DNA of 64,000 nucleotides from assembly GCA_018920365.1 (NCBI GenBank), contig JAHLMM010000001.1:4449-68448 (forward strand), read 5' to 3'. Position numbers and translations under genes: made by a program. The notes under the pieces are model-generated. The model had not been told where the DNA came from, searched no databases, and saw only the letters and a list, made by a program, of their open reading frames with translations. This document shows, in pieces, positions 1 through 64,000 of this stretch (its first letter is position 1; the number at the start of each line of letters is the position of its first letter). Source of the DNA: Candidatus Aenigmatarchaeota archaeon. Its GTDB lineage: Archaea > Aenigmatarchaeota > Aenigmatarchaeia > CG10238-14.

Positions 1-29
1 GGAAATGATAAACAATTTAGGATGATAAT

Positions 30-1319
30 ATGGCAAAGTTTCAGACAGTTAAAGGCATGAGAGATTTTCTTCCAGAGGATGCTATATTAAGAGATAAAGC
101 GTTTACCATAATCAAAAATGTATTTGAAAGATTTGGGTTTTCCCCCGCAATAACCCCGTCGCTTGAATATTATGAGGTTTTTGCAAACAAATTTTCAATA
201 GGGCAAGAAAATTTGAAAAACATTTATTCGTTTGATGACAAATCTGGGAGAAAACTAGCTTTAAGGTTTGATCAAACTGTTCCTTTAGCAAGGCTAATAG
301 CATGTAATCCTCAATTGCCAAAACCTTTCAAAAGATATGAGATATCAAGAGTATGGAGATATGAAGAGATAAAAAGAGGTAGATATAGAGAGTTTTGGCA
401 ATGTGACATTGATACAATTGGAACTAAAAGCATGGCGGCTGATGCAGAAATTATAGCATGTGCATTACAAGCTTTAATTGAACTTGGGTTTAATGATATA
501 AAAATTAAAATAAACAACAGAAAAATTTTGAATGATATAATTGAAGTAGAAAACAAGAATGATGTTTTGAGAGTTATAGACAAATTAGATAAAATAGGGG
601 AAAGTAACGTAAAAAAAGAGTTACAAAAGTTAAATATTGACAAGAAACAAATACAAAAGATTTTTGATGTGATTTCAATAAAAGGAAATGAAAAAGTATT
701 AGCAAAACTTGAAAGTATAGTTAAAACAGATGAAGGAAAGAATGGTTTAAATGAATTGAAAGAAGTTATTGAAATATTGAAATGCTATTTTGATGAAAAA
801 TATTTTGAAATTGATTTGTCTTTAGCGAGAGGTTTGGACTATTATACATCAACAATTTTTGAGATTGTTTCGGGGGATAAATCTATTGGAAGTATAGCAG
901 GTGGTGGCAGATATGATAAAATGATTTCAAAGTTTGCTGAAAGTAAAGAAGATATACCTGCTGTTGGCATTGCTTTAGGAATAGAAAGAATTATAGAATT
1001 AATAAAATTAAAAAATGATAAGAAAAAAACAGTAACACAAATATTTGTTGCTTCTGTTTCAGATGAAAATAAAAAAGATGTTATTAAAATTGCAAAAGAT
1101 TTAAGGCAAAAAGGTTTTAAGGTTGAGACAGATATAAGCGGAAGAAAGTTATCAAAACAACTAGAATATGCAAACAGTCTTTCTATACCATTTTGTTTGA
1201 TAGTTGGTTCTGAAGAAGTAAAAAAAGGTGTTTATAAATTAAAGGATATGGGTAAAGGTAAGGAAATCGACTGCAGTTTGGATGAAATTGTAAATGTTTT
1301 AAAAGATAGGATCTTCTGA
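30..1319 (+). CDS. hisS: histidine--tRNA ligase (class II)
   Basis: 429-aa ORF carrying HisRS hallmark motifs 'VKGMRDFLPED', 'LRFDQTVPLAR', 'YREFWQCD' and 'GGGRYD', plus a C-terminal anticodon-binding-like region. Confidence 0.93.
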   Translation: MAKFQTVKGMRDFLPEDAILRDKAFTIIKNVFERFGFSPAITPSLEYYEVFANKFSIGQENLKNIYSFDDKSGRKLALRFDQTVPLARLIACNPQLPKPFKRYEISRVWRYEEIKRGRYREFWQCDIDTIGTKSMAADAEIIACALQALIELGFNDIKIKINNRKILNDIIEVENKNDVLRVIDKLDKIGESNVKKELQKLNIDKKQIQKIFDVISIKGNEKVLAKLESIVKTDEGKNGLNELKEVIEILKCYFDEKYFEIDLSLARGLDYYTSTIFEIVSGDKSIGSIAGGGRYDKMISKFAESKEDIPAVGIALGIERIIELIKLKNDKKKTVTQIFVASVSDENKKDVIKIAKDLRQKGFKVETDISGRKLSKQLEYANSLSIPFCLIVGSEEVKKGVYKLKDMGKGKEIDCSLDEIVNVLKDRIF

Positions 1320-1504
1320 TATTTGAGCTGAAAAAATCAGCCCACAATCTTGGCAATAGGCGTTTGATCCAAATAGCAGAGCTTTGCCACCACAATCTGG
1401 ACATTTTAATGAAATTACAACCACTTTATATTATAGAAAAATGAAGATTTAACTATAATGGTGAAAGCATTAAATATATTTAAATGCTTCTTTAAGTTGA
1501 TTTT

Positions 1505-3313
1505 ATGAAAGTAGGCAAGATTGTTTGTGACACAAGCATAATAGTTGACGGCAAAATATCAAAAATGCTTAGGGAAGATGAATTTGAAGATTTGAAAGAG
1601 ATAATAATACCTAGGGCTGTTTTAGATGAACTTCAAGCTCAAGCATCAAAAGGAAAAGAGTCTGGTTTTCTTGGTTTAGATGAATTGAAAAATATAAGGC
1701 AGCTCTGTGCTGACAAAAAAATAAACATTAGATTTTCTGGTGAAAGACCCAGTTTAGAGGATATAAAATTAGCAAAGGGAGGCAGACTTGATGCAATAAT
1801 AAGAGATGTTGCTAAAGAGGAAAATGCTGTGCTGTTAACAGCTGATTATGTGCAAGCTTTAACAGGGGAAGCAGAGGGTGTAAAAACAGAATATTTACCT
1901 CCTGAGATTCAGATAAAACAGCTAAGTTTTGAAAAATATTTCACACCAGACACTATGAGTGTTCATATAAAAGAGAATGTTAGTCCTATGGCCAAAAGAG
2001 GCAAACCTGGTAAATTCCAGCTAGTAAAAATTGACAAACCTTTGACAAGAGATGATGTTCAAAAGATGATATATGAAACTATTGAAATTGCTAGAACAAG
2101 GGAAGACGCTTTTATTGAAGCTGAGAATGGCGGTGCATTGGTTATACAGCTAGGAAATTATAGAATAGCTATAGCACGTCCGCCTTTTTCAGATGGGTTT
2201 GAAATAACCATAGTAAGACCAATAGTAAAACTTAGCTTGGATGATTACAAACTTTCAAACAAACTTGTGGACAGACTGAAAACAAAGGCTGAAGGTATTT
2301 TAATCGCTGGTCCTCCAGGAAGCGGTAAAAGTACATTTGCAACTTCAATTGCTGAATTTTTGATAAAAGAAAAGAATGTTATAATAAAGACAATCGAATC
2401 GCCAAAAGATTTGCAAGTTCCGGATGAAGTAACTCAATATGGACCACTAGGCGGCGATTTTGCAAAAACAGCTGATATCTTGCTTCTAGTAAGGCCTGAT
2501 TATACTATTTTTGATGAGGTAAGGCTTGAAAAACATTTCAAGATATTTGCTGATATGAGGCTATCTGGTATAGGAATGATTGGTGTAGTTCATGCTTCAG
2601 AAGCAATAGATGCTGTACAAAGATTTATAGGTAAAATAGAGCTAGGAATGATACCTCATGTTGTTGATACTGTTATATTCCTGAAGGATGGAGAAATAAA
2701 AAATGTCTATATTTTATCATTAACAGTCAAAGTACCTTTTGGTATGAGTGAAGCTGATCTTGCCAGACCTGTTGTTGAGGTAAGGGATTTTGAAAGTGGA
2801 AAGTTAGTGTATGAAATTTACTCTTATGGTGAAGAGAATGTAGTAATACCAGTTGAAAAGGAACAGAGCTCTGCTGTTGAAGACCTTGCCAGAAAAGCAA
2901 TATATCAAGAAATAAAGAAATATGATGATGATGCTGAAATAACATTTACATCAAAAGATAGAGTAACTGTTAGAGTTGATAACAATAGTATTGCTAGATT
3001 AATAGGCAGGGAAGGCAGAAATATTGAAGAAATTGAATCAAAATTAGGTATACATATTGATGTTGAGCCAAAAATTGCTAGCACAGGAAGAGAGGTTGAT
3101 CACAATATAAGCGAATCTGGCAACTCATTGATAATAGGTTTTGAAAATTCTTTAAGAGGCAAGCAAGTCTCTGTTTATGTAAATGATGATTTTATAATGT
3201 CTGCAACTGTTGGAAAGAATAATGAAATAAAAATAGGAAAATCATCTGAAATAGGAAGAGAATTGATAAAGGCTATGATGAATAAGAAAAAAATAAGGGT
3301 TTTGGTGAGTTGA
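1505..3313 (+). CDS. PIN-domain / P-loop ATPase / KH-domain protein (archaeal PINA-type, PilT-like ATPase)
   Basis: N-terminal PIN-like 'IVCDTSIIVDG..PRAVLDEL', Walker A 'GPPGSGKST', Walker B-like 'YTIFDEVR', and a C-terminal KH motif 'IARLIGREGRNIEEIESKLGIHIDV'. Confidence 0.8.
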   Translation: MKVGKIVCDTSIIVDGKISKMLREDEFEDLKEIIIPRAVLDELQAQASKGKESGFLGLDELKNIRQLCADKKINIRFSGERPSLEDIKLAKGGRLDAIIRDVAKEENAVLLTADYVQALTGEAEGVKTEYLPPEIQIKQLSFEKYFTPDTMSVHIKENVSPMAKRGKPGKFQLVKIDKPLTRDDVQKMIYETIEIARTREDAFIEAENGGALVIQLGNYRIAIARPPFSDGFEITIVRPIVKLSLDDYKLSNKLVDRLKTKAEGILIAGPPGSGKSTFATSIAEFLIKEKNVIIKTIESPKDLQVPDEVTQYGPLGGDFAKTADILLLVRPDYTIFDEVRLEKHFKIFADMRLSGIGMIGVVHASEAIDAVQRFIGKIELGMIPHVVDTVIFLKDGEIKNVYILSLTVKVPFGMSEADLARPVVEVRDFESGKLVYEIYSYGEENVVIPVEKEQSSAVEDLARKAIYQEIKKYDDDAEITFTSKDRVTVRVDNNSIARLIGREGRNIEEIESKLGIHIDVEPKIASTGREVDHNISESGNSLIIGFENSLRGKQVSVYVNDDFIMSATVGKNNEIKIGKSSEIGRELIKAMMNKKKIRVLVS

Positions 3314-3719
3314 TTGATTTTTCAACTATTGAATTTTTATTCATAACAAAGTTAGTATTATCATTTGCTTCTGTTTTTATAATAGGTGCAGAAAGAGAAT
3401 ATAGAGGTAAAGATGCTGGTATAAGTACACATACTTTTGTAATAGCCGGATCAATGGTATTTTCCTTCTTATCAACACTAGTAACTCCATTACAATCAAT
3501 AGCTGCACAAATAGTAACAGGCATAGGGTTTTTAGGTGCAGGATTAATATTGAAGAGGGTAACAAAGTAAAAAATTTAACAACTGCAGCAAGTGTATGGT
3601 TTGCTGCTGCTATTGGGATGTGCTATGGTTTTGGCTATTATTTCATGGGAATTGTTTGCACTTTTGTCTCGTTTATAGTGCCAAAAATACCTCATTTCAA
3701 ACCTCAAAATTCTGATTAA
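3310..3719 (+). pseudogene. mgtC: MgtC/SapB-family membrane protein, interrupted by a frameshift near 3545-3570
   Basis: Frame 1 (3310..3570) reads 'AEREYRGKDAGISTHTFVIAGS..GIGFLGAGLI' and then hits a stop. Frame 3 continues the family signature, 'IEEGNKVKNLTTAASVWFAAAIGMCYGFGYYF..', to the stop at 3717-3719. Confidence 0.6.
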
Positions 3720-3815
3720 AATTTGAAAGGCGGCTCTACAACTACCTCGCCTTTCATTAATTCAAACCGGGATGGTGATATCATCGCCGCCTTAATAATG
3801 AATGTAAAAAGAGAT

Positions 3816-4031
3816 TTATTTCTTTTTAACAGCTGGTTTTCTCTGATTTTCTTTCTCAATCATATGTGTTATATAACCAGCAACTTTGTTCCTGATAATT
3901 TTTGATTGAACTTTGAGCATTTCATCCAATATTTTCTTGTTTTGCTCAAAACTATTTGTAAATTTATCAGGAAACGCCTTTACAAGTCTTTCTGACACAT
4001 TCTTGATTTGTGCTGTTCTTATATTTCCCAT
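3816..4031 (-). CDS. rps17e: 30S ribosomal protein S17e (eS17)
   Basis: 'MGNIRTAQIKNVSERLVKAFPDKFTNSFEQNKKIL' is a typical eS17 N-terminus. I chose the internal Met, because the ORF track starts 27 nt upstream at 4058. Confidence 0.85.
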   Translation of the reverse strand: MGNIRTAQIKNVSERLVKAFPDKFTNSFEQNKKILDEMLKVQSKIIRNKVAGYITHMIEKENQRKPAVKKK

Positions 4032-4093
4032 GATTTCACCTGCTAAAATAATAACCATCTTATTTTAAGAATTTAAAGATTTTATGGATTATT

Positions 4094-5344
4094 ATGGTTA
4101 GCTTTTCTTCTATATTAAATTATTACTCTAGGAAAGATGTGCAGAAAGCTATTCTGGATTTTGGAAAAGATAGAGAAGTAGTTGGTGTCTATGCTAATGG
4201 CAGCTTTGATAAAAGACCTAACATAATAGCATATCCAGATGATATTGTCCAAATGGTTAAAAAAGGTGTTGTTTCTTTTCACTGTTCATTAGAAAAGTGG
4301 AGCAATCCGATGAAGATAGAAACTGAAAGTGATATAAGCCATTTAAGAACAGGGTGGGACTTTATAATCGATCCTGATTGTCCGAGTATGGATATATCGA
4401 AGATAGCTGTAACTATCATAGAAGAAGCTTTACAAGAACATGGTATAAAACACTATTCAATAAAATTCACTGGTGGAAAAGGGTTTCACATAGGGTTGCA
4501 TTCAGATAGCTTTCCTAAAAAAATAAACATGAAACCTATAGAGATGCTGTATCCTGAATTGCCGAGAGCTATACTTGAATATCTGAAGGATTATATTAAA
4601 GACATTTTGAGTGAAAGACTGCTTGAATTTAGTATACAAGAAATAGCCGATAAAGTGGGAAAGAGAGTTGATGATATTTTAACAGATAGAAAAATAGACC
4701 CATTCAAAGTGGTTGCTATAGATACAAACATAATATCTCCTCGTCATCTATTCAGGATGCCATATGCTTTGCATGAAAAAAATCATCTTGTAAGTTTGCC
4801 GATAAAAGATGTAACAAGCTTTACAAAAGAACAAGCAGAATTAAGCAAATTTGAGGGTGTGAAAGAAGTGTTTCTTCAACCAAAAAAAGGCGAAGCTGCA
4901 TCTCTTGTAATTCAATCATTGGATTTTGCTAACAAAAATGTGATTGAAGAAAAACCTAAGCAAGTATTTACAAAAAAAACAGGCAGACAAATAATCAAGC
5001 AAGACTTTCCACCTTGCATGAAAAAGCTTTTAGAAGGCGGATTTAGTGATGGTAGAAAAAGGGGATTGTTTATCCTTGTAACATTTTTGAAGAAAATGAA
5101 CTGGACATGGGAAGAAATTGAAAAAGAAGTTGAGTTATGGAATAGCAAGAACAAACCGCCTTTGCCTGCGAGGTATGTAAAAAGTCAGCTAAAGGACTTT
5201 AAAAAAAAGACAACAGATTTAATGCCTTATAATTGTAGTGATGATGCTTATAAAATTCTAGGTATTTATTGCGGTGATGAAATGCACAAAGAAATAAAAA
5301 ACCCTGTAAGTTATGTGTACAAAAAGAAAAAAGGAGTATTTTAA
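4094..5344 (+). CDS. priS: DNA primase catalytic subunit PriS fused to a PriL-CTD-like C-terminal domain
   Basis: AEP primase motifs are present: 'DFIIDPD' (DxD), 'FTGGKGFHIGL' (sGxGxH) and 'AIDTNIISPRHLFRMPYALH'. The C-terminal ~120 aa reads 'FPPCMKKLLEGG..GRKRGLFILVTFL..NKPPL..PYNC..IYCGDEMH', which resembles the Fe-S domain of PriL. Confidence 0.8.
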   Translation: MVSFSSILNYYSRKDVQKAILDFGKDREVVGVYANGSFDKRPNIIAYPDDIVQMVKKGVVSFHCSLEKWSNPMKIETESDISHLRTGWDFIIDPDCPSMDISKIAVTIIEEALQEHGIKHYSIKFTGGKGFHIGLHSDSFPKKINMKPIEMLYPELPRAILEYLKDYIKDILSERLLEFSIQEIADKVGKRVDDILTDRKIDPFKVVAIDTNIISPRHLFRMPYALHEKNHLVSLPIKDVTSFTKEQAELSKFEGVKEVFLQPKKGEAASLVIQSLDFANKNVIEEKPKQVFTKKTGRQIIKQDFPPCMKKLLEGGFSDGRKRGLFILVTFLKKMNWTWEEIEKEVELWNSKNKPPLPARYVKSQLKDFKKKTTDLMPYNCSDDAYKILGIYCGDEMHKEIKNPVSYVYKKKKGVF

Positions 5345-5366
5345 TTTTAAAGTTTAATTCTAAATT

Positions 5367-5906
5367 ATGGAAGAGATAATCACTTTTGAGTATATAAGAG
5401 AAGCACAAAGGGCTGAAATGAAGAGTCAGCAATTATGCAATCTTCCTGAAGATTTTTTTGAAAATATTAAATCTTATCTAGAACAAAAAAGAGAATTGGC
5501 GAAAAAGAATGAAGATGCTATGATAGAGTTAAGAAATGCCGAAAGGATAATAGAGGATATATACAACAGGAGAGAATCCAAAATAGTTTCATTGGCTTTG
5601 CTTTCTGTTAGAACTGGGATAATACCGGCTAATATGACAAGAAATGAAAGAGAGTTGTTTGATTATGTTGTAAAAGGTCTTAAAAGCAGCAGAAGTTTTG
5701 TAGACAGACTTTTAGGCAAAAAGGATAAAAAGGCTAAAGATGATGTAGAATATGTGGAAATTGAATTCCTAGAAGATATAGAAGAGTTTGTAGGCATAGA
5801 TTTAAAAAAATTGGGTCCATACAATAAAGGAGATAAGGCATTAATACCAAAAAATAATGCAGAATTGCTTGTAAAATCAGGCAAAGCAATAAAGGTGAAT
5901 GAATGA
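5367..5906 (+). CDS. GINS complex subunit (Gins51/Gins23-like)
   Basis: '[34 protein letters not shown]' is a typical archaeal GINS A-domain opening. The gene sits directly downstream of priS, a conserved archaeal neighbourhood. Confidence 0.65.
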
Positions 5907-6184
5907 ATCTACCGCAGCAGATGAAGACATATTGTAAATTTTGCAAAAAGCATACTATGCATACGGTTGAAGTTGTCAAAAAAAGGCAGAGAAGAACTCT
6001 TGCCCAAGGTCAGAGAAGGTATTTAAGAAAGCTTCAAGGTTACACAGGCTTCCCAAGACCAAAACCTGATCATGAAAAGTCAACAAAAAAGATTGATTTA
6101 AGATATAAATGTAGCGTATGCGGCAAAAAACATGTTAAAGGCGAAGGTTTCAGAGCCAAAAAGTTTCAGCTAAAGAAGGTGTAA
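5903..6184 (+). CDS. rpl44e: 50S ribosomal protein L44e (eL42)
   Basis: '[40 protein letters not shown]' is the zinc-ribbon L44e signature. It overlaps the GINS gene by 4 nt. Confidence 0.92.
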
Positions 6185-6187
6185 AAT

Positions 6188-6373
6188 ATGGAAATAATAC
6201 CAACCCCAAAAAGTAGGTTTTTGAAGGTTCAGTGTGAAAAATGCAAAAATGAGCAGATAATATTCAGCAAGCCTTCCATGGTTGTAAAATGCTTGGTTTG
6301 CGACAATGTTCTTGCAGAACCAACAGGTGGCGCTGGAAGAATAAGTGCAAAAATTTTAAAGATAATATCCTAA
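6188..6373 (+). CDS. rps27e: 30S ribosomal protein S27e (eS27)
   Basis: 'SRFLKVQCEKCKNEQIIFSKPSMVVKCLVCDNVLAEPTGG' is a C4 zinc ribbon. It follows L44e, the conserved archaeal gene pair. Confidence 0.92.
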   Translation: MEIIPTPKSRFLKVQCEKCKNEQIIFSKPSMVVKCLVCDNVLAEPTGGAGRISAKILKIIS

Positions 6374-6382
6374 ATTGGTTTT

Positions 6383-7858
6383 ATGGTAAAACTAGAAGAT
6401 ATACAGAGGCTTTGTCTAACTAGGGGAATAATTTATCCTACAGCTGAAATATACGGCGGTTTGAGCGGTACATTTGATTATGGTCCTGTTGGTGTTTTGA
6501 TAAAAAGAAAGTTTATAGAATATTGGAGAGATTTTTTTGTAAAATCAATGGATTGTATTGTAGAGGTGGATGGCGCTACTATATTACCTGAGAAAGTGCT
6601 GATAGCATCTGGTCATGTTGAATCATTTGTTGATCCTATAACACAATGCGAAAAATGCAAAAGCATTTACAGGGCTGACAATTTTATTGAGGAAAGGACT
6701 GGGAAGTTTGTTGAAGGAAAATCAACAAAGGAATTGACAGAGATAATTGTTCAAGAAAAGTTAAGCTGCCCAAATTGCAAGGGAAAGTTAAGCGAAGTAA
6801 AAATGTTTAATTTAATGTTCAAGACATTTGCAGGCCCTACTGGAGAACAGATAGCATATTTAAGACCTGAGAGCGCACAAAATATATTCACCTCATTTGA
6901 GCGTGTTTTCAGATCTTCAAGAGCAAAGCTGCCTTTTGGTATAGCTCAGCATGGTCATGCATTCAGAAATGAAATATCTGCCCGGCAATTTGTGATAAGG
7001 TCAAGAGAGTTTAACCAAATAGAGATTGAAATGTTTTTTGATCCTGAAAATGATGATTTTGAAGAATTCCAGTCTATTGCTAATAAAGAGATAATTCTTG
7101 TTACAAGAGAAGCTCAGCTCAAGAAGACTGATGCTGTAAGGATAAAAATAAAAGATGCTGTTAACAAAAAAATAATACCAAATAAATGGATGGGTTTCTT
7201 TTTGGCAAAAGAGTTTGAATTTTTCAAATCTTTGGGTATTCCTGAGAGTGCATTGAGATTTAGACATATGCTGCCAGAAGAGACGCCACACTATTCCGGT
7301 GGCAATTTTGATTTGGAAATAAAATTTGATTTTGGCTGGAAAGAAACTGTAGGAAATGCTTATAGAACTGATCATGATCTTAAAAATCATTCTAAATTTT
7401 CAGGTGAAGATTTGGCTGTGAGCTTACCAGACGGAAGAAAGATATTGCCTCATGTTGTTGAGCCTTCATTTGGGTTGGAAAGAATTTTGTATGCTATATT
7501 GCTTTACAATTTTGTTGAAGACAAAGAAAGGGGATGGAATTGGTTGAGGCTTCCACCAAAAATAGCGCCTTATATAGCTGGCGTTTACCCTCTTGTAAAT
7601 AAAGATGGAATAAATGAAAAGGCAAAAGAAATTTTCAAGACGCTGAAAAAGAATTTTGATGTTTTGTTTGATGATGCTGGTTCAATAGGAAAGAGATATG
7701 CAAGGGCTGATGAAATTGGCATACCATTTGGTATAACAATTGATTATCAAACTTTGGAAGATGACACTGTGACAATAAGGGATAGAGATAGTACAAAACA
7801 AGAAAGAATAAAGATAAGCGAAATTGAAAGCTTCATAAAAAATAAATTAATCTTGTAA
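6383..7858 (+). CDS. glyS: glycine--tRNA ligase (archaeal/eukaryal-type class II)
   Basis: 491-aa ORF with 'RGIIYPTAEIYGGLSGTFDYGPVGV', 'YLRPESAQNIF', 'FRNEISARQFVIRSREFNQIEIE' and 'PHVVEPSFGLERI'. Confidence 0.92.
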   Translation: MVKLEDIQRLCLTRGIIYPTAEIYGGLSGTFDYGPVGVLIKRKFIEYWRDFFVKSMDCIVEVDGATILPEKVLIASGHVESFVDPITQCEKCKSIYRADNFIEERTGKFVEGKSTKELTEIIVQEKLSCPNCKGKLSEVKMFNLMFKTFAGPTGEQIAYLRPESAQNIFTSFERVFRSSRAKLPFGIAQHGHAFRNEISARQFVIRSREFNQIEIEMFFDPENDDFEEFQSIANKEIILVTREAQLKKTDAVRIKIKDAVNKKIIPNKWMGFFLAKEFEFFKSLGIPESALRFRHMLPEETPHYSGGNFDLEIKFDFGWKETVGNAYRTDHDLKNHSKFSGEDLAVSLPDGRKILPHVVEPSFGLERILYAILLYNFVEDKERGWNWLRLPPKIAPYIAGVYPLVNKDGINEKAKEIFKTLKKNFDVLFDDAGSIGKRYARADEIGIPFGITIDYQTLEDDTVTIRDRDSTKQERIKISEIESFIKNKLIL

Positions 7859-8797
7859 AGACAACTTTATGTTATACATTTGTTCTAGGCCAAGCAATTT
7901 AATTATCAATGCTTTTTGTGTATGCAATCTATTTTCTGCTTGATCAAAAACAATTGATCTTATGTCATCTATAACTTTGTCATCAACTTCTTGCCCTCTA
8001 TGAGCTGGTAAACAATGCATAAACAATGCACTTCCTGCTTTTTCCAGCAGTTCTTGTGTGACACGATATTTTGGCAAGAATTTTTTCAATCTTTTTTTCG
8101 AATCCTTTTCCTGGCCCATGCTCACAAAAACATCTGTATAAACAACATGAGCATCTTTTACTGCATGCTCTGGCTCATGCGTTATAGAAATTTTGCTTCC
8201 GCTTATTTTTGCCTGGGTTCTTGCCCTTTCCAATATTGATTTTTCAGGCTCAAAACCTTTCGGGCAAGCTATATTCATATGAATGCCTAATTTGGTTGAT
8301 GCAAGCAGTAATGAATGCAATACATTGTCAGTACCATCTCCGACAAAAGCGATTTTTATATCCTTGAGTGTCTTGAATTTTTCTCTTATTGTGTAAATAT
8401 CAGCTATAGCTTGACAAGGGTGTTCTAGATCAGATAAAGCGTTTATCACATTCATTTTTGACAGCTTTGCCATTAACTCTAAATCTTTATGAGAGAAAAC
8501 TCTTGCAACAATAACATGAGCATATCTTTCTATTGTCCTTATCGTGTCTTCTAAAGGTTCACCTCTTGACAATTGGCTTGTAATTTTATCTAAAAATACT
8601 ACTTCACCGCCTAATTCTTTTATACCAACTTCAAAAGATATTCTCGTTCTTGTAGACGGCTTTTCAAAATAAAGGCAAAATATTTTGTTTTTCAAGACAT
8701 CAGAATTTGGGTATTTTTTTAATTTGTCTGTTAGCCTGAAAAGATCAATCATTTCATCTCTTTTTATGTCATTTATGCTCAAAAAATCTTTCAGCAT
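7847..8797 (-). CDS. argF: ornithine carbamoyltransferase
   Basis: 'FEKPSTRTRISFE', 'HPCQAIADIYTI' and 'HCLPAHRGQEV'. The HCLP motif favours OTCase over ATCase. Confidence 0.85.
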   Translation of the reverse strand: MLKDFLSINDIKRDEMIDLFRLTDKLKKYPNSDVLKNKIFCLYFEKPSTRTRISFEVGIKELGGEVVFLDKITSQLSRGEPLEDTIRTIERYAHVIVARVFSHKDLELMAKLSKMNVINALSDLEHPCQAIADIYTIREKFKTLKDIKIAFVGDGTDNVLHSLLLASTKLGIHMNIACPKGFEPEKSILERARTQAKISGSKISITHEPEHAVKDAHVVYTDVFVSMGQEKDSKKRLKKFLPKYRVTQELLEKAGSALFMHCLPAHRGQEVDDKVIDDIRSIVFDQAENRLHTQKALIIKLLGLEQMYNIKLSLQD

Positions 8798-8866
8798 AGA
8801 AAAATATTGTTGTTTGTTTTTTAAAAAGATTTTAAAAAAATAAATATTATTTTCTAATTCAATATT

Positions 8867-9907
8867 TCATTCTCTTGAAAAATTAGCACCTTCAACTGAA
8901 ATTATCTTATTTGATTTGTCTATTTCAAAATTAACAGGTAAAATTTTTTCAATTACATGAATGTTTGTCAGACAATGTTCTGTGATTTGCTCTACTTTTA
9001 TTTGTGACTTGCCTTTAGCTAAAGCCATGTAAAGCAAAATTTGATCTGCAAGGAATTTATCAACTGCAAAATCTTTTTTTAGCATGCTCACAAAATCTTC
9101 TGCTATTCTCAATCCAAATTTTTCAGGCTCAAATCCTCTTTCTGAGATAGCATCAACTCCTATTATTGAATTTTCAAACAAAGCATACAAAAGCATAGAG
9201 CTGCCAAAGTCTTCAGTGTTTACTGTTTTTAAGCTAACAGAAATTTTTTCTTTTGGTAATTCATATTCAAAAACACCCAAAGCAGATTTTGCCTGCCTTT
9301 CTGCATATTCTTTTGGATATTTACCAACAACAGATTCCAAATGTATTCCTATCAATCCTCCTCTTTCTATTGCATTTATTGGTTTTACATGCTTTACAGG
9401 AGTTGCTCTTAATTTTACTTCGCCACCACCTTTTGGATAAAATCCATGATTTAAAATTTCCAATTCAGCTATTGCTCCCATTTTTCTTAGCATCGGCAAA
9501 AACACATATTTCAAATAGTTTATTGTAGGCGACCAGGAAACATCTGTGCCTCCTTTTATTGTCAAAATGTTTTCTTTATTTGAAAAAAACATTAATGGTA
9601 AGACAGATTGCACAAGTAAGCTTACACTGCCAGCTGTGCCTATATCTATCTTTCTATCCTTTACACTCAATTGCCATGGTCTGAATTCAATTTCAAGCGA
9701 ATTTTCTTTTAATCCAAGTATTTCTGCGTTACAAAAACTTCCTATAGTTTCTATCACTTTCATGTGTTGCGGCCTTAGTCCAGGTTTAGCATTTTCTTTT
9801 CCTTTTCTTATTTCTGTTATTCTAACTCCTTTACCTGTTAAGGCCGATAGAGAAATAGCAGAGCGAAGCATCTGCCCTCCGCCTAATGAGCCATCAATGT
9901 GAATCAT
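8867..9907 (-). CDS. rtcA: RNA 3'-terminal phosphate cyclase
   Basis: 'IHIDGSLGGGQMLRSAISLSALTGKGVRITEIRKGKENAKPGLRPQH' is a canonical RtcA N-terminus. Confidence 0.9.
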   Translation of the reverse strand: MIHIDGSLGGGQMLRSAISLSALTGKGVRITEIRKGKENAKPGLRPQHMKVIETIGSFCNAEILGLKENSLEIEFRPWQLSVKDRKIDIGTAGSVSLLVQSVLPLMFFSNKENILTIKGGTDVSWSPTINYLKYVFLPMLRKMGAIAELEILNHGFYPKGGGEVKLRATPVKHVKPINAIERGGLIGIHLESVVGKYPKEYAERQAKSALGVFEYELPKEKISVSLKTVNTEDFGSSMLLYALFENSIIGVDAISERGFEPEKFGLRIAEDFVSMLKKDFAVDKFLADQILLYMALAKGKSQIKVEQITEHCLTNIHVIEKILPVNFEIDKSNKIISVEGANFSRE

Positions 9908-9937
9908 AAAATTATTTTTGTTTTCTATTTAATTATT

Positions 9938-10309
9938 TTATTCTGCTTTTTTGCTGAATTTATCTCCTATTACATCAGTTAATAATTCGATGAAAAATAC
10001 CATAATAGCTGATGGTAATGCAAGATCTTTGTCAATAATCATTCCATATAGACCTCCTAGCGCAGCTCCACTCAATCCTGGCAACATATAATCTCTTAAC
10101 AGTCTTGAAGCTCTGTTTTCTGGTTCATTGCCTAGAAAAGAATAATAAATTAATGATGAAAAAAATCTTGAAAAACCTAGAACATAAGAGAAACGTATAG
10201 CTTTGTTTTCAATACCTGTAATAGTTGAATAAAGCTCTCCTATTAAATATGTTGCAAATGGGTCAATAGCAAACTGATTAAATTTGCTATCATGAAGATA
10301 ATTTGGCAT
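9938..10309 (-). CDS. hypothetical membrane protein
   Basis: 123-aa ORF with hydrophobic segments; no recognisable motif. Confidence 0.45.
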   Translation of the reverse strand: MPNYLHDSKFNQFAIDPFATYLIGELYSTITGIENKAIRFSYVLGFSRFFSSLIYYSFLGNEPENRASRLLRDYMLPGLSGAALGGLYGMIIDKDLALPSAIMVFFIELLTDVIGDKFSKKAE

Positions 10310-10339
10310 AAAAAATAAAACAGATTTAAACTTTTAATA

Positions 10340-10627
10340 TCATTCTGTCATTTCATCGAGTATGCTAGAAGCATAATCCATTATTTTTTTGTTTATATTT
10401 GCCTGAGCAGAATCTATCTTTTCTTTTATTATAGGATCATTACCAACTGACTTTTCTATTGTCCAAAGCATCAACAAGCTATTCTGCAGCTCAAGCCAAA
10501 AAAATGCTTTTTCCATAAATTTTTTGGCTTTAATTGGATCTGTAGCATTCAACGCTTCCTCTTTCCAAGTATAATAATGTTGGGAGCATGTGTTTATTAT
10601 CTCTCTTGGTTCTAGTTTCATAATCAC
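10340..10627 (-). CDS. hypothetical protein
   Basis: 95-aa ORF, predicted helical; no recognisable motif. Confidence 0.45.
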   Translation of the reverse strand: MIMKLEPREIINTCSQHYYTWKEEALNATDPIKAKKFMEKAFFWLELQNSLLMLWTIEKSVGNDPIIKEKIDSAQANINKKIMDYASSILDEMTE

Positions 10628-10708
10628 TTATTGGTAGTTATAATATTTAAATATTACTATTATGTAGTAAACACTCTTTTTTATTGTAATTTTACATAAT
10701 ATTTAAAG

Positions 10709-10990
10709 ATGTCAAACCTTTTTTCAATAATAATCGATTCTTTAACATTTCTGATAAAGAGTATTGCAGAAGTTGGCATTTTCATAATAAACAAACTTTT
10801 TGAATTTACCCTAGAAATTGTAGGCATTTCAAATAATCCTATAAGCGCTTTGATTGGTGCATTCATTCTAGGATTAATATTCTTCATAGCAGGAAAATAC
10901 TTGTTTGGTTTGACAAAAGAGTTTACTATATTGCTGATAATATATGTTGTTTTAGTTATCATCTATTTCTTGTCCAAATTTATTTTGTAA
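10709..10990 (+). CDS. hypothetical small membrane protein
   Basis: 93-aa ORF with 2-3 plausible TM helices. A competing antisense ORF (10681..10962) looks less protein-like. Confidence 0.35.
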   Translation: MSNLFSIIIDSLTFLIKSIAEVGIFIINKLFEFTLEIVGISNNPISALIGAFILGLIFFIAGKYLFGLTKEFTILLIIYVVLVIIYFLSKFIL

Positions 10991-12216
10991 CATTTTCTAT
11001 CAGGAGAATATGCATTATATCCTAGCTCTTTAAGTTCACTAGAAAATTCTTCTGTTTTTTCACCATGTATGCAAAAAACATTTTCTGGATTTAATTTCTT
11101 TACAAGTTTTAATATATCTGTCCTAGAAGCATGAGAGCTAAAATCAAATTTTTTCACATTTGCTTTAACTTTGACTTCTTTTCCATTAATTGACATTTGA
11201 CCTGTTTGTAATAGCTTGAAACCAGCTGTACCTGGGACTTGAAATCCTGTTAATGCAACAGAGCAATTCTCATTATCATATAATCTCTTCATATATTCTA
11301 AGATGGCTCCGCCTTCAAGCATACCAGAACCTGTTATAATAATGCAAGGTTTTTTTATTATTTTCTTTCTATTAGGCGCATCAACATATCTTACATCAAG
11401 TCTTTGCATTGCTTTTTTAACAGAATTATAATCTTTTTGTAGTTCTGGATAGGCATTTATTATTTCTGTAGCAGAAGCAGACATTCCGTCTATGTATATC
11501 GGAGTTTTTATACCATATTCGTTTAAGATAAGGATGATTTCTTGTGTTCTAGATATTGCAAAAGTTGGCATTAGCATAACTCCATCATTATCCAAGGTCT
11601 GTTTTATATATTCTATCAGCCTTTTTTCTTCTTTATCCCTATCAGGATGATCTCTGTCTGAATAGGTTGTCTCTGTTATCAAAGTATTGACTTTGCCTAT
11701 ATCTACCTTAGCACCTTTAACCAGCCTTGTATCTTCAAGTTTAAAATCGCCTGTATAAAGCAATGACGATTTTTCCATAAAAAACATAAATGAACCAGGC
11801 ATATGGCCGGCATCTATAGCTTTAACGCTCTCATCTTTAATATTCACAGTCTGTTCATAGTCCATAGATTCAAAATTCTTTTGCAAATCCTTTACATCGT
11901 CTTCCCCATAACCTATATCATAACCATCTTGCTTTGCTATTTTTAACGTATCTGTAAGCAGCAGCCTAGCAAAATGTGATGTTATTTCATGGCCATATAC
12001 AGGAATGTTTTTAAGTAAAGGCGCTGCTCCAAGATGATCAAGATGCCCGTGAGAAAGAAATAAACCATCTATCTTTTCATTTACTTTTTCAGGGAAATCT
12101 ACACCCTTTGGCAAAGGCTTTAAACCATAATCAAACATTATTTTGGCTTTGTCTGTTTTTACTAGTATTGCTGATCTTCCTACTTCTTTCGCTGCACCTT
12201 TAAAGCATAATTCCAT
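10963..12216 (-). CDS. metallo-beta-lactamase / beta-CASP ribonuclease (aCPSF2-like)
   Basis: 'LFLSHGHLDHLGAAP' is the HxHxDH motif. Beta-CASP-like motifs are present ('TETTYSDRDH', 'SSHASRTDIL', 'FCIHGE'). At 417 aa with no KH domains it fits the aCPSF2 group. Confidence 0.8.
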   Translation of the reverse strand: MELCFKGAAKEVGRSAILVKTDKAKIMFDYGLKPLPKGVDFPEKVNEKIDGLFLSHGHLDHLGAAPLLKNIPVYGHEITSHFARLLLTDTLKIAKQDGYDIGYGEDDVKDLQKNFESMDYEQTVNIKDESVKAIDAGHMPGSFMFFMEKSSLLYTGDFKLEDTRLVKGAKVDIGKVNTLITETTYSDRDHPDRDKEEKRLIEYIKQTLDNDGVMLMPTFAISRTQEIILILNEYGIKTPIYIDGMSASATEIINAYPELQKDYNSVKKAMQRLDVRYVDAPNRKKIIKKPCIIITGSGMLEGGAILEYMKRLYDNENCSVALTGFQVPGTAGFKLLQTGQMSINGKEVKVKANVKKFDFSSHASRTDILKLVKKLNPENVFCIHGEKTEEFSSELKELGYNAYSPDRKCYKINLDKK

Positions 12217-12267
12217 TTATATCACAAGATAAATTCTTTTATTCGGGTTAATTATTTATATATCTAA

Positions 12268-12339
12268 GCATCAGTGGTCTAACGGTTATGACTTCGGCTT
12301 CCCAAGCCGGCAATCCGGGTTCAAATCCCGGCTGATGCA
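12268..12339 (+). tRNA. tRNA-Gly (anticodon CCC)
   Basis: Hand-folded 72-nt cloverleaf. Acceptor GCATCAG/CTGATGC, anticodon stem TCGGC/GCCGG with loop TTCCCAA, T-arm CCGGG-TTCAAAT-CCCGG, discriminator A. Confidence 0.9.
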
Positions 12340-12506
12340 TTTTCATTTTTACATGGCTCATTTTTGTTTGGCAATTTACCTGTTTCAGCAGAAAGATAGA
12401 CATTAAGATATCCTTCCAAGATTTGAGCTAATCTATCATAAAAAGGATCATCTTTTTTCTTTGCCCCTTCTATAGCTTTTCTATAATTTTCCTCTGTTTG
12501 ATCCAT
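12321..12506 (-). CDS. hypothetical small protein; 3' end runs antisense into the tRNA-Gly gene
   Basis: 61-aa ORF with a helical, charged sequence. Its last ~6 codons overlap the tRNA on the opposite strand, so it is doubtful. Confidence 0.3.
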   Translation of the reverse strand: MDQTEENYRKAIEGAKKKDDPFYDRLAQILEGYLNVYLSAETGKLPNKNEPCKNENASAGI

Positions 12507-12581
12507 AAAATAAATTTATACTTTTATATATAAAAATTTACTACTTTTAAGTAATTTAATTATTTCTAGCATATCAATTAA

Positions 12582-12595
12582 ACATTTATAAATGT
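12582..12595 (+). promoter_or_regulatory. candidate TATA box / perfect 14-nt palindrome upstream of the L18e-L13-S9 operon
   Basis: ACATTTATAAATGT lies ~46 nt upstream of the likely rpl18e ATG at 12634. A GGGTG Shine-Dalgarno-like element sits at ~12620. Confidence 0.35.
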
Positions 12596-12633
12596 ATACT
12601 TTAATAATTCTAAAGTTAAATGGGTGTAGCGAA

Positions 12634-12999
12634 ATGTCAAAGCGCACCGGACCTACAAATCCGTTGTTAAAGCAATTAATTGATGAATTAATGATAGCTT
12701 CACGTCAAATATCTAGTCCTTTTTTGAAAGAAATAGCTGAAAAATTAAATAAACCCAGAAGGCAGAGGGTTGAAGTCAACCTTGCTGATATAAACAGAAA
12801 CTGCCAGGATGGTGATGTTATCATAGTTCCTGGTGTTGTCTTAGGTTATGGTGAAATTGATAAAAAGATTACAATAAGTGCATGGAAATTTTCAGAACCT
12901 GCACTTGAAAAAATAAAGAAAAGTAGCTCAACTGCTATAAGTATAAAAGAACTTGTAAGAAAAAACCCTAGAGGTACTGGGGTTAAAATAATATGTTGA
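12634..12999 (+). CDS. rpl18e: 50S ribosomal protein L18e
   Basis: 'MSKRTGPTNPLLKQLIDEL' is an L18e-type N-terminus. I chose the internal Met; the ORF track starts at 12592 inside the putative promoter. Confidence 0.85.
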   Translation: MSKRTGPTNPLLKQLIDELMIASRQISSPFLKEIAEKLNKPRRQRVEVNLADINRNCQDGDVIIVPGVVLGYGEIDKKITISAWKFSEPALEKIKKSSSTAISIKELVRKNPRGTGVKIIC

Positions 13000-13424
13000 T
13001 GCCTATGAAAGTATATGACGCTACAGGTAAAATACTAGGAAGATTGGCTACTGTTGTCGCTAAACAAGCAATAAAAGGCGAACAAATACATATTGTAAAC
13101 TGTGAAAAGGCTATAATAGTTGGTGATCCTGAATTTACAAAGAAAAAGTACAAACAAAGAATAGAAAGGGGTGACCCTCATCATGGTCCTTTTTATCCAA
13201 AAACACCAACTGGTATTGTTAAAAGAGCTATAAGAGGCATGATTGATTATAAAAAACCTACAGGAAGGGCTGCATTAAAAAGAATCAAAGTGTGGATAGG
13301 TCTACCCGAAGAATTCAAAAACAAAATACAAGAACTTAATACTAAAGGAATAAATGATATTACATCAAAATACATAACTATTGGTGATTTGGCTATATCT
13401 TTAGGGGCTAAAAAGAGATGGTAA
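12993..13424 (+). CDS. rpl13: 50S ribosomal protein L13 (uL13)
   Basis: 'VYDATGKILGRLATVVAKQAIKGEQIHIVNCEKAIIVG'. It has the conserved operon position after L18e. The start is ambiguous between 12993, 12999 and 13005. Confidence 0.9.
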   Translation: MLMPMKVYDATGKILGRLATVVAKQAIKGEQIHIVNCEKAIIVGDPEFTKKKYKQRIERGDPHHGPFYPKTPTGIVKRAIRGMIDYKKPTGRAALKRIKVWIGLPEEFKNKIQELNTKGINDITSKYITIGDLAISLGAKKRW

Positions 13425-13837
13425 AAATGAAAAAGGATGTTATATTTGCAACAGGTAAGAGAAAGACAAGTGTAGCCAGAGCTGTTTTAAGACATGGTGA
13501 TGGCAAAGTCATAATAAACGATACTCCTCTTGATTTATTTGAGCCTGAATTTGGAAGATTTAGAATAAGAGAAGTTTTTATGCTAGCTGATAAAGCAGCA
13601 AATGGTATTGGCATTAAAGTAAATGTAAGAGGCGGTGGCACAAGTTCAAGAATTGATGCAATAAGGCAAGCCATAGCAAAAGGATTAGTTGAAATAACAA
13701 AAGATCAGGAATTGAAAAAGAAGTTTATTGAGTATGATAGGAATTTGATTGTATATGATTACAGAAGAACAGAGCCACACAAACCTTCAAGATCAAGACA
13801 AAATGCAAGAAGACATAAACAAAGAAGCAAGAGATAA
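13418..13837 (+). CDS. rps9: 30S ribosomal protein S9 (uS9)
   Basis: 'ATGKRKTSVARAVLRHGDGKVIIN' and the C-terminal 'YDYRRTEPHKPSRSRQNARRHKQRSKR'. Confidence 0.92.
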   Translation: MVKMKKDVIFATGKRKTSVARAVLRHGDGKVIINDTPLDLFEPEFGRFRIREVFMLADKAANGIGIKVNVRGGGTSSRIDAIRQAIAKGLVEITKDQELKKKFIEYDRNLIVYDYRRTEPHKPSRSRQNARRHKQRSKR

Positions 13838-13874
13838 TTGAATGTTTTTAAAATTTCTTTATGAAAATAATTTT

Positions 13875-14687
13875 ATGAAGAAATTTTTGATTGTTTTATT
13901 GCTAATAAATATTGCAAGTGCTCAAGAAATACAGCTATACAAAGTTGTTTTAAACATAAATCAAGACATGTCAGTAAACGAAGAGATAAAAATTATTTTT
14001 GAAAAACCTTTGAATCAAACCACATTTAAATATTACATATCAGGTAATTTTTATAATCTTGAAATAAACAATACTGTGGAAAAACTAAGCTATAAAATAA
14101 ATAATCAAAATCTTAGAGAAATTGAATTTACTGTACCTGAAAATACGCAGCAACTGTTTATTTCATTTAAAACAGATGATATCATAAAAGATTTTGAAGG
14201 AAAGAAAGAATTGATTACAACACTAAAATTTCCTGATTCAAAAAGAACATTTGTTTATGTTGCACTTCCGGAAGGATATAGTATTTATCAGCAAACATAT
14301 TTGCCTGAAGACGCTGATCTTTTAACAGATGGTGAAAGGATATATTTGAAATGGCGTTTTTATACAAAAGAAACTCCAATAATGGTTAGATTTTATGACA
14401 ATCAAAAGAATAATATAGACATATTTCTATCAATATTATTCATTATTCTAGGAGTATTTGCATTGATTTTAAATAAAAAGGATGAAAGTTTTCTAATTGG
14501 ATTTAGCAGTGATGAAAGAAGGGTAATTGAAATAATAAAAGAAAGAAAAGTTGAAATGCAAAGCAAAATTGAAAAAGAGTTGGGTTTTAGCAGGGCAAAA
14601 ATGACAAGAATAATCAAAAAACTTGAATCAAAAGGTCTAGTAAAAAAAGAAAAAAAAGGAAGAACAAATAAAATTTCTTGGTTATAA
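13875..14687 (+). CDS. membrane-tethered winged-helix transcription regulator (signal peptide, extracytoplasmic domain, TM, cytoplasmic wHTH)
   Basis: Signal peptide 'MKKFLIVLLLINIASAQ', TM 'IFLSILFIILGVFALIL', and a C-terminal MarR/ArsR-like wHTH 'ERRVIEIIKE..QSKIEKELGFSRAKMTRIIKKLESKGLVKKEKKGRTNKI'. It is a full-length paralogue of 63257..63991. Confidence 0.7.
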   Translation: MKKFLIVLLLINIASAQEIQLYKVVLNINQDMSVNEEIKIIFEKPLNQTTFKYYISGNFYNLEINNTVEKLSYKINNQNLREIEFTVPENTQQLFISFKTDDIIKDFEGKKELITTLKFPDSKRTFVYVALPEGYSIYQQTYLPEDADLLTDGERIYLKWRFYTKETPIMVRFYDNQKNNIDIFLSILFIILGVFALILNKKDESFLIGFSSDERRVIEIIKERKVEMQSKIEKELGFSRAKMTRIIKKLESKGLVKKEKKGRTNKISWL

Positions 14688-14688
14688 A

Positions 14689-15285
14689 TTAATTTTCAAC
14701 TGCTAAAAAAGACCACCAAGGTTTTTGAGTTCTTACTTCACCTGTCTCTGCATCTACTTGAGCTCTCAATTGAATTTTTGTGGCAAATATACCAAGTATT
14801 TTTGTTTGTTTTTGTGCTTGAACTTCATAAACTGCCTTTGTCTGTTCGCCTTGCCCAACCTCTTTTAGCTCTATAGAGCAATTATTTTGTTCTGAACACA
14901 TGTTCAATCTCAACCTTTGTATAGCAACTTCAGATGCTGTTTCTGGCATTACCTTTACTTCAGCGTTTCTACCGTTGCTTAGTTTAACATTGATTTTTGT
15001 TGAATTTCCTTCATTTCTTAAGCTGTAATTCAAACTAGATCTTAAAGGAATGTTTGTTGAGCTAATAGTATATCTTTCTCTTGATTCAGTTCTGGTTTGA
15101 TTGTCAAAATCCCTAACTTGCTCTTGTGCTCTTACAGTATTATTTTCTCTTATAGTTAGTTGATCTTGCTCTCCTTGGTTTTTTGTTGACATTTCTTCTT
15201 TATTCTGTATAGCTGGCACATCTGCTCTTTGTGCAAATACTGTAAAAATCAAAGTCAGCACTAAAAATATTGCAATTGCTTTCAT
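14689..15285 (-). CDS. secreted hypothetical protein
   Basis: Signal peptide 'MKAIAIFLVLTLIFTVFAQ' taken from an internal Met, and the C-terminal 'KPWWSFLA'. The family was not recognised. Confidence 0.55.
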   Translation of the reverse strand: MKAIAIFLVLTLIFTVFAQRADVPAIQNKEEMSTKNQGEQDQLTIRENNTVRAQEQVRDFDNQTRTESRERYTISSTNIPLRSSLNYSLRNEGNSTKINVKLSNGRNAEVKVMPETASEVAIQRLRLNMCSEQNNCSIELKEVGQGEQTKAVYEVQAQKQTKILGIFATKIQLRAQVDAETGEVRTQKPWWSFLAVEN

Positions 15286-15385
15286 ATAATCACATAAAAT
15301 GTATATATACAAAAATAAATTGTTTCACTTTTGTTTCATGAAGTTTTTAATAGAGTGAAACAGACATTATATTGTTGGTGATGAA

Positions 15386-16252
15386 ATGAAAAAAGTGTAT
15401 TTGATAGCATTGATAATGCTTTTACCAATGCTAGTAGCAGCACAAAACCTCGGAATGCAGGAATTAAAAGCTGCTATAGGTAAGCCGGAAATAGAAAGAA
15501 TAGGTGTTATAGGGAAAGGTATAGCAATATCAGACAGCGATTCGTCTGCGTTTGAAATAGTAAAAATAGGTGTTGTTGATGTCACGGTTCAATTCAACAA
15601 CCAAACAATAACTAGACAAGCAGGTATACTTTGGGTAGGACAAAACAAATATACATTAAAGAACTCTGTTATTGGTAACGGCACTTTGTCTTCAGAAATA
15701 TATATGAATGACACAAAAATCGGTAGTTTAGATCTAGTGTTAGTTGAAAAGGACGGGACAGATGTATGGACAGGTAAAATGACTTTGAATAGCAAAGACT
15801 ACAACTTGTATATATTAGAAGGACAGAGAAAGTTTGAGAGAAATGAAATAAAGCAGAAATTTCAGCAATTTTGCCAGGGGAACAATACAAATTGCACACA
15901 AATAGCAAAAGGTATTGGAAATAGATTTTGCGATAAAATAGACGACCCATCTTGTAGAGAAAAAATAGGAGAGTTTTGCGAACAAAATCCAACAGATCAG
16001 AGATGCATAGCTATAACCAAGGGATTTTGCCAAAACAACACAGATGATGCCAGATGCAGATATGTATTCAAGAATATGTGTGCACAAAACCCAAACAGCG
16101 AAGATTGTTCAAACTTTTGTCAAGGATATCCAGAAAAATGCAACATGACTAGGCAAAACACAGAAAGAATTAAAGAAAAATTACAGCAAATGCAAGAAAC
16201 AAGAGAAAAAATGAAAAATGCAATAAATCAAAGAAGAGGTAAAGGTGACTAG
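15386..16252 (+). CDS. secreted protein with C-terminal tandem Cys-pair repeats
   Basis: Signal peptide 'MKKVYLIALIMLLPMLVAAQ'. Six consecutive C-x6-9-C units follow: FCQGNNTNC, FCDKIDDPSC, FCEQNPTDQRC, FCQNNTDDARC, MCAQNPNSEDC, FCQGYPEKC. Confidence 0.6.
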   Translation: MKKVYLIALIMLLPMLVAAQNLGMQELKAAIGKPEIERIGVIGKGIAISDSDSSAFEIVKIGVVDVTVQFNNQTITRQAGILWVGQNKYTLKNSVIGNGTLSSEIYMNDTKIGSLDLVLVEKDGTDVWTGKMTLNSKDYNLYILEGQRKFERNEIKQKFQQFCQGNNTNCTQIAKGIGNRFCDKIDDPSCREKIGEFCEQNPTDQRCIAITKGFCQNNTDDARCRYVFKNMCAQNPNSEDCSNFCQGYPEKCNMTRQNTERIKEKLQQMQETREKMKNAINQRRGKGD

Positions 16253-16459
16253 ATGAAAGTCGCATTAATAGCAGCGATATTATTTTTTGTTTTAGCTGTA
16301 TTTTTTGCTGCGAAGTATTTTTTAACTGGAATGCCTAAAACTCAAAGCATTAACGGAAGAGTAATCGATGAAAGTATAGACGCTGCAGTGCAGGACGAAG
16401 TTGAACGAGTTGTACAGAATATTTCAGATGAAGAAATTTTAAGCAGCCTTCTGGAATAA
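16253..16459 (+). CDS. small single-pass membrane protein
   Basis: The start codon directly follows the stop of the preceding gene. TM segment 'VALIAAILFFVLAVFFAAKYF'. Confidence 0.5.
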   Translation: MKVALIAAILFFVLAVFFAAKYFLTGMPKTQSINGRVIDESIDAAVQDEVERVVQNISDEEILSSLLE

Positions 16460-16471
16460 GGCTGTTTTTTT
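16444..16471 (+). terminator. hairpin plus T7 run (intrinsic-terminator-like)
   Basis: CAGCCTT-ctggaat-AAGGCTG followed by TTTTTTT. It spans the stop codon of the 16253..16459 ORF. Confidence 0.5.
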
Positions 16472-16515
16472 AATTTTATTTAACAATAAAAGCTTTTTCT
16501 GACTAATATTAAGTT

Positions 16516-17256
16516 ATGGAACCAAAAAGGCAGCCAGCAATCCCTGTTAATATAATTGATTTAACTAAATCTAGGTTTGTCAAAAAAGAAGGGTTTGAAT
16601 CAAGTTATGTATTAACAAATTTTGGCTTGAGAATATCAAAAGCAAAGATAATTGGAACTATAGTAAACAAATATCAAAGTGAAGATGGAAATTATGCGGC
16701 TATAACAATAGACGATGAAACAGATGCCATTAGAGTTAAAGTCTTTAAAGAAGATGTCGGTATGTTAGATAATGTAAAAGAAGGTGATATTGCGCTTGTT
16801 GTTGGTAAGATAAGGGAATATGCAGATGAAATATATATTATACCTAGCTTTGTCAGAAAGGTTACAGATCCGAATATATTTATAATGCATAAACTACAAG
16901 TACTCAAACTAATAAAAGAAAAAAAGCAAATTTTTGACTTGGTAAATGCGGAAAAAGATAATTTCGCTGACTTGGAAGAGCTTAGAATATTTTTGCAAAA
17001 AGAGTATGGGCTGATAGATGATGAAATAAGTGGGATAATAGAATATTTTGCACTAGGCGATAGCTTGGCTGAAAAAGATTATAAATCTTTAATAATTGAA
17101 AAGATTAAAGAGTTGGATAGCGGCAAAGGCGTTGAGTTAGCAAGATTAACACAAGAGATTAATCTGCCAATTGAGATAATAAGCGAAAATATTAATGAAC
17201 TGCTTGAAGATGGTACATGCTTTGAACCTTTGCCTGGATTGATAAAGTTGGTGTAA
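16516..17256 (+). CDS. OB-fold ssDNA-binding protein, RPA32/Rpa2-like with C-terminal winged helix
   Basis: 'AKIIGTIVNKYQSEDGNYAAITIDDETDAIRVKVF..GDIALVVGKIREYADEIYIIPSFVRKVTDPN' matches the RPA32/Stn1 OB pattern. The C-terminus is wH-like. Confidence 0.6.
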   Translation: MEPKRQPAIPVNIIDLTKSRFVKKEGFESSYVLTNFGLRISKAKIIGTIVNKYQSEDGNYAAITIDDETDAIRVKVFKEDVGMLDNVKEGDIALVVGKIREYADEIYIIPSFVRKVTDPNIFIMHKLQVLKLIKEKKQIFDLVNAEKDNFADLEELRIFLQKEYGLIDDEISGIIEYFALGDSLAEKDYKSLIIEKIKELDSGKGVELARLTQEINLPIEIISENINELLEDGTCFEPLPGLIKLV

Positions 17257-17258
17257 GT

Positions 17259-17669
17259 ATGAAAGGATATGAAGAAATGCTTGAAGAAGGGCTGCAAAAA
17301 ATACCTGAAGAAGTAAAATCTGATAATAGGTTAGAAATACCAAAACCAGAAGTAACTATATCTGGAAGCCAAACAATTATAGCAAACTTTATAGAAATAA
17401 CAAATGTCATAAGAAGAAAGCCAGATCATTTGCTTAAATTCCTTTCTAGAGAGTTGGCTGCACCTGCTCATATTGAAGGCAGCAGGGCAATCTTTCAAGG
17501 AAAGTTATACAGTGGTTTGATAGAGAAAAAGCTGGAATCATACTTTAAAGAATTTTTGTATTGCCCTGTATGTAAAAAACCTGATACACAGATTATAAAG
17601 CAAGACAGAATATATCTCTTAAAATGTGAAGCTTGTGGTGCAAAAAACCCTGTAAGAGCTATAAAATAA
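17259..17669 (+). CDS. eif2b: translation initiation factor aIF2 beta subunit
   Basis: 'YEEMLEEGLQKIPE', 'HLLKFLSRELAAPAHIEG' and the zinc ribbon 'CPVCKKPDT..LKCEACGA'. Confidence 0.9.
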   Translation: MKGYEEMLEEGLQKIPEEVKSDNRLEIPKPEVTISGSQTIIANFIEITNVIRRKPDHLLKFLSRELAAPAHIEGSRAIFQGKLYSGLIEKKLESYFKEFLYCPVCKKPDTQIIKQDRIYLLKCEACGAKNPVRAIK

Positions 17670-17694
17670 ATTAAAGCAAAGACAATAGATTATT

Positions 17695-18846
17695 ATGAAA
17701 AAATATTGGTTTCTGTTGTTGCTGACCATAATAGGTATAGGTATATCTCAAAACATTTCTCAAGATGAAAATATTACAGAGTATAATGTATCCTTGAATT
17801 TGACAGCCGAAGATTTTATTCAAAATGAAACTTTTACAAATGAAACTTATAATATCACAATTGATAATTCAACAAATACAGAAAACACAACTGAAATAAT
17901 TGAAGAGTTTTATGACTATGGAAATATAACTTTAGAGATAAACAAAACAATCAATCTAGGCGATTTATTTTTCTTTAAAATAAACGGTAGCGCAAAAGCA
18001 AATTTCAGTGTCTCAATATCAAAGGACGGTGTTGACATTTTTGAAATGTATAGTATGACAGATGAAAATGGAATATTTATAGGAAATGCAAATATAACAG
18101 ACCAGGGACTTTACAGTATATCTGCTAATTATTATAATTATACTGTTAAAGATGTTTTTGAAGTTAAGGCTTACGAGTATAATCTAAATATAAGTTTTAT
18201 GCAAAATTATACTAAAAATGTGACATTTGAATTGATATACTTGCCTGATGTAGATATTTCCATAAAATTTGATTCTGTTAATCTTTCAAAAGTATATTTT
18301 GCTAGAACAAACCAGAATGGGTTTTATAGCTTTAATGATTTGTTTGAGCCTAACATGTATAATATATCCATTTTCTATAATAATGAATCAATCTACAACA
18401 ATACATTTTATGTTGAACCCTACACAGCTTCAGAAGATTTATCATATATAGTTTTGGATAATGATATAATTTCTGATGATGTAGCTTTTTCGTTTACCGG
18501 TTTTAATTTTACAATTGATTGTGCAAACCATTCAATAAATGCAAGCAAACATGGAATACTAATAGAAAACACAAGAGCCGTCACTATATTGAATTGTAAT
18601 ATTTTCGGTGGGGAGACTGCTATATTTGTGAAAGATTCTGACCAAATAAAGATTGAAAATGTCAATGCAAATCAAAATAAAAACGGCTTGATAGCAGTAA
18701 AGTCTGACAATATTGAAGTTAGATCAAGTAATTTTATGCGAAACGAGTTTTATGGTATGCTTTTCGTAAGGAGTGAAAATATTAGCGTGGAAAGCACAGA
18801 AACTGAAACAAGAACAAATTTAGATGTTCTAACTAGCTTGAATTAA
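17695..18846 (+). CDS. secreted sequon-rich protein with C-terminal right-handed beta-helix-like repeats
   Basis: Signal peptide 'MKKYWFLLLLTIIGIGISQ', dense N-x-S/T sequons, and a C-terminus 'GILIENTRAVTILNCNIFGGETAIFVKDSDQIKIENVNANQNKNGLIAVKSDNIEVRSSNF' that is NosD/pectin-lyase-like. Confidence 0.6.
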   Translation: MKKYWFLLLLTIIGIGISQNISQDENITEYNVSLNLTAEDFIQNETFTNETYNITIDNSTNTENTTEIIEEFYDYGNITLEINKTINLGDLFFFKINGSAKANFSVSISKDGVDIFEMYSMTDENGIFIGNANITDQGLYSISANYYNYTVKDVFEVKAYEYNLNISFMQNYTKNVTFELIYLPDVDISIKFDSVNLSKVYFARTNQNGFYSFNDLFEPNMYNISIFYNNESIYNNTFYVEPYTASEDLSYIVLDNDIISDDVAFSFTGFNFTIDCANHSINASKHGILIENTRAVTILNCNIFGGETAIFVKDSDQIKIENVNANQNKNGLIAVKSDNIEVRSSNFMRNEFYGMLFVRSENISVESTETETRTNLDVLTSLN

Positions 18847-18876
18847 ATTTATTTTTCAAATACTAACATTATTTTA

Positions 18877-21705
18877 ATGAAAATTGAATGGTTTGTTTTA
18901 ATAGCTATAATATTGCCGTCAGTTTTGGCTATTCAATGTACTATAAGGCAAAACTCATGCAATACTGGTGAGATATGTTTATTTTCTAGATATCAGGCTA
19001 ACAACACTCATGTAGGCAACTGTACAGCATATGGTAATTTGACATGCTGTTCTGATCCTTATCTTGCTAGAGCACAGATAAAAGCTTCATGTAATCTTGG
19101 CGAAAATGGTACTATATCATTATACAACTATACTAATTCTCATGCAGAAATCTATACTCAAGGCACATACAACTATAAAGTTTGCGTGGATTGTCCCTGG
19201 ATATGCACTTTGAGAGCAAGTTGTTTAAGCGATGAATATGCAATAGCGTCAATAAATGCTAGCACAAACGCACACATAGGAGAGCCTGGTTTTTATGCAA
19301 ATCAGGTTTGCTGCAAAAATGAGAATGTTCAACCAACTTATTCAAATCTCGGTGAAAATGCAACAGTAATAGATTATAATAGAGCTGTTAAGCTATACAC
19401 ATTATGGCAGGATAATGGTAATATATCTCATGCAATATTAGAAACAAATGAAACTGGTGTATGGCAGAATAAAAGTATATATGGATCTCCTTTATCAATC
19501 AGAGCTAATTCTGGATGGAGTAATTTCACATGGCAAAATTCTTCTTTTTCTGATATTTTGATAGGTTGGAGGATTTATGCAAACGATACATGCGGAAATT
19601 GGCATGTTACTCCCATCACTACATTCAGAGTCAATTCAATAAATCTCAATCAATGTCAAAATATCACGTCAAGCGGAAGTTATATTCTAACGACTGATGT
19701 GAGTGCTGTTGGTACATGTTTTAATATAACTGCTGTTAATGTTACGTTAAATTGTAATAAAAAGTCAATATCTTATGCTATTTCAACAATCGGTTATGGT
19801 GTTTATATTAAAAGTAATAATGTCACAATAACAAACTGCACAATTATAGAATCTGGATCATCATTAAATGATGATTCTTATGCTATATATGTTCTATCAA
19901 ATTATACAAAGATAATTGATAATAGTATAAGTACTGATGGTGTGTTTGATGGAGCAAGCATTCATGGAATTTATCTATATAATGCTAACAACAACACTAT
20001 AAGTAAAAACAATATATCAGTAGCAGGCGGGCTTTATGGAGGATATGGGATATTTCTAGATTCTAGTTCAAAAAACAATATAACTTATAACAACATAAAC
20101 AGCAGTGATAATTTAGCTATATATGTTTCCGGCAGTACTATGCAACATTTTGATAATTATATAGATACAACAAACACAGAATTTGGAAAAACTATTTATT
20201 ATTATTTTAATCAAAGTGATATAAAAATAGAAAATAAAGATGCGGGAGAAATATTCTTTGCATATTCTAATAAAACAATTGTAAACAATGTTACTCTGGA
20301 CAAAGATGGGATAATACTTTACAAAACAAACAATTCAATAATAAATTCAAGTGTAATAAAAACAGACAAAAATATTTACATAGAATCAGGAAACAATATT
20401 ACATTGATCAACAATATTATAAGAAATTTTTTTAGTAATGTTGTCTATTTTAATGGTTCGAGAATTATTATCTTAGCAAACAATAATATAACTTGCCATA
20501 CATCACTAAACGAAAGATGTATCTATTTTTCATTTTCAAACAATAATACCATCATAAACAACAATATAACAGATTATTATAGTGAGGGCAATGTCATTTT
20601 TTTAAGCAATTCTGTAAACAACACATTAAATAATAATAATATAACTGTATTTGGCTCTGGTTCATACGGAATTTTATTCCAAGGATCAAATAACACATTG
20701 ATAAGCAAAACAAATCTGAATGCTACTGGAGTTTCTTATGGTGTTTATATAAATTGGAAAAGCTTCAACATATCAATAATAAACAGCACATTAAATTCAA
20801 CTTTTAGTGATATTTCATTTAACGGTAATTCTTCTGTTCAAATAATAAATACAACTTTTAACAAATCTTCTGTTAGATGGTTATCACAATCTAACGCATG
20901 GATAAACGTTTCTTACTATGTTGATGTTTATGTAAGAAACAGTACAGGATCTGTTGATTCAGCTCAGGTTAATATGACAAATTATACAAATTCACTCGTG
21001 TTTTCAGGGCAGACAAATAGTAATGGTTATACGACTATTGTCTTATTACCTGAATTCTTTGCTAATGGCAGCTATAGCTATTCCTGTCCTTCGTCTCAAG
21101 CCAATTTGAGTTGTGCTAGTCCTTACAATTTTTCTGCATCTAAAGGAAGTTTATTTAATTCAACAATAGAATATGTAAATCAAAGTAAAACAATTCAAAT
21201 ATATTTTGAAAAAATACTTTCTGTAACACTTTCTAATAGATTAAGCGAAGGTATATTTTTCACAAATTCCGTCGGCTCACAAACAAACACACAAGGAGAT
21301 ATAGATATAACAAGATGGAATAATGGAACTTGGAATTATAATAATACACCGCAACCAGGCAATTTAAAAACTCTCTATTGGGTTTATAACAGCGGTAATA
21401 CTCCACAAGATATTTGTTTAAAGGCAAATGCTGATTTAACTTGCAGCCAAGGTGCATGTGCAACAAATACAATTTCAGTTACAAATATTGCATATACAAA
21501 TTCAACATACAATAATGCTACCCATCCTGTTTATGCTACAACAAATACTCTTAGTTTGAGCTATGTAAAAGTTGCAGAAAACGTTCAGCCGGGCCAATAT
21601 TACTATTTCAGATTTTGGCTTTATGGTCCTATAGGCAAACCTTCTGGAATTTACAACACAACATTTTCGGTAAGGAATGTAGAATCAGGATCTTCTTGCA
21701 ATTAA
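18877..21705 (+). CDS. large secreted adhesin-like protein: Cys-rich triple repeat, long parallel beta-helix, C-terminal 'A-domain'
   Basis: 942 aa with a signal peptide. Three copies of a '..S..N.TN(A/S)H(I/V/A)..Y...(V)CC'-type unit are present. About 450 aa of 20-25-residue beta-helix-like repeats follow ('NNNITV', 'NNTISKNNISV'). The C-terminal ~160 aa is paralogous to the ORFs at 31627 and 33364. Confidence 0.7.
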   Translation: MKIEWFVLIAIILPSVLAIQCTIRQNSCNTGEICLFSRYQANNTHVGNCTAYGNLTCCSDPYLARAQIKASCNLGENGTISLYNYTNSHAEIYTQGTYNYKVCVDCPWICTLRASCLSDEYAIASINASTNAHIGEPGFYANQVCCKNENVQPTYSNLGENATVIDYNRAVKLYTLWQDNGNISHAILETNETGVWQNKSIYGSPLSIRANSGWSNFTWQNSSFSDILIGWRIYANDTCGNWHVTPITTFRVNSINLNQCQNITSSGSYILTTDVSAVGTCFNITAVNVTLNCNKKSISYAISTIGYGVYIKSNNVTITNCTIIESGSSLNDDSYAIYVLSNYTKIIDNSISTDGVFDGASIHGIYLYNANNNTISKNNISVAGGLYGGYGIFLDSSSKNNITYNNINSSDNLAIYVSGSTMQHFDNYIDTTNTEFGKTIYYYFNQSDIKIENKDAGEIFFAYSNKTIVNNVTLDKDGIILYKTNNSIINSSVIKTDKNIYIESGNNITLINNIIRNFFSNVVYFNGSRIIILANNNITCHTSLNERCIYFSFSNNNTIINNNITDYYSEGNVIFLSNSVNNTLNNNNITVFGSGSYGILFQGSNNTLISKTNLNATGVSYGVYINWKSFNISIINSTLNSTFSDISFNGNSSVQIINTTFNKSSVRWLSQSNAWINVSYYVDVYVRNSTGSVDSAQVNMTNYTNSLVFSGQTNSNGYTTIVLLPEFFANGSYSYSCPSSQANLSCASPYNFSASKGSLFNSTIEYVNQSKTIQIYFEKILSVTLSNRLSEGIFFTNSVGSQTNTQGDIDITRWNNGTWNYNNTPQPGNLKTLYWVYNSGNTPQDICLKANADLTCSQGACATNTISVTNIAYTNSTYNNATHPVYATTNTLSLSYVKVAENVQPGQYYYFRFWLYGPIGKPSGIYNTTFSVRNVESGSSCN
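21215..21702 (+). other. C-terminal A-domain of the 942-aa protein (paralogue of the 31627 and 33364 gene products)
   Basis: Shared blocks are 'G(I/V)FFTN', 'WNYNNT/GNYNGT', 'YWV/YYV', paired Cys, 'Y(F/M)R(F/Y)W(L/I)', 'P(S)G(I/V)YNTT(F/Y)', and a Cys within the last 1-3 residues. Confidence 0.7.
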
Positions 21706-22899
21706 TGATATTTGTTGTTCGACCAAAGATTTTATTTCATCATTTCCATATTGCTCCCATATATAAGACAGGTAATATAAATTTCTTAAAAGATAATTTT
21801 CAGAATCGTTTGTCCATGAATTCAATTCTATTAGTCTGTTTCTCAATGATTTGATGAAATCTATTTGTGTCTGAATTTCTTCTTTTGTTGATAAAATTTT
21901 TAAAACGTCAACTGCTTGCAAAAATTTGAAATAAAGATCGCTCTTTTGATCGATTTTTAAATTGGTTTTTGAAGACAAATCAGATTTAACTGAATTCAAC
22001 AAAGATGTTATTTCGTTCAATGTGTTTGTCAGTCTCTTCTTCTCATCATCGATTTCCTTTTTAGCCTCTTGCTTAGATAGCTCAATTATTTTTTTAATTT
22101 CGCCCAAATAATTTTTGTTAACATTTTCTATATTTTTCTTTGTCATCTCCTCTATCAACTTTTCCACATTTTCTTTCTCAATCAACTTTGGTATTTTTAT
22201 GCTAATGCCATCAAGCATCTTAACTATATCAACTGTTAAATCATCCAATTTTTGAATTTTACCTTTCATATCTTCAACATCTTTCATCTTACTTTCCATT
22301 TCAGAAAATATTGTTTCAGATTTTCCAGCAAGCCTGTCAACATATAGTTTTGTATCGTCTATAAGCTGTATTTTTTCACTTAATTTTTTGTACATAGCTA
22401 CAAGATTCTCAATATTTTTTATCTTCTCCAAAATTGAATTTAGCCTTTCATTGTCTTTCTTTATAGAAGCCAAAACGTTTTTCAAAGATTCTGATTCAGC
22501 TTGCAATTTTAAAATATCTGCCTCTTTTTTCTGTAAATCTTTGTAAAACTTTTCAGGTTGAATTTGATTAACAGAATCCAAGACTTTTTCAACTCTTGAT
22601 TCTAGTGAAGTAAAGTTTTTGTCTAATTCTAGAAAGGATGATCTTAGTTCACCTATTTCCTCTGAGATTCTTGCTATCCTTTCATTTATATCATCTTTAA
22701 CATCTTCAAACGCAGAGAACTTGCCTTCTAATTTTTCTATTCTTAATAGCAAACTTAAAGGATTTGTATCTCCTTCTTGGACATTTTGTTTTTCTTGTTT
22801 GACAACTTCTTCTTGAACTTGCTGTTTTGGTATATCTTTAGTAACACCAAACTTGGCTTTTAATGCTTCCTTTTTATCATCTTTTTTAGGCAATATCAT
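21685..22899 (-). CDS. long coiled-coil protein, translationally coupled to the giant ATPase-bearing surface protein
   Basis: 404 aa. It is almost entirely heptad-like and rich in K, E, L and I, with no TM segment or signal peptide. Its ATG overlaps the TGA of the upstream gene (ATGA at 22896-22899). Confidence 0.7.
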   Translation of the reverse strand: MILPKKDDKKEALKAKFGVTKDIPKQQVQEEVVKQEKQNVQEGDTNPLSLLLRIEKLEGKFSAFEDVKDDINERIARISEEIGELRSSFLELDKNFTSLESRVEKVLDSVNQIQPEKFYKDLQKKEADILKLQAESESLKNVLASIKKDNERLNSILEKIKNIENLVAMYKKLSEKIQLIDDTKLYVDRLAGKSETIFSEMESKMKDVEDMKGKIQKLDDLTVDIVKMLDGISIKIPKLIEKENVEKLIEEMTKKNIENVNKNYLGEIKKIIELSKQEAKKEIDDEKKRLTNTLNEITSLLNSVKSDLSSKTNLKIDQKSDLYFKFLQAVDVLKILSTKEEIQTQIDFIKSLRNRLIELNSWTNDSENYLLRNLYYLSYIWEQYGNDEIKSLVEQQISLIARRS

Positions 22900-25800
22900 T
22901 TACTCAACCCTAATTTTTTATTTAGCGATTCGATATATATTTCTGCTACTCTGAACATTCCTTTCTTTAGTTTGTCTTTTGCCAGCTTTAACTCTATTCT
23001 CAAGTCAAATACATCTTTTCCTGTACTGGCTAGCTTCTCTATTTCCTGTTCTAATTTTTCAATTCTAGAATTATATTCTTTATACATTTGCATCTCTTGA
23101 TCTGTTATCTTGTGCGGCATATGCAGTGGCGGTCTGAATGAAATAAACCAAGGCATACCCTTGTTGTATTTTGGATTTTGTATCATGCCTATGCCAACTT
23201 CTTCCTTTGCAACTCTCCTAGCATATTCCAATCCATACTTCTTTTCAATTCTTTGCAAATCATTCAAGCTCTTCGTGTGCATTTGTATTTCTGTCAAAAC
23301 ATTACCTTTTATTGCTTCCTTGAAATCTGACAAAACTTGAGATGCCATTATTAAGCCGATACCCCACTTTCTAAATTCTCTGCATGCCCTTTCCAAAGCA
23401 ACATAACCGCCTTTGCCTCCATACTTTTCAAGCAATCTGTGAACTTCGTCAAAAACTATTATTAATCTTGGTTGCGTAGACTCTTCCCATGATTGGCTGA
23501 AAATGCTGTCAATAATATTTGTAACAGCCTCGTCATATTCACCTGGCTTCAATTTATTCAAAACAAACACTGTTATTTCACCAGGATTCATGTATTTCTT
23601 GAAATCTATTTTTGCTTTTGGATCTGTCATTTCATAGATATTTCCAGGATAGGATTTTGTATTGTCTATTGTTAACCCATGATTTTTATAATATTTCAAA
23701 ACATTCTCATCTTTGCATGGTTTGACAAAACCGGTCCATTGTGCTGTTGGATCAAAGACAACAACAGGTATTTTCTTTTCAAGCAACTCTTCTGCAAATA
23801 TGCTAGCTGAAACTGATTTTCCTGCACCTGTTGAACCAGCAACTATAATATGTGTTGTTATATCATTTGATGAAAATGTTGCTTTGATGTTTGTTTCAGC
23901 TACTTTACCTAAATGCAAATCACCTTGTGGCAACAATCCGAAATTAACTGGAAATATGTATCTGAGTTTTGATTTTTTCCATTGTATGTATTTTCTAACA
24001 GCAACAAAAGCTATTATTATTGAAAGTAAAGACACTATACCTATTATTATATATCTTAATGTTGCTGCTGTGATTATAGATGAAGATATGTCAAAAGTAT
24101 CTATTGCTGAAAGTTTACCATCAGAATAAGTTGCATTTACAACCACATAATACTTTCCAGAAGTTATATTTTCTGGTAAATGAATGTATTTCAATATTTG
24201 GTGTGGTGTTTTTATGCTTACCTGCTCAGTTTCAGTATAAATAATATCATCTTGCTTGAATCTCTGTATTGCATATGTTATCTCTGCTTCTATTTCTTTC
24301 TTTTGTGTTAAACTATAAAAACCGACTTCAAATGCCAATGTTTCATTTGGCTTGAGTGTTTTTGTTATTGTCTTTAAGCTTAATTGCAATTCAGATGTAT
24401 CTTTTGTAACAAATATTGTAATAGGTAATCTTTCACTCCTACCGCTTGAAACAACTATTTCGCCTGTGTATGTACCTACTTGAATATTTTCAGGAACATT
24501 TAGATCAATAACTACTTCTTTTTCTTTTGACGATTCAACGAGAACTGATTTTTGTCTTAGAGATAGCAGGTTTGATGCAGGACCATTGATAAGTATATTT
24601 GCTTGAATGGATTGAGACATTAGATTTGATATCCATAACGAATATGATTTTTTGTTTCCAGGATTAACATAATCTTGAGTTAAATTTGTCTTGACACTGA
24701 ATACACCTGTACAATCCTGTGGGCATGTGAATGGGTTTTCTGTTGTGTCACATATACCGTTGCCACAACTCTCTTTATAGCCACTGCTACCAGCACCACC
24801 AGCAGCAGAAGATACTGGTTGCTGCGTCATCCCAGTACCACCTGTTGAGCATTCTCCACAATCAGCCACACAATTTACACATGATTCTCCTGTTCCACAT
24901 ATAGAGTTTCCACAAATTTCTGCTTCAAAAAGATAATAAGCTGATGTACTGTTCTGTAAAGTAAATGCTTTGTAAGATGTAGAGTTTACTGTCGTGTTCA
25001 CCTCTTGCCATCCAGAACTGCATTGACCTGTCCAGTTTGAACATTTGTAAATGACTAACGCAGGTGCATAATCTATTTCTCCTATTTTTTTAGAATAATC
25101 AAATGAAACAGTTACATTTGAATATGCAAAGCTCGATGATATGTAAATTCCGGCGATTTCATGTCTCCATGGCACAGGAGGATTCAGAATTATCAACGGT
25201 ATTACAGATATGTTTAATGGGTTTGTTATATTTGAAACAGAACCAAACTGCTGTTTTGATGTTTCAGTTGAATTAAGATCATTAAAAATTATTTCATGCA
25301 TCTGGCTAGCGTCATCTTGTATCTCTGCATAGAGATCATAATTTCTTTGATGCAATGTCAAATTCTGCTGACCTGCTGGGTTTGTAAAGTTGTGTATAAT
25401 CTCATTCCTTCCTGGTCTATAAAACAAATATCTCACTGGATATGAAGTGTCGGCGTATAATTGAATTGTATCATAAACTTCAAACCAAGTTGAGTTTGAT
25501 GATGTATAGTTTGATGTATCATTGGCATACAAAATTATATCATAATCGCCAACAAAATTCATTTGGGTAAAATTTGAATACCAAACTGTTTGTTTTAAAT
25601 CACCTGTTGAGTTAGTCAAATAAATTGTCTGGTTAGTTCCATTTGGATGATAAACATCTATCCAAGCATGGCTTACACCATACCAATCTGTTATGTTTGC
25701 TGTGATTGATGTATTTCCTCCTTTCAATGTTGAATTTATCTTAATGCTGTTTATTTTAGGAGGTGTTGTATCTTTTTCTATAATAACTATATCTTTTGAA

Positions 25801-28800
25801 TCTTCTTTTTGAGAAGCATTATACTTTCTATAAGCATCTAAATTTTGATCTGTTATATTACACATTATAGTATATAATCCTTCAGGAACTGTTTGATTTG
25901 ATGATATATTCCACAAATAGTTTACTGTACCTGATGGGAAGATTGTATTCATGCTAGCAAGCTTGACAAAATTTCCGCCTTCGTATTTATACAATATATC
26001 CACACTATATGGATCTAACTTCACTAGAGTGTTATTTGCATCTGAAACTTCACAGGAAATATTTATTATCCTATTTGTCTCAGTTCTGTTAAAAGTTCCG
26101 TTAGAAGGTTGCAACAATTTTACTTGCGACCAACCATAAATGTTAATGTTTCTTGTTTGCGTATTTTGATTGTACAATTCGCCTGTTATTCTATTTGATA
26201 ATATTAATATGCCTGGGTTGCACTGTACATTCCATGTAGTATTAGTAGCTATGGTTGAATTGTAAATTGGTGGGTATGTTTGCGATGTACAATTAAAGAT
26301 CCATGTTGATGTGTATTGATGTTCTGGCACACCACAAGAATCCAAAATGTAAGAAGATAAATTCATTTCTTCTCCTTTGTGATATATTTCTGTAGTTAAT
26401 GGCGATAAAATTGATGAGTTTATGGTATCTTTTATAAACAAATTAATCAAATGCTGTTTTTGATCGAGATAATAATATGTGTTTGAAGATGATGGGAGAG
26501 AAACATTAAATTCATACAAACCTAATTGATACGAACATGATGGTTGAAACGAGATTTGACAAACGCCTGTAGAGTTTGTTGTGTTAGTACCTATCTGTGT
26601 TTGATTTATAATAAATGAACATTGCTGCCCTGATAACCTTATCTGCTGACCATATTCATCAAATATTCTTGCGCTTATTATCCTATTTTGATTTCTTGTT
26701 ATGTTTGATTGATAAATGCTTTGAGTGAAATTTACATTCATTTTTCCATACAAATATATTGTCTGATTTGAAGACAAGCTATCATTATAAATATTGTCAT
26801 TATAAACACCTACTCTCCACCATCTTAATCCTGGTTCATAACTTGAGTTAGGCGTGAAAAGATAATTGCAATAACCAGACGAGTTTGTTGATGTTTGATA
26901 GCCTAAATCCCATGATGTTTGATTTTTGCTTATCCAAAACATGCAAACTGCACTAGTTGCTGGTGAGTTGTCGATGCTATCATTTATATACGCACTCAAT
27001 AAAATAGACTGGGATCTATTTATATGAGATTCATTCCCTTGAACAATTATAGGTGCAGTTAAATGTTTTGTTACATTCGGACCATAATAAACATTGTAAT
27101 AGCTATAATCATGATATACAGTTTCATTTTCAAAATCGCTCAGCAAAAATGTCAAAATGTTATATCCTACCCATGTAGAATTTGTTTCAATTTCAAAATA
27201 TAGCTCTTCGCCATATATAGTGTTGGATGTCGTATTCTTTTCGCTAAAACATTGCCATGTGAGTTGTGATGTATTTATATCGTTTATGTCAAATGTTTTA
27301 GTCAAATTTATGCATGGTATTACAGAAATATTATTCCCTTCAGCATCACTAACATTAACATATACAGTAAAATTCCTTCCCCAAAAATTGTCTGAAGATA
27401 TGTTTACATTATTTATCACAGGTGGATTGTTTGCTGATCCAGATACTTCATAAATTGTGAATGTTCTGTTTGTGTCAGGCTGTTTCCAGGCGAAAAAATC
27501 TACTCTACCATCATTGTTTGTATCCTGTTTGCAAACAAAAAATGTATAGTTTTCTATACTAATTTCACTATAAGTTGGGTTTGAATTACAATTTGTTCTA
27601 GTTTGTGCTGGTGTTATATCATACAAAGTTCCATTGTTAAACCAATCAACTCTTAATTTAGAATTACCTGTTATGTAGTTTTCATCCAAAGATGTGCTCA
27701 AGATTATATTGGTGAATATTTGCGTTGTAGTATTCCAAACAGTTATATTTTTTTTCCAAAATCCATATTGGGCTACACCTTCTGTTTCGTTATAAAGTAT
27801 AGGTATGGATGAAGACATTGTATTGTCCCATATGAAATCATATGTCAGGTTTTGGTTTGAAAATATTGTTTTTGGTTTTGATGAAATATCACATACCTTG
27901 CTGCCTTGTAGTGTTATGACATTGAATCTAGTGCCGTTGAAATCGCATACTGTGGCAGAATTTGAAACTGCTATATATTTTATTTGAAAGTCGTGAGATG
28001 GATTTACTAAGTAATTTATCTTTTTTATTTGATTGCCAACACTTTCATTTGCTGCTATACTGTCATTTCTAGACCATTCTGAAGCTAAAGAAACATAAAA
28101 TATGTTTGTTATGTTATATGAATAAGATATGTTGATTTCATTTATTTTTAATATGCCATCAAAATCTGAACTAAAATTTAATGGTAATTGACAATACCCG
28201 AAGCTGTCAGGTGAGCATGAATTTATAAAATCTTGTACTTCTGAGTTAGCTGTTATGTTTGCTGATGATCTAAATTTACCTCCATATGACCATTCAATAT
28301 CGTTATCGCTGCTTATATCCAAAGTTACATTTGTTGGAAAATATTCAAAATTCAGTATATGTAAAGTATAAACAGCTGGTATTTGAGTTCCTGCAGCAAC
28401 TTCATTTCCAGGATCTGATGTAAGATTACCTATACCGACACCTTTAACATCATTTTCTGTTTTATATTTCCATACCAAATCACCGTCTTTGCTCACAACA
28501 TAGACATAATCATCGTAACTTCCTATTACAATTTCATTTCCATTATATTCTGTGGTCACTTCACCTATCTTCACATTGTCAATAGCTGCACCAGGAGAAT
28601 ATGACCATAATATGTTTAACTCATTATCTATCATATACAAAGTCCCATTATCTGTAACAACTGCTATCTCATCATAACCGCTATCATCTATATCCAAAAC
28701 ATCTATGTCGTTTATTAGATAGCCAATGTCTTTGCTGTTTATTAGATTTCCTGATGAATCTAAAATAAAGATGGTTGAACCACTTGATGCTGCTATTTCT

Positions 28801-29528
28801 TTTCCTGATATTGCATTCAGATTGCCTATACCCACACCTCTGAAAGGAAGAGATGAAGAATAATTCCATATTTCTGATAAAGAATTTGATAAAAGATATA
28901 CTTTATTGTCACCTGCAGCAACAGCTATCTCCTCATATTCATCACTAGTAACATCAGCCACCTCTATATCATATATAATATTATTCATCGATTTGTTTTG
29001 AATTTGGCTGCCAGTAGAGTTGAAGAGAAATATTTTTGAGCCAGATGACGCGACTATTTCTTTGCCCTTTTGTGAGCTCAAATTCCCAAAATTGACTGAA
29101 GAAACATCTGTATTTATACTATAATTCCATATTTGAAACCCTGAAGCATTTAACAGTCTTATATTATGTGATGATCCAGCAGTACCAATCAATATTTCAT
29201 CCCACGGTATATCTTCATTTATATTTCCAACTTTTAGATCTAGAACTTGCTCTTTTATAGTTGCGGCTATAGGCTTCATAGAACCTTCTATCCTAATTGA
29301 AGAGTTTATTATTGTAGAATTTTTTGGTAAATTTACCCAAAGTATCTTGGTTTCACTTCCATTAAAGTATATTTCTTTTGTATTTGAACTGTCATTAAAC
29401 TCTACAGTTGAAAAATTCATTACTGCGTCGTCCAAGTCAAATATAAAACTCTGCTGATTAACTGAAGTTACAGTAGAAATAAATATCACAATCAGTATTA
29501 ACAATAGCCAAAAACTACCATTCTTCAT
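22896..29528 (-). CDS. giant surface protein (2210 aa): signal peptide, FG-GAP-like propeller, long beta-rich sequon-rich ectodomain, Cys-rich modules, single TM, cytoplasmic HerA/FtsK-type P-loop ATPase
   Basis: One uninterrupted ORF. N-terminal 'FWLLLILIVIFISTVTS'. Repeated 'D(V/I)..D...EI(A/V)' propeller-like units. Modules 'CGTGESCVNCVADCGEC' and 'CGNGICDTTENPFTCPQDC'. TM 'YIIIGIVSLLSIIIAFVAV' followed by 'RKYIQWKKSK'. Walker A 'HIIVAGSTGAGKS', Walker B 'LIIVFDEVH' and 'GLIMASQ'. Confidence 0.8.
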   Translation of the reverse strand: MKNGSFWLLLILIVIFISTVTSVNQQSFIFDLDDAVMNFSTVEFNDSSNTKEIYFNGSETKILWVNLPKNSTIINSSIRIEGSMKPIAATIKEQVLDLKVGNINEDIPWDEILIGTAGSSHNIRLLNASGFQIWNYSINTDVSSVNFGNLSSQKGKEIVASSGSKIFLFNSTGSQIQNKSMNNIIYDIEVADVTSDEYEEIAVAAGDNKVYLLSNSLSEIWNYSSSLPFRGVGIGNLNAISGKEIAASSGSTIFILDSSGNLINSKDIGYLINDIDVLDIDDSGYDEIAVVTDNGTLYMIDNELNILWSYSPGAAIDNVKIGEVTTEYNGNEIVIGSYDDYVYVVSKDGDLVWKYKTENDVKGVGIGNLTSDPGNEVAAGTQIPAVYTLHILNFEYFPTNVTLDISSDNDIEWSYGGKFRSSANITANSEVQDFINSCSPDSFGYCQLPLNFSSDFDGILKINEINISYSYNITNIFYVSLASEWSRNDSIAANESVGNQIKKINYLVNPSHDFQIKYIAVSNSATVCDFNGTRFNVITLQGSKVCDISSKPKTIFSNQNLTYDFIWDNTMSSSIPILYNETEGVAQYGFWKKNITVWNTTTQIFTNIILSTSLDENYITGNSKLRVDWFNNGTLYDITPAQTRTNCNSNPTYSEISIENYTFFVCKQDTNNDGRVDFFAWKQPDTNRTFTIYEVSGSANNPPVINNVNISSDNFWGRNFTVYVNVSDAEGNNISVIPCINLTKTFDINDINTSQLTWQCFSEKNTTSNTIYGEELYFEIETNSTWVGYNILTFLLSDFENETVYHDYSYYNVYYGPNVTKHLTAPIIVQGNESHINRSQSILLSAYINDSIDNSPATSAVCMFWISKNQTSWDLGYQTSTNSSGYCNYLFTPNSSYEPGLRWWRVGVYNDNIYNDSLSSNQTIYLYGKMNVNFTQSIYQSNITRNQNRIISARIFDEYGQQIRLSGQQCSFIINQTQIGTNTTNSTGVCQISFQPSCSYQLGLYEFNVSLPSSSNTYYYLDQKQHLINLFIKDTINSSILSPLTTEIYHKGEEMNLSSYILDSCGVPEHQYTSTWIFNCTSQTYPPIYNSTIATNTTWNVQCNPGILILSNRITGELYNQNTQTRNINIYGWSQVKLLQPSNGTFNRTETNRIINISCEVSDANNTLVKLDPYSVDILYKYEGGNFVKLASMNTIFPSGTVNYLWNISSNQTVPEGLYTIMCNITDQNLDAYRKYNASQKEDSKDIVIIEKDTTPPKINSIKINSTLKGGNTSITANITDWYGVSHAWIDVYHPNGTNQTIYLTNSTGDLKQTVWYSNFTQMNFVGDYDIILYANDTSNYTSSNSTWFEVYDTIQLYADTSYPVRYLFYRPGRNEIIHNFTNPAGQQNLTLHQRNYDLYAEIQDDASQMHEIIFNDLNSTETSKQQFGSVSNITNPLNISVIPLIILNPPVPWRHEIAGIYISSSFAYSNVTVSFDYSKKIGEIDYAPALVIYKCSNWTGQCSSGWQEVNTTVNSTSYKAFTLQNSTSAYYLFEAEICGNSICGTGESCVNCVADCGECSTGGTGMTQQPVSSAAGGAGSSGYKESCGNGICDTTENPFTCPQDCTGVFSVKTNLTQDYVNPGNKKSYSLWISNLMSQSIQANILINGPASNLLSLRQKSVLVESSKEKEVVIDLNVPENIQVGTYTGEIVVSSGRSERLPITIFVTKDTSELQLSLKTITKTLKPNETLAFEVGFYSLTQKKEIEAEITYAIQRFKQDDIIYTETEQVSIKTPHQILKYIHLPENITSGKYYVVVNATYSDGKLSAIDTFDISSSIITAATLRYIIIGIVSLLSIIIAFVAVRKYIQWKKSKLRYIFPVNFGLLPQGDLHLGKVAETNIKATFSSNDITTHIIVAGSTGAGKSVSASIFAEELLEKKIPVVVFDPTAQWTGFVKPCKDENVLKYYKNHGLTIDNTKSYPGNIYEMTDPKAKIDFKKYMNPGEITVFVLNKLKPGEYDEAVTNIIDSIFSQSWEESTQPRLIIVFDEVHRLLEKYGGKGGYVALERACREFRKWGIGLIMASQVLSDFKEAIKGNVLTEIQMHTKSLNDLQRIEKKYGLEYARRVAKEEVGIGMIQNPKYNKGMPWFISFRPPLHMPHKITDQEMQMYKEYNSRIEKLEQEIEKLASTGKDVFDLRIELKLAKDKLKKGMFRVAEIYIESLNKKLGLSK
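22899..23996 (-). other. cytoplasmic tail: HerA/FtsK/VirB4-superfamily (DUF87-like) ATPase domain plus terminal coiled coil
   Basis: Walker A is at 23814..23837 (GSTGAGKS) and Walker B at 23439..23465 (LIIVFDEVH). The 'ASQ' motif occupies the position of the HerA 'ATQ' motif. I found no N-x-S/T sequon in this ~366-aa tail, whereas the ectodomain is full of them. Confidence 0.7.
23997..24053 (-). other. single predicted transmembrane helix of the giant protein
   Basis: 19 hydrophobic residues 'YIIIGIVSLLSIIIAFVAV' are followed by the basic 'RKYIQWKKSK'. By the positive-inside rule the C-terminal tail is cytoplasmic. Confidence 0.7.
24710..24925 (-). other. two Cys-rich 'CG.G.C' modules flanking a Gly/Ser/Ala linker (ectodomain stalk region)
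   Basis: 'CGNSICGTGESCVNCVADCGECS-TGGTGMTQQPVSSAAGGAGSSGY-KESCGNGICDTTENPFTCPQDC'. Confidence 0.6.
28330..29260 (-). other. FG-GAP/PQQ-like beta-propeller region of the giant protein (approximate bounds)
   Basis: Recurrent ~50-60-aa units: 'IWNYS..', 'GNL..GKEI(A/V)ASSGS.IF(L/I)..S.G', 'VADVTSDEYEEIAVAA', 'VLDIDDSGYDEIAVVT', 'IGEVTTEYNGNEIVIGS' and 'IGNLTSDPGNEVAAG'. Confidence 0.5.
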
Positions 29529-29566
29529 AATCTATTATTTATGAATTTTATTAATATTAGGTTTTC

Positions 29567-31558
29567 TTATTGATAGCCCAATCTTTTCTTTATGTTTTCT
29601 AGCTTTTCTTCAAATTTCTTTTCTTTGAACTTTCTATATCTCAAATATCCCACTATCGCAGCTATGATTGCAAAAATAGTAAGAAAAACTATTTCAGCCA
29701 AAGAATAAGAGTTATATTTTAATAAATGATCAATGCTGGTACAAAATTCCTCATAATTTTTCTTTTCAAGCTCATAATCTGCCTGATTTTGAAACTCACT
29801 TACTTTGGATTTAAAAGGAAATATCTTTAATGGATAAATCTTTAGTAATCTTTCCTTCATCAAAACATCTGCTTTAATATTAACAGACTCATAGTCACTT
29901 ATTATCTTTACAAAAAGTTCTTGTGATTTTTTATATTCTTTTGATTCCAGGTTTTTGATTGCTACATCCATTAGCTTCTCTGTTTCAACAAAGCGCTGGC
30001 TTAATTCTGTTAAATCTATACACTTCATCATCAAAGTTCTACTAGCATTTTTTCTAGCCTTTTCAGCTTCTTGGTAAAGCAGTTTTGCAAGCCCTTCGTC
30101 GTCTTGAGAAACTATAAACAGTAAATTTTCCTTGTTACTTTCAACAGAGTTCTTTGCTTTAACAGAAAAAGGATATACACCCTGTTTTGCATCAATTGGT
30201 GTTTTTATAAAAACTATTATATCAGTTTTATCACCTGCATTGATCTTGTCAATTTTGTATGGTGATAATGTTAACCATTCCAAAGGCAAGCCATCTATGA
30301 CTAGCTTAATGTTAGTCAAGTTTTTTGTGCCTGTATTTGTCAATGAGACAATAAAAGAAGACAAGTTGCCGGCAAGTGAAGGTATTTTATATCTTGAAAC
30401 ATTTATGTAAAGTTCTTTCTTTTCTTCTAACGGATATGATTGGCCACCTCCTCCACCGCCTGATGGCTGGGGTGGAGGCTGTGGTTGTTGACAAGGAATA
30501 ACATTGAATGTATCAGAGGAAGATATATTTACAGCCCAATTAGCTGTTGAAACATCTAATATGCTATAAAATGTATATATACCTTCAGGTGAATTTTGTG
30601 GAAGCCTTAATGTGACAAATTTTTCTAGCGTATCGCCAACGGCAATAGTTTCTTTTCTTTCTGCATATTTGTTACCAGCATATTCTAGTATATATGTCAT
30701 ATTCACATCGATTGGTTGGTCTGGGAAGACTTTCAAAACATTTACTTTAGCAGTGACATCACCACCTTGGCAAACTTCTTTATGTTGTGATATAACTTCT
30801 GTCTGTACATCAAAAATTGCAATAGTTTGAACGTGTATCGTGACTGGTATATAAAGTGTAACTTCATTTTGCATTGAGGCTATTATATATCCTGCATAGT
30901 CTCTAGGAATCGTATTCCATGGAAGATCAATGAATACACCTATTCTCGTATAATTCCATGTTTCAGGTGGCAGATATACTGGATTGGAGGAAAAATAAAT
31001 CCAATTAGCTACATCACCAGAAGTGTTGAGAAAGACATTTGCACCATAACAAGGAAATAAAAGCCACAGATAAAGATCTTCTGAAATGAAATCTCCTGGA
31101 AATACTGTCTTCTCTATAAAAGATGGTGAAGATACAAGGCTGCCATATCTTTGTTTTATTCTAAAATTTGTTTCATAGGTTGTTTTATTATTAAAATAGA
31201 CTAAATCAGTGTAAACATTATATATACCTGCTATATCTCCGTCAGAAACATTTTTTGTGAGAAAATAAAATCTTTGTTGTGTCGGCAGTATTTGTTGATT
31301 TTTCCATGTTTGGTTAGAATACAAAGAATTATATTGGTTGTAAATTGACTGATTTAATAAAAAAACTGTTTGATTGTTGCCAGCATTAGTCACATTAGTG
31401 GTTATATTAACAACATCACCTGGACAATATGAACTGCTTGTTGGCATTACACTCAATAACAGATTTGGATACATACCAACTGAAGAATTTATTGGTGATT
31501 GAGCGGCATTAACTACATTTAAGAATAGTAATATCATCAAAAATACAAGATTTTTCAT
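29567..31558 (-). CDS. secreted/anchored protein with CARDB/NEW3-like Ig domains, Pro/Gly linker, helical region and C-terminal TM (COG1470-like architecture)
   Basis: Signal peptide 'MKNLVFLMILLFLNVVNA'. 'GDVVNITTNVTNAGN' and 'LSSFIVSLTNTGTKNLTNIKL' are CARDB-like strands. Linker 'QQPQPPPQPSGGGGGGQS'. C-terminal TM 'IVFLTIFAIIAAIVGYL' followed by a basic tail. Confidence 0.65.
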   Translation of the reverse strand: MKNLVFLMILLFLNVVNAAQSPINSSVGMYPNLLLSVMPTSSSYCPGDVVNITTNVTNAGNNQTVFLLNQSIYNQYNSLYSNQTWKNQQILPTQQRFYFLTKNVSDGDIAGIYNVYTDLVYFNNKTTYETNFRIKQRYGSLVSSPSFIEKTVFPGDFISEDLYLWLLFPCYGANVFLNTSGDVANWIYFSSNPVYLPPETWNYTRIGVFIDLPWNTIPRDYAGYIIASMQNEVTLYIPVTIHVQTIAIFDVQTEVISQHKEVCQGGDVTAKVNVLKVFPDQPIDVNMTYILEYAGNKYAERKETIAVGDTLEKFVTLRLPQNSPEGIYTFYSILDVSTANWAVNISSSDTFNVIPCQQPQPPPQPSGGGGGGQSYPLEEKKELYINVSRYKIPSLAGNLSSFIVSLTNTGTKNLTNIKLVIDGLPLEWLTLSPYKIDKINAGDKTDIIVFIKTPIDAKQGVYPFSVKAKNSVESNKENLLFIVSQDDEGLAKLLYQEAEKARKNASRTLMMKCIDLTELSQRFVETEKLMDVAIKNLESKEYKKSQELFVKIISDYESVNIKADVLMKERLLKIYPLKIFPFKSKVSEFQNQADYELEKKNYEEFCTSIDHLLKYNSYSLAEIVFLTIFAIIAAIVGYLRYRKFKEKKFEEKLENIKKRLGYQ

Positions 31559-31626
31559 AATTATTGTATGTTTCAGAAATTAATATTAAATTATGTTTTA
31601 TCAAATTATATCTTAGGTGAAATATT
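31559..31626. promoter_or_regulatory. 68-nt divergent intergenic region shared by the giant-protein operon (-) and the A1-B1 cassette (+)
   Basis: This is the only non-coding DNA between the two divergent units. It is AT-rich with TATA-like 'TTAATATTAAATTA', and AGGTGA lies 8 nt before the TTG start of A1. Confidence 0.4.
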
Positions 31627-32220
31627 TTGAAAAAAATTATTTTCATATTTCTAGTGATTTTAGTACTTATTAAAACAAACGAATCTGCTGATTTTGAAAT
31701 GAATGCTACAATAGAAAGTTCAATTCATTATTATATACAAACTAGTAGTCAACTTTCAAAAGGCATATTTTTTACAAATTCCACAGGTGCTGAGCAAAAT
31801 GTTCAATATAATGTCATTCCTGGCAGTTTCAACAACAATGCTGTGTGGAACTATAACAATACAGATAAAAAAACTGAATATTGGGTTTATGTTTATATTC
31901 AAGGTGCGCAAATAAATGTATGTCATGGGGCAACAAATCATTTATGCTCTAACCCAGGTTGTATAGGGTTTGACAATTATTTAATAAACATAAATAATGC
32001 TAAATGGAGTAAATCTACTTCAAACGACATTAACAACCCTTCTTTATCAAATGCTTTGCCTTTTGTCATTGGTTTTGACAATCAAAATAAAATAGCTGAC
32101 TTGACAAACAATTCACAAACAATTTACTTCAGATATTGGTTAGATATTCCACCAAGCGTTCCACCTTATATCTATAATACAACTTATCAAATAATAGGTG
32201 TTGTAGAAGATGAATGTTAA
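31627..32220 (+). CDS. secreted A-domain protein A1 (putative surface-filament/adhesin subunit)
   Basis: TTG start with an AGGTGA Shine-Dalgarno element. Signal peptide 'MKKIIFIFLVILVLIKTNES'. Blocks 'GIFFTNSTG', 'WNYNNT', 'YWVYV', 'CSNPGC', 'YFRYWLDIPP..PPYIYNTTYQI', ending '..EDEC'. Confidence 0.7.
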   Translation: MKKIIFIFLVILVLIKTNESADFEMNATIESSIHYYIQTSSQLSKGIFFTNSTGAEQNVQYNVIPGSFNNNAVWNYNNTDKKTEYWVYVYIQGAQINVCHGATNHLCSNPGCIGFDNYLININNAKWSKSTSNDINNPSLSNALPFVIGFDNQNKIADLTNNSQTIYFRYWLDIPPSVPPYIYNTTYQIIGVVEDEC

Positions 32221-32770
32221 AATATTATTTTTATTAATATTGATGCCGTATGTTACTGCTTCTGGAGTAGGTATATTCCCTTTAAATGAAAATGTCGAAA
32301 TTAAACCTTTTCAGAGATTTAGAACAAATATTTACTTGTTTAATCCATCAAACGATGATGTTTTTGTTTACACAAATGCGTCTTGCTTCATTAATGGAAA
32401 AGTATACGACTATATAAACTTTTATCCAAAAGAGTTATCCATAAATAAAAATACTTCTATACTGGAAGCAAAACCTATAATTGTATCAATACAAAATCCA
32501 CTTTTCATTGAAAATAACCAAAGTATTTTTAATTACAATGTTTTGTTTGGAGAAAATAAATTAAAATGTAGATTTTATGCGAAAACAAATGACACAACAC
32601 CTATTATTGTTACATCAAATATCAATGTTATATTAATTGGAATAAATTTAGCAAAACTCGGTTTAATTGTGTTTACCCTTCTTGTGTTGGGTTATTTTGG
32701 TATAAATAAAATAGGCAAAAAGAGCAAAAAATATACAAAGAATTATAAAACTCATCATAGGCATACCTGA
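32210..32770 (+). CDS. B1: signal peptide, beta-rich (Ig/PapD-like?) domain, C-terminal TM anchor
   Basis: It overlaps A1 by 11 nt. 'ASGVGIFPLNENVEIKPFQRFRTNIYLFNPSNDDVFVY', TM 'LGLIVFTLLVLGYFGI', and a Lys/His-rich tail. Confidence 0.6.
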   Translation: MNVKILFLLILMPYVTASGVGIFPLNENVEIKPFQRFRTNIYLFNPSNDDVFVYTNASCFINGKVYDYINFYPKELSINKNTSILEAKPIIVSIQNPLFIENNQSIFNYNVLFGENKLKCRFYAKTNDTTPIIVTSNINVILIGINLAKLGLIVFTLLVLGYFGINKIGKKSKKYTKNYKTHHRHT

Positions 32771-33352
32771 TGCATTTATTTCTATTGTTGAGCCAACTGA
32801 AGGGGTTACACCCATTTCACCAAAACTGGACGCATAAACATCTGCAACAAGTAGCCCTTTGAAACTTTTTTGCCCAATGAAAAGACTATAGTATGGAATG
32901 GCAATATAATTTTCATATTTCTTGTTAAAAACTTTGACAAAAAAATTGAAAAATTCAGGAGTATAAAGTTTCAAATAATTTTTTAAAATAAATTTTGGTG
33001 AGAAAGTAATCTTAACAGCAGGTGCATCACTGCCCATAGTTGATGGATTGATTGTTATATCTTGTTTATCAATTGTGAAAAATGATCTATAGTCTATAGT
33101 TTTCTCACCTATTTTGTGTCCAAATATTTTAACATCTTCTGTGCAGTCTTTGCAATCAAAGTAAACTTTGGCTTTTACCTCATAAATAGAAGGATTTGTT
33201 AATCTTACAACTGATGTGTAATAATCAAGTACGCTACCTGTTATATTGATATAATATGTGCTTATTCCTATGCCTACTCCATCCATACTTTGTACAGATG
33301 GAAAAATTGACAATATAAAAATCAAAATAAACATTTTCACTTTTGATTTCAT
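32663..33352 (-). CDS. B2: signal peptide, beta-rich domain, C-terminal TM anchor (distant paralogue of B1)
   Basis: ATG chosen at 33352 (the ORF track starts at a GTG at 33361). 'SMDGVGIGISTYYINITG..VVRLTNPSIYEVKAKVYFDC', TM 'MMSFIILCIFFALFAYFIY' and tail 'TKITQHKKGKHN'. Its 3' end overlaps B1 by 108 nt on the opposite strand. Confidence 0.6.
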   Translation of the reverse strand: MKSKVKMFILIFILSIFPSVQSMDGVGIGISTYYINITGSVLDYYTSVVRLTNPSIYEVKAKVYFDCKDCTEDVKIFGHKIGEKTIDYRSFFTIDKQDITINPSTMGSDAPAVKITFSPKFILKNYLKLYTPEFFNFFVKVFNKKYENYIAIPYYSLFIGQKSFKGLLVADVYASSFGEMGVTPSVGSTIEINASGMPMMSFIILCIFFALFAYFIYTKITQHKKGKHN

Positions 33353-33363
33353 ATAAATCACTA

Positions 33364-34014
33364 TTAGCAGCTACATGTACCAAATGATGAAAATACTTCT
33401 ACTGCTCTTATTTTAAATGTAGTGTTGTATACACCTGAAGGTGCTGAATTTGGTCTTGGATCTATCCAGTATCTCATGTAAATATAACTGTTTGGTGTAA
33501 GATTGCCTGCTATTGGTTGATAATCATCAACTGCCTGGAAATAATAGTTTGTCGTGTCAGGTGGTGAATGAACTGAAAATGTCGGTGTTGTACCATTTGC
33601 CCAGCCAACACCACCATCGGCTGCATAAGCTACATATAGTCTATCTGTACCTACTGCACAATCGCCTGACCTGCATAGAAGGTTTTCACATGCACAATGT
33701 GCAACTTTAACATCAATAGTGTTACCAGCACATGCTTGAACATAATATGTTGTTCCAAATGAAGTTCCATTATAGTTTCCAGTAGCATTGTTTAAAACTG
33801 TCATTACAGTTATAGGATACTGTACGCCCATTGTTGTTCTGTTTGTGAAAAATACACCAGCTGAATAATTTCCTGATAATTGAACGCATATAGGCTGTTG
33901 AATACTAGCATTCATATCTGCTCTGAATTCCTGCTGTCCCAAAATAGTAGTTAACGAAAGCCAAAATGATAATAATACGGTCAAAATCAATGAAACAAAC
34001 AAACGATCGTTCAT
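33364..34014 (-). CDS. secreted A-domain protein A2
   Basis: Signal/TM 'LFVSLILTVLLSFWLSLTTILG'. Blocks 'GVFFTNRT', 'GNYNGT', 'YYVQAC', 'CRSGDC', 'YMRYWIDPRPNSAPSGVYNTTFKI', ending '..GTCSC'. Confidence 0.7.
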   Translation of the reverse strand: MNDRLFVSLILTVLLSFWLSLTTILGQQEFRADMNASIQQPICVQLSGNYSAGVFFTNRTTMGVQYPITVMTVLNNATGNYNGTSFGTTYYVQACAGNTIDVKVAHCACENLLCRSGDCAVGTDRLYVAYAADGGVGWANGTTPTFSVHSPPDTTNYYFQAVDDYQPIAGNLTPNSYIYMRYWIDPRPNSAPSGVYNTTFKIRAVEVFSSFGTCSC

Positions 34015-34086
34015 ATAATATCATTTCTTTTTTCTTATTAATAAAATATTATGTTTTTCTAGTTGATTATTTAATATATTATCAGT

Positions 34087-34377
34087 ATGTTTTGGGTAAA
34101 AGTCCATAGAATAAAGGATCATATAGTAGCTGCTGTATGTGATGAAGAACTTATAGACAAAAAATTAGATTTTGATGGAATCATTTTTCACTTAAATAGA
34201 AAATTTTATGGCGGTGAAATCGTAGATAAGGAAAAAGTTACAAAAATATTAGAAAATTGTACCATAGGAAATCTTGTTGGTAATAATATAATTGATCTTG
34301 CAATTGAAAAAAAGTATATTGATAAAAACAATATAATATCAATAAACGGTGTACCACATGCTCAATTTATCAAATAA
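34087..34377 (+). CDS. DUF424-family conserved archaeal protein
   Basis: 'VKVHRIKDHIVAAVCDEELIDKKL..FYGGEIV..NLVGNNIIDLAIE..INGVPHAQ' matches the DUF424/COG2412 pattern as I recall it. Confidence 0.6.
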   Translation: MFWVKVHRIKDHIVAAVCDEELIDKKLDFDGIIFHLNRKFYGGEIVDKEKVTKILENCTIGNLVGNNIIDLAIEKKYIDKNNIISINGVPHAQFIK

Positions 34378-34738
34378 AGCTCAATATTTTATTATAGCAT
34401 CTGTAATTCTTGCCGGATTTTTTTACACTTTGAGCAGATTTTTAAATCCAAGTTCATTCGTGGACAATTCAAAATCAGCAACTGCAAACGAAATCTTGCT
34501 TTTTAACAATTTCAAGGAAAAGACAATAAAAGCTGTTCAAGTAAGTGATAGCATCAACAGAGATGACCTTGAAACTAATCTAGTCACATATAGAAATTAT
34601 ATTCAAAAAATAGCAAGAGAAAATGGTTATAATTTGTTTTTTGAATTCGTAAACACTACAACTAATGTCAGTGTTAACATGACGTTAAAGTCAGACAGAA
34701 TGATGATGAACACTAGTTTTGTTATACATAGACCATAG
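34358..34738 (+). CDS. type IV pilin-like protein (class III signal peptide)
   Basis: 'MLNLSNKAQ|YFIIASVILAGFFYTL' has a short basic leader, a K-A/Q putative prepilin-peptidase site and a hydrophobic helix. It overlaps the end of the DUF424 gene. Confidence 0.45.
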   Translation: MLNLSNKAQYFIIASVILAGFFYTLSRFLNPSSFVDNSKSATANEILLFNNFKEKTIKAVQVSDSINRDDLETNLVTYRNYIQKIARENGYNLFFEFVNTTTNVSVNMTLKSDRMMMNTSFVIHRP

Positions 34739-35849
34739 ATTTAAAATATGGCAAATAGTAAAGTCTAATTTTTCTGGATGAACAGTGAAGTTGACTGGAA
34801 ATCCCTGATATTTTTTGGTTCCTTTGAGATATATTTTGTTTGTTTCTGCTGCGGAATTTTATCATTTCTGGATATTCATACTTTATATCTTGATTATACT
34901 TGATCTTTTTAGAAATAGAAACTCCTGCAGTCATCAAATCTATAAAATATCTCAAAAGTTTATACTCTTGATTTTTTTGAACTCTTGTTAAAAACATGTC
35001 AGCTCGAGATAAATTTTTGAAAGCTTGTGCTATCTCTTCAATTTTTTCATAGGCATTAGGAATGTTTTGTTCTATATACCAAAAAATTTTTTCCAAATCT
35101 TCGTCAATGTTGTTTATAGCTGATCTCGAAGCCCAACAACTGGATGTTTTGAATATTATTTTTAGCGAATCTTCTATTTTGTTTTGCTTCTCTTTAAACT
35201 CAATCTCGTCAATTCTTTTTATGCTCTTAATTGATATCTTATTATTGCCTATGGAAATTCTTTCAAGAACTTCTATTGCTTTTCTCAAATCTCCTTGACA
35301 CGCACTTGATATATAATTTAATATAGCTTCATCATATTCTATATTTTCATTTTTGCATATTCTTTTTAGAAAAATTATTATATCCTCTTTTGGTATTTCT
35401 CCAAATTTTATATGATCGGAATTATATGTTATCGGAATTATCTTTTGCTCCCATGGATTATTCGCAGTAAAAACTATGGGGAATTTTGAGTTTTTGATCA
35501 ATTTGATAAATTCTGTTGTAGCTTGTTTGTCTTCTTTAGAAAGGCCATCAATTTCGTCTATCAAAAATATTTTTCCTTTTTTTGTTAATGACATTTGATT
35601 CATTGAGCTTCCTATTATTTGCTTTATTTGTGAAGAAGTCCTATTATCAGATGCGTTTATTTCTATAACATCTAAACGGTTATCATTTGCATAAGCATAG
35701 ACAACACTAGTTTTTCCTACTCCAGGAGGCCCTGATATTAATATGGGTTTATTTCCTGGTTTCCAGGTCTGGATTTTTCTTACAAATTTGTGTATATCTT
35801 TGCCAACAAAATCTTTGATTGATTTTGGTTTGTATTTTTCTGCCCACAT
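34722..35849 (-). CDS. rfcL: replication factor C large subunit
   Basis: 'MWAEKYKPKSIKDFVG', Walker A 'GPPGVGKTS' and 'IFLIDEIDGL'. Confidence 0.85.
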   Translation of the reverse strand: MWAEKYKPKSIKDFVGKDIHKFVRKIQTWKPGNKPILISGPPGVGKTSVVYAYANDNRLDVIEINASDNRTSSQIKQIIGSSMNQMSLTKKGKIFLIDEIDGLSKEDKQATTEFIKLIKNSKFPIVFTANNPWEQKIIPITYNSDHIKFGEIPKEDIIIFLKRICKNENIEYDEAILNYISSACQGDLRKAIEVLERISIGNNKISIKSIKRIDEIEFKEKQNKIEDSLKIIFKTSSCWASRSAINNIDEDLEKIFWYIEQNIPNAYEKIEEIAQAFKNLSRADMFLTRVQKNQEYKLLRYFIDLMTAGVSISKKIKYNQDIKYEYPEMIKFRSRNKQNISQRNQKISGISSQLHCSSRKIRLYYLPYFKSMVYV

Positions 35850-35850
35850 A

Positions 35851-36495
35851 TCATATTCCTATTATAAATGCTTCTATGTTTGATTTATATTGATAATAAA
35901 TAGATACAGTTTCTATAATAGATGCAATAAAAAGCATTAGCAAAATCAGTATCAGTATTTTCATTGACTGGTTGACTGTTTTCCTAACTGATTTTAGTCT
36001 GTTTTTTGTCTTCCACATCTTTTCTGGCCTTAAAAATGAATATGTTATGTACATTCCTTCAACTCCTGCTAGAGTTATTGAAACTACCTCAATTAACAAT
36101 ACAATTAAAAACGCTGCAAAGTCAAAAAAATTAAAGAAGATTTTTTCTGAAACACCTACGAGAAATCCTACTAGAAATGAATTTGATATTTGTATTATTA
36201 TTGGGAATATAAAAGTTGCACCAAAAAAATAGTTTATTATAGCTATTTGTGAGTTGTGCAAAAATATGAATAAAGATATGTGAAGAAATTTTTCTTCTTT
36301 CAACATTTCATGAAATTTTTTTATAGGTTCTGATTGGTTTATTTGCAATAAAAATTCATCAATTTTTTTCGGATCTGTTTCTAACATATATTTTGCCGAT
36401 AAAAAAGAAAATATGAAAAATATAGCAAACAAGCTAAACATAAAGGCGTAAACTTTCCATGACCTTTTTTTCAATATTTCAATTATTTCTTTCAT
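35851..36495 (-). CDS. polytopic membrane protein, SpoIIM/DUF95-like
   Basis: 214 aa with ~5 TM segments. 'FLHNSQIAIINYFFGATF' and 'NSFLVGFLVG' resemble stage II sporulation protein M-type proteins. Confidence 0.45.
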   Translation of the reverse strand: MKEIIEILKKRSWKVYAFMFSLFAIFFIFSFLSAKYMLETDPKKIDEFLLQINQSEPIKKFHEMLKEEKFLHISLFIFLHNSQIAIINYFFGATFIFPIIIQISNSFLVGFLVGVSEKIFFNFFDFAAFLIVLLIEVVSITLAGVEGMYITYSFLRPEKMWKTKNRLKSVRKTVNQSMKILILILLMLFIASIIETVSIYYQYKSNIEAFIIGI

Positions 36496-36497
36496 AT

Positions 36498-37457
36498 TTA
36501 AAACACCGTCATCAATTCTGCTATCAAAGCTTCTAGCTGAATCAATTCATTTGCACCTTCAGATAATCTAAAATCATATTCTCCAATTATTTTTGTCATT
36601 AAAATCTTTTTTTCTTCTGGAACATTTAATTCGAAAATTTGCTTATGCATTTCTTTTATTATATCTTCACCAGCTAGTCCTTGCATGAACAAAAGGTTGT
36701 AAAGTTGTTTTCTTGAAGATTTGAAATCTTTTTTTATTATCAAGTTAATTAAATCCAAAATTTCTTTTGGTTTTGCTTGGTTGACAACATCATAAATAGA
36801 TTGTTCTGTTACAGTTTTTTTCATTGAAGCTGCCGATTGAAGAATGTTTGAAGCTTTTCTTAAATCACCTTCTGACAAATATATCAAAGTATCAATAGCT
36901 TTGTCATCTATATCTATTTTTTCTGTTTTTATTATCCTGTCTAAAAATGCTTTAATGTCTTCTGCTGTTAGCGGTTTAAATCTAAAAACAGCACATCTAC
37001 TTTGAATAGGGTCTATTATTTTGCTTGAATAATTACATATAAGGAAAAATCTTGTTGTTGATGCATGAGCTTCCATTGTTCTCCTTAACGCATGTTGAGC
37101 TTCTGCTGTCAGTGCATCTGCTTCGTCTAGCATAACTATCTTAAATGGAAATTCACCAATGGATTTTGATCTTGCAAAATCTTTTACCTTTCCTCTTATA
37201 ACATTTATGCCTCTTTCATCAGAAGCGTTTAGTTCAAGCAAATTTGATTTCCAATGTTCACCAAAAATATCATGGGCTAATGCCAAAGTTGCAGTTGTCT
37301 TGCCTGTTCCTGGTGGTCCTGCAAATAAACAATGAGGAACGTTTTTTTCTTTTACAAACGCTTTTAATCTTTCGACAACATGTTTTTGATTTATTATTTC
37401 GTCAAGCGTTTTTGGTCTATATTTTTCTGCCCATATTATATTTTGCATAATAATCAC
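36498..37457 (-). CDS. rfcS: replication factor C small subunit
   Basis: 'IWAEKYRPKTLDEIINQ', 'GPPGTGKTT', 'IVMLDEADALT', 'SRC'. At 319 aa its length is normal, so there is no intein. Confidence 0.92.
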   Translation of the reverse strand: MIIMQNIIWAEKYRPKTLDEIINQKHVVERLKAFVKEKNVPHCLFAGPPGTGKTTATLALAHDIFGEHWKSNLLELNASDERGINVIRGKVKDFARSKSIGEFPFKIVMLDEADALTAEAQHALRRTMEAHASTTRFFLICNYSSKIIDPIQSRCAVFRFKPLTAEDIKAFLDRIIKTEKIDIDDKAIDTLIYLSEGDLRKASNILQSAASMKKTVTEQSIYDVVNQAKPKEILDLINLIIKKDFKSSRKQLYNLLFMQGLAGEDIIKEMHKQIFELNVPEEKKILMTKIIGEYDFRLSEGANELIQLEALIAELMTVF

Positions 37458-37490
37458 TGCTTTAATAATTTGTAAAAAAGGATTTATATT

Positions 37491-38009
37491 ATGAAGATAT
37501 CGATAACAGGTACACCTGGTGTTGGAAAGACTACTGTTGCTAAAAAATTGGCTAAAAAAATTGGGTTTAGATACATTAATGTCAATGAGTTATCTTCAAG
37601 ATTTGTAGAAAGTTTTGACAAAAAATTTGAAAGCAATGTTATTGATGTAAAGAAAATGTCAAAACATATAGATTCTATAAAAGATGATGTTGTTTTGGAT
37701 GGGCATTTGTCGCATTATTTCAAAGTTGATTTAATAATAATTTTAAGATTAGATCCAAGTATGCTTGAAAAAAGGCTTAGAAAAAGATATAAAAATAAAA
37801 TTAAGATAAAGGAAAATGTTGATGCTGAAATTTTAGGAGTAATAACTTCAGATTGTGCTGGAAAAAAAGCTTGTGAGATAAATTGTACTGGGAAAAAAGT
37901 TGAAGAAATAGTTGAAGAAATTATAAAAATCATTAGAAAGGATAAATGTGAATTTGGTAAAATAGATTGGCTGAAAAAATATGAAAAAAAATTAATCCAA
38001 ATCTCCTAA
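37491..38009 (+). CDS. putative adenylate kinase / Fap7 (AK6)-type NTPase
   Basis: 'MKISITGTPGVGKTTVAKKLAKKIGFRYINVNEL' and 'LDGHLSH', in a 172-aa protein. Confidence 0.7.
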   Translation: MKISITGTPGVGKTTVAKKLAKKIGFRYINVNELSSRFVESFDKKFESNVIDVKKMSKHIDSIKDDVVLDGHLSHYFKVDLIIILRLDPSMLEKRLRKRYKNKIKIKENVDAEILGVITSDCAGKKACEINCTGKKVEEIVEEIIKIIRKDKCEFGKIDWLKKYEKKLIQIS

Positions 38010-40751
38010 GCCGATCATAATCCAATTATATTCATCTGTTTTATTTTTCATGCAGAAATATAATTTATCGCTTTCGCCGCTGTTTGATTTAAAGAACCAA
38101 ATTGTACCTCTTAGAGTTTGATTGCATTCAGGTAATGTTTGAATAGGATCTATTTTTATTCCTCCTTTAACTTCTAATTCAGTTGATGGATTGCTTGTGC
38201 CTATTCCTATTCTTTTTGAGCTAGCATTAACAAACAAACTGTCGCTAACATTCAAAGATAAACCGTTTGATGAAGATGTGTTTATTTCCAAACTTGAAGT
38301 AGGATTAGTTGTGCCTATGCCAACATTACCAGTGCTTGATATTCTTACTCTTTCCCTGATATTGTTGCTTCCACCAAGATTATATGCTGTAGATCCTGTA
38401 AGAAATATAATATCCATTGGAACCAAATCATTAGAAACACTTCCACTAACCCATGCACTTATACCAGCATTTTGTTCCCAAGAGTTTCCATCATAACCTC
38501 TAAAGTAAAAGCCGCCTATTTGATCTCCTAATTGGACTGTTAGAGGATTAGAAATTGTGCCTCTTGCTCTTTCAATCACAAATTGTGGAGAATGATAAGG
38601 ATGTGAAGAAGAGTATACTTCGTTATTATACAATAACCAACCGTTTTCTTTTTGAAATCTCATATCGCCACTGATTGGCATCTCTTCTAAATCAGATACG
38701 ACATGAAGTTTGCTTGTTGGCGATGCTGTGCCTATGCCGACGTTGCTATTGTGTATTCTCATCCTCTCACTGCCGCCTGATGTAAAGCTTATCACATTAT
38801 CTGTTGCGCCAATGCTGATGGATTCAGAGTTTGCTCCTGTTAGCGTGCCTGATGCTACTTGCAAATTGTTGACAATGCTTGTTGCTGATGGGTCGAGATA
38901 ATATTGACTGCTTTGTCTGTCATAATATGTTGAAGCATTGACATTGCCTGCGACTTCTAATTCAGCTGATGGGTTGGTTAAGCCTATGCCTACTTTGCCT
39001 GAAGAATCTACAACAAAAGGTGTATTATCATTATATTCATCTTCTATTAACAAACTTTTACCAAGACCTAAATTTGTTATTTTCACAACACTTCCATTTG
39101 ATGTATTGAAATTCTGTTCTATTTTTAAAATACTCGAACTGTCGTTACATGTACCTCCCATTTCTTTGCAATTAGAAGAAAAGAAAACTAGATCACTCAG
39201 TTTCACCATACCGTTTGATGTTATTGTATCATTCCTTGTTATATTTAAGAAATTGGCTGTGTCATTTGCTATACCAAACCCACCATATCTTGATGAAATT
39301 ATTTGAATTATATTGTTTTTATACTCTATCAAATTGTTTGAATTGCCGGATATGTCTATCATTTTTCCATTACTTGAAAAACCAAATGGATACATATAGA
39401 TGGCGGTACCAGCCGTAAGTCCTGCAAAAGAAGGATCGCCAAATCTTATACCAATTCCGTTTTGACTTATTCTAAAAAACTTTATGCCTTCTCCGTCCGA
39501 AATATCTCCGTGAAAGTATATATGAGAGCCACCATTTACAATATTCTCAAATTTTATGCCTATTTTGTTTGTATTGTGACTATATGTACCTATAGTTATA
39601 CCATCTTTGATTGAACCCGGAATTTCTATATAACTGTTAATGCTTGCAGAACCTATTCCAATTCCTCCGGTTGTTGAATTGACAAAAAAAACATCACTTA
39701 CATTCAAAGCTACTCCACTTGGATTGTTAATTTCAACTTTAGCTAATGGTGTTTCAGTTCCAATTCCAACATTGCCTTCATTCTGATAAATCACTGAATT
39801 ATTCAAACTGCTTGTACCATTCCATAAAGGAATATAGCCGATTGATCCACTGCCAGCAACATCATTTGGATTCATGTCTACTTCAACACATTGTGGTTGA
39901 TTTGTTGTCAAATTCATGACAACTTGTCCTTGAGGACAATTGCCTATACCGCTTGATGACAAACTGGCTCTTGCTTGATCAGCTGTTGATGCGCCTGTAC
40001 CTCCAAATGATATTGGAAGTGTGCCTGATGTTATGTTGGATGCTGATAAGCCAGTTGAATTGATGAAATAGATGTTGCTGTCTAATAATGAGTTGCTTAT
40101 TGTGCCTGATGTGATTTGAGAAGTGTCTATGTTAACAGTTAGATTTGATGCTGACAATATTCTCCCTTTTGAATCAACTGTTAATTGAATGGAGTGTGAT
40201 GGTGATCCATAAACTCCTTGAGAAACGCCTGTTGTTGATAGTTGTAGATTAGAAAATAAGCCTGTTACTTCGCCTGATGCTGATTGATCTTCATTGATGA
40301 ATCTTTGATCATAGATAGAACCTGATTCATATGATGAGTTTAAGCCTAAAGTTATACTGCCGCTTGATCCACCGCCTGTCAAGCCAGTGCCTGCCAAAAC
40401 AGATGTTATGTTGCTTATGCCAGGAGTTGCATTTAATTGAATGCATGTCAAGCTATCGCCAATTGCTTGGACGGCAAAACCTTGCTGGCATGGAGATGGA
40501 TAATTTGACAGCCTAGACCAAGGAACTGAACCTTGAACTAAAGTGCCTGTGAAATTGACATCACCTAAAACCGTTAATCTTTGAATTGGGTATGTTCCTA
40601 TACCTAAATTGTCAGGAAAAACATAATTGCCGTTGCCTACAAGTTGGCCAAATGTTCCGGCTCTTATTTGACTAGCATTATGACTAACAGTTTGTGCTTT
40701 GACAAAAGTAATTAACATAAAAATAAATATAATCAAAACCAGCTTTTTCAT
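37992..40751 (-). CDS. secreted 919-aa tail-fiber-like repeat protein
   Basis: Signal peptide 'MKKLVLIIFIFMLITFVKAQ'. At least six copies of '(G/S)N(V/L)GIGT..P...L.V' are present. Cys-bracketed loops 'CQQGFAVQAIGDSLTC' and 'CPQGQVVMNLTTNQPQC'. C-terminal 'CNQTLRGTIWFF..KLYFC..NW'. Confidence 0.7.
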   Translation of the reverse strand: MKKLVLIIFIFMLITFVKAQTVSHNASQIRAGTFGQLVGNGNYVFPDNLGIGTYPIQRLTVLGDVNFTGTLVQGSVPWSRLSNYPSPCQQGFAVQAIGDSLTCIQLNATPGISNITSVLAGTGLTGGGSSGSITLGLNSSYESGSIYDQRFINEDQSASGEVTGLFSNLQLSTTGVSQGVYGSPSHSIQLTVDSKGRILSASNLTVNIDTSQITSGTISNSLLDSNIYFINSTGLSASNITSGTLPISFGGTGASTADQARASLSSSGIGNCPQGQVVMNLTTNQPQCVEVDMNPNDVAGSGSIGYIPLWNGTSSLNNSVIYQNEGNVGIGTETPLAKVEINNPSGVALNVSDVFFVNSTTGGIGIGSASINSYIEIPGSIKDGITIGTYSHNTNKIGIKFENIVNGGSHIYFHGDISDGEGIKFFRISQNGIGIRFGDPSFAGLTAGTAIYMYPFGFSSNGKMIDISGNSNNLIEYKNNIIQIISSRYGGFGIANDTANFLNITRNDTITSNGMVKLSDLVFFSSNCKEMGGTCNDSSSILKIEQNFNTSNGSVVKITNLGLGKSLLIEDEYNDNTPFVVDSSGKVGIGLTNPSAELEVAGNVNASTYYDRQSSQYYLDPSATSIVNNLQVASGTLTGANSESISIGATDNVISFTSGGSERMRIHNSNVGIGTASPTSKLHVVSDLEEMPISGDMRFQKENGWLLYNNEVYSSSHPYHSPQFVIERARGTISNPLTVQLGDQIGGFYFRGYDGNSWEQNAGISAWVSGSVSNDLVPMDIIFLTGSTAYNLGGSNNIRERVRISSTGNVGIGTTNPTSSLEINTSSSNGLSLNVSDSLFVNASSKRIGIGTSNPSTELEVKGGIKIDPIQTLPECNQTLRGTIWFFKSNSGESDKLYFCMKNKTDEYNWIMIGLGDLD

Positions 40752-40783
40752 GAATTAAATATTCAAAAAAGATAAAATAAGCT

Positions 40784-41332
40784 TTATTGTATTTTTTCTA
40801 TATCAAAAAATATTGTATTGTTTCCAAAAACTATTGCATCTTTCACTTCCCCATTTATTCTAAACTTGACATAATTTATTGCTGAATTTTCATAATCCAA
40901 TATACCTTGAATTGTAACATTAATGTTAGTTAAATCATAATAATATTCTTCACCAGAAAGAAATTTTACAAGTATTTTGTTAGACGTTGTGGTATAAGGC
41001 GTTGTTTCATTATATGTTATATAATTCCATAACCCAGTGCTTGCAATTGCTTCTATATAATATTTTTCTCCTGCAATTCTCTGAGGAATATTCAATTTCT
41101 TTGTTATTACAGAAAAACTTTGATTTTCTATTTCAAACCTAGAATTTTGAGCTTGATTGTATAAATTAATAATTTCATTTTCAACATAAACAGATATTTC
41201 CCTTGATGCTGCTTGTTTTAGTGATGATATATATTGTGTGTAAAAATTTTGAAATATAAAAAACAAAATTATAAAAAGAATTAAGGAAGATGCAGAGACA
41301 AGCAAATATGTTATGAAAGAAACTCCTTTCAT
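40784..41332 (-). CDS. type IV pilin-like protein
   Basis: 'MKG|VSFITYLLVSASSLILFIILFFIF' is a class III signal. It lies immediately upstream of the 919-aa fibre gene on the same strand, with a 32-nt gap. Confidence 0.55.
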   Translation of the reverse strand: MKGVSFITYLLVSASSLILFIILFFIFQNFYTQYISSLKQAASREISVYVENEIINLYNQAQNSRFEIENQSFSVITKKLNIPQRIAGEKYYIEAIASTGLWNYITYNETTPYTTTSNKILVKFLSGEEYYYDLTNINVTIQGILDYENSAINYVKFRINGEVKDAIVFGNNTIFFDIEKIQ

Positions 41333-41408
41333 AATTATTTTATTTATTTACTATTTGATTAACTTTACATAAGAAAAGTTTATTATTGAATAAAAGAATA
41401 TTCTTTTT

Positions 41409-41834
41409 ATGAAAGGTATCAGCCCAATTGTAGCTTCTGTTTTATTAATAGCAACTACAATGGCTATAGCTGGTATATTATCCTTTTGGGCGGGAAGTTT
41501 TGTTGAGCAAAAAGTAAACGAAAGCTCGACAGCAACAGATGAATTATCTTGTTTAAACTTAAGATTCAATCTTTTTACAAACTGCAAATATAATTCAGCA
41601 ACAAGAGAAATTAGTTTTATTCTAGAAAATCAAGTAAATAAAGATATAACACTGGACAGTCTGTATGTTTTTTATCCAAGGGATTTCTTAAAACAATACA
41701 AGCTTTCTATGGTTTTACCGGCAAATCAATTAATGCCGTTTAACAAATCAGACATAGATGCTGGCTTTGTCTCATTTCAGCTAAGGACAACATGCCCAAA
41801 TGTTTACAAAGAGTTTAATTGTACTGAGGTTTAG
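41409..41834 (+). CDS. archaeal type IV pilin
   Basis: Canonical 'MKG|ISPIVASVLLIATTMAIAGIL' N-terminus (archaellin/pilin N-terminal domain type). Confidence 0.8.
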   Translation: MKGISPIVASVLLIATTMAIAGILSFWAGSFVEQKVNESSTATDELSCLNLRFNLFTNCKYNSATREISFILENQVNKDITLDSLYVFYPRDFLKQYKLSMVLPANQLMPFNKSDIDAGFVSFQLRTTCPNVYKEFNCTEV

Positions 41835-41836
41835 AG

Positions 41837-42274
41837 ATGAAAGGGATATCTGCTTTTGTAAGCATTGTTCTAATAATAGCTTTAACTATAAGTGTTGGTG
41901 CTATATTTTCTAGATGGTTCACAAGCTATATCAGAACAACATCCCAAGATATTGAAGATCAAAGCAAAACAAAAATAACATGCAGTAATGCTGGTATTGC
42001 TTTAAGCAGAGTCACATACAATCAGACTTCTGGCTATATTTATGGATATATTAGAAACACTGATCTTGTCTCTCTTGGTGACATAGATGTTGAAATATTT
42101 TTGAAAAATGCTACAAGGATTTTTGCTGACATTAATTTATCATTGACTCCAGGAGAGCAGAATAGTTTTTCTTATAACCTAAATACAGCAAATTATGATT
42201 ATATCAGAGTGAAGACAAACTGTTCAAATGTTTATGATTATTTAATGTCTGAACAGATTTTGACTGTTAATTAA
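41837..42274 (+). CDS. archaeal type IV pilin
   Basis: 'MKG|ISAFVSIVLIIALTISVGAIF'. It lies 2 nt after the preceding pilin gene. Confidence 0.75.
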   Translation: MKGISAFVSIVLIIALTISVGAIFSRWFTSYIRTTSQDIEDQSKTKITCSNAGIALSRVTYNQTSGYIYGYIRNTDLVSLGDIDVEIFLKNATRIFADINLSLTPGEQNSFSYNLNTANYDYIRVKTNCSNVYDYLMSEQILTVN

Positions 42275-43104
42275 GTTAAAAGCAAAAATATTACAACGCC
42301 AACAATCATCATAAACAAACTATGTTTTATACCGCCTACAATCTGGCCTTCACTTAATTTTCCTATTGACAAGCCTGCAAACAATCCTTGGATTAATATA
42401 AGATTTCTAAACATCGCTTTATATTCTGCTTTCAAAACTTCAATATTTTCTTCTTTGCTTTCTGCCATAAGTTGTTTCATTGACATTTGCGTTAAGCTTG
42501 GAACAAGAAATTTTTGCAATCCTATTATAACTGCTAGAAATACAAAAAATATAATATAACCTGAAACTATTTGAGAATTTAAATAAAGTTTTCTCTCTTC
42601 CCTTAACCTTTCTATTTCAAGTGTAGTCTTGCTTATGCTTTCAAATACATCTGTTAAATTGCCACCATGTTCATGACTTTCAATTATTGTTGATCCTATT
42701 CTGGCTATTAATTTTGATTTAGTTGATTTTGTAAAACTTAAAAAAGCTTTAGAAAATGGTATGTCCCACTCTAGCTGTGCATTTAATTTCTTTACATATG
42801 GTGTGAGCTCTCCATAATCGTTTTTTGAAACAGAATTTATTGCTTGTGGCAATGTCATCCCAGATCTCACTGCCTCAACTATATCACCCATAAACTGAGG
42901 GAAATTGTCTTCAAGTTTTCTTATTCTTGAAACTTGATAATATTTTAATATTGCTATTGGTAAAGCAACTGCGGCTATTGAAAATCCTATTACAGTGAAA
43001 AATATGTTTTTGTACTCTTTGAAAAAAATATAAGTGAACATAAACATTAACAGAGAAAATACAACAACCGATCCAAGCAATATCCAAAGTATTTTATCTT
43101 TCAT
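42271..43104 (-). CDS. type II secretion system F-family membrane protein (TadC/ArlJ-like, C-terminal half-gene)
   Basis: The cytoplasmic helical domain 'FPQFMGDIVEAVRSGMTLPQAI..' is flanked by TM segments. It overlaps the upstream half-gene by 4 nt. Confidence 0.75.
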   Translation of the reverse strand: MKDKILWILLGSVVVFSLLMFMFTYIFFKEYKNIFFTVIGFSIAAVALPIAILKYYQVSRIRKLEDNFPQFMGDIVEAVRSGMTLPQAINSVSKNDYGELTPYVKKLNAQLEWDIPFSKAFLSFTKSTKSKLIARIGSTIIESHEHGGNLTDVFESISKTTLEIERLREERKLYLNSQIVSGYIIFFVFLAVIIGLQKFLVPSLTQMSMKQLMAESKEENIEVLKAEYKAMFRNLILIQGLFAGLSIGKLSEGQIVGGIKHSLFMMIVGVVIFLLLT

Positions 43105-43973
43105 ATTTCCACCTGTGTTGCTGATAAAAATAGCATGAAAACTATGTTTAAAAGAGGTATCAATGCATATATGCTTATTTTCATGAGTTGAAATATCCCT
43201 ATACCACCTAAGTTGGGCTCAATCATGTTCATAACAGAAAATAAACTTATAATAAATAAAGGCGCTGCTATCAATATACCTGTGTAAAATTCAGCATATG
43301 CCGATAATTGCTGAATATATTTTTCTCTTTTTATTTTCCAGTGAAATAATGTCTGCTCACTCATGTTTTTCAAATAGAATTTTAAACTACCACCGCTTTC
43401 AATTGTGCTTGCAAATCCTAATAGCAACTGCTTAAATTTTTCAGACGGTGTTCTCTTTGCAACCTCTTTCATTGCTGTAACTGGATCCAAGCCAAAAACC
43501 TCTATATTTGTAACTATTTTTTCCATTTCTTTTGATAACACACCATAATCTTCAAATTTTGATAAAAGTTTAAAAACAGATGAAGGTGTTATGCCAGATG
43601 AAGCAATGGAACCCATGTGAGCAACAACAAAAGGAAGGTTTGCTTCTATATTTGCTCTTCTTGAAGCTGTCTTCTGTATTGGATAAAAATAGCTGGCCAC
43701 AAAACCTATTAAAAAAAAGATTATTGGTATAAATATCAGATATATTATGAAAGAAAAAATGTTTATTTCATTTAAAGACTTGAAAACAAAAACAGCTATT
43801 ATTCCTATTAGAAACATCAAAAAAGAATTCATTATAACAATACTATCGTAAACTTTTTTTGGTATATTCATTCCAGATTTAGGTAGTTCTGAATTAAGCT
43901 GCTTGAAAATCTCTGGATAATTTTCTGGTATAGATCCAAACAATTTTAATGCAAGTTGACCATAAAATGACAT
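43101..43973 (-). CDS. type II secretion system F-family membrane protein (TadC/ArlJ-like, N-terminal half-gene)
   Basis: 'LPFVVAHMGSIASSGITPSSVFKLL..' with TM segments at both ends. Confidence 0.75.
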   Translation of the reverse strand: MSFYGQLALKLFGSIPENYPEIFKQLNSELPKSGMNIPKKVYDSIVIMNSFLMFLIGIIAVFVFKSLNEINIFSFIIYLIFIPIIFFLIGFVASYFYPIQKTASRRANIEANLPFVVAHMGSIASSGITPSSVFKLLSKFEDYGVLSKEMEKIVTNIEVFGLDPVTAMKEVAKRTPSEKFKQLLLGFASTIESGGSLKFYLKNMSEQTLFHWKIKREKYIQQLSAYAEFYTGILIAAPLFIISLFSVMNMIEPNLGGIGIFQLMKISIYALIPLLNIVFMLFLSATQVEI

Positions 43974-44008
43974 TAATTTTAATTTGATGTTTGTAAGTAA
44001 AATGTTTT

Positions 44009-46057
44009 CTATTTTTCATGAATTATTTTGTAGCCAAACAATTTCTGGATTTTTTTTGATCTTTCTTGCTTGTCAACTATTTTTATTGCATCACTATATT
44101 CATTCATCCTTGCTATTTTTTCTTTCAACAATTCTAATTTCTTGGATATCTCATTATCTTTACTATTTAAATTATCTCCTGATTTTGTCTCTTTCAAATC
44201 CTCAGAAATTTTATTATCAAAAACTACACTATCTTTATCTTCTAGATTAATTTGTGGTTTAATTTTATCTGTACTTGTGAGTTTTGGAATATCTTCGTAT
44301 CTAGTTCTCTCTATTATATGGTCTATGATATGAGTATTATCTATCATTATTGGCGGTCTTTCTAAATCTTTTACAACTTGCTCAACAACAACTTTTATTG
44401 GCTCTTTTTCTTTCTTAACAGAAACTTCTACTGTTTTTGGCTCTATAATCTCAAGTTTTGCTCTAAAACCTTGCAACCTAGACAATGTTTTTTCAGGATT
44501 TTTGTAATATTCATTTATTAATGAACTGACTTTCTCGAAATCTTTTATATTATTTTTCAACATCCATTCAAGAATGCTTTTCCTATTTTCTATTTCTTTT
44601 ATTGCCTCTTCAACTGTTATACCTTTGAATTTTGCTATTTTTTCAACAACTAAGCTATTTCCATAAAAAACATACTTATCATTGCTTGGTTCCCACTCAG
44701 CAACTCTATTTGTCACGACTTTCAAACTGTCTGGGTCTATATATTTTATTTCTTCTATTTCTTTTACTCTTCTTGCTGACTTGCCTTTTTCCTTTGCATG
44801 AGACATTATAACAACAACATCCAAACTTTCTACCAATGTTGGTGATAGCTCTATTGGTGGTGTTGTTAACCTCTTGATTACTGTGTCTATGCTGCCTGCA
44901 TGGAATGTTGTTAATGATGGATGACCTGAAGATATGCCTTGAAATAAAACATATGCTTCTTTACCTCTGACTTCACCAACAATAACATAATCAGGGTTTT
45001 GCCTAAAAGAGCTTTTCAACAAATCAAACAATGTTATCTCTCCATATTTTTCGCCTGTAGGCATTGGAATGCCGAAACCTAATCTAGAAACAGCAGGTAT
45101 CCAATGTTCATGTGGTATCTTCAATTCTCGTGTATCTTCTATACTTACTATTTTTGCTTCAGGTGGTATAAACATGCAGATAGAATTAAGGAATGTTGTT
45201 TTTCCTGTTGCAACACCTCCTGCTATTAAAATAGAAGCGCCATTTTCAATCAAATACCAAAAATATGCCATTATATCAGTTGAAGCTGTATTGAATTCTA
45301 TAAGCTCTAAAGGCGAATAAGGCCTTTCTGAAAATTTTCTTATACTAAATGTAGGGCCGCGTGTTGTTACGTCGCCGGCTAAGCTTGCATTTATTCTGCT
45401 TCCATCAGGTAGTGTACCATCCAAAATAGGTTCTGCATAACTTATGTATCTTCCACATCTTTCAGCCAATTTTATAACAAATTCTCTTAGTTCAGAGAGT
45501 TCAGAGAAGGACACATTAGTTTGAATAGAACCATATTTTCTATGAACAACATATATTGGTATACCAACACCATCACAGCCTATATCCTCAATCCATGGAT
45601 CTCTTATCAACGGTTCTATTTTGTTTAAGCCAATAAAATCTCTATAGATATAATACATTATTTTTGAAAATTGTTGTTTTGTTATTGAAATGCCAAGACT
45701 TTCAATTATTTTTATTATCTGAGACTCAAGATATTGTTCAGCCTTGTTTTCATCTTTTATAGCGCTTAATCCAACTTGAATCATATCAACAAGTTCTTCA
45801 GAAATTGTCTTTAACGTCTTTTTTTCTTCTGAAGTTAGCACAGGCTCTTCAACAAGATATATAAGTTGTTCTTTAGTGGAATCCCATTTTATGTGAGCTT
45901 CTGCAAAAGGCATTATAAGATGGTATTTGAAATCAACTTGTGAAATGTGATTTACTTCTGGAAATTTTACAAAACCTGGCTGATGGTTTAAAGAGTAGTT
46001 TGGTGGTTTGTTTAAACTAATCTCTTTTACATTTTGATCAGGCTGGTTTTGAGCCAT
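44009..46057 (-). CDS. type IV pilus/archaellum-type secretion ATPase (FlaI/ArlI/PilB family) with a ~150-aa charged C-terminal extension
   Basis: Walker A 'ILIAGGVATGKTTFLN', 'IVSIEDTRELKIPHEHWI', 'DYVIVGEVRGKEA' and 'TFHAGS'. An extra K/E/D-rich tail follows '..NPEKTLSRL'. Confidence 0.88.
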   Translation of the reverse strand: MAQNQPDQNVKEISLNKPPNYSLNHQPGFVKFPEVNHISQVDFKYHLIMPFAEAHIKWDSTKEQLIYLVEEPVLTSEEKKTLKTISEELVDMIQVGLSAIKDENKAEQYLESQIIKIIESLGISITKQQFSKIMYYIYRDFIGLNKIEPLIRDPWIEDIGCDGVGIPIYVVHRKYGSIQTNVSFSELSELREFVIKLAERCGRYISYAEPILDGTLPDGSRINASLAGDVTTRGPTFSIRKFSERPYSPLELIEFNTASTDIMAYFWYLIENGASILIAGGVATGKTTFLNSICMFIPPEAKIVSIEDTRELKIPHEHWIPAVSRLGFGIPMPTGEKYGEITLFDLLKSSFRQNPDYVIVGEVRGKEAYVLFQGISSGHPSLTTFHAGSIDTVIKRLTTPPIELSPTLVESLDVVVIMSHAKEKGKSARRVKEIEEIKYIDPDSLKVVTNRVAEWEPSNDKYVFYGNSLVVEKIAKFKGITVEEAIKEIENRKSILEWMLKNNIKDFEKVSSLINEYYKNPEKTLSRLQGFRAKLEIIEPKTVEVSVKKEKEPIKVVVEQVVKDLERPPIMIDNTHIIDHIIERTRYEDIPKLTSTDKIKPQINLEDKDSVVFDNKISEDLKETKSGDNLNSKDNEISKKLELLKEKIARMNEYSDAIKIVDKQERSKKIQKLFGYKIIHEK

Positions 46058-46351
46058 CTAAATCTTCATATGTTTTTTTCTTACAGATTTGCCTTTTTTA
46101 ACTACATGATGGAATCTTGCGCAACTAGGGCAGACTCTCATTGAATTTGTATTTAGATGGACTAGCCTCTTGTCTACTTGCTGCAAGATTGTTGGATCAT
46201 TTATTTTAAAGCCTTTTCTAGTTTCAAATGTTTTCCATCTTGGAACTCTCTTGCCGCAAATACCACATGTAATTAAAGCCTCTCTTCCTCTTCTTTTTGT
46301 ATGTAAATACTCTCTTTTATATGGAGCTGTTGATATAGGCAAAGCATTCAC
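46058..46351 (-). CDS. rps26e: 30S ribosomal protein S26e (eS26), probable
   Basis: 'KRRGREALITCGICGKRVPR.K' and 'RVCPSCARFHHVV' follow the eS26 pattern (basic N-terminus, CxxC...CxxC). Its stop codon abuts the ATPase ATG. Confidence 0.55.
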   Translation of the reverse strand: MNALPISTAPYKREYLHTKRRGREALITCGICGKRVPRWKTFETRKGFKINDPTILQQVDKRLVHLNTNSMRVCPSCARFHHVVKKGKSVRKKHMKI

Positions 46352-46391
46352 CTCTTTAATATATTAGCAGCTATATTATTAAGAATAAAGC

Positions 46392-46997
46392 TTATGAAAG
46401 TATTTGTTTTAATGCTGATAAAGATATCGTTGACCATGTTTCTATTTTTTCACCATTTTTTATAAGTTTTTCTATTTCATTTAAGCTCATGAAACTGCCT
46501 GTCTTTAGCTCTTCTGATGCCGGTTTGACGTCTTTTTTTGTTTCAAGCATGTAAAGTATACCAAAATGAACTTGTCCTACTTCGTTTGTATCATCATTTA
46601 TATATCCTATCACTTTTGGCTTCCCTTCTAATCCAATTTCCTCTTTCAATTCTCTTTTCAAGCTATTGATTATTGGATTGCCAGTTTCATCTGTTTTGTC
46701 AATATGACCACCTATGCCCCAAGAAAACATATGTTGCAGCCTCTCATCTGTATGTTCTTTGCTTGACTGAGGACGTTGATAAACAAATATTTTTTTGTTT
46801 TTAACAACAATTGTGTAAGCAATTGGCTGTTTTTTTGAAGGGTCTTTTTCTGCTATGCCCCTTTTAATAAAATAATAATTGTCTAAAATTATTTTTTCAA
46901 AATTGAATTGATTATAGCTGCAGAAACCATTAAAATAGAAATCCTTGAATAATTTTTCCCTGTCAACAACCATTATAAGCTGCTCGTTTTTATCCAT
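46392..46997 (-). CDS. NUDIX hydrolase
   Basis: Nudix box 'GIGGHIDKTDETGNPIINSLKRELKEEIGL' (GX5EX7REUXEEXGU pattern). Confidence 0.75.
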   Translation of the reverse strand: MDKNEQLIMVVDREKLFKDFYFNGFCSYNQFNFEKIILDNYYFIKRGIAEKDPSKKQPIAYTIVVKNKKIFVYQRPQSSKEHTDERLQHMFSWGIGGHIDKTDETGNPIINSLKRELKEEIGLEGKPKVIGYINDDTNEVGQVHFGILYMLETKKDVKPASEELKTGSFMSLNEIEKLIKNGEKIETWSTISLSALKQILS

Positions 46998-47032
46998 TCT
47001 ACTTATATAAGAAAAGGAATAATTTATCTATT

Positions 47033-47314
47033 ATGGTATATTCAGACAATGTTATTACAACAAACAGAAAAGGTGAAAAGGAAATAAGGAATTTGCTTGA
47101 TAAAGGCGTTTTTGTAAAGTATGATTATAGAAATCCTGTTAATTTTCAAAAAATGGAAAATGGTAAATTCAAGCTTATATTGAAAGGTGAAAAGGAAAGA
47201 GAAGAATATTATGTAATTCCTACAAAGAACAAAGACAGGTTTCTGATGCTCAAGACAAAACCGAAAAGAACTTTTGTATGGAATCAATTTTCTGGGAAAG
47301 AAGAAGAGGTTTGA
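47033..47314 (+). CDS. hypothetical protein
   Basis: 93-aa basic ORF; no motif recognised. Confidence 0.4.
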   Translation: MVYSDNVITTNRKGEKEIRNLLDKGVFVKYDYRNPVNFQKMENGKFKLILKGEKEREEYYVIPTKNKDRFLMLKTKPKRTFVWNQFSGKEEEV

Positions 47315-47372
47315 ATATAAATTTAGAAACTGATTTAAATATTAGGTTAAATTATTTCAAAAGGTGTTCTTT

Positions 47373-48863
47373 ATGGCTTTTAAGAATGAAGAGTATAGAA
47401 AACCAGAATTCAAGCAAGTTTCAAATGTAGTTTGGGAAGTGCCAACTAGCTTTAAAAAAGGTATGAAAGTACCTGCTAGAATTTATGCTAAAAAATCTTT
47501 GCTCGATCAGATGGATTTGGAAGTTTTTGATCAAGCGGCAAACGCAGCTATGCTTCCTGGTTTGCTAAAATATTCTTATGTTTTCAGTGACGGCCATTCT
47601 GGATACGGCGTCCCAGTTGGATGGTGCGGTGCTTTTGATTTGAAAGAAGGAATAATTTCACCTGGTGCAATTGGATTTGACCAAAACTGTGGGATGAGAT
47701 TATTGAAAACAAATTTAACATTTGATCAAGTAAAGCCAAAAATTAAAGAATTGACTGATTTGCTTTTCAAAATGGTGCCAGCTGGAGTAGGCGCTACTGC
47801 TTATCAAGAGCCAAAAGAAATAGCAAACATACCAGAAGGTAAATTCAAAGAAATTGTTGAAGAAGGCGTAAAATGGGCATATGAAAATGGATATGCATGG
47901 AAACAGGATCTTGAGAGAATTGAAGAAAATGGAAGTGTTGATTATGCTGATTTTTCAAAAGTAAGCAAAGAAGCATATAAAAGAGGTAAAAGTCAAATCG
48001 GCACTTTGGGTTCTGGCAATCATTATTTGGAAATTCAAGTAATAGAAAGAATTTATGATAAAGAAATTGCTAAAAAATGGGGATTAGGTGAAAACGAAAA
48101 TCAAGTTTGTGTGATGGTTCACTGTGGCAGTAGAGGATTTGGCCATCAAATTTGCACTGACTATTTGTCAATATTCAACAATGCAATGAAAAAATATGGA
48201 ATCAATGTTCTTGACCAGCAATTAGCATGTGCGCCGTTTGAATCGCAAGAGGGTCAAGATTTTCTAGGTGCGATGGGTTGCGGAATAAATTATGCTTTTG
48301 TCAACAGACAGCTTATAATCTATCAAATAAGAAAAGCATTTGAAAAGGTTTTCAACAAATCAGCCGAAGATCTTGGTTTGGAAATAGTTTATGATGTTGC
48401 ACACAATACAGCAAAAGTTGAAGAACATTTTGTTGATGGTAAAAAAAGAAAAGTTGTTGTTCATAGAAAAGGCGCAACAAGATCTTTTGGTCCTGGGAAT
48501 GAAGAGTTGAGCAAAATTTACAAAGAAACTGGTCAGCCTGTTATTGTTGGCGGCAGCATGGAAACAGGAAGCTTTTTGTGTGTTGGTACAAGAAAGGCTG
48601 AAGAAGAAACTTTTGGCACAACATTGCATGGCAGCGGAAGAGTCATGAGCAGAACAAAAGCAAAACATTTATTCAGAGGTGATCAATTGCAAAGAAAAAT
48701 GATGGAGAAGGGAATATATGTAAAAGCAACGACAATGTCTGGTTTAGCTGAAGAGGCTGGCGATGCTTACAAGGATATCAATGAAGTAGTTGATTCGATG
48801 CATCAAGCTGGTATAAGTCTGAAAGTGATAAAGCTAAAACCAATAGCAAACATAAAAGGATGA
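47373..48863 (+). CDS. rtcB: RNA-splicing ligase RtcB
   Basis: 'DGHSGYGVPVG', 'GFDQNCGMRLL', 'LGSGNHYLEIQ', 'HCGSRGFGHQ' and 'HGSGR'. ATG at 47373 is preceded by AAGGTG. The length rules out an intein. Confidence 0.93.
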   Translation: MAFKNEEYRKPEFKQVSNVVWEVPTSFKKGMKVPARIYAKKSLLDQMDLEVFDQAANAAMLPGLLKYSYVFSDGHSGYGVPVGWCGAFDLKEGIISPGAIGFDQNCGMRLLKTNLTFDQVKPKIKELTDLLFKMVPAGVGATAYQEPKEIANIPEGKFKEIVEEGVKWAYENGYAWKQDLERIEENGSVDYADFSKVSKEAYKRGKSQIGTLGSGNHYLEIQVIERIYDKEIAKKWGLGENENQVCVMVHCGSRGFGHQICTDYLSIFNNAMKKYGINVLDQQLACAPFESQEGQDFLGAMGCGINYAFVNRQLIIYQIRKAFEKVFNKSAEDLGLEIVYDVAHNTAKVEEHFVDGKKRKVVVHRKGATRSFGPGNEELSKIYKETGQPVIVGGSMETGSFLCVGTRKAEEETFGTTLHGSGRVMSRTKAKHLFRGDQLQRKMMEKGIYVKATTMSGLAEEAGDAYKDINEVVDSMHQAGISLKVIKLKPIANIKG

Positions 48864-48868
48864 ATTGA

Positions 48869-49300
48869 ATGGCATACAAATTTCTTGATGATGTTTCAAT
48901 TGCTGATGTGGAATTTGAAGCAACAGGAAAGACATTAAAAGAACTGTTTGAATCTGCAGCTCATGCTTTAACAAGTGTTCAAGTAAAAGATTCGAGAAAA
49001 CTATCTAGCAAAGAATTTATTTTAATTGAAAAGGATGCTGATAGCATAGAAATGCTTTTATTCAATTTCCTCTCAGAATTGGTTTTGATAAAAGATGCTG
49101 ATAGAATTTTGTTTTCAAAATTTGATGCGAAAATATTTCCTGAAAATAATAAATGGAAGGTTGTTTGCAAATGCTATGGCGAAAAAATAGATCCGGAAAA
49201 ACATGAATTGCTAGTTGATGTGAAAGCAGTGACAATGCATAAATTCAATATCGAGGAAACAAAGAATGGATGGAAGGCAAGAGTTGTGTTGGATATTTAA
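48869..49300 (+). CDS. archease (RtcB activator)
   Basis: 'YKFLDDVSIADVEFEATGKTLKELFESAA' and 'VKAVTMHKFNIEE', immediately downstream of rtcB. Confidence 0.88.
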   Translation: MAYKFLDDVSIADVEFEATGKTLKELFESAAHALTSVQVKDSRKLSSKEFILIEKDADSIEMLLFNFLSELVLIKDADRILFSKFDAKIFPENNKWKVVCKCYGEKIDPEKHELLVDVKAVTMHKFNIEETKNGWKARVVLDI

Positions 49301-49322
49301 TTAATGCTACACGTATAACATT

Positions 49323-50147
49323 TCAAAATTTGTATCCTAAATCCTCAAAAATATTTTTCATTTTCAAACTATCCAATTCCAAAATAGGAGATTCAGAAAT
49401 TATTGTTATGTTTACCTCTCTTTTCAAAATTTCTCTTGCCAAAGGTTCAAAAGGCGGATTATCTATTGGTGTGTGCACATCAACATACTTTTTAGTTTTT
49501 GCATTAAATTGTACACCTTCAAAATGAGAGTTTATGTGATTTAGCTTTAAAGCTTCTAATTTATCAAAAACTTCGCCATAATCAATTTTGCCGTTGTTTC
49601 TGACAAATATATGCGCCCAATCAACATATGGAATTAATCCTTTCACCTGCTTGCACATTTCTATTATCTCATCAATCGAACCAAACTGGCTTTCTTTTCC
49701 CATTGTTTCTAAACCAAGCTTGACATTTTTTATTCCCATTTGTTTCATTTTATCCAAAATATCGACATAAGCATCTTTTATCATTTCAAAAGTTTTTTCT
49801 TTTGTATTTTTACCATAATATCCAGAATGAATGGCAATTGCATCTGCATCAATAATTTCACCTATTTTTGCACACGACAAAATCATTCTTTTACTATTTT
49901 CAATTATCTGTTTTTTATCGGAGGACAAATTGATGAAATAAGGCGCGTGTATGGATAGTCTGATATTCAACTCTTTAGCTACTTTGGCGATCTCTTTAGC
50001 CGACTTTTCATTTAAATAAATTGATCTGACAAATTCAATTTCTTGACAATTTAACCCAAGCTGGGACAAATATTTTAATGATCCTATAGTTGTTTTATCT
50101 TTTGATGTCGCGCAATTTCCCGCAGGCCCCAAAAATATTTTTGTCAT
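49323..50147 (-). CDS. AP endonuclease family 2 / endonuclease IV-like TIM-barrel protein
   Basis: 'LSIHAPYFINLSS', 'AIAIHSGYYG' and 'VKLGLETMG' are xylose-isomerase-like TIM-barrel motifs. Confidence 0.7.
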   Translation of the reverse strand: MTKIFLGPAGNCATSKDKTTIGSLKYLSQLGLNCQEIEFVRSIYLNEKSAKEIAKVAKELNIRLSIHAPYFINLSSDKKQIIENSKRMILSCAKIGEIIDADAIAIHSGYYGKNTKEKTFEMIKDAYVDILDKMKQMGIKNVKLGLETMGKESQFGSIDEIIEMCKQVKGLIPYVDWAHIFVRNNGKIDYGEVFDKLEALKLNHINSHFEGVQFNAKTKKYVDVHTPIDNPPFEPLAREILKREVNITIISESPILELDSLKMKNIFEDLGYKF

Positions 50148-50198
50148 CTATTATATTTGTTATAAAAAACTAAAATAGTTTGTAGTACAAATTATTTT

Positions 50199-50420
50199 AT
50201 GGATGATGTTATCCGTCAAGCTGAAAGTTACACTGAAAATTATATTCTTAGGCAAATAATGGCGTCAATAAAATGTGGTTGCCCAAATTGTATGAGACTC
50301 GCTGCATCTTATGTAAAACTTTATTATTTTGGATCGTTTGATGACGAAGTTTTCAAATATATTACAAACATTGTAAAAAAAGAACAAGAGCAAAATCATA
50401 AAGCTAAACATAGAATGTAA
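50199..50420 (+). CDS. hypothetical small protein
   Basis: 73-aa ORF containing 'CGCPNC'; no family recognised. Confidence 0.4.
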   Translation: MDDVIRQAESYTENYILRQIMASIKCGCPNCMRLAASYVKLYYFGSFDDEVFKYITNIVKKEQEQNHKAKHRM

Positions 50421-50462
50421 AAACAAAAGATTTTAAAATTTGAATATTCTGATATTTTTAAG

Positions 50463-51971
50463 TTGGTGGTTGAAATAGAAAAATTCTATATAACAACTGC
50501 AATTCCGTATGTGAATGCAGCTCCTCATATAGGTTTTGCTCTAGAACTTATACAAACAGATGTCATAGCAAGGTTCAAAAGACTTGTTGGAAATGATGTT
50601 TTTTTCTTAACCGGAACTGATGAAAATGCACAAAAAAATGCATTAACAGCAGAAAAATTGGGAATAAAAGTAAAAGAACTCGTAGATAAAAATGCAAAAC
50701 TTTTCATTGAATTAACAAAAACATTAGCAATATCAAACGACGATTTTATAAGAACTACAGAAGAAAAGCACAAAAAAGCATCTGAAAAAATTTGGATGAA
50801 ATGTTTTGAAAAAGGTGATATATACAAAAAAACTTATACAGGTTTGTATTGTGTTGGGTGCGAAGCTTTTGTAACAGAAAAAGATTTAGCTGATGGTAAA
50901 TGTCCGGAACATTTAAAAGAACCTGAAAAAGTTTCTGAAGAAAATTATTTTTTTAGATTGTCAAAATATCAGAAAGAATTAGAAAATATAATAAAAAATG
51001 ATGAGATAAAAATAATTCCTGAGACAAGGAAAAATGAAATACTTAATTTTATAAAAGAAGGTTTGTCTGACTTTAGCATTTCTCGACCTGCAGAAAGAGT
51101 AAAACATTGGGGTATACCTGTACCAAATGATAAAAATCAAATAATTTATGTTTGGTTTGATGCATTGATAAATTACATAAGTGCTATAGATTATGAAAAT
51201 GGTGAGAAAAAATTCAAAAAATATTGGCCTGCAGATTTGCATGTTATTGGCAAAGGAATAACAAGATTTCACGCAATATATTGGCCTGCAATGCTTTTGT
51301 CTGCTGAATTACCATTACCAAAGGCTATATTTGTTCACGGTTATGTCACTGTCAATGGTCAAAAAATAAGCAAATCATTAGGCAATGTAGTAGATCCAAA
51401 TGATGTTGTAAAGAAATTTGGCGTCGATCAGTTAAGATATTTTATTATAAGGGACATACCTGTTTTTGATGATGGTGATTTTAATGAAAAGGCTTTAATC
51501 GAAAGAGTTAACAACGAGCTTGTATCAAAATATTCAAATCTGTTTTACAGAATTACTTCATTTATCAAATCTAATTTTAATGGTAAAGTTCCTGAAGGAT
51601 CAAATGACAAAAAATTAAAACTAGTTTTTGAAAAATCAGTTGATAGATATTTAGAATTAATGAATGATTATAAACTTAACGAGGCATTGATGGTTGTATT
51701 AAACTTGACAGATGAATTAAACAAATACTTTCAAGAAAACAAGCCATGGGAAGTCATAAAAACAGATAGAAAAAAATGCAACGATATCGTTTACACATCT
51801 GTTAATATGCTTAAAGTGTTGTCTATATTGTTTTATCCATTTATACCAAATTCAAGTCAAATTGCCATGAAATGTCTTGGCTTAAATTTAGAATGGAAAA
51901 ATATTGAAATTGATTTAAATGCTGGAAGAAATATAGATGCTGTGATGTTGTTCAAAAAAATAAATGAGTGA
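50463..51971 (+). CDS. metG: methionine--tRNA ligase, catalytic (alpha) part
   Basis: TTG start. 'YITTAIPYVNAAPHIGF' (HIGH), zinc knuckle 'CVGCEAF..CPEH', and 'KISKSLGN' (KMSKS). Confidence 0.92.
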   Translation: MVVEIEKFYITTAIPYVNAAPHIGFALELIQTDVIARFKRLVGNDVFFLTGTDENAQKNALTAEKLGIKVKELVDKNAKLFIELTKTLAISNDDFIRTTEEKHKKASEKIWMKCFEKGDIYKKTYTGLYCVGCEAFVTEKDLADGKCPEHLKEPEKVSEENYFFRLSKYQKELENIIKNDEIKIIPETRKNEILNFIKEGLSDFSISRPAERVKHWGIPVPNDKNQIIYVWFDALINYISAIDYENGEKKFKKYWPADLHVIGKGITRFHAIYWPAMLLSAELPLPKAIFVHGYVTVNGQKISKSLGNVVDPNDVVKKFGVDQLRYFIIRDIPVFDDGDFNEKALIERVNNELVSKYSNLFYRITSFIKSNFNGKVPEGSNDKKLKLVFEKSVDRYLELMNDYKLNEALMVVLNLTDELNKYFQENKPWEVIKTDRKKCNDIVYTSVNMLKVLSILFYPFIPNSSQIAMKCLGLNLEWKNIEIDLNAGRNIDAVMLFKKINE

Positions 51972-52296
51972 TCAGATGATAAGCATAGATGAATTCAAAA
52001 AAGTTGAATTAAAAGTGGGTTATGTTGAAGACGTTGAAGAAATAAAAGGCTCTAAAAAGCTTTACAAACTAAAAGTAAATTTTGGTGAAGAAACAAGACA
52101 AATTGTTTCTGGTATAAAAGAACATTACAAAATTGAAGAAATAAAAGGCAAACAATTTGTTTTCGTAACAAATCTTGAGCCAGCAAAATTAATGAGTGAA
52201 ATCTCAGAAGGAATGATACTTGCCGCAGTTGATGATGAGACTTTGTCATTAATTTCGCCAGAAAGAAAAGTAAAAAACGGCACAAAACTAAGCTAG
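51964..52296 (+). CDS. tRNA-binding domain protein (MetRS beta subunit / Trbp111-CsaA-like)
   Basis: 'IDEFKKVELKVGYVEDVEEIKGSKKLYKLKVNFGEETRQIVSGI' is an OB-fold tRNA-binding domain. It overlaps metG by 8 nt. Confidence 0.85.
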   Translation: MSDQMISIDEFKKVELKVGYVEDVEEIKGSKKLYKLKVNFGEETRQIVSGIKEHYKIEEIKGKQFVFVTNLEPAKLMSEISEGMILAAVDDETLSLISPERKVKNGTKLS

Positions 52297-52330
52297 CATA
52301 TAAATAAGTTTATTTCAAATAATTATAGTT

Positions 52331-52894
52331 ATGATATTGAGTGATAAAGACATTATAAAGGCTTTGAATGAAAAAAGGATAAAGATAGAACCTTTGGATA
52401 TAAAAGAACAAGTAAAATCTGTTTGTGTTGATTTAAAGTTAGGTAATGAATTCAAACTTTTTAAGATAAATCACAAATCACATATAGATCCATCTTCTGA
52501 TAATATAGGAAATATAACTGAATCTGTATATGTAAAAGATGGTGAGTATTTCATAATTCACCCAAATGAGTTTGTTCTTGGTGTTACCAAAGAAAGTATT
52601 GAGTTGCCTAAAGATATAGCTGCCAGAATTGATGGTAGATCTAGCTTAGCAAGAATGGGTATAATAGTCCATTCAACCGCTGGAAGGGTTGATCCTGGTT
52701 TTTCTGGAAAGCTCACGTTAGAAATATCCAATATAGGTAGATTGCCTGTATACATATACCCTGGCATGAGGTTTTGCAGCCTTGTTTTTGAGTTAATATC
52801 ATCTCAAGTTGAAAAGGACTATAAAAAAATAGGTAAATATAGCGGCTTTACATCGCCAATGGAAACAAAAATTCAAGAAGAATTTAAAGTATAA
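52331..52894 (+). CDS. dcd: dCTP deaminase (or bifunctional dCTP deaminase/dUTPase)
   Basis: 'MILSDKDIIKALNEKRIKIEP', 'IDGRSSLARMGI' and 'VDPGFSGKLTLEI'. Confidence 0.88.
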   Translation: MILSDKDIIKALNEKRIKIEPLDIKEQVKSVCVDLKLGNEFKLFKINHKSHIDPSSDNIGNITESVYVKDGEYFIIHPNEFVLGVTKESIELPKDIAARIDGRSSLARMGIIVHSTAGRVDPGFSGKLTLEISNIGRLPVYIYPGMRFCSLVFELISSQVEKDYKKIGKYSGFTSPMETKIQEEFKV

Positions 52895-52934
52895 CATTTA
52901 AAAATTATAATTATCAATTAGTAAGGAGATTGAT

Positions 52935-53450
52935 ATGGCATTGAGACCTGGAAGAACCGTAAGAAGAATTAAAAGACCTTGGACTAGAGTTTCTCAGAGA
53001 AAGCCTAAAAAAAGCTATGTAGTCGGTGTGCCATATCCAAGAATTCATGTTTTTGAAATGGGAAATAAAACAAAACAGTTTGAAGTTACTCTTGAATTAA
53101 AAGTGGAAAATTCTGTTCAAATAAGAGAAAATGCGCTTGAAGCTGCAAGAATAGTTGCAAACAAATATATAGAGAAAGTACTAGGTAAAGAAGGGTTTTT
53201 CATGAAAGTTTTGAAATATCCTCACCAAATTCTAAGAGAGCACTCACTTGCTACAGGTGCTGGCGCAGATAGATTTTCTATGGGTATGAGAAAAGCATTT
53301 GGCAGGCCTAAAGGAAGGGCTGTCATAATTCATTCAGGAGAGACTCTGATGATATTAAAGGTTGATAAAGCTAATCTAGATAATGCTAAAGAAGCATTGA
53401 GAAGGGCTTCTACAAAATTGCCTACACCTTGTAAAATAATTGTATCTTAA
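52935..53450 (+). CDS. rpl10e: 50S ribosomal protein L10e (uL16)
   Basis: 'MALRPGRTVRRIKRPWTR' and 'GAGADRFSMGMRKAFGRPKG'. Confidence 0.92.
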   Translation: MALRPGRTVRRIKRPWTRVSQRKPKKSYVVGVPYPRIHVFEMGNKTKQFEVTLELKVENSVQIRENALEAARIVANKYIEKVLGKEGFFMKVLKYPHQILREHSLATGAGADRFSMGMRKAFGRPKGRAVIIHSGETLMILKVDKANLDNAKEALRRASTKLPTPCKIIVS

Positions 53451-53827
53451 AATCTCCAAAAGTTTGCTATTATCAGAATTCCTAACATAATTCTAGCAAA
53501 CCTAGGCACATCGTCATGCCAGCTTTTTGTCAATTTTAGCTCAAATCTATTTCTGTAAAAAGAATAAATGCCATCTACTATCATGAATAAACCTAGAGCA
53601 ACTGAGTTTAATAACTTTAAAACAAAACCTAAAGCTGTAACTAGCCTTGTAAATCTCATTGTCTTTTCTGGTAACTCGTCAGCTAGGTAAGAATCCCACA
53701 TTACTGATCTCCAAGATAATGGAGATTTAAAGACATCGTGGAAAAAGTCGCTTGCAGACTTTTTTGCTTCTGCAAAAAAGCCCTTAACCTTTGAGAGCAG
53801 TTGCCTGCCCTTTAGGGGTTGAGCCAT
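53447..53827 (-). CDS. hypothetical membrane protein
   Basis: 126 aa with 2 predicted TM segments; no motif recognised. Confidence 0.45.
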   Translation of the reverse strand: MAQPLKGRQLLSKVKGFFAEAKKSASDFFHDVFKSPLSWRSVMWDSYLADELPEKTMRFTRLVTALGFVLKLLNSVALGLFMIVDGIYSFYRNRFELKLTKSWHDDVPRFARIMLGILIIANFWRF

Positions 53828-53881
53828 TGTAGATTATTATACCCTAGCTTGCTTAAAAAGGTTTCGAAATTGAAATTTTTG

Positions 53882-53916
53882 AAAAAAAATAAGCAAAAAT
53901 AATGCTTTTTTTGCTT
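53882..53916 (-). terminator. AT-rich hairpin plus T8 run downstream of the ACD-beta gene
   Basis: On the minus strand: AAGCAAAAA-(8 nt)-TTTTTGCTT followed by ATTTTTTTT. Confidence 0.4.
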
Positions 53917-53970
53917 TTATAGGTTATTATAAGACTTTTTTAGTTATAAAAAATCATTAAAATTCTTATT

Positions 53971-54675
53971 TTATACAAGAACCATTCTTGCATCAGTAGC
54001 TATTGCTTTGCTGCTGTCAACTATTAACGGATTTATGTCAACTTCTGATATTTCTGGGTTCTCGATCATTATTCTTGATAGCTTAACCAAAACATCTGCT
54101 ATTAATTCTACATTTGCTTTTTTTCCCCTAAAGCCCTTGAATATCTTTGATGATTTTAGTTCACCAATCATTTCCAATGCTGTTTTTCTATCAACAGGTG
54201 CTATTCTAAATACTATGTCCTTTAATGCCTCTGCATAAATGCCGCCTAAACCAACCATTATCACTGGACCAAATGTGTTATCTCTTTTAGCACCGACAAT
54301 AAGTTCAAAGTCTCCTTTAACCATCTCCTGTATGTAAAATCCTTGGGGATAAACATTGATTTTTTTCATATTACCAATAATCGAGATATATGCCTCTTCT
54401 AAAGATTTTTCATCTTTTATATCAAGCACAACAGCCCCTACATCTGTTTTGTGCACAACTTCTTCAGATACGGCTTTCAAAACAAGCGGAAATCCCATCC
54501 ATAATGCTGTTTTTTTTAACTGTTCAAAAGAAGTGCAAACTTCACCTTTTGCAATAGGTATTTTGTAAGCTGCCAAAATATCTTTTGCCTCTTTTTCTGT
54601 AAGATTTTTTGTCTGTTTTAACTGCATAATTCTACGCAAATTCATAGAATAATTATAGCTTTGGTTTAATATCAT
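53971..54675 (-). CDS. acetate--CoA ligase (ADP-forming) beta subunit / ATP-grasp domain protein
   Basis: 'LTEKEAKDILAAYKIPIAKGEV', 'GFPLVLKAVSEEVVHKTDVGAVVLDI' and 'EVDINPLIV'. At ~234 aa it matches ACD beta. Confidence 0.75.
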   Translation of the reverse strand: MILNQSYNYSMNLRRIMQLKQTKNLTEKEAKDILAAYKIPIAKGEVCTSFEQLKKTALWMGFPLVLKAVSEEVVHKTDVGAVVLDIKDEKSLEEAYISIIGNMKKINVYPQGFYIQEMVKGDFELIVGAKRDNTFGPVIMVGLGGIYAEALKDIVFRIAPVDRKTALEMIGELKSSKIFKGFRGKKANVELIADVLVKLSRIMIENPEISEVDINPLIVDSSKAIATDARMVLV

Positions 54676-55274
54676 TTTTTCCCCATTGCTCTTTTAAGTA
54701 CAAATTTTCGTAGTCCTTTTAACTTGCCTTTTTTATCAAGATATATGATTACAAAGATACCGATTATACCAGCAGCCATTATAAAATCTATACCTAATCC
54801 AATCAAAGATAAAACACCTTTAGCTGTTGTACCAGCATAGACAAGAAATACTGCTCTTGGGATCATACCTATGATTGTAGCTAATATGTATTTTCTAAAA
54901 TCTATTTTTGTAACGCCTGCTACATAGCTTATTAAATCAAATGGTATAAGTGGAATCAATCTTGCTATTAAAATAGCTTTGCTACCATTTTTATCTATCC
55001 ATTCGTCAACTTCGCCAATCCACTCGTCTCCTAAAAGTTTTATGACAATTTTTCTTCCAAAGTATCTAGAAATAAAAAATGCTATTGTTGCACCTGCTAG
55101 CAAACCTAAAACTCCTACAGCTATAACTTTGGTTGTATCTAAACCTAAAGCGCCTGACAAAGCTATAACAGCTTCTGATGGAATAACAACAAGTATTGTC
55201 TGCAAAATCATTAAAAGAAACAACCCAATATAGCCGTATGTGTTAAGCAAATGATAAATCAAACCTTCAAACAT
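54672..55274 (-). CDS. DedA / SNARE-associated (TVP38/TMEM64) family membrane protein
   Basis: 'GYIGLFLLMILQTILVVIPSEAVIALSGALG' and 'ARLIPLIPFDLISYVAGV'. Confidence 0.75.
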   Translation of the reverse strand: MFEGLIYHLLNTYGYIGLFLLMILQTILVVIPSEAVIALSGALGLDTTKVIAVGVLGLLAGATIAFFISRYFGRKIVIKLLGDEWIGEVDEWIDKNGSKAILIARLIPLIPFDLISYVAGVTKIDFRKYILATIIGMIPRAVFLVYAGTTAKGVLSLIGLGIDFIMAAGIIGIFVIIYLDKKGKLKGLRKFVLKRAMGKK

Positions 55275-55310
55275 CTATAAAGAATTAATTTAAATCAATT
55301 TAAAATTTGA

Positions 55311-55383
55311 TAGCCCCGCCCAGATTCGAACTGGGGTCTCGAGGTCCAGAGCCTCGCGTGCTTGGCCACTACACTACAGGGCT
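55311..55383 (-). tRNA. tRNA-Gln (anticodon CTG)
   Basis: Hand-folded 73-nt cloverleaf on the minus strand. Acceptor AGCCCTG/CGGGGCT, D-arm GTGT-AGTGGCCAA-GCAC, anticodon stem CGAGG/CCTCG with loop CTCTGGA, T-arm CCCAG-TTCGAAT-CTGGG, discriminator A. Confidence 0.9.
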
Positions 55384-55392
55384 GCACAATAA

Positions 55393-55620
55393 TTAGATTT
55401 TTTTCAATTCTTTTAATCCTTTTTGTGTTATCGCAAAAGTAGAATCAGAACCATATATGCTGACGAGCCATTGCTCTTCTAGCAATTCATCGATAATAGC
55501 ATCAAAATCTTTTTTAGAAACTTTTTTCTTTTTAGAAATTTGTTTAAAAACTTCAGACTTTTTGCAAACTTGCATTTCTTTTGCTACACCCATTACAAGT
55601 TTTGCCAATTCCCTATTCAT
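55393..55620 (-). CDS. small winged-helix-like protein
   Basis: 75 aa. 'KKSEVFKQIS...SKKDFDAIIDELLEEQWLVS..FAITQKGLKEL' looks wHTH-like. It overlaps the DJ-1 gene by 4 nt. Confidence 0.45.
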   Translation of the reverse strand: MNRELAKLVMGVAKEMQVCKKSEVFKQISKKKKVSKKDFDAIIDELLEEQWLVSIYGSDSTFAITQKGLKELKKI

Positions 55621-56147
55621 ATAACCAGTTCTTTTTTAAGCATTTGTGCAGCAGCGTCACCTTTAAGTTTTTTTACAATACCCAAAGCAAATTGTGCAGC
55701 TGTGCCTGGTGCTTGTGATGTGATTATATTTTGATCAATTAAAACAGGTTGATCGCGTGGATATGCTAAAAGCTTCTCCATACCAGGTGCTATAACAGCT
55801 TTTTTTTCATCTAACAATCCATTTGTAGCTAGAATGACAACAGCTTCACCTATAGCTGCAACTAATTTGCCTTGTGTAACAAAAGCTTTTACATAATCTA
55901 CTAGTACAGTAGATTTTGACAAAACAGCATAACCTGGTCCGCCTATTAAGATGATGCCGTCATAATTTCTTAAGTTTACTTCAGCCATCCTTTTTTCAGT
56001 CATTATTCTTATTTTATTTTTGCCATCAACCATTGATGCTGTAACACCTATTATATCAACCTGAAATCCAGCTTTTCTCAATATTGAAGCAGTTGTTACA
56101 AGTTCTATCTCATCAAAACCATTCACAACAGGAATCACAAGTTTCAT
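55617..56147 (-). CDS. DJ-1/PfpI family protein
   Basis: 'MKLVIPVVNGFDEIELVTTASILRKAGFQVDIIGV', 'YDGIILIGGPG' and 'VAAIGEA'. Here the nucleophile-elbow position reads AIG, not the Cys of AIC. Confidence 0.7.
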   Translation of the reverse strand: MKLVIPVVNGFDEIELVTTASILRKAGFQVDIIGVTASMVDGKNKIRIMTEKRMAEVNLRNYDGIILIGGPGYAVLSKSTVLVDYVKAFVTQGKLVAAIGEAVVILATNGLLDEKKAVIAPGMEKLLAYPRDQPVLIDQNIITSQAPGTAAQFALGIVKKLKGDAAAQMLKKELVI

Positions 56148-56259
56148 TTTGCCACCTCAACACATATATTCAATTTTAATCTTTTAAGATTTATTTTCTA
56201 TTAATAAAAAGATAATAAAACAATTAATTTCATAAATCAATAGAATTATAGGTGGTTTT

Positions 56260-56694
56260 TTGCCTGTAGTAGGTTATTACATAAGATCCATAGAAGCAAA
56301 GAGAAGAAACCCAACTAAAGATAGGGTTGATATAAACACAAACCTGAAAATTACAGCAATGGAAAAAGCAAATGTTGGTATCAAAAATAAAGAACCATCA
56401 ATTGATATTTCTTTTGAACTCCATACCAGATATGAGCCTGATGTTGGTGAAATCAGCATGGAAGGTAATGTAATGTACATTGGACCAAATATTAATGAAG
56501 CTTTGAAAATGTGGAAAAATGAGAAAAAAATATTACAGGATGTTGACATAGAAGTAAAAAACTTTCTTTTGAGAAAATGCATGACAATTGAGATAAATTT
56601 AGCAGAGAATATGGGGCTGCCACCGCCAATAATGTTTCCTACTGTTATTCCTGCTGACAAAAGACCTCAAGGAGATACTAGATATATAGGATGA
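56260..56694 (+). CDS. hypothetical protein (weak SecB-like pattern)
   Basis: TTG start preceded by AGGTGG. 144 aa, beta-rich, with the tail 'NFLLRKCMTIEINLAENMGLPPPIMFP'. The resemblance to SecB-type chaperones is only impressionistic. Confidence 0.4.
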   Translation: MPVVGYYIRSIEAKRRNPTKDRVDINTNLKITAMEKANVGIKNKEPSIDISFELHTRYEPDVGEISMEGNVMYIGPNINEALKMWKNEKKILQDVDIEVKNFLLRKCMTIEINLAENMGLPPPIMFPTVIPADKRPQGDTRYIG

Positions 56695-56698
56695 AAGG

Positions 56699-57040
56699 AT
56701 GTATAAGCAAGTAATTGTTTTAAGAAAAGACTTGAAGATGTCAACAGGTAAAGCTGCTGCTCAAGCTGCACATGCATCTTTAAAGGCTGTTGAAAAGGCT
56801 AGAAAAAATGTTGTATTTATGTGGAATTTAGTTGGTGCAAAAAAGGTTGTTTTAGCAGCTGAAAATGAATCTCAACTCAAAGAAATTTATGAAAATGCTA
56901 GAAAAGCGAAGCTGCCATGTTCAATAATCAAAGACGCTGGTAAAACTCATCTTAAGCCAGGCACATTAACAGCTGTGGCTATAGGACCTGATAATGAAAG
57001 AAAAATAGATGAAATAACTGGCAAGCTAAAAATGCTATAA
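56699..57040 (+). CDS. pth: peptidyl-tRNA hydrolase, archaeal Pth2 type
   Basis: 'KQVIVLRKDLKMSTGKAAAQAAHAS' and 'GKTHLKPGTLTAVAIGP'. Confidence 0.9.
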   Translation: MYKQVIVLRKDLKMSTGKAAAQAAHASLKAVEKARKNVVFMWNLVGAKKVVLAAENESQLKEIYENARKAKLPCSIIKDAGKTHLKPGTLTAVAIGPDNERKIDEITGKLKML

Positions 57041-58309
57041 TCATTTCGACCAAACATTTGATGATTTTCTATTTGAAACTATGCTAAATAATTCTATTAA
57101 AACTGTAAGAAATTGGGCAAATGTTATGAAAAAATAATATGGAAATGCAAACAAGTAAACAAATAAATGAACTAATTTGACTCTGCCTAGTCTGAAGAAT
57201 AAAAGGATATTATAGAAAATTGTTGCAAAATAATTCAAAATCGTTATTGCAAGCAAAGCTGTTAAAGGATAAATGCCTACCAAGACTCTGTAAAGCAATT
57301 CAAACATCCCATATGAGCAAAACCATCTGAAGATGTAAAGAAATGATTCTTGTGAAAAGACATTACCAGTAGATATGAAATATGTGTAAAAACCGCTGAA
57401 AAACCAATATAAAACAGACGGCAGATAAAGAAAGGAAAAAACATACCAAAAAAGATGTGTTGGTAGAGTGTAATATCCTAAAGGCCCTGATCGTTTTGAT
57501 GCAAAAATGTCTTTGTGCTTTCTCAAAACTTGCAAAGTTCCTCTTCCCCATCTTATTCTTTGTTTTAGCAATGACTTTAAAGTAGAAGGTGTTGTAGTAA
57601 ACATAACAGCGTCTGGATTAGCAACTGCCTTGTATCCTGCTTTGGCAAGCCTTAATGTTATTTCAAAATCTTCTGTCAGCGTATCAGCATTAAAACCGTT
57701 GACTCTGAGAAAAACTGATTTTTTTATTGCGAAAAACCCAGGCAGCACTGAAACAGCACCTATCTTTGATGACAAATATCTCCATCCAGATGACACTATA
57801 TAATCAAAATCCTGAAACCATGTCAAAGGATTTTTTGTTAGCTTTGCTCTGACAGCACCAGAAGAAGATGCTATTGATTTGTCTTGCAGAGGTTTTATAA
57901 TCTCTTTTATTGTCTGCTTTTCAAGACTTGAGTCTGCATCTAAAAACAATATGTATTCATATTTTGCTTTTGTAACACCATAATTCAATGCCCTTGCTTT
58001 GCCGACGTGTTTTGTATGCAAAAGCCTTATCTGTTTGTTTTGCATTGATTTGACTATCTCAGCTGTTTTGTCTGTTGAACCATCGTTAACAACTATAACT
58101 TCTATTTTACCTTTGTAATCAGAATCAAACACACTTTGTATAGTCTCTTTGATAGAATCTTGCTCATTATGCGCGGGTATTATGACAGAAACATTTGGTT
58201 GAAAATCTTTGTATTTTTTTTCAGCTTTTTTGAAAAATATAAATATCCAAGAAAGATTTAGCAAGAAAAGAAATGTAAACAGAAAAACCAAAACAATTTC
58301 ATATATCAT
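57041..58309 (-). CDS. membrane-embedded processive family-2 glycosyltransferase (beta-glycan synthase-like)
   Basis: 'VSVIIPAHNEQDSI', 'VVNDGSTDKT', 'FLDADS', 'TEDFE' and 'QRIRWGRG' (QxxRW), with multiple C-terminal TM helices. I chose the ATG at 58309, which forms an ATGA overlap with the upstream GT2 stop. Confidence 0.8.
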   Translation of the reverse strand: MIYEIVLVFLFTFLFLLNLSWIFIFFKKAEKKYKDFQPNVSVIIPAHNEQDSIKETIQSVFDSDYKGKIEVIVVNDGSTDKTAEIVKSMQNKQIRLLHTKHVGKARALNYGVTKAKYEYILFLDADSSLEKQTIKEIIKPLQDKSIASSSGAVRAKLTKNPLTWFQDFDYIVSSGWRYLSSKIGAVSVLPGFFAIKKSVFLRVNGFNADTLTEDFEITLRLAKAGYKAVANPDAVMFTTTPSTLKSLLKQRIRWGRGTLQVLRKHKDIFASKRSGPLGYYTLPTHLFWYVFSFLYLPSVLYWFFSGFYTYFISTGNVFSQESFLYIFRWFCSYGMFELLYRVLVGIYPLTALLAITILNYFATIFYNILLFFRLGRVKLVHLFVYLFAFPYYFFITFAQFLTVLIELFSIVSNRKSSNVWSK

Positions 58310-59577
58310 CTTGCATTGCCTTTCTTTGGTATAACATACCAATTCAATCTTTTCCTTAAAATGGCTCTTGCTATTCCATCAGCGATACCGATTGTCACTG
58401 CTATGCCGACTGTAAATGCTGATACTATGACGCTCTTTATCATTGATGTTTTCTTTTCTTTTTTCATAACATATATCAAAGCTAACAAAAATCCTGAGCT
58501 AGCCAAAGTTGATTTCAAAGTCTCTTTTGAAAATTTAATTATGTTAAAAGGCGCTGGTTCACCTGTCCAAAAGTAAATCATGCCTGATGCTATAAATATA
58601 AGAAAAACTATGCTTGAAACATATCCTGTTAAAGTCATAAACAGCATTGCTTTTTGTGGTAAAGTAAATTTGCCAAATAAAATTGATTTCCAATGATCTA
58701 GAAATGCATTAAAGTTTCCATAAGCCCATTTTCTTTGTTGTTTTCTCAAATCTCTTACAGTGTATGGAACTTCGCCTTTTACTTTCAAGTCATGTAAATA
58801 GACTATTTTATAGCCTGCATTTAAAACTCTCACTGAAAATTCAACATCTTCTGTCAAGCTCCATTCTTGCCATCCACCCAATTTTTTTATCAAATCTTTT
58901 CTTATGGCTTGACCTGATCCAAACAAGAGGGGGACGCCTAAAGCATTGTTTATTGGTGCTATAAGCTTTTGGTAAACCATAACTATACCGGATGCAAATT
59001 TTGTGACAATGTTCTGCTTTTCATTGATGAATATCCATCTTGATTGAACACAACCAATTTTTTTGTCAAGCAAAAACGGTGTTACTATTTCTTTCAAAAA
59101 ATTTCTGCTAGGAACAAAGTCAGAATCAAATATTACTATGATATCGCCTTTTGAATATTTCAGCATATGATTTAGATTTCCTGCTTTAAAACCAACGTTG
59201 CTTCCTCTTCTTGTAACTTTGATATTATTTTCAGCTGCAAATTCGTCAATTCTTTTTGATATCTCTTTGTTGTTGCTATCATCACCTATTATTATCTCAT
59301 ATCTATCTTTTGGATAATCAAGCTCAAGACATTTTTTTGCGCATCTTAATGCAACTAATTCATTGTATGTTGGTATTTGTATTGTTACAAAAGGCCATTC
59401 TTTTATATTCAATTTTTGACGTTGATTTCTTTGAGAGAATATTGACAAAAGGCACATTAATATGAAGTAAACTGAGAAAAAGACTACTGGAAAGAAAAAT
59501 ATGTTATAGGTCAAAAAACTAGTCTGATTTATTGTTTGCCATAATGTTTTAAACCATATCAAGTCCATTTCTACCAA
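58306..59577 (-). CDS. membrane-embedded processive family-2 glycosyltransferase (second copy)
   Basis: 'VTIQIPTYNE', 'IIGDDSNNKE', 'IFDSDF', 'TEDVE' and 'QQRKWAYG' (QxxRW-like), with N- and C-terminal TM helices. Confidence 0.8.
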   Translation of the reverse strand: MVEMDLIWFKTLWQTINQTSFLTYNIFFFPVVFFSVYFILMCLLSIFSQRNQRQKLNIKEWPFVTIQIPTYNELVALRCAKKCLELDYPKDRYEIIIGDDSNNKEISKRIDEFAAENNIKVTRRGSNVGFKAGNLNHMLKYSKGDIIVIFDSDFVPSRNFLKEIVTPFLLDKKIGCVQSRWIFINEKQNIVTKFASGIVMVYQKLIAPINNALGVPLLFGSGQAIRKDLIKKLGGWQEWSLTEDVEFSVRVLNAGYKIVYLHDLKVKGEVPYTVRDLRKQQRKWAYGNFNAFLDHWKSILFGKFTLPQKAMLFMTLTGYVSSIVFLIFIASGMIYFWTGEPAPFNIIKFSKETLKSTLASSGFLLALIYVMKKEKKTSMIKSVIVSAFTVGIAVTIGIADGIARAILRKRLNWYVIPKKGNAR

Positions 59578-59618
59578 CTATATAAATTATTATAAAATTA
59601 TATTTTTTAAGTGTTTAA

Positions 59619-60257
59619 ATGAAAAGATACACTAAAAAAGCATATGTTTTTGCTGCTATTCTTTCTTTGGTTTTATACTCAATAGGCATAATTACAGGAA
59701 TATACATACAAAAACAAAGCCAAAATTCAGTTGAAGCTAGGCTTGAGCAGATACAAAGATCAATAGAAAATACACAACTTGAATACCTTTACATAAATAG
59801 TTTAGGTGAAAAAATAAGCTGCGATTCTTTTAAAATACTTGTTGATGAAACTACGAATAATGTGTGGCAAATAGGTGATGAACTTGTAAAACTTGAAAGC
59901 GAAAGCAACAATGAAAAGTTTGTAGAATTGAAAAAAGAATATTCTCTTCTTTCAATAAGGGCATGGATATTGAACAATTATTTCAAAAACAAATGCAACT
60001 CTGATGATAAGGTAATACTTTATTTCTATTCAATACCTTGTGATCAATGCATAATTCAAGGAAAGATACTTGATGATTTAAGGGAAAATGAATTGAAAGG
60101 AAAACTCAAAGTTTTTGTGTTAGATATAAATGTTGAAGAACCTATGGTTGAACTTGTTAAAAAAACATATAAAATAAACGGCACTCCATCTATAGTTGTT
60201 GAAAACAAAACATTCTATGGCCTTGTAGAAAAAAACAAAATACTATCATCAGTTTAA
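59619..60257 (+). CDS. membrane-anchored thioredoxin-fold protein (extracytoplasmic thiol-disulfide oxidoreductase candidate)
   Basis: N-terminal TM 'AYVFAAILSLVLYSIGIITGIYI', the motif 'YFYSIPCDQCIIQ' (CxxC) and 'INGTPSIVV' (cis-Pro loop). Confidence 0.65.
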   Translation: MKRYTKKAYVFAAILSLVLYSIGIITGIYIQKQSQNSVEARLEQIQRSIENTQLEYLYINSLGEKISCDSFKILVDETTNNVWQIGDELVKLESESNNEKFVELKKEYSLLSIRAWILNNYFKNKCNSDDKVILYFYSIPCDQCIIQGKILDDLRENELKGKLKVFVLDINVEEPMVELVKKTYKINGTPSIVVENKTFYGLVEKNKILSSV

Positions 60258-60842
60258 ATAGGTGTAATTGCCTGCATAATCCATAACTGATAATATTATT
60301 TTCATTGTTGCTAAATCCATATCTCTGTCTGTCTTTGCATAAACATAAATTCTGTTGCTGGATACCTTGATGATTGTTTCGTTTGCATATGTTGGTGGTA
60401 TGTAAACTATCTTTAATACACCGTCCTCTCGAGTTATATTATCAAAACTTTCAATTTCAGAGGCATTTATGTTTTTTTCAAAAATTATTGGATAAGATGT
60501 TTTGTATATTGCTGTAAGTTTGTATGCTAATTCAAAAAAATTTGCTTGATACCTTCCTATGTATTGCTGTTCTGGTTTGAAAAGAATTGAAATATTTTGA
60601 ATTTTGTAATCCCAAAACATATTTCCAAGCATTTTATCATTTGGATAAACAGGAATTCTCTCAGCTGCTTTAACATTATCTCTAAAAACAAAAAGTAATC
60701 CTCTGTATTTTACAGAATTTACAGGTTTCAAGTTAATTAAAACTTGAATTAAAACCATTATTATTGCTGACAGAATTAACAAAAAAATTAATGTTTTTAT
60801 GAATGTTTTTACTTTGAATTTTGCTTTCATTTTAATCATCAT
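60249..60842 (-). CDS. hypothetical N-terminally anchored extracytoplasmic protein
   Basis: TM 'LIFLLILSAIIMVLIQVLI'; the rest is beta-rich with no recognisable motif. Confidence 0.45.
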   Translation of the reverse strand: MMIKMKAKFKVKTFIKTLIFLLILSAIIMVLIQVLINLKPVNSVKYRGLLFVFRDNVKAAERIPVYPNDKMLGNMFWDYKIQNISILFKPEQQYIGRYQANFFELAYKLTAIYKTSYPIIFEKNINASEIESFDNITREDGVLKIVYIPPTYANETIIKVSSNRIYVYAKTDRDMDLATMKIILSVMDYAGNYTYLN

Positions 60843-60903
60843 AGAATTTTATAGAAAAAATAAAAGAAAAAAGAAGGCCAAATTAGCCAAGTTTCTATCT
60901 GAC

Positions 60904-63021
60904 TTAAGCAGGTGTAATACCGCTTGCAGATAGACTTGTAACTTTGACTGCAGTATTGCTACCTAGCTGTCCAGCGAATGTATCAAATTGTTGTAATAGA
61001 CTTGTTGCCATTCTTGTGTTTGCTTCTTCCCAACCAGCTACAACAACAACAACTTGTCCTGATTTGAAGACACCGTCGTAGACCTTTATGTAGCCTTCAC
61101 CCTCAGCAAATGGTAATAGTCCAGAGCTACCGTATGTTGGATAGCTTAGACCCATTGCTTGAGCTGTGAGTCTATTTACAGCTGGACCACCTACTAATAC
61201 TAGGTGTTTACCAACTGTTGCAGGATCTACTTCAGTATCCAATTTTGCGACAGTTGTTGTGACTGGGACTACTTTCTTGATGTTACCGCCTTCTGTTGTT
61301 GTTGCACTTCCACTTGGACCGTAAACGACTACTTTAGCCTTTACTTGGTCTGCAGGAACGTGCACGACAACTTTATCAGCAGCGCCGTTGCTATCTGGGT
61401 TCTTTATGACAACACCATATCTTGTTCTCAAGTCGTATTCTTTTGTACCTATGTTATTTCCGTTCCATGTCAATTCTGTTGATTCTGAGTCGTCTGCTGT
61501 TGCACCTAGATGATCGAAATTACCACCAGATGCTGTCCAGACAGAGACTACATCGTCAGATGACACTGCACTATCTAATGTTAATGCAAATGTTGTCAAC
61601 CCTGTTGTGTTTTGAATTGTAAACTTCAAGTCACCTGCTCTGGTATCTTGATAGTTTACATTTGCAACATCAAAAGCTGTTCCTGCTAATGTGATGTTAC
61701 CTGCATATGTAACATCATTGTCATTGTCAACATAGAATACTGTTACTCTGCCGTTTGTTGAATCCAATTTCAGATACAATGTATCTGTCTTGTATGAATT
61801 TCCGCTTACCAACTCAACCAAACCTTCATCTAGGCCGGCTGATCTGATTCTCAAAACTGTGTTACTTGAACCCCAGTTGGAACCAGCGTCTGTTAGATCA
61901 ACGCCTGTTTCAACAGATACCTCATATTGTTGATATGAGTTAACTGTTAGGCTGTCTAAGCAGACTTTTGCATAAGCATTTGGAAATTCATAGCATTGGC
62001 CAACTGTTACTGGATTATCTGTGTAATCGTCTCTTATAAAGTCATTCTCGATTGCTATTGTTGGTGAGTTGCTTGTCAAGCCAGATAATTTCCAGACCCA
62101 CAATGGGTTGTTTTTATCTTGGCCTATGTAAGCATCACCGTTGTTGTATGTCTTTGTTGTTTCTTCGCCAAGTAATAATACAGCTACTCTATCTTCTTTT
62201 GTATCAGAGTAACCGTAATCTGTTGGCTTTACTTTGATACCATTGACTGTTTTTACTTGTCCTTGAGATACTGTAGCAGATACGCCGTCTACATCAACCA
62301 AGACAGATCCACTAGAGAAGACATTCTTCAATGTGACTGTCTTTCCTAGTACTTTGACACTATCACCAACGCTTAGAGTGTATTCATCACCTACTCTAGC
62401 TGTGAAAGTGTCACTGTCTGCTACACTCTCTATGACTAGAGTCTTACCCAAGAATTCAATTTCCAGAGGATCTGTTGTTGTTGCTTTAGATACATTGATA
62501 GATTCGTCAAAGACGAATGCGTATGTCAATGCATCTTTTTGGATTTCCAAGTAAACACCATCTGCATATTTATCATCAGATGATGTTAAGCTTGTTTCAA
62601 CATCCAAGTTATTAGCTGTGGATGTTAATTGGATTTCCTCATGGAAATCGTATGTATCATCTTGGAAAGACACAGAGCTATCTTTTAGTCCAGAGAGTTT
62701 GTATTGTTTCAATGCTGTATCTAGATAGTTACCACCAGCTATAGTGTCTCCTAATTCTATTTCTTCTGAAGTAGCGCCAGATAAAACTGTATCGCCGCTT
62801 ACAGAGACTAGTTCATAGGATTCACCAGCTAGTCTAACTGCTAGATCAACAGCACCGACGACATCTGCTGGAGCTGCACCTGAACCTACCACAACATAAG
62901 CGTCCAAGTTATGGTTCTTGAACAAAAATGTTGGGTAGTCTCCCAAAGTCACTGCTGCCGATACTATTGGAGCTAGTGCAATAATTGCAGCCAATACGGA
63001 TGCAATTATTTTGTCTTTCAT
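60904..63021 (-). CDS. S-layer protein (Methanococcales/Thermococcales-type S_layer_N + S_layer_C architecture)
   Basis: Signal peptide 'ASVLAAIIALAPIVSA'. N-terminal 'LGDYPTFLF..DAYVVVGSGAAPADVVGAVDLAVRLAG'. C-terminal 'HLVLVGGPAVNRLTAQAMG..VVVVAGWEEANTRMA'. Composition is rich in Ala, Gly, Val, Thr, Asp and Ser and poor in Lys, and the gene is visibly more GC-rich than its neighbours. Confidence 0.8.
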   Translation of the reverse strand: MKDKIIASVLAAIIALAPIVSAAVTLGDYPTFLFKNHNLDAYVVVGSGAAPADVVGAVDLAVRLAGESYELVSVSGDTVLSGATSEEIELGDTIAGGNYLDTALKQYKLSGLKDSSVSFQDDTYDFHEEIQLTSTANNLDVETSLTSSDDKYADGVYLEIQKDALTYAFVFDESINVSKATTTDPLEIEFLGKTLVIESVADSDTFTARVGDEYTLSVGDSVKVLGKTVTLKNVFSSGSVLVDVDGVSATVSQGQVKTVNGIKVKPTDYGYSDTKEDRVAVLLLGEETTKTYNNGDAYIGQDKNNPLWVWKLSGLTSNSPTIAIENDFIRDDYTDNPVTVGQCYEFPNAYAKVCLDSLTVNSYQQYEVSVETGVDLTDAGSNWGSSNTVLRIRSAGLDEGLVELVSGNSYKTDTLYLKLDSTNGRVTVFYVDNDNDVTYAGNITLAGTAFDVANVNYQDTRAGDLKFTIQNTTGLTTFALTLDSAVSSDDVVSVWTASGGNFDHLGATADDSESTELTWNGNNIGTKEYDLRTRYGVVIKNPDSNGAADKVVVHVPADQVKAKVVVYGPSGSATTTEGGNIKKVVPVTTTVAKLDTEVDPATVGKHLVLVGGPAVNRLTAQAMGLSYPTYGSSGLLPFAEGEGYIKVYDGVFKSGQVVVVVAGWEEANTRMATSLLQQFDTFAGQLGSNTAVKVTSLSASGITPA

Positions 63022-63056
63022 TTATATTTCACCAATTTATTCCACTTTCGTGGCTT

Positions 63057-63076
63057 AATAGGCTCTGCAGCCTATT
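63057..63076 (-). promoter_or_regulatory. perfect 8-bp hairpin in the putative 5' leader of the S-layer mRNA
   Basis: AATAGGCT-ctgc-AGCCTATT lies 36-55 nt upstream of the ATG. A candidate TATA box (minus strand TTTATATA) is at 63106..63113, and GGTG lies 10 nt before the ATG. Confidence 0.4.
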
Positions 63077-63256
63077 ATTCATGACAATATAATGGCTAAA
63101 GTAGGTATATAAACCTTACGTGAAACAATTTCAACACAAAAATTATACGAATTTTTAATGTTTATTTTTAACTAAATAAGAAAAAATTCTCTATAATATT
63201 GTTTCAATAGTCAGAAAAATTGTTTTTTCAGCTTAAAAAGTTATTAAAATTGTTTT

Positions 63257-63991
63257 TTAATTTTCGGATTGTTCGGTTTCCTCTTTAACAAATTTTTTCT
63301 TCAATTTCACTTTGTTCTTCCTACCTTGCCTTTCTGTTTCTACTACACCACGCTCTTCTAGGTTCTGAATTATCCTACTCACTTTTGCTTTAGAGAACCC
63401 TGACAGGGCAACTAGCTTTCTTTGATCTACTTCATCCTCTGGCTGTTGCTGTAGAATTTCAACTATGATTCTTTCAGCTTCATTTAAAACAGATAAAACC
63501 AATTCTGGCTTTTTCTTCAAGATTCTTAAATATAATATGATCAAAACAGATATTACAAAAACAGAGGACAAAATAATTATAATATAATATTTTTGATAGC
63601 CCTGAGAACTGTCAATTCTTTCATAATATAATCTTATAGGAATTATGTCATCTGGAGATTTTTCACTGAAACTCCATTTTATAAATATCTTCCTGCCATC
63701 AGTACCAACTTCTTTTACTGGTGGTGAACTTGGAACCATTATTTTATCTGATAACCCATACCCAAAAGGCAAATCTGTTTTTATGTTTATGTTTTTTGTT
63801 TCAACTGTTATTGGTATATCATAAGAAAACAAGTGTATGTTTTTGCTTTGCTTTACTAAATTGATGCCAACAAAACTTACATTCATTTTATTCGAAGTTG
63901 CTTTACAGTACAAAGCATCTTGATAATCATTCATAATATAACATTGACCACCTGTTGAGGTTAATTCTTTAATTGGGAAATATAGTGGCAT
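63257..63991 (-). CDS. membrane-tethered winged-helix regulator, paralogue of 13875..14687 (N-terminus may lie beyond the window)
   Basis: 'TDGRKIFIKWSF..IPIRLYY', TM 'YYIIIILSSVFVISVLIILYL', and wHTH 'ERIIVEIL..QRKLVALSGFSKAKVSRIIQNLEERGVVETERQGRKNKV'. No signal peptide is visible and there is no in-frame stop upstream before the window edge. Confidence 0.65.
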   Translation of the reverse strand: MPLYFPIKELTSTGGQCYIMNDYQDALYCKATSNKMNVSFVGINLVKQSKNIHLFSYDIPITVETKNINIKTDLPFGYGLSDKIMVPSSPPVKEVGTDGRKIFIKWSFSEKSPDDIIPIRLYYERIDSSQGYQKYYIIIILSSVFVISVLIILYLRILKKKPELVLSVLNEAERIIVEILQQQPEDEVDQRKLVALSGFSKAKVSRIIQNLEERGVVETERQGRKNKVKLKKKFVKEETEQSEN

Positions 63992-64000
63992 TGTTATTTC

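Follow-up and report, generated by a model that had tools for sequence, protein, structure and literature searches.

Gene Organization of the Locus

The locus lies within a 64-kb stretch of DNA from an Aenigmatarchaeota archaeon, here called the window, and contains three genes on the minus strand. According to the ORF list, these encode a 663-aa surface protein (29567..31558), a giant protein of 2210 aa (22896..29528) and a coiled-coil partner of 404 aa (21685..22899). A gap of 38 nt (29529..29566, minus strand) separates the first gene from the second, and the giant and coiled-coil genes share an ATGA stop/start overlap (22896..22899, minus strand). On the other side of the 663-aa gene, an intergenic region of 68 nt (31559..31626) leads to a divergent cassette, whose gene A1 has a TTG start preceded by a Shine-Dalgarno-like AGGTGA. 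At the opposite end, a convergent gene for a 942-aa protein stops at 21705 and thus overlaps the coiled-coil gene by 21 nt. Re-reading of the ORF list and the sequence reproduced all coordinates and junctions of the original prediction. The idea that the whole region from 17.7 to 34.0 kb acts as one functional module is weak, since synteny of the A/B cassettes and of the 942-aa gene is limited to close relatives. The giant locus is surrounded by housekeeping genes, and in one related locus (L072) the flanking housekeeping genes adjoin each other without the 17.7-34 kb block.

The Giant Is a Type-I Membrane Protein With an ATPase Tail

The 2210-aa giant is a type-I membrane protein with a glycosylated ectodomain facing outward and an ATPase tail in the cytoplasm. 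Its extracytoplasmic part (aa 1-1825; 24054..29528, minus strand, like all features of the giant) starts with a signal peptide (about aa 1-23) and continues with beta-propeller repeats (about aa 95-400; 28329-29246; Pfam match with 1.7e-12), Ig-like domains and Cys-rich knots. A juxtamembrane double-Ig module (about aa 1620-1815; 24084-24671) precedes the single TM helix (aa 1826-1844; 23997..24053). All 90 N-X-S/T sequons of the protein are found before the TM helix and none after it. The sequence of the TM helix is not conserved across the family, which suggests a membrane anchor and not a pore. Signal peptide, TM and sequon analyses bore out the topology that had been predicted for the giant, the coiled-coil protein and the 663-aa protein.

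About 25 aa past the TM helix begins a cytoplasmic P-loop ATPase domain of the HerA/FtsK superfamily (aa 1871-2141; 23106..23918). The Walker A motif reads GSTGAGKS (aa 1898-1905) and is invariant in the ATPase family, as are Walker B (VFDEVH) and a CREFRKWG motif. The DUF87/HerA model scored 46.2 bits against a Pfam cutoff of 23.2, HerA_C also exceeded its cutoff, and HerA was the top sequence match of the tail as well. An AF2 model of the tail (pLDDT 83.6, pTM 0.79) retrieved HerA hexamers first among PDB folds, followed by FtsK, STIV B204 and TcpA. The best fold match was 4d2i (6.4e-12); 9x1l and 8xav were among the others. The tail ends in a helical, coiled-coil tip (aa 2142-2210; 22899..23105), which the model resolves into three helices (tail residues 327-390, pLDDT >90) and which carries a conserved LELKLAxxKLKxGxF..Y motif. 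The tail is thus an intact HerA/FtsK-superfamily P-loop ATPase with a conserved helical tip, and this tip is a candidate docking site for the coiled-coil partner.

The Coiled-Coil Partner Belongs to a Specific Family

The 404-aa protein has no hydrophobic segment. Its disordered N-terminus contains a conserved YGV.K.IP motif and is followed by helices at 47-113, 115-232 and 245-309, which include an invariant EEIGELRS-type motif, and by a C-terminal four-helix bundle (315-402). The core motifs of the family are the EEIGELRS-type motif, P115 and Y.DR...K, and the 404-aa protein is a member. Distant homologues align with it collinearly over about 275 aa and share specific motifs. The family comprises 778 representatives at E<=1e-10. 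Searching the 404-aa protein against Pfam gave nothing above any cutoff, and eight long family members had zero matches. We conclude that the coiled-coil protein belongs to a specific cytoplasmic family without a Pfam model. The literature searched held no mention of this family. The published BNXNv locus (L003) also has a downstream coiled-coil partner, a gene that goes without mention in section 11 of Reva et al. (2023; PMC10266531).

The ATPase and Its Partner Form a Conserved Pair

The original prediction had coupled the ATPase tail to the coiled-coil protein, and comparison of related loci corroborates that the two are tightly coupled and dedicated to each other. Of 81 independent loci, 69, drawn from at least five phyla, have the coiled-coil gene immediately behind the last ATPase gene and on its strand. 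The gap is 100 nt or less in 55 of these 69, and the genes overlap or abut in 28; a 4-nt stop/start overlap as at our locus occurs in 10 related loci, although gene starts there come from a simple ORF caller and exact overlaps are approximate. Of the 72 matches to the coiled-coil HMM among 4113 locus ORFs, 71 fell in the gene adjoining the last ATPase gene, 2 of them in convergent orientation and the other 69 on the ATPase strand. Unbiased clustering of the neighbors within +/-10 kb of 85 loci returned only two recurrent families, the tail (85 loci) and the coiled coil (71), and the next family reached 7. No T4SS parts, channel protein or nuclease recurred over this span, nor was a polytopic membrane protein conserved. 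Counting against a binding of the two, fusions of tail and partner were absent among 146 representatives and in the loci. The coiled-coil family accompanies the ATPase almost everywhere the ATPase occurs, and nothing beyond these two families belongs to the conserved core. ATPase-less paralogues, consisting of ectodomain and TM only, are present in the same loci. The system also occurs on a 1.9-Mb Hydrothermarchaeota contig (L042) and is therefore not restricted to host-dependent DPANN archaea.

The 663-aa Protein Is a Lineage-Restricted Accessory

The 663-aa protein carries an N-terminal signal peptide, a double-Ig region (aa 175-355; 30494-31036, minus strand, as for its other features), a NEW3 domain (aa 400-469; 30152-30361; 31 bits against a Pfam cutoff of 24.4), an extracellular helical region and a C-terminal TM segment (aa 619-637; 29648-29704). 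The double-Ig region is homologous to the juxtamembrane module of the ATPase family (hhalign 96%, E 4.5e-9). A role as second envelope component of the same machine is in keeping with this shared module and with the position of a 663 homologue upstream and on the same strand in six loci (L006, L007, L009, L012, L017, and L023). Clear homologues were found in Aenigmatarchaeota only, and the gene is inverted in L016 and 3.5 kb distant in L020. Hence only the giant and the coiled-coil gene of the predicted trio recur across phyla. An accessory surface protein, restricted in lineage and anchored at its C-terminus, the 663-aa protein may associate laterally via the shared Ig module.

Promoter-Like Boxes Precede Both the 663-aa and the Giant Gene

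Within the 38-nt gap, about 25-35 nt ahead of the giant's ATG, lies an A/T-rich TATA-like box, AATATTAATAAAA; inspection of the gap revealed neither a Shine-Dalgarno-like motif nor a T-run terminator. This box is kept in L006, L007, L009, L012 and L016. In the 68-nt divergent region, a conserved TTTAATATTAATTT box lies about 30 nt before the ATG of the 663-aa gene, so that a TATA-like box without Shine-Dalgarno-like motif is conserved before both starts alike. Since the box before the giant persists in L016, where the 663 gene is not upstream, the giant and the coiled-coil gene probably have their own promoter, although the motifs behind this reading are short and A/T-rich in a genome that is itself A/T-rich. 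What holds of the proposed three-gene operon is the coupling of giant and coiled coil, whereas a single obligatory transcript is weakly founded given the boxes before both genes. Transcription probably yields the 663 message alone and a bicistronic message for the giant and the coiled coil, into which transcripts from 663 might read through.

The Locus Resembles SPEARE-Type Modules

Over more than 90% of its length, the tail shares 50-53% identity with ATPases of nanohaloarchaeal SPEARE loci, the BNXNv ATPase among them. AQV86_02330 of SG9, which Hamm et al. (2019; PMC6642349) give as the locus tag of a SPEARE, shows 53% identity (E 1e-129), and the C-terminus of the 8880-aa BNXNv giant scored 537 bits. 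Signal peptide, beta-propeller, Ig-like repeats, single TM, P-loop ATPase and coiled-coil tip follow each other in the same order as in SPEARE proteins, and the architecture agrees with section 11 of Reva et al. (2023). We therefore regard the locus as the version that the SPEARE-type module of DPANN archaea takes in Aenigmatarchaeota. Proteins of this kind are already described (Hamm et al., 2019; Reva et al., 2023), an identity that the original prediction had missed; similarity of Aenigmarchaeota sequences to SPEARE was already remarked by Hamm et al. (2019).

There are also differences. The giant measures 2210 aa here versus 4000-9400 aa in Nanohaloarchaeota, it is the sole ATPase gene without a second, short one downstream (the 64-kb window held no second tail paralogue), and an ATPase-less relative of 663 aa precedes it. 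Aenigmatarchaeota loci as a rule have a solo ATPase gene of about 2200-2950 aa. A size of several thousand aa and a second ATPase gene are consequently nanohaloarchaeal traits rather than family traits.

Discussion

SPEARE-type proteins are the leading candidates for the means by which DPANN archaea attach to their hosts and exploit them, a question still open in the field. Two views of their mechanism compete, one of a restriction enzyme and one of a T4SS "straw". Our analysis extends a compact SPEARE-type system to Aenigmatarchaeota and beyond DPANN, reveals an undescribed coiled-coil protein, and not T4SS parts, as its sole conserved companion, and places the ATPase closest to HerA/FtsK pumps. 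Together, these points single out the 394-aa tail and the 404-aa partner as a small pair of defined proteins to study by biochemistry and cryo-ET.

The best explanation as a whole, which we hold with moderate confidence, is a ring motor that we infer at a site of cell contact. The tail would form a hexameric ring under the membrane, as its solved relatives do, and six ectodomains would thereby be gathered into a bundle at the place where the cell grips another cell or a surface. The partner, produced in coupled amount via the ATGA overlap, would dock on the conserved tip as adaptor, regulator or scaffold. Most likely, the ring would thread a polymer at the contact site. By family precedent, DNA would be the most probable substrate, an assignment that we make tentatively. 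The unconserved TM, together with the lack of a conserved channel protein nearby, leaves such a substrate without an identified conduit across the membrane. It is possible, but somewhat doubtful, that the giant HerA-type ATPase and its dedicated coiled coil constitute the complete core of an uncharacterized archaeal envelope machine, shared by several DPANN phyla and Hydrothermarchaeota and independent of type IV secretion and Ced, that would serve contact-dependent DNA or protein transfer or the ATP-driven control of a six-fold adhesin bundle.

Reva et al. (2023) assigned the nanohaloarchaeal homologues to a type IV secretion-like straw, in which a VirB4/TraG-type secretion ATPase pushes effector proteins into the host, either through the giant ectodomain or along it. 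The HerA-FtsK superfamily does include VirB4, VirD4 and TcpA, the last of which also turned up in the fold search, and there are weak Pfam/NCBIfam matches to TrwB, TraC and TraD. We nevertheless consider this reading decidedly unlikely: the VirB4 N-terminal domain PF03135 had no match in the giant at E<=0.1 and the ATPase domain starts about 25 aa after the TM helix; VirB4 was absent from the top 50 fold matches of the tail, which HerA led; the TM is unconserved, and within +/-10 kb of the 85 loci neither further T4SS components nor polytopic membrane proteins are conserved. The two-component core without a conserved channel and the variable TM sequence would also suit a machine that transports nothing, namely a ring with a clustering, mechanical or regulatory function, whose ATP-driven oligomerization or remodeling would govern how six giant adhesins are arranged, extended or released, with the coiled coil as a cytoplasmic scaffold analogous to those around other archaeal membrane ATPases. 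The long helical rod of the partner and the conserved tip motif fit this as well, and the ATPase-less paralogues suggest mixed assemblies. However, the close solved relatives are all nucleic-acid translocases with a central pore, and a HerA-clade ring as mere adhesin organizer is without precedent, which makes this alternative unlikely.

Two further readings fit the data far less well. Matches of the tail in PADLOC to mad8 (1.9e-17) and to several defense HerA models, and the high rank of defense HerA complexes in the fold search, could point to a membrane-anchored HerA-based anti-phage module. Yet NurA, Sir2, DUF4297 or other effector partners do not recur within +/-10 kb of the 85 loci, the PADLOC matches of the partner (JetC, LmuB) are coiled-coil noise, a giant glycosylated ectodomain with signal peptide is foreign to such systems, and the locus sits among housekeeping genes; we judge a defense role very improbable. 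To the original SPEARE view of a restriction endonuclease that degrades imported DNA (Hamm et al., 2019) we give hardly any credence. Besides that assertion, it could draw on a ResIII helicase-type Pfam match (E 0.006), which is below cutoff and confined to the P-loop region. No nuclease domain was found in the giant in any domain library searched, the fold is that of HerA/FtsK, so that domain and fold analysis contradict this identity, and Reva et al. (2023) reject it too.

The giant can also be compared with known motor systems. FtsK/SpoIIIE likewise combine an N-terminal membrane anchor with a C-terminal RecA-like pump, and the FtsK motor came up in both the fold and the sequence search; the giant differs by one unconserved TM in place of a four-TM domain and lacks a gamma domain, and Pfam FtsK (PF01580) reached 15.9 bits on the tail, below its cutoff of 24. 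VirB4/VirD4 ATPases (TraG, TrwB, TcpA) are membrane-anchored hexameric motors of the same superfamily. CedB and CedD of the crenarchaeal Ced DNA import system are also membrane-associated archaeal ATPases of the HerA clade and are used in cell-cell DNA transfer. CedD is the top NCBIfam match of the tail (5.4e-15), yet at 55 bits against a cutoff of 600; the tail lacks the VirB4-like N-domain, and no CedA-type channel or pilin genes are conserved within +/-10 kb of the 85 loci. HerA itself gives the best sequence and fold matches (4d2i, 9x1l, 8xav), and the tail passes the DUF87 and HerA_C cutoffs, while NCBIfam HerA models score 21-35 bits on the tail against cutoffs of 800-970. In the HerA-NurA machine of DNA end resection and in anti-phage HerA complexes, hexameric rings are bound by a partner. 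Unlike these, the giant has no HAS-barrel N-domain and carries a TM helix and a giant ectodomain in its place.

Gene Layout and Transcription Units

The ORF list places three genes on the minus strand, namely the gene for the anchored 663-aa surface protein (29567..31558), the gene for the 2210-aa giant (22896..29528) and the gene for its 404-aa coiled-coil partner (21685..22899), at coordinates identical to those first described. The ATGA stop/start overlap between giant and partner, the 38-nt gap behind the 663-aa gene and the 68-nt divergent spacer, all part of the original prediction, can be read straight from the sequence. The convergent 942-aa beta-helix adhesin gene ends at 21705 and A1, a cassette gene beyond the spacer, starts at 31627. 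The window is archaeal (aIF2-beta gene at 17259..17669, with RFC, RtcB and MetRS in the vicinity) and has a GC content of about 31%. Its nearest relatives are Aenigmatarchaeota MAGs, with a tail identity of 93% in locus L006.

The TATA box of archaeal promoters lies about 27 nt upstream of the transcription start site, and first genes are often leaderless. A conserved TTTAATATTAATTT box is located about 30 nt ahead of the 663-aa gene ATG, and a similar A/T box (AAT[AT]TTAAT.AAAA) is found 25-35 nt ahead of the giant ATG. The latter is conserved in L006, L007, L009 and L012, and also in L016, where the 663-aa gene is not upstream. Neither start has a Shine-Dalgarno-like motif; a scan detected such motifs before 34 of 70 partner starts. 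Based on the A/T box, the lack of a Shine-Dalgarno-like motif and the general features of archaeal promoters, giant and partner probably have a promoter of their own. The proposed three-gene operon would thereby be reduced to a two-gene unit with possible read-through from the 663-aa gene. The 38-nt gap contains no T-run. Similar A/T-rich boxes, TTTAATATTAA / AATATTAATAAAA, precede the 663-aa gene and giant starts by about 25-35 nt (29529-29566, 31559-31626), and these boxes, conserved in relatives, may represent a shared promoter type.

The Giant Carries an Intact HerA/FtsK-Type ATPase

The giant has a signal peptide and, according to hydropathy, one transmembrane (TM) segment at aa 1826-1844. 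All 90 of its N-X-S/T sequons precede this segment and none follows it, which fixes the topology with the ectodomain outside and the ATPase tail inside. Pfam searches revealed a beta-propeller close to the N-terminus and, after the TM segment, a DUF87/HerA match (46.2 bits vs. a cutoff of 23.2) plus HerA_C. The best NCBIfam match, CedD, stayed far under its cutoff. AF2 modelled the C-terminal 394 aa confidently (pLDDT 83.6, pTM 0.79), with a RecA-like core between the TM helix and three helices at the end. When the fold of this model was compared with the PDB, HerA hexamers ranked first (4d2i, 6.4e-12), ahead of anti-phage HerA, FtsK, the packaging ATPase B204 of STIV and the coupling protein TcpA; VirB4 was absent among the best 50. 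A PDB sequence search with the tail agreed with this ranking. In membership tests the tail fell outside VirB4, bona fide HerA, CedD and FtsK alike, and the ATPase is closest to HerA/FtsK.

In a 14-sequence cross-phylum alignment the Walker A (GSTGAGKS), Walker B (DE) and CREFRKWG motifs were invariant. Columns with at least 90% identity made up 98 of 271 positions in the ATPase vs. 0 of 19 in the TM helix, whose sequence is not conserved.

A Dedicated Coiled-Coil Partner

The partner has neither a TM segment nor a signal peptide, and Pfam and NCBIfam returned coiled-coil noise alone. Other features nevertheless set it apart from generic coiled coils. Over about 275 aa the protein is collinear with proteins encoded behind the ATPase in distant loci. 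Within the family, E80, G83, L85, R86, P115, K161, E195, F198 and D230 are invariant, and the disordered N-terminus carries a conserved short motif. Searching 1.84 billion representatives with a profile recovered 778 family members at E<=1e-10, and eight long members contained no Pfam domain. In the AF2 model, three long helices are followed by a bundle of four helices at the C-terminus. A fold search of this model against the PDB gave no match at E<=0.001, and the family profile gave marginal helical PDB matches only (BAG, E 0.001). We found no published description of the partner in the literature that could be searched.

An Altiarchaeota protein (P0146, E 1e-7) was considered as a further partner and rejected as spurious coiled-coil similarity, because no ATPase gene adjoins it. 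Four representatives (P0259, P0275, P0305, P0310) have an extra conserved N-terminal domain (..GF.V.DGK....L..L.DYL...NDFAWWV..VGD..LG..; no Pfam match), behind which comes a long low-complexity linker rich in acidic and basic residues.

ATPase Tail and Partner Form the Conserved Core

Among 8000 candidates scored, 443 proteins matched the tail at E<=0.001. They originate from Aenigmatarchaeota, Nanohaloarchaeota and Woesearchaeota, and identity ranged from 47 to 88% across the 120 homologues listed. A scan of GTDB species representatives yielded at least 557 tail-encoding stretches. For the analysis of gene neighborhoods we used 85 loci, obtained by exact-protein look-ups (L001-L005) or by the GTDB scan (L006-L085), and searched their ORFs with HMMs for tail and partner. 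The loci span Aenigmatarchaeota, Nanohaloarchaeota, Woesearchaeota, Parvarchaeota, unclassified DPANN and Hydrothermarchaeota (L042).

The pairing of ATPase tail and coiled-coil protein proved real and widely conserved: in 69 of the 81 loci with at least 600 nt beyond the last tail gene, the partner was the next gene on the same strand. These two genes overlap or abut in 28 of the 69 pairs (by exactly 4 nt in 10 of them) and are separated by 1-100 nt in another 27. The partner was convergent to the tail gene in 2 further loci. The partner HMM matched 72 of 4113 ORFs, all but one next to the last tail gene. In unbiased all-against-all clustering of 662 neighboring genes, the tail-bearing proteins (in 85 loci) and the partner (in 71) were the only families to recur; the third-commonest family reached 7 loci. 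A tail-partner fusion, which would imply interaction, was found neither in the loci nor among 146 partner representatives.

In several phyla a giant ATPase is followed by a short ATPase (620-730 aa) and then the partner. The clade of the window has one ATPase gene only, of about 2200 aa, and the 64-kb window holds no second paralogue. In a neighbor-joining tree, tandem giant and short paralogues (L002-L005, L055, L060, L063, L064, L076, L078, L082, L083) group by lineage and not by type. This argues against two ancient orthologous groups and suggests repeated duplication or gene conversion.

Accessory Genes and the Surrounding Surface-Gene Island

The 663-aa protein starts with a signal peptide and carries a TM segment near its C-terminal end; in between lie a NEW3 domain (31 bits vs. 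a cutoff of 24.4) and an extracellular, helical region. Its 20 clear homologues (36-100% identity) all come from Aenigmatarchaeota or unnamed metagenomic sources. In L006, L007, L009, L012, L017 and L023 a homologue precedes the giant at a distance of 30-305 nt and in the same orientation; it is inverted in L016 and 3.5 kb off in L020. In two more MAGs the locus tags QXF88_00865/00875 and QXJ06_00165/00175 flank one gene in between. In a profile-profile comparison, residues 175-355 matched the juxtamembrane double-Ig module found in the ATPase family (96% probability, E 4.5e-9), a similarity seen by this method only, as BLAST and the tail HMM found nothing significant between the 663-aa protein and the giant. 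The 663-family profile had no PDB matches. Of about 29 loci with a visible giant 5' end, 14 encode a related, C-terminally anchored protein ahead of the giant in the same orientation.

Between ATPase gene and partner, some loci contain a gene of 260-305 aa. In L042 (11164-11979) and L080 (2197-2982) its match to the tail HMM is confined to the ectodomain and TM part, and it hence is an ATPase-less paralogue. Such ATPase-less relatives, of the 663 type or in between, are a recurrent but not universal accessory. Genes in this size range occupy the same position in L028 (11154-12071, weak match) and L088 (9109-9930). In L088, which is metagenomic, genes for a 254-aa protein and a ParA/MinD-like ATPase (11542-13046) come after the partner gene, beside a convergent gene for a 1654-aa NEW3-containing protein.

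The original prediction had treated 17.7-34.0 kb as one functional surface module, a reading that the wider comparison weakens. Synteny of the A/B cassettes and of the 942-aa and 383-aa beta-helix genes is confined to the closest relatives (L001, L006-L009), except that the cassettes are also syntenic in L012 and in L016, where they lie between the inverted 663-aa gene and the giant. In L072, aIF2-beta directly adjoins the o96, o129 and RFC-like genes, housekeeping genes that stand on opposite sides of the block in the window, and the giant/partner pair is located beyond them. The stable unit thus is giant plus partner, and the 17.7-34 kb region is a lineage-specific surface-gene island.

The two A-B cassettes (31627-34014) stand in mirror order, A1+ B1+ / B2- A2-. 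A1 and A2 share 32% identity, and both share 32-35% with the C-terminal ~160 aa of the 942-aa protein (aa 778-940). Both B proteins combine a signal peptide with a TM segment at the C-terminus, and the B1 and B2 genes converge with an overlap of about 108 nt. No cassette protein belongs to a Pfam or NCBIfam family. Elsewhere, 42271-46057 (-) and 60904-63021 (-) encode a 682-aa T2SSE-family ATPase (type IV pilus or archaellum-like, with two upstream ~280-aa genes) and a 705-aa S-layer-like protein, and 1505-3313 (+) encodes a 602-aa protein with PIN, T2SSE-like ATPase and KH domains.

Possible Mechanism

The giant has a defined topology and an intact HerA/FtsK-type ATPase with a conserved tip, and together with its dedicated partner it forms a two-family core. 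The tail would assemble as a hexameric ring beneath the membrane and gather six ectodomains, the partner would dock on the conserved tip, and the ring would act on a polymer at the site of cell contact. Translocation of a polymer by this ring, with DNA as the likeliest substrate, is our leading, if tentative, reading. The unconserved TM helix and the missing conduit are the chief points that it leaves unaccounted for.

A ring that clusters ectodomains or has a regulatory role, without any transport, ranks second and appears rather doubtful. Secretion of effectors in a T4SS-like manner comes third and is somewhat more doubtful still; within +/-10 kb, the conserved core contains no channel protein, T4SS part or nuclease. 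A defence or restriction role ranks last and is very improbable; PADLOC models gave only generic HerA/mad8 and SMC-like noise.

Comparison With Known Systems

The giant-ATPase and partner module is also present in Hydrothermarchaeota (L042, Ca. Hydrothermarchaeum profundi JdFR-18, 1.9-Mb contig), and is therefore not strictly a DPANN trait. It further occurs in MAGs that, by label alone, belong to Methanosarcinales, Halobacteria and Heimdallarchaeota. Loci L077 and L080 bear on the same point.

Among the tail homologues are SG9 AQV86_02330 and an ATPase from Ca. Nanohalovita haloferacivicina BNXNv, and the C-terminus of the 8880-aa BNXNv giant is the same tail. These are the SPEARE proteins, whose conserved cytoplasmic part was named a restriction enzyme and whose relatives in Aenigmarchaeota were already noted (Hamm et al., 2019; PMC6642349). 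Reva et al. (2023; PMC10266531) re-read the conserved part as a TM segment, a VirB4/TraG-like ATPase and a coiled-coil tip, noted a second ATPase gene downstream and proposed a T4SS-like “straw”. The giant of the window has the same order of parts within 2210 aa, and the kind of system is thus already known. Compared with the literature that could be searched, what is new is modest, namely that the partner is conserved and that T4SS parts are absent. The system is a further case of a known, poorly understood kind.

Follow-up and report, generated by a model that had tools for sequence, protein, structure and literature searches.

Mirrored genes for pilin-like and PapD-like proteins in an Aenigmatarchaeota genome belong to a conserved DPANN cluster that may build a surface fibre

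DPANN archaea are ultra-small, mostly uncultivated and thought to be mostly host-dependent, and their mode of host attachment has yet to be explained. In a stretch of 64,000 nucleotides from Candidatus Aenigmatarchaeota archaeon (assembly GCA_018920365.1, contig JAHLMM010000001.1, positions 4,449 to 68,448 of the forward strand; the whole stretch is called the window here), a sequence-only reading had pointed out two two-gene cassettes lying as mirror images of each other, each coding for a secreted protein (A) and a membrane-anchored Ig-like protein (B), and had suggested that they might form an assembly module for filaments or adhesins. The locus raises the question of what these proteins are, whether the two cassettes are the complete unit and what such a unit might build.

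Two mirrored gene pairs and the cluster around them

All four ORFs of the cassettes (A1, B1, B2 and A2) were found where they had been placed before, and their features are listed in Table 1 together with those of their neighbours. A1 and B1 overlap by 11 nt, the ATG of B2 lies 11 nt downstream of the A2 stop codon, and B1 and B2 are convergent with an overlap of 108 nt. An alternative GTG start of B2 exists at 33361 (GVG-upstream; the ORF would then be 32663-33361 on the minus strand), but since homologues begin with MK, translation more probably starts from the ATG at 33352. The order A2> B2> <B1 <A1 was the same in 12 of 12 related Aenigmatarchaeota-type loci, with B1 downstream of A1 in each of them and a third gene, C, always following A1 (A2>B2><B1<A1 C>). 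Chance is excluded by a wide margin as the origin of this mirrored arrangement.

Table 1. Features of the cluster and its neighbours (positions in the window)
Feature	Position	Strand	Description
Secreted beta-helix protein	18877..21705	+	942 aa; ends in an A domain of ~170 residues (21196-21702)
Cytoplasmic coiled-coil protein	21685..22899	-	404 aa; start overlaps D stop by 4 nt
D	22896..29528	-	2210 aa; signal peptide, ~1800-aa ectodomain (beta-propeller, Cys-rich and Ig-like parts)
D, cytoplasmic HerA/DUF87 ATPase	22896-23993	-
D, TM helix	23997-24050	-
C	29567..31558	-	663 aa; signal peptide, Ig-like (NPCBM_assoc/CARDB) domains, coiled coil, C-terminal TM helix
C, A-like N-terminal peptide	31448-31492	-	INSSVGMYPNLLLSV
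A1	31627..32220	+	197 aa; TTG start with AGGTGA before it; secreted pilin-like subunit with Sec signal peptide, 6 N-glycosylation sequons, terminal Cys
A1, post-signal peptide	31699..31746	+	MNATIESSIHYYIQTS; candidate donor-strand segment
B1	32210..32770	+	186 aa; short PapD-like protein, cognate partner of A1; signal peptide, GVGI start, C-terminal TM helix, basic tail
B2	32663..33352	-	229 aa from ATG; PapD-like fold, C-terminal TM helix; cognate partner of A2
A2	33364..34014	-	216 aa; secreted pilin-like subunit, 8 sequons, C-terminal CSC
A2, post-signal peptide	33874..33915	-	MNASIQQPICVQLS; candidate donor strand, nearly invariant, lower model confidence

The adjacency of A and B extends well beyond the window. 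Genomes of Aenigmat-, Woese-, Pace- and Nanoarchaeota yielded 89 loci for a survey, in which A was present in 85, B in 83-84 and a C-like gene in approximately 78, and A and B were neighbours on the same strand in 76 of the 89, in four DPANN lineages. The commonest gene order was Afus>A>B>C>, where Afus stands for a fusion of an adhesin with A, and no gene family beyond A, B and C was conserved across these loci, all of which, as retrieved from the genome collection, were archaeal. The cassettes recognised at first are real as mirrored pairs, but the true unit is larger and comprises the proposed tip adhesin, A, B and the proposed anchor C. The mirror duplication itself is a lineage-specific elaboration that is confined to Aenigmatarchaeota. 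Literature searches combining DPANN with PapD, donor strand or chaperone-usher returned no prior description, and the set of tip adhesin, A, B and C is a previously undescribed DPANN cluster.

Sequence and fold of the A and B proteins

The paralogy of A1 and A2 was borne out by BLASTP (E=1e-19, 32% identity over 198 residues), and every A motif listed by the sequence-only reading was recovered by regular expression: GIFFTN/GVFFTN, WNYNNT/GNYNGT, YWV/YYV, CSNPGC/CRSGDC, YFRYWLDI/YMRYWIDP, ..YNTT(Y/F).I and the terminal Cys. A is a protein of one domain of about 170 aa. A1 matched the A-family HMM with 7e-57, 29 homologues of A2 were obtained in Aenigmatarchaeota, and the family had 159 representatives in the profile search. 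Neither A nor B, used as single queries or as profiles, matched a family in Pfam, NCBIfam or the PDB sequences, which agrees with the earlier failure to place them in a named domain family. The sole PDB-sequence match, 9rkt ('Structural protein'), was not significant (E=0.044), and the capsid-like idea derived from it was dropped after a Foldseek search against BFVD gave no coherent viral match.

A likeness of A to donor-strand-exchange pilins had been proposed from its C-terminal strand, and the AlphaFold (AF2) model of A2 (pLDDT 88.7, pTM 0.76) points in the same direction. The top 50 Foldseek matches of this model in the PDB were mostly chaperone-usher pilins (FimA/FimI, PapE, CsuA/B, CfaB, Caf1 and CupE), and the archaeal donor-strand subunits CanA and Saci_0406 were also among them (9hdi, 0.037; 7pnb, 0.071), all with weak scores (E between 1e-2 and 1e-1, TM 0.3-0.55, none at E<=1e-3). 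A CBM32 and the F17-G lectin domain were found at lower ranks.

For B, direct comparison of B1 and B2 was marginal (E=0.041). Via intermediates, such as the B1 of locus L002, the two proteins nevertheless align over their whole length, jackhmmer searches started from either one converge on the same ~125-128 proteins, and the features reported before as common to both were all recovered (GVGI, (F/T)NPS and, at the C-terminus, a TM helix with a basic tail). Judged from these sequence links, B1 and B2 are divergent paralogues connected via their homologues. When signal peptide and TM helix were stripped, Aenigmatarchaeota and Woese-type B proteins matched in hhalign with a probability of 95.5 and E=1.6e-8, while controls stayed at or below 2.2. 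An ectodomain-only HMM of Aenigmatarchaeota B retrieved no Woese-type B, and thus this homology is shown through profile-profile comparison. A homology between B and C that appeared in jackhmmer searches was dropped, as the links were driven by the last strand and the TM helix (HMM positions 185-229).

The fold of B is clearer than that of A. The AF2 model of B2 (pLDDT 89.4) consists of a beta-sandwich (residues 37-198) and a helix (202-231), and the likeness to PapD-like chaperones suspected from its first strands was confirmed by 58 Foldseek matches at E<=1e-3, all of them PapD-like, ASH or MSP folds. The best was the PapD-like domain of CEP192 (2.3e-5, TMt 0.64, probability 1.00), and the pilus chaperones FimC, Caf1M, CfaA and FaeE were included, as were the ASH domains of HYDIN and OCRL, MSP domains and the enterococcal WxL-interacting protein WxLIP (9i1y, 1.3e-4), which is also a membrane-anchored surface protein. 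The PapD-like fold is also found in many non-chaperone proteins (MSP, ASH). Pairing of these proteins with pilin-like subunits is not known, and they have no sequence similarity to B. Compared with the two-domain chaperones PapD and FimC, B consists of a single, TM-anchored PapD-like domain, with an ectodomain of only ~125 aa in B1, and gives no match to Pfam PapD_N or PapD_C.

The weak E-values of A might also be read as a consequence of the ubiquity of Ig folds, A, B and C then being beta-sandwich parts of an envelope or S-layer made of glycoproteins, with C as a SlaB-like stalk. The high density of sequons and the architecture of C, whose Ig-like domains are combined with a coiled coil and a TM helix at the C-terminus as in stalk proteins, would fit such a wall. 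However, B matches specifically PapD-like folds, with probability 1.00, and not generic Ig domains, and A matches pilins despite the vast excess of other Ig-like chains in the PDB. Moreover, strict pairing of A and B with duplication of the cognate partners is unexpected in bulk wall proteins, and we consider this explanation improbable.

Protein C, the fused adhesins and the ATPase D

Immediately after the signal peptide, A contains a conserved peptide. In A2 (residues 34-47), M34, N35, A36, I38, Q40 and I42 are invariant or near-invariant, and yet this block is the least confident extracellular segment of the model, with a pLDDT of 61-78 versus ~90 in the core. Such a combination of conservation and poor placement is expected of a strand that pairs in trans. 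A similar peptide is found in C, which matches Pfam NPCBM_assoc (2.9e-7) and is otherwise unrelated to A. Among Aenigmatarchaeota proteins, the motif [MIFV]N.[ST][IVL], which was defined post hoc, occurred in 24 of 25 stand-alone A, in 11 of 12 C and in 0 of 106 other ORFs; B does not carry it. When 1435 ORFs were searched with an HMM of Woese-type A N-termini, the 12 best non-A matches (E from 1e-4 to 1e-2) were C-like N-termini at the same position, one of them just positionally equivalent, and in a third lineage the Asn of the peptide is lost jointly in A and C. The N-termini of C were missed by a peptide HMM that consisted mostly of A2 N-termini from Aenigmatarchaeota, and only the post hoc motif recovers them there. 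With its A-like peptide at one end and its TM helix at the other, C is proposed to be a membrane anchor or terminator.

Candidates for the opposite end are proteins fused to an A domain. The beta-helix protein of the window matches Pfam Beta_helix/NosD and, in its last part, the A-family HMM (6e-27), and we propose it as a tip adhesin. The A domain stands at the extreme C-terminus of about 20 long representatives with Laminin_G_3, Beta_helix or DUF2341 domains, and A-fused proteins flank the cluster in 52 of the 89 loci. They have the layout of FimH, in which a receptor-binding part is followed by a C-terminal pilin-type domain. The strand that immediately precedes the 'LS..L..GI.F' core is kept in the fused adhesins, 12 of 38 of which also keep an N-x-S/T-I element. 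Comparison with them suggests that part of the N-terminal 'extension' of A may be an ordinary first strand, and because they partly keep the peptide, the exact donated segment is only a candidate.

Large adhesin-like proteins invariably have their A domain at the extreme C-terminus, a position typical of sorting and anchoring domains, which might instead indicate surface display without polymerisation. The A domain, possibly lectin-like, would then dock permanently on the membrane-tethered Ig-like B or C and hold the large adhesins on a cell without other anchoring systems, and A proteins that stand alone would serve as small surface lectins or docking regulators. TM helices ending both B and C, the confident model of an A2 monomer and the CBM32 and F17-G lectin domains among its fold matches are compatible with such docking. 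It does not explain, however, why stand-alone A genes, one to three in number, are conserved more than any other element of the loci, why A and C have a peptide in common that varies jointly in both, or why pilins rank ahead of lectins and CBMs in the fold search. We therefore find surface display of this kind doubtful.

In the window, C is followed by the gene of a giant protein, D, whose C-terminal part matches Pfam DUF87 (7.6e-12; 46.2 bits with a cut-off of 23.2) and HerA_C and contains the Walker A motif AGSTGAGKS at residue 1897; Beta-prop was also matched, and HerA helicases of the PDB were hit with 6e-8. The gene of the coiled-coil protein overlaps that of D by 4 nt, an arrangement from which we deduce that both are probably co-transcribed, and the coiled-coil protein is kept downstream of D in locus L011 (E=5.5e-40). 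A role of the N-terminus of D as a donor strand was considered and dropped, since only an [MF]NF[ST] sequon is conserved there.

The proximity of D suggests another explanation, in which A, B and C of Aenigmatarchaeota form no autonomous fibre and serve D and its coiled-coil partner in a trans-envelope machine, for instance a conduit to or contact with the host for DNA or other macromolecules. D adjoins the cluster in 8 of the 8 Aenigmatarchaeota-type places with enough flanking sequence (the window and seven related loci), it has membrane-proximal Ig-like modules in common with C, and its HerA/FtsK-like ATPase has the DNA-translocating ATPase CedD as best NCBIfam match, although the CedD and HerA equivalog models scored far below their cut-offs. 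Against this, none of the 77 loci of Woese-, Pace- and Nanoarchaeota type with the A-B-C core has a match to the ATPase domain of D within its 6 kb flanks, which indicates that D is not required for the function of the core, and a protein anchored by a single TM helix, as D is, offers no obvious channel. A trans-envelope machine is hence very unlikely, and D is an Aenigmatarchaeota-specific companion of the A/B/C cluster.

A possible surface fibre and its relatives

Since two independent fold assignments, pilin-like for A2 and PapD-like for B2, agree on one system, we propose that the cluster builds a surface fibre running from a tip adhesin through A subunits to the anchor C via donated strands, with B as chaperone, and we give this model a probability of roughly 0.55. 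The roles of a pilin-like subunit for A and of a membrane-tethered chaperone or anchor for B, as put forward in the sequence-only reading, agree with both the fold classes and the conserved adjacency. The analysis itself shows the fold classes, with weak matches in the case of A, along with domain architectures, gene linkage and a peptide common to A and C. From these we infer strand exchange, the polarity and length of the fibre and a chaperone activity of B.

In the proposed fibre, A1 and A2 would be translocated by Sec, undergo cleavage and N-glycosylation and have a disulfide to the C-terminal Cys as a staple. Each would form a pilin-like beta-sandwich, and its conserved post-signal peptide would insert as a beta-strand in the neighbouring subunit, head to tail. 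B1 and B2, PapD-like Ig-fold proteins that their C-terminal helix would keep at the outer side of the membrane, would each cap or stabilise the cognate A after its export and pass it to the growing fibre, like FimC/PapD in bacteria and as has been suggested for the membrane-anchored PamC/D of CPR bacteria. The distal tip would be formed by large lectin or beta-helix proteins that have an A domain as their last part and, like FimH, accept a strand, while C would supply the final strand through its A-like peptide and tether the fibre to the cell.

The closest analogue, by architecture only, is the Pam pilus of CPR bacteria, which consists of the pilins PamA and PamB, the membrane-anchored PapD-like proteins PamC and PamD, the tip PamT and the anchor PamR; the pilins were reported to be exclusive to CPR, and the role of PamC/D as membrane-anchored chaperones is a proposal (bioRxiv 10.64898/2026.03.03.709456). 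In both systems a pair of paralogous Ig-like subunits is accompanied by two PapD-like proteins that are not soluble and end in a TM helix, an usher or dedicated pore is lacking, and the organisms are ultra-small and of episymbiont type. PamR, a membrane-anchored terminal protein that inserts an additional N-terminal strand into the last pilin, may have its counterpart in C, with the A-like N-terminal peptide and the C-terminal TM helix. In contrast, PamC/D have two domains and B has one, the Pam pilins are composed of a nine-strand sandwich, plus a linker strand and a truncated Ig domain, whereas A has a single domain, and Pam is bacterial while the A/B/C loci are archaeal.

Chaperone-usher pili (Fim, Pap, Csu, CFA/I, Caf1) resemble the cluster in the fold class of the subunit, as judged from the weak Foldseek scores of A2, in a PapD-like partner encoded beside the subunit, in the layout of the tip adhesin and in the conservation of an N-terminal segment that follows the signal peptide. 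They differ in that archaea lack an outer membrane and that A, B and C are the only families conserved across the 89 loci, with no usher-like or pore family among the neighbours and no match of C or D to Pfam Usher. B is single-domain and TM-anchored, no fimbrial Pfam family was matched, the A subunits carry N-glycosylation sequons, their disulfide is a different one, with the central 'VDxC' paired to the C-terminal Cys, and the proposed anchor is a TM protein.

The donor-strand filaments described from archaea are Sulfolobus threads (Saci_0406), the bundling pili of Pyrobaculum and haloarchaea (AbpA, TasA-like) and Pyrodictium cannulae (CanA). Their subunits, like A, are Sec- or Tat-exported, glycosylated beta-sandwich proteins with an N-terminal donor strand, a candidate one in the case of A, and the A2 fold matches to them are weak. 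No sequence relationship of A to Saci_0406, AbpA/TasA or CanA was detected in Pfam, NCBIfam and PDB-sequence profile searches. For Sulfolobus threads no chaperone or usher has been identified, and cannulae are described as chaperone-free, whereas the A/B/C cluster has a strictly linked PapD-like partner, tip-adhesin fusions and a TM anchor.

We also considered a more far-reaching version of the fibre model, in which a chaperone-assisted donor-strand pilus of DPANN, convergent with or anciently related to the chaperone-usher and Pam systems, would in Aenigmatarchaeota be physically coupled to D and its coiled-coil partner, linking host contact to ATP-driven assembly, retraction or transfer of macromolecules or DNA. 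To this extended version we assign a low probability.

For the attachment of DPANN archaea to their hosts, the cluster offers a candidate adhesin, shaft, chaperone and anchor. Under the surface-fibre model, A and B would be two new protein families, and no archaeal surface fibre before this one would have had a PapD-like chaperone for its assembly. Membrane-tethered chaperones that work without an usher have a single precedent, the 2026 preprint on CPR (bioRxiv 10.64898/2026.03.03.709456). If the model is true, the same solution would recur in both great episymbiont radiations.

Gene layout and conservation of the A/B cluster

The sequence-only reading had described two mirrored gene pairs, each coding for a secreted subunit (A1, A2) and an Ig-like protein with a C-terminal transmembrane (TM) segment (B1, B2). 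The four ORFs do lie where that reading placed them, and every motif it listed for the A and B proteins was found. The two genes of each pair lie side by side: A1 overlaps B1 by 11 nt, and the A2 stop precedes the B2 ATG by 11 nt. The B genes are convergent and their 3' ends overlap by 108 nt (32663-32770), a stretch in which the Lys-rich cytoplasmic tails of both proteins are encoded on opposite strands; among related loci this overlap ranges from 0 to 108 nt. At locus L001 (10722-11382), the B2 orthologue of GCA_017880035.1 is broken into two ORFs (132 and 54 aa), which points to a frameshift or else a fault in the assembly. The window has a GC content of ~31% and a gene context that includes RFC subunits and DUF424; together with the nearest homologues, these assign it to an Aenigmatarchaeota (DPANN) genome.

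Features of the cluster and its surroundings in the window
Feature	Position	Strand	Description
Fused adhesin	18877-21705	+	942 aa; one of the long A-domain proteins
Coiled-coil protein	21685-22899	-	404 aa, cytoplasmic; start overlaps D stop by 4 nt
D	22896-29528	-	2210 aa; signal peptide; ectodomain of ~1800 aa (beta-propeller, Cys-rich knobs, Ig-like domains)
C	29567-31558	-	~660 aa; member of the conserved gene order in 12/12 related loci
A1	31627-32220	+	TTG start 8 nt past AGGTGA ribosome-binding site
B1	32210-32770	+	ORF
B2	32663-33352/33361	-	ORF; two candidate start positions
A2	33364-34014	-	ORF

The proposed paralogy of A1 and A2 was clear (BLASTP E=1e-19, 32% identity). For B1 and B2, also described as alike, the direct match was marginal (E=0.041), and a full-length alignment was obtained via intermediate homologues, with jackhmmer searches from either protein arriving at the same set. 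No domain family had been named for A or B from the sequence, and searches of Pfam, NCBIfam and PDB sequences, profiles included, likewise gave no match. The A-family profile had a weak, non-significant match (E=0.044) to PDB 9rkt_A, a 230-aa 'Structural protein' with 60 chains, covering lrFvLgvsPaakPadiYr, which is similar to the RYWLDPxPxxxPxGxYN motif; a Foldseek comparison of the A2 model with viral structures gave no coherent match. Two cysteines are invariant in the A family, one in a central 'VDxC' and one at the C-terminus, which suggests an intramolecular disulfide stapling the last strand; this predicted bond would explain the terminal Cys already noticed in the sequence.

The initial proposal had been staked in part on A-B adjacency being conserved elsewhere, and the two genes were adjacent and co-directional in 76 of 89 loci. 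All 12 related Aenigmatarchaeota-type loci showed the order A2> B2> <B1 <A1 C>, where C is the proposed membrane anchor, and a second scan of Woese-, Pace-, Nano- and Aenigmatarchaeota genomes contributed 77 loci to the total of 89. A was present in 85 of these, and 83-84 had a B-type protein, with ..AGVGI.. at the end of its signal peptide, ~150 aa of ectodomain, and a TM helix with a basic tail. C-like proteins were counted in ~78 loci, and a fused adhesin (Afus), a long protein ending in an A domain, in 52. The commonest gene order was Afus> A> B> C>, and no gene family beyond A, B and C/fused adhesin was conserved across the 89 loci. The unit is larger and far more widespread than the four genes originally described. 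Initially, the sequence similarity linking Aenigmatarchaeota and Woese-type B proteins came from the signal peptide and TM helix; after trimming of both, profile-profile comparison still gave Prob 95.5 and E=1.6e-8 over 134 columns (negative controls, Prob <=2.2; positive A-to-A control, 99.8).

The mirror duplication, the giant ATPase D and its 404-aa coiled-coil partner are confined to the Aenigmatarchaeota type. D adjoins the cluster in all eight places with enough contig (the window and seven related loci), and its single TM helix (aa 1827-1844) is followed by a cytoplasmic HerA/DUF87 ATPase with Walker A at aa 1897, a topology that is unusual among HerA/FtsK-type ATPases. The coiled-coil protein has a conserved counterpart at the equivalent place in L011 (E=5.5e-40). 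In some Aenigmatarchaeota loci (5 in the clustering), L002 (9137-9931) and L011 (1570-2343) among them, a ParA/MinD-like ATPase gene adjoins the cluster; in the window, none was noticed beside it. At window positions 13842-14687 (+), a 281-aa protein with signal peptide, ectodomain, TM helix and C-terminal winged-helix domain (DUF7343/MarR/TrmB) looks like a membrane-tethered transcription regulator.

The A family and its predicted partners

A profile search of 1.84 billion representatives returned 159 A-family proteins, most of them stand-alone and ~190-230 aa long. About 20 long members (440-2108 aa) carry the A domain at the extreme C-terminus, preceded by Laminin_G_3, beta-helix/NosD or DUF2341 domains. 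Directly upstream of the one encoded in the window, a 383-aa secreted beta-helix ORF (17695-18846, +) lacks the A domain and could be either a second adhesin component or a fragment derived from a paralogue. In a subgroup of ~290 aa (e.g. P0101, P0107, P0120), a cytoplasmic coiled coil of ~100 aa extends the N-terminus ahead of the membrane-spanning segment; such proteins would have an A domain anchored in the membrane and a further part inside the cell.

The AlphaFold2 model of A2, built with 23 homologues (pLDDT 88.7, pTM 0.76), comprises a signal helix (3-24), a less confident stretch (25-43) and a beta-sandwich (~75-206). Foldseek against the PDB gave nothing at E<=1e-3, and the top 50 matches, all weak, were mostly chaperone-usher pilins, namely FimA/FimI (9.8e-3, probability 0.98), PapE, CsuA/B (TMt 0.54), CfaB, Caf1 and CupE, together with the archaeal donor-strand subunits CanA and Saci_0406. 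The B2 model (pLDDT 89.4) has a beta-sandwich (37-198) and a TM helix (202-231), and every one of its 58 matches at E<=1e-3 had a PapD-like/ASH/MSP fold, including the pilus chaperones FimC (8.3e-5), CfaA, Caf1M and FaeE. Modelled independently, A2 and B2 appear to land on both partners of one known system. As far as fold, architecture and conserved linkage go, the evidence supports the idea that each pair combines a subunit with a membrane-tethered chaperone or anchor.

A peptide common to A and C

A and C, otherwise unrelated, have the same peptide directly after the signal peptide; B is without it. Woese-type A and C both read (I/L)TG[FHY][AV]T..x..SNV[ST][IV]..[FY], and when an HMM of the A segment was run against 1435 ORFs, the 12 best non-A matches were C-like N-termini (one only positionally equivalent), always at the same position and with E values of 1e-4 to 1e-2. 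In Aenigmatarchaeota, both proteins read [MI]N[AS][ST][IV] followed by alternating hydrophobic residues (A2, MNASIQQPICVQLS; A1, MNATIESSIHYYIQTS; C, INSSVGMYPNLLLSV). This motif, defined post hoc, was present in 24/25 A and 11/12 C proteins and in none of 106 other ORFs; an A2-based peptide HMM did not retrieve C. In a third lineage, a Woese-type sublineage (L056, L059, L062-L064, L067), the Asn of SNV[ST][IV] is replaced both in the A subunits (SSAVI/SQVTI) and in the C-like anchor (TSATI/SQATI), as if the two unlike proteins had changed in concert. This joint loss argues for a structural partner common to both, and against a common glycosylation site.

The A2 peptide is nearly invariant, yet no other extracellular part of the monomer model is packed with so little confidence. 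Since fused adhesins retain the strand that leads into the domain core, and roughly one third of them also an N-x-S/T-I element, the peptide can be called no more than a candidate for the donated segment.

Comparison with known systems and proposed assembly

In architecture, the cluster comes closest to the Pam pilus of CPR bacteria, in which two pilins are combined with two PapD-like chaperones, each ending in a TM helix, and with a TM-anchored terminator that bears an N-terminal strand; there is no usher, and the system was reported as CPR-exclusive (bioRxiv 10.64898/2026.03.03.709456). Both the pilins and the chaperones of Pam have two domains and differ in this from the proteins of the DPANN cluster. 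Chaperone-usher pili are also distinct: the DPANN cluster has neither an usher nor a two-domain soluble chaperone and is therefore not a member of that family. Among archaeal systems, the thread filament gene cluster has no identifiable chaperone or usher, and cannulae have been described as free of chaperones; in sequence, the DPANN proteins are unrelated to any of the archaeal donor-strand subunits, and we found no description of this A/B/C cluster in DPANN in the literature.

We consider assembly by donor-strand complementation somewhat better than an even chance (roughly 0.55). A, B, C and the fused adhesins would be exported by Sec, and B, tethered on the outer face of the membrane, would stabilise newly exported A. 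The A subunits would then be chained by insertion of the N-terminal peptide of one into the preceding subunit, with the fused adhesin, which would offer an acceptor A domain only, at the distal tip, while C would donate the final strand and anchor the fibre via its coiled coil and TM helix. With two A/B pairs, Aenigmatarchaeota would have two kinds of subunit, and each kind would be served by its own cognate chaperone. The resulting fibre would be thin (~2-4 nm) and glycosylated, with fused adhesins in substoichiometric amounts; it may reach a considerable length or be no more than a short adhesin-A-C stalk. The cluster is rated as encoding a putative archaeal donor-strand fibre with a chaperone, composed of new protein families and conserved across DPANN.
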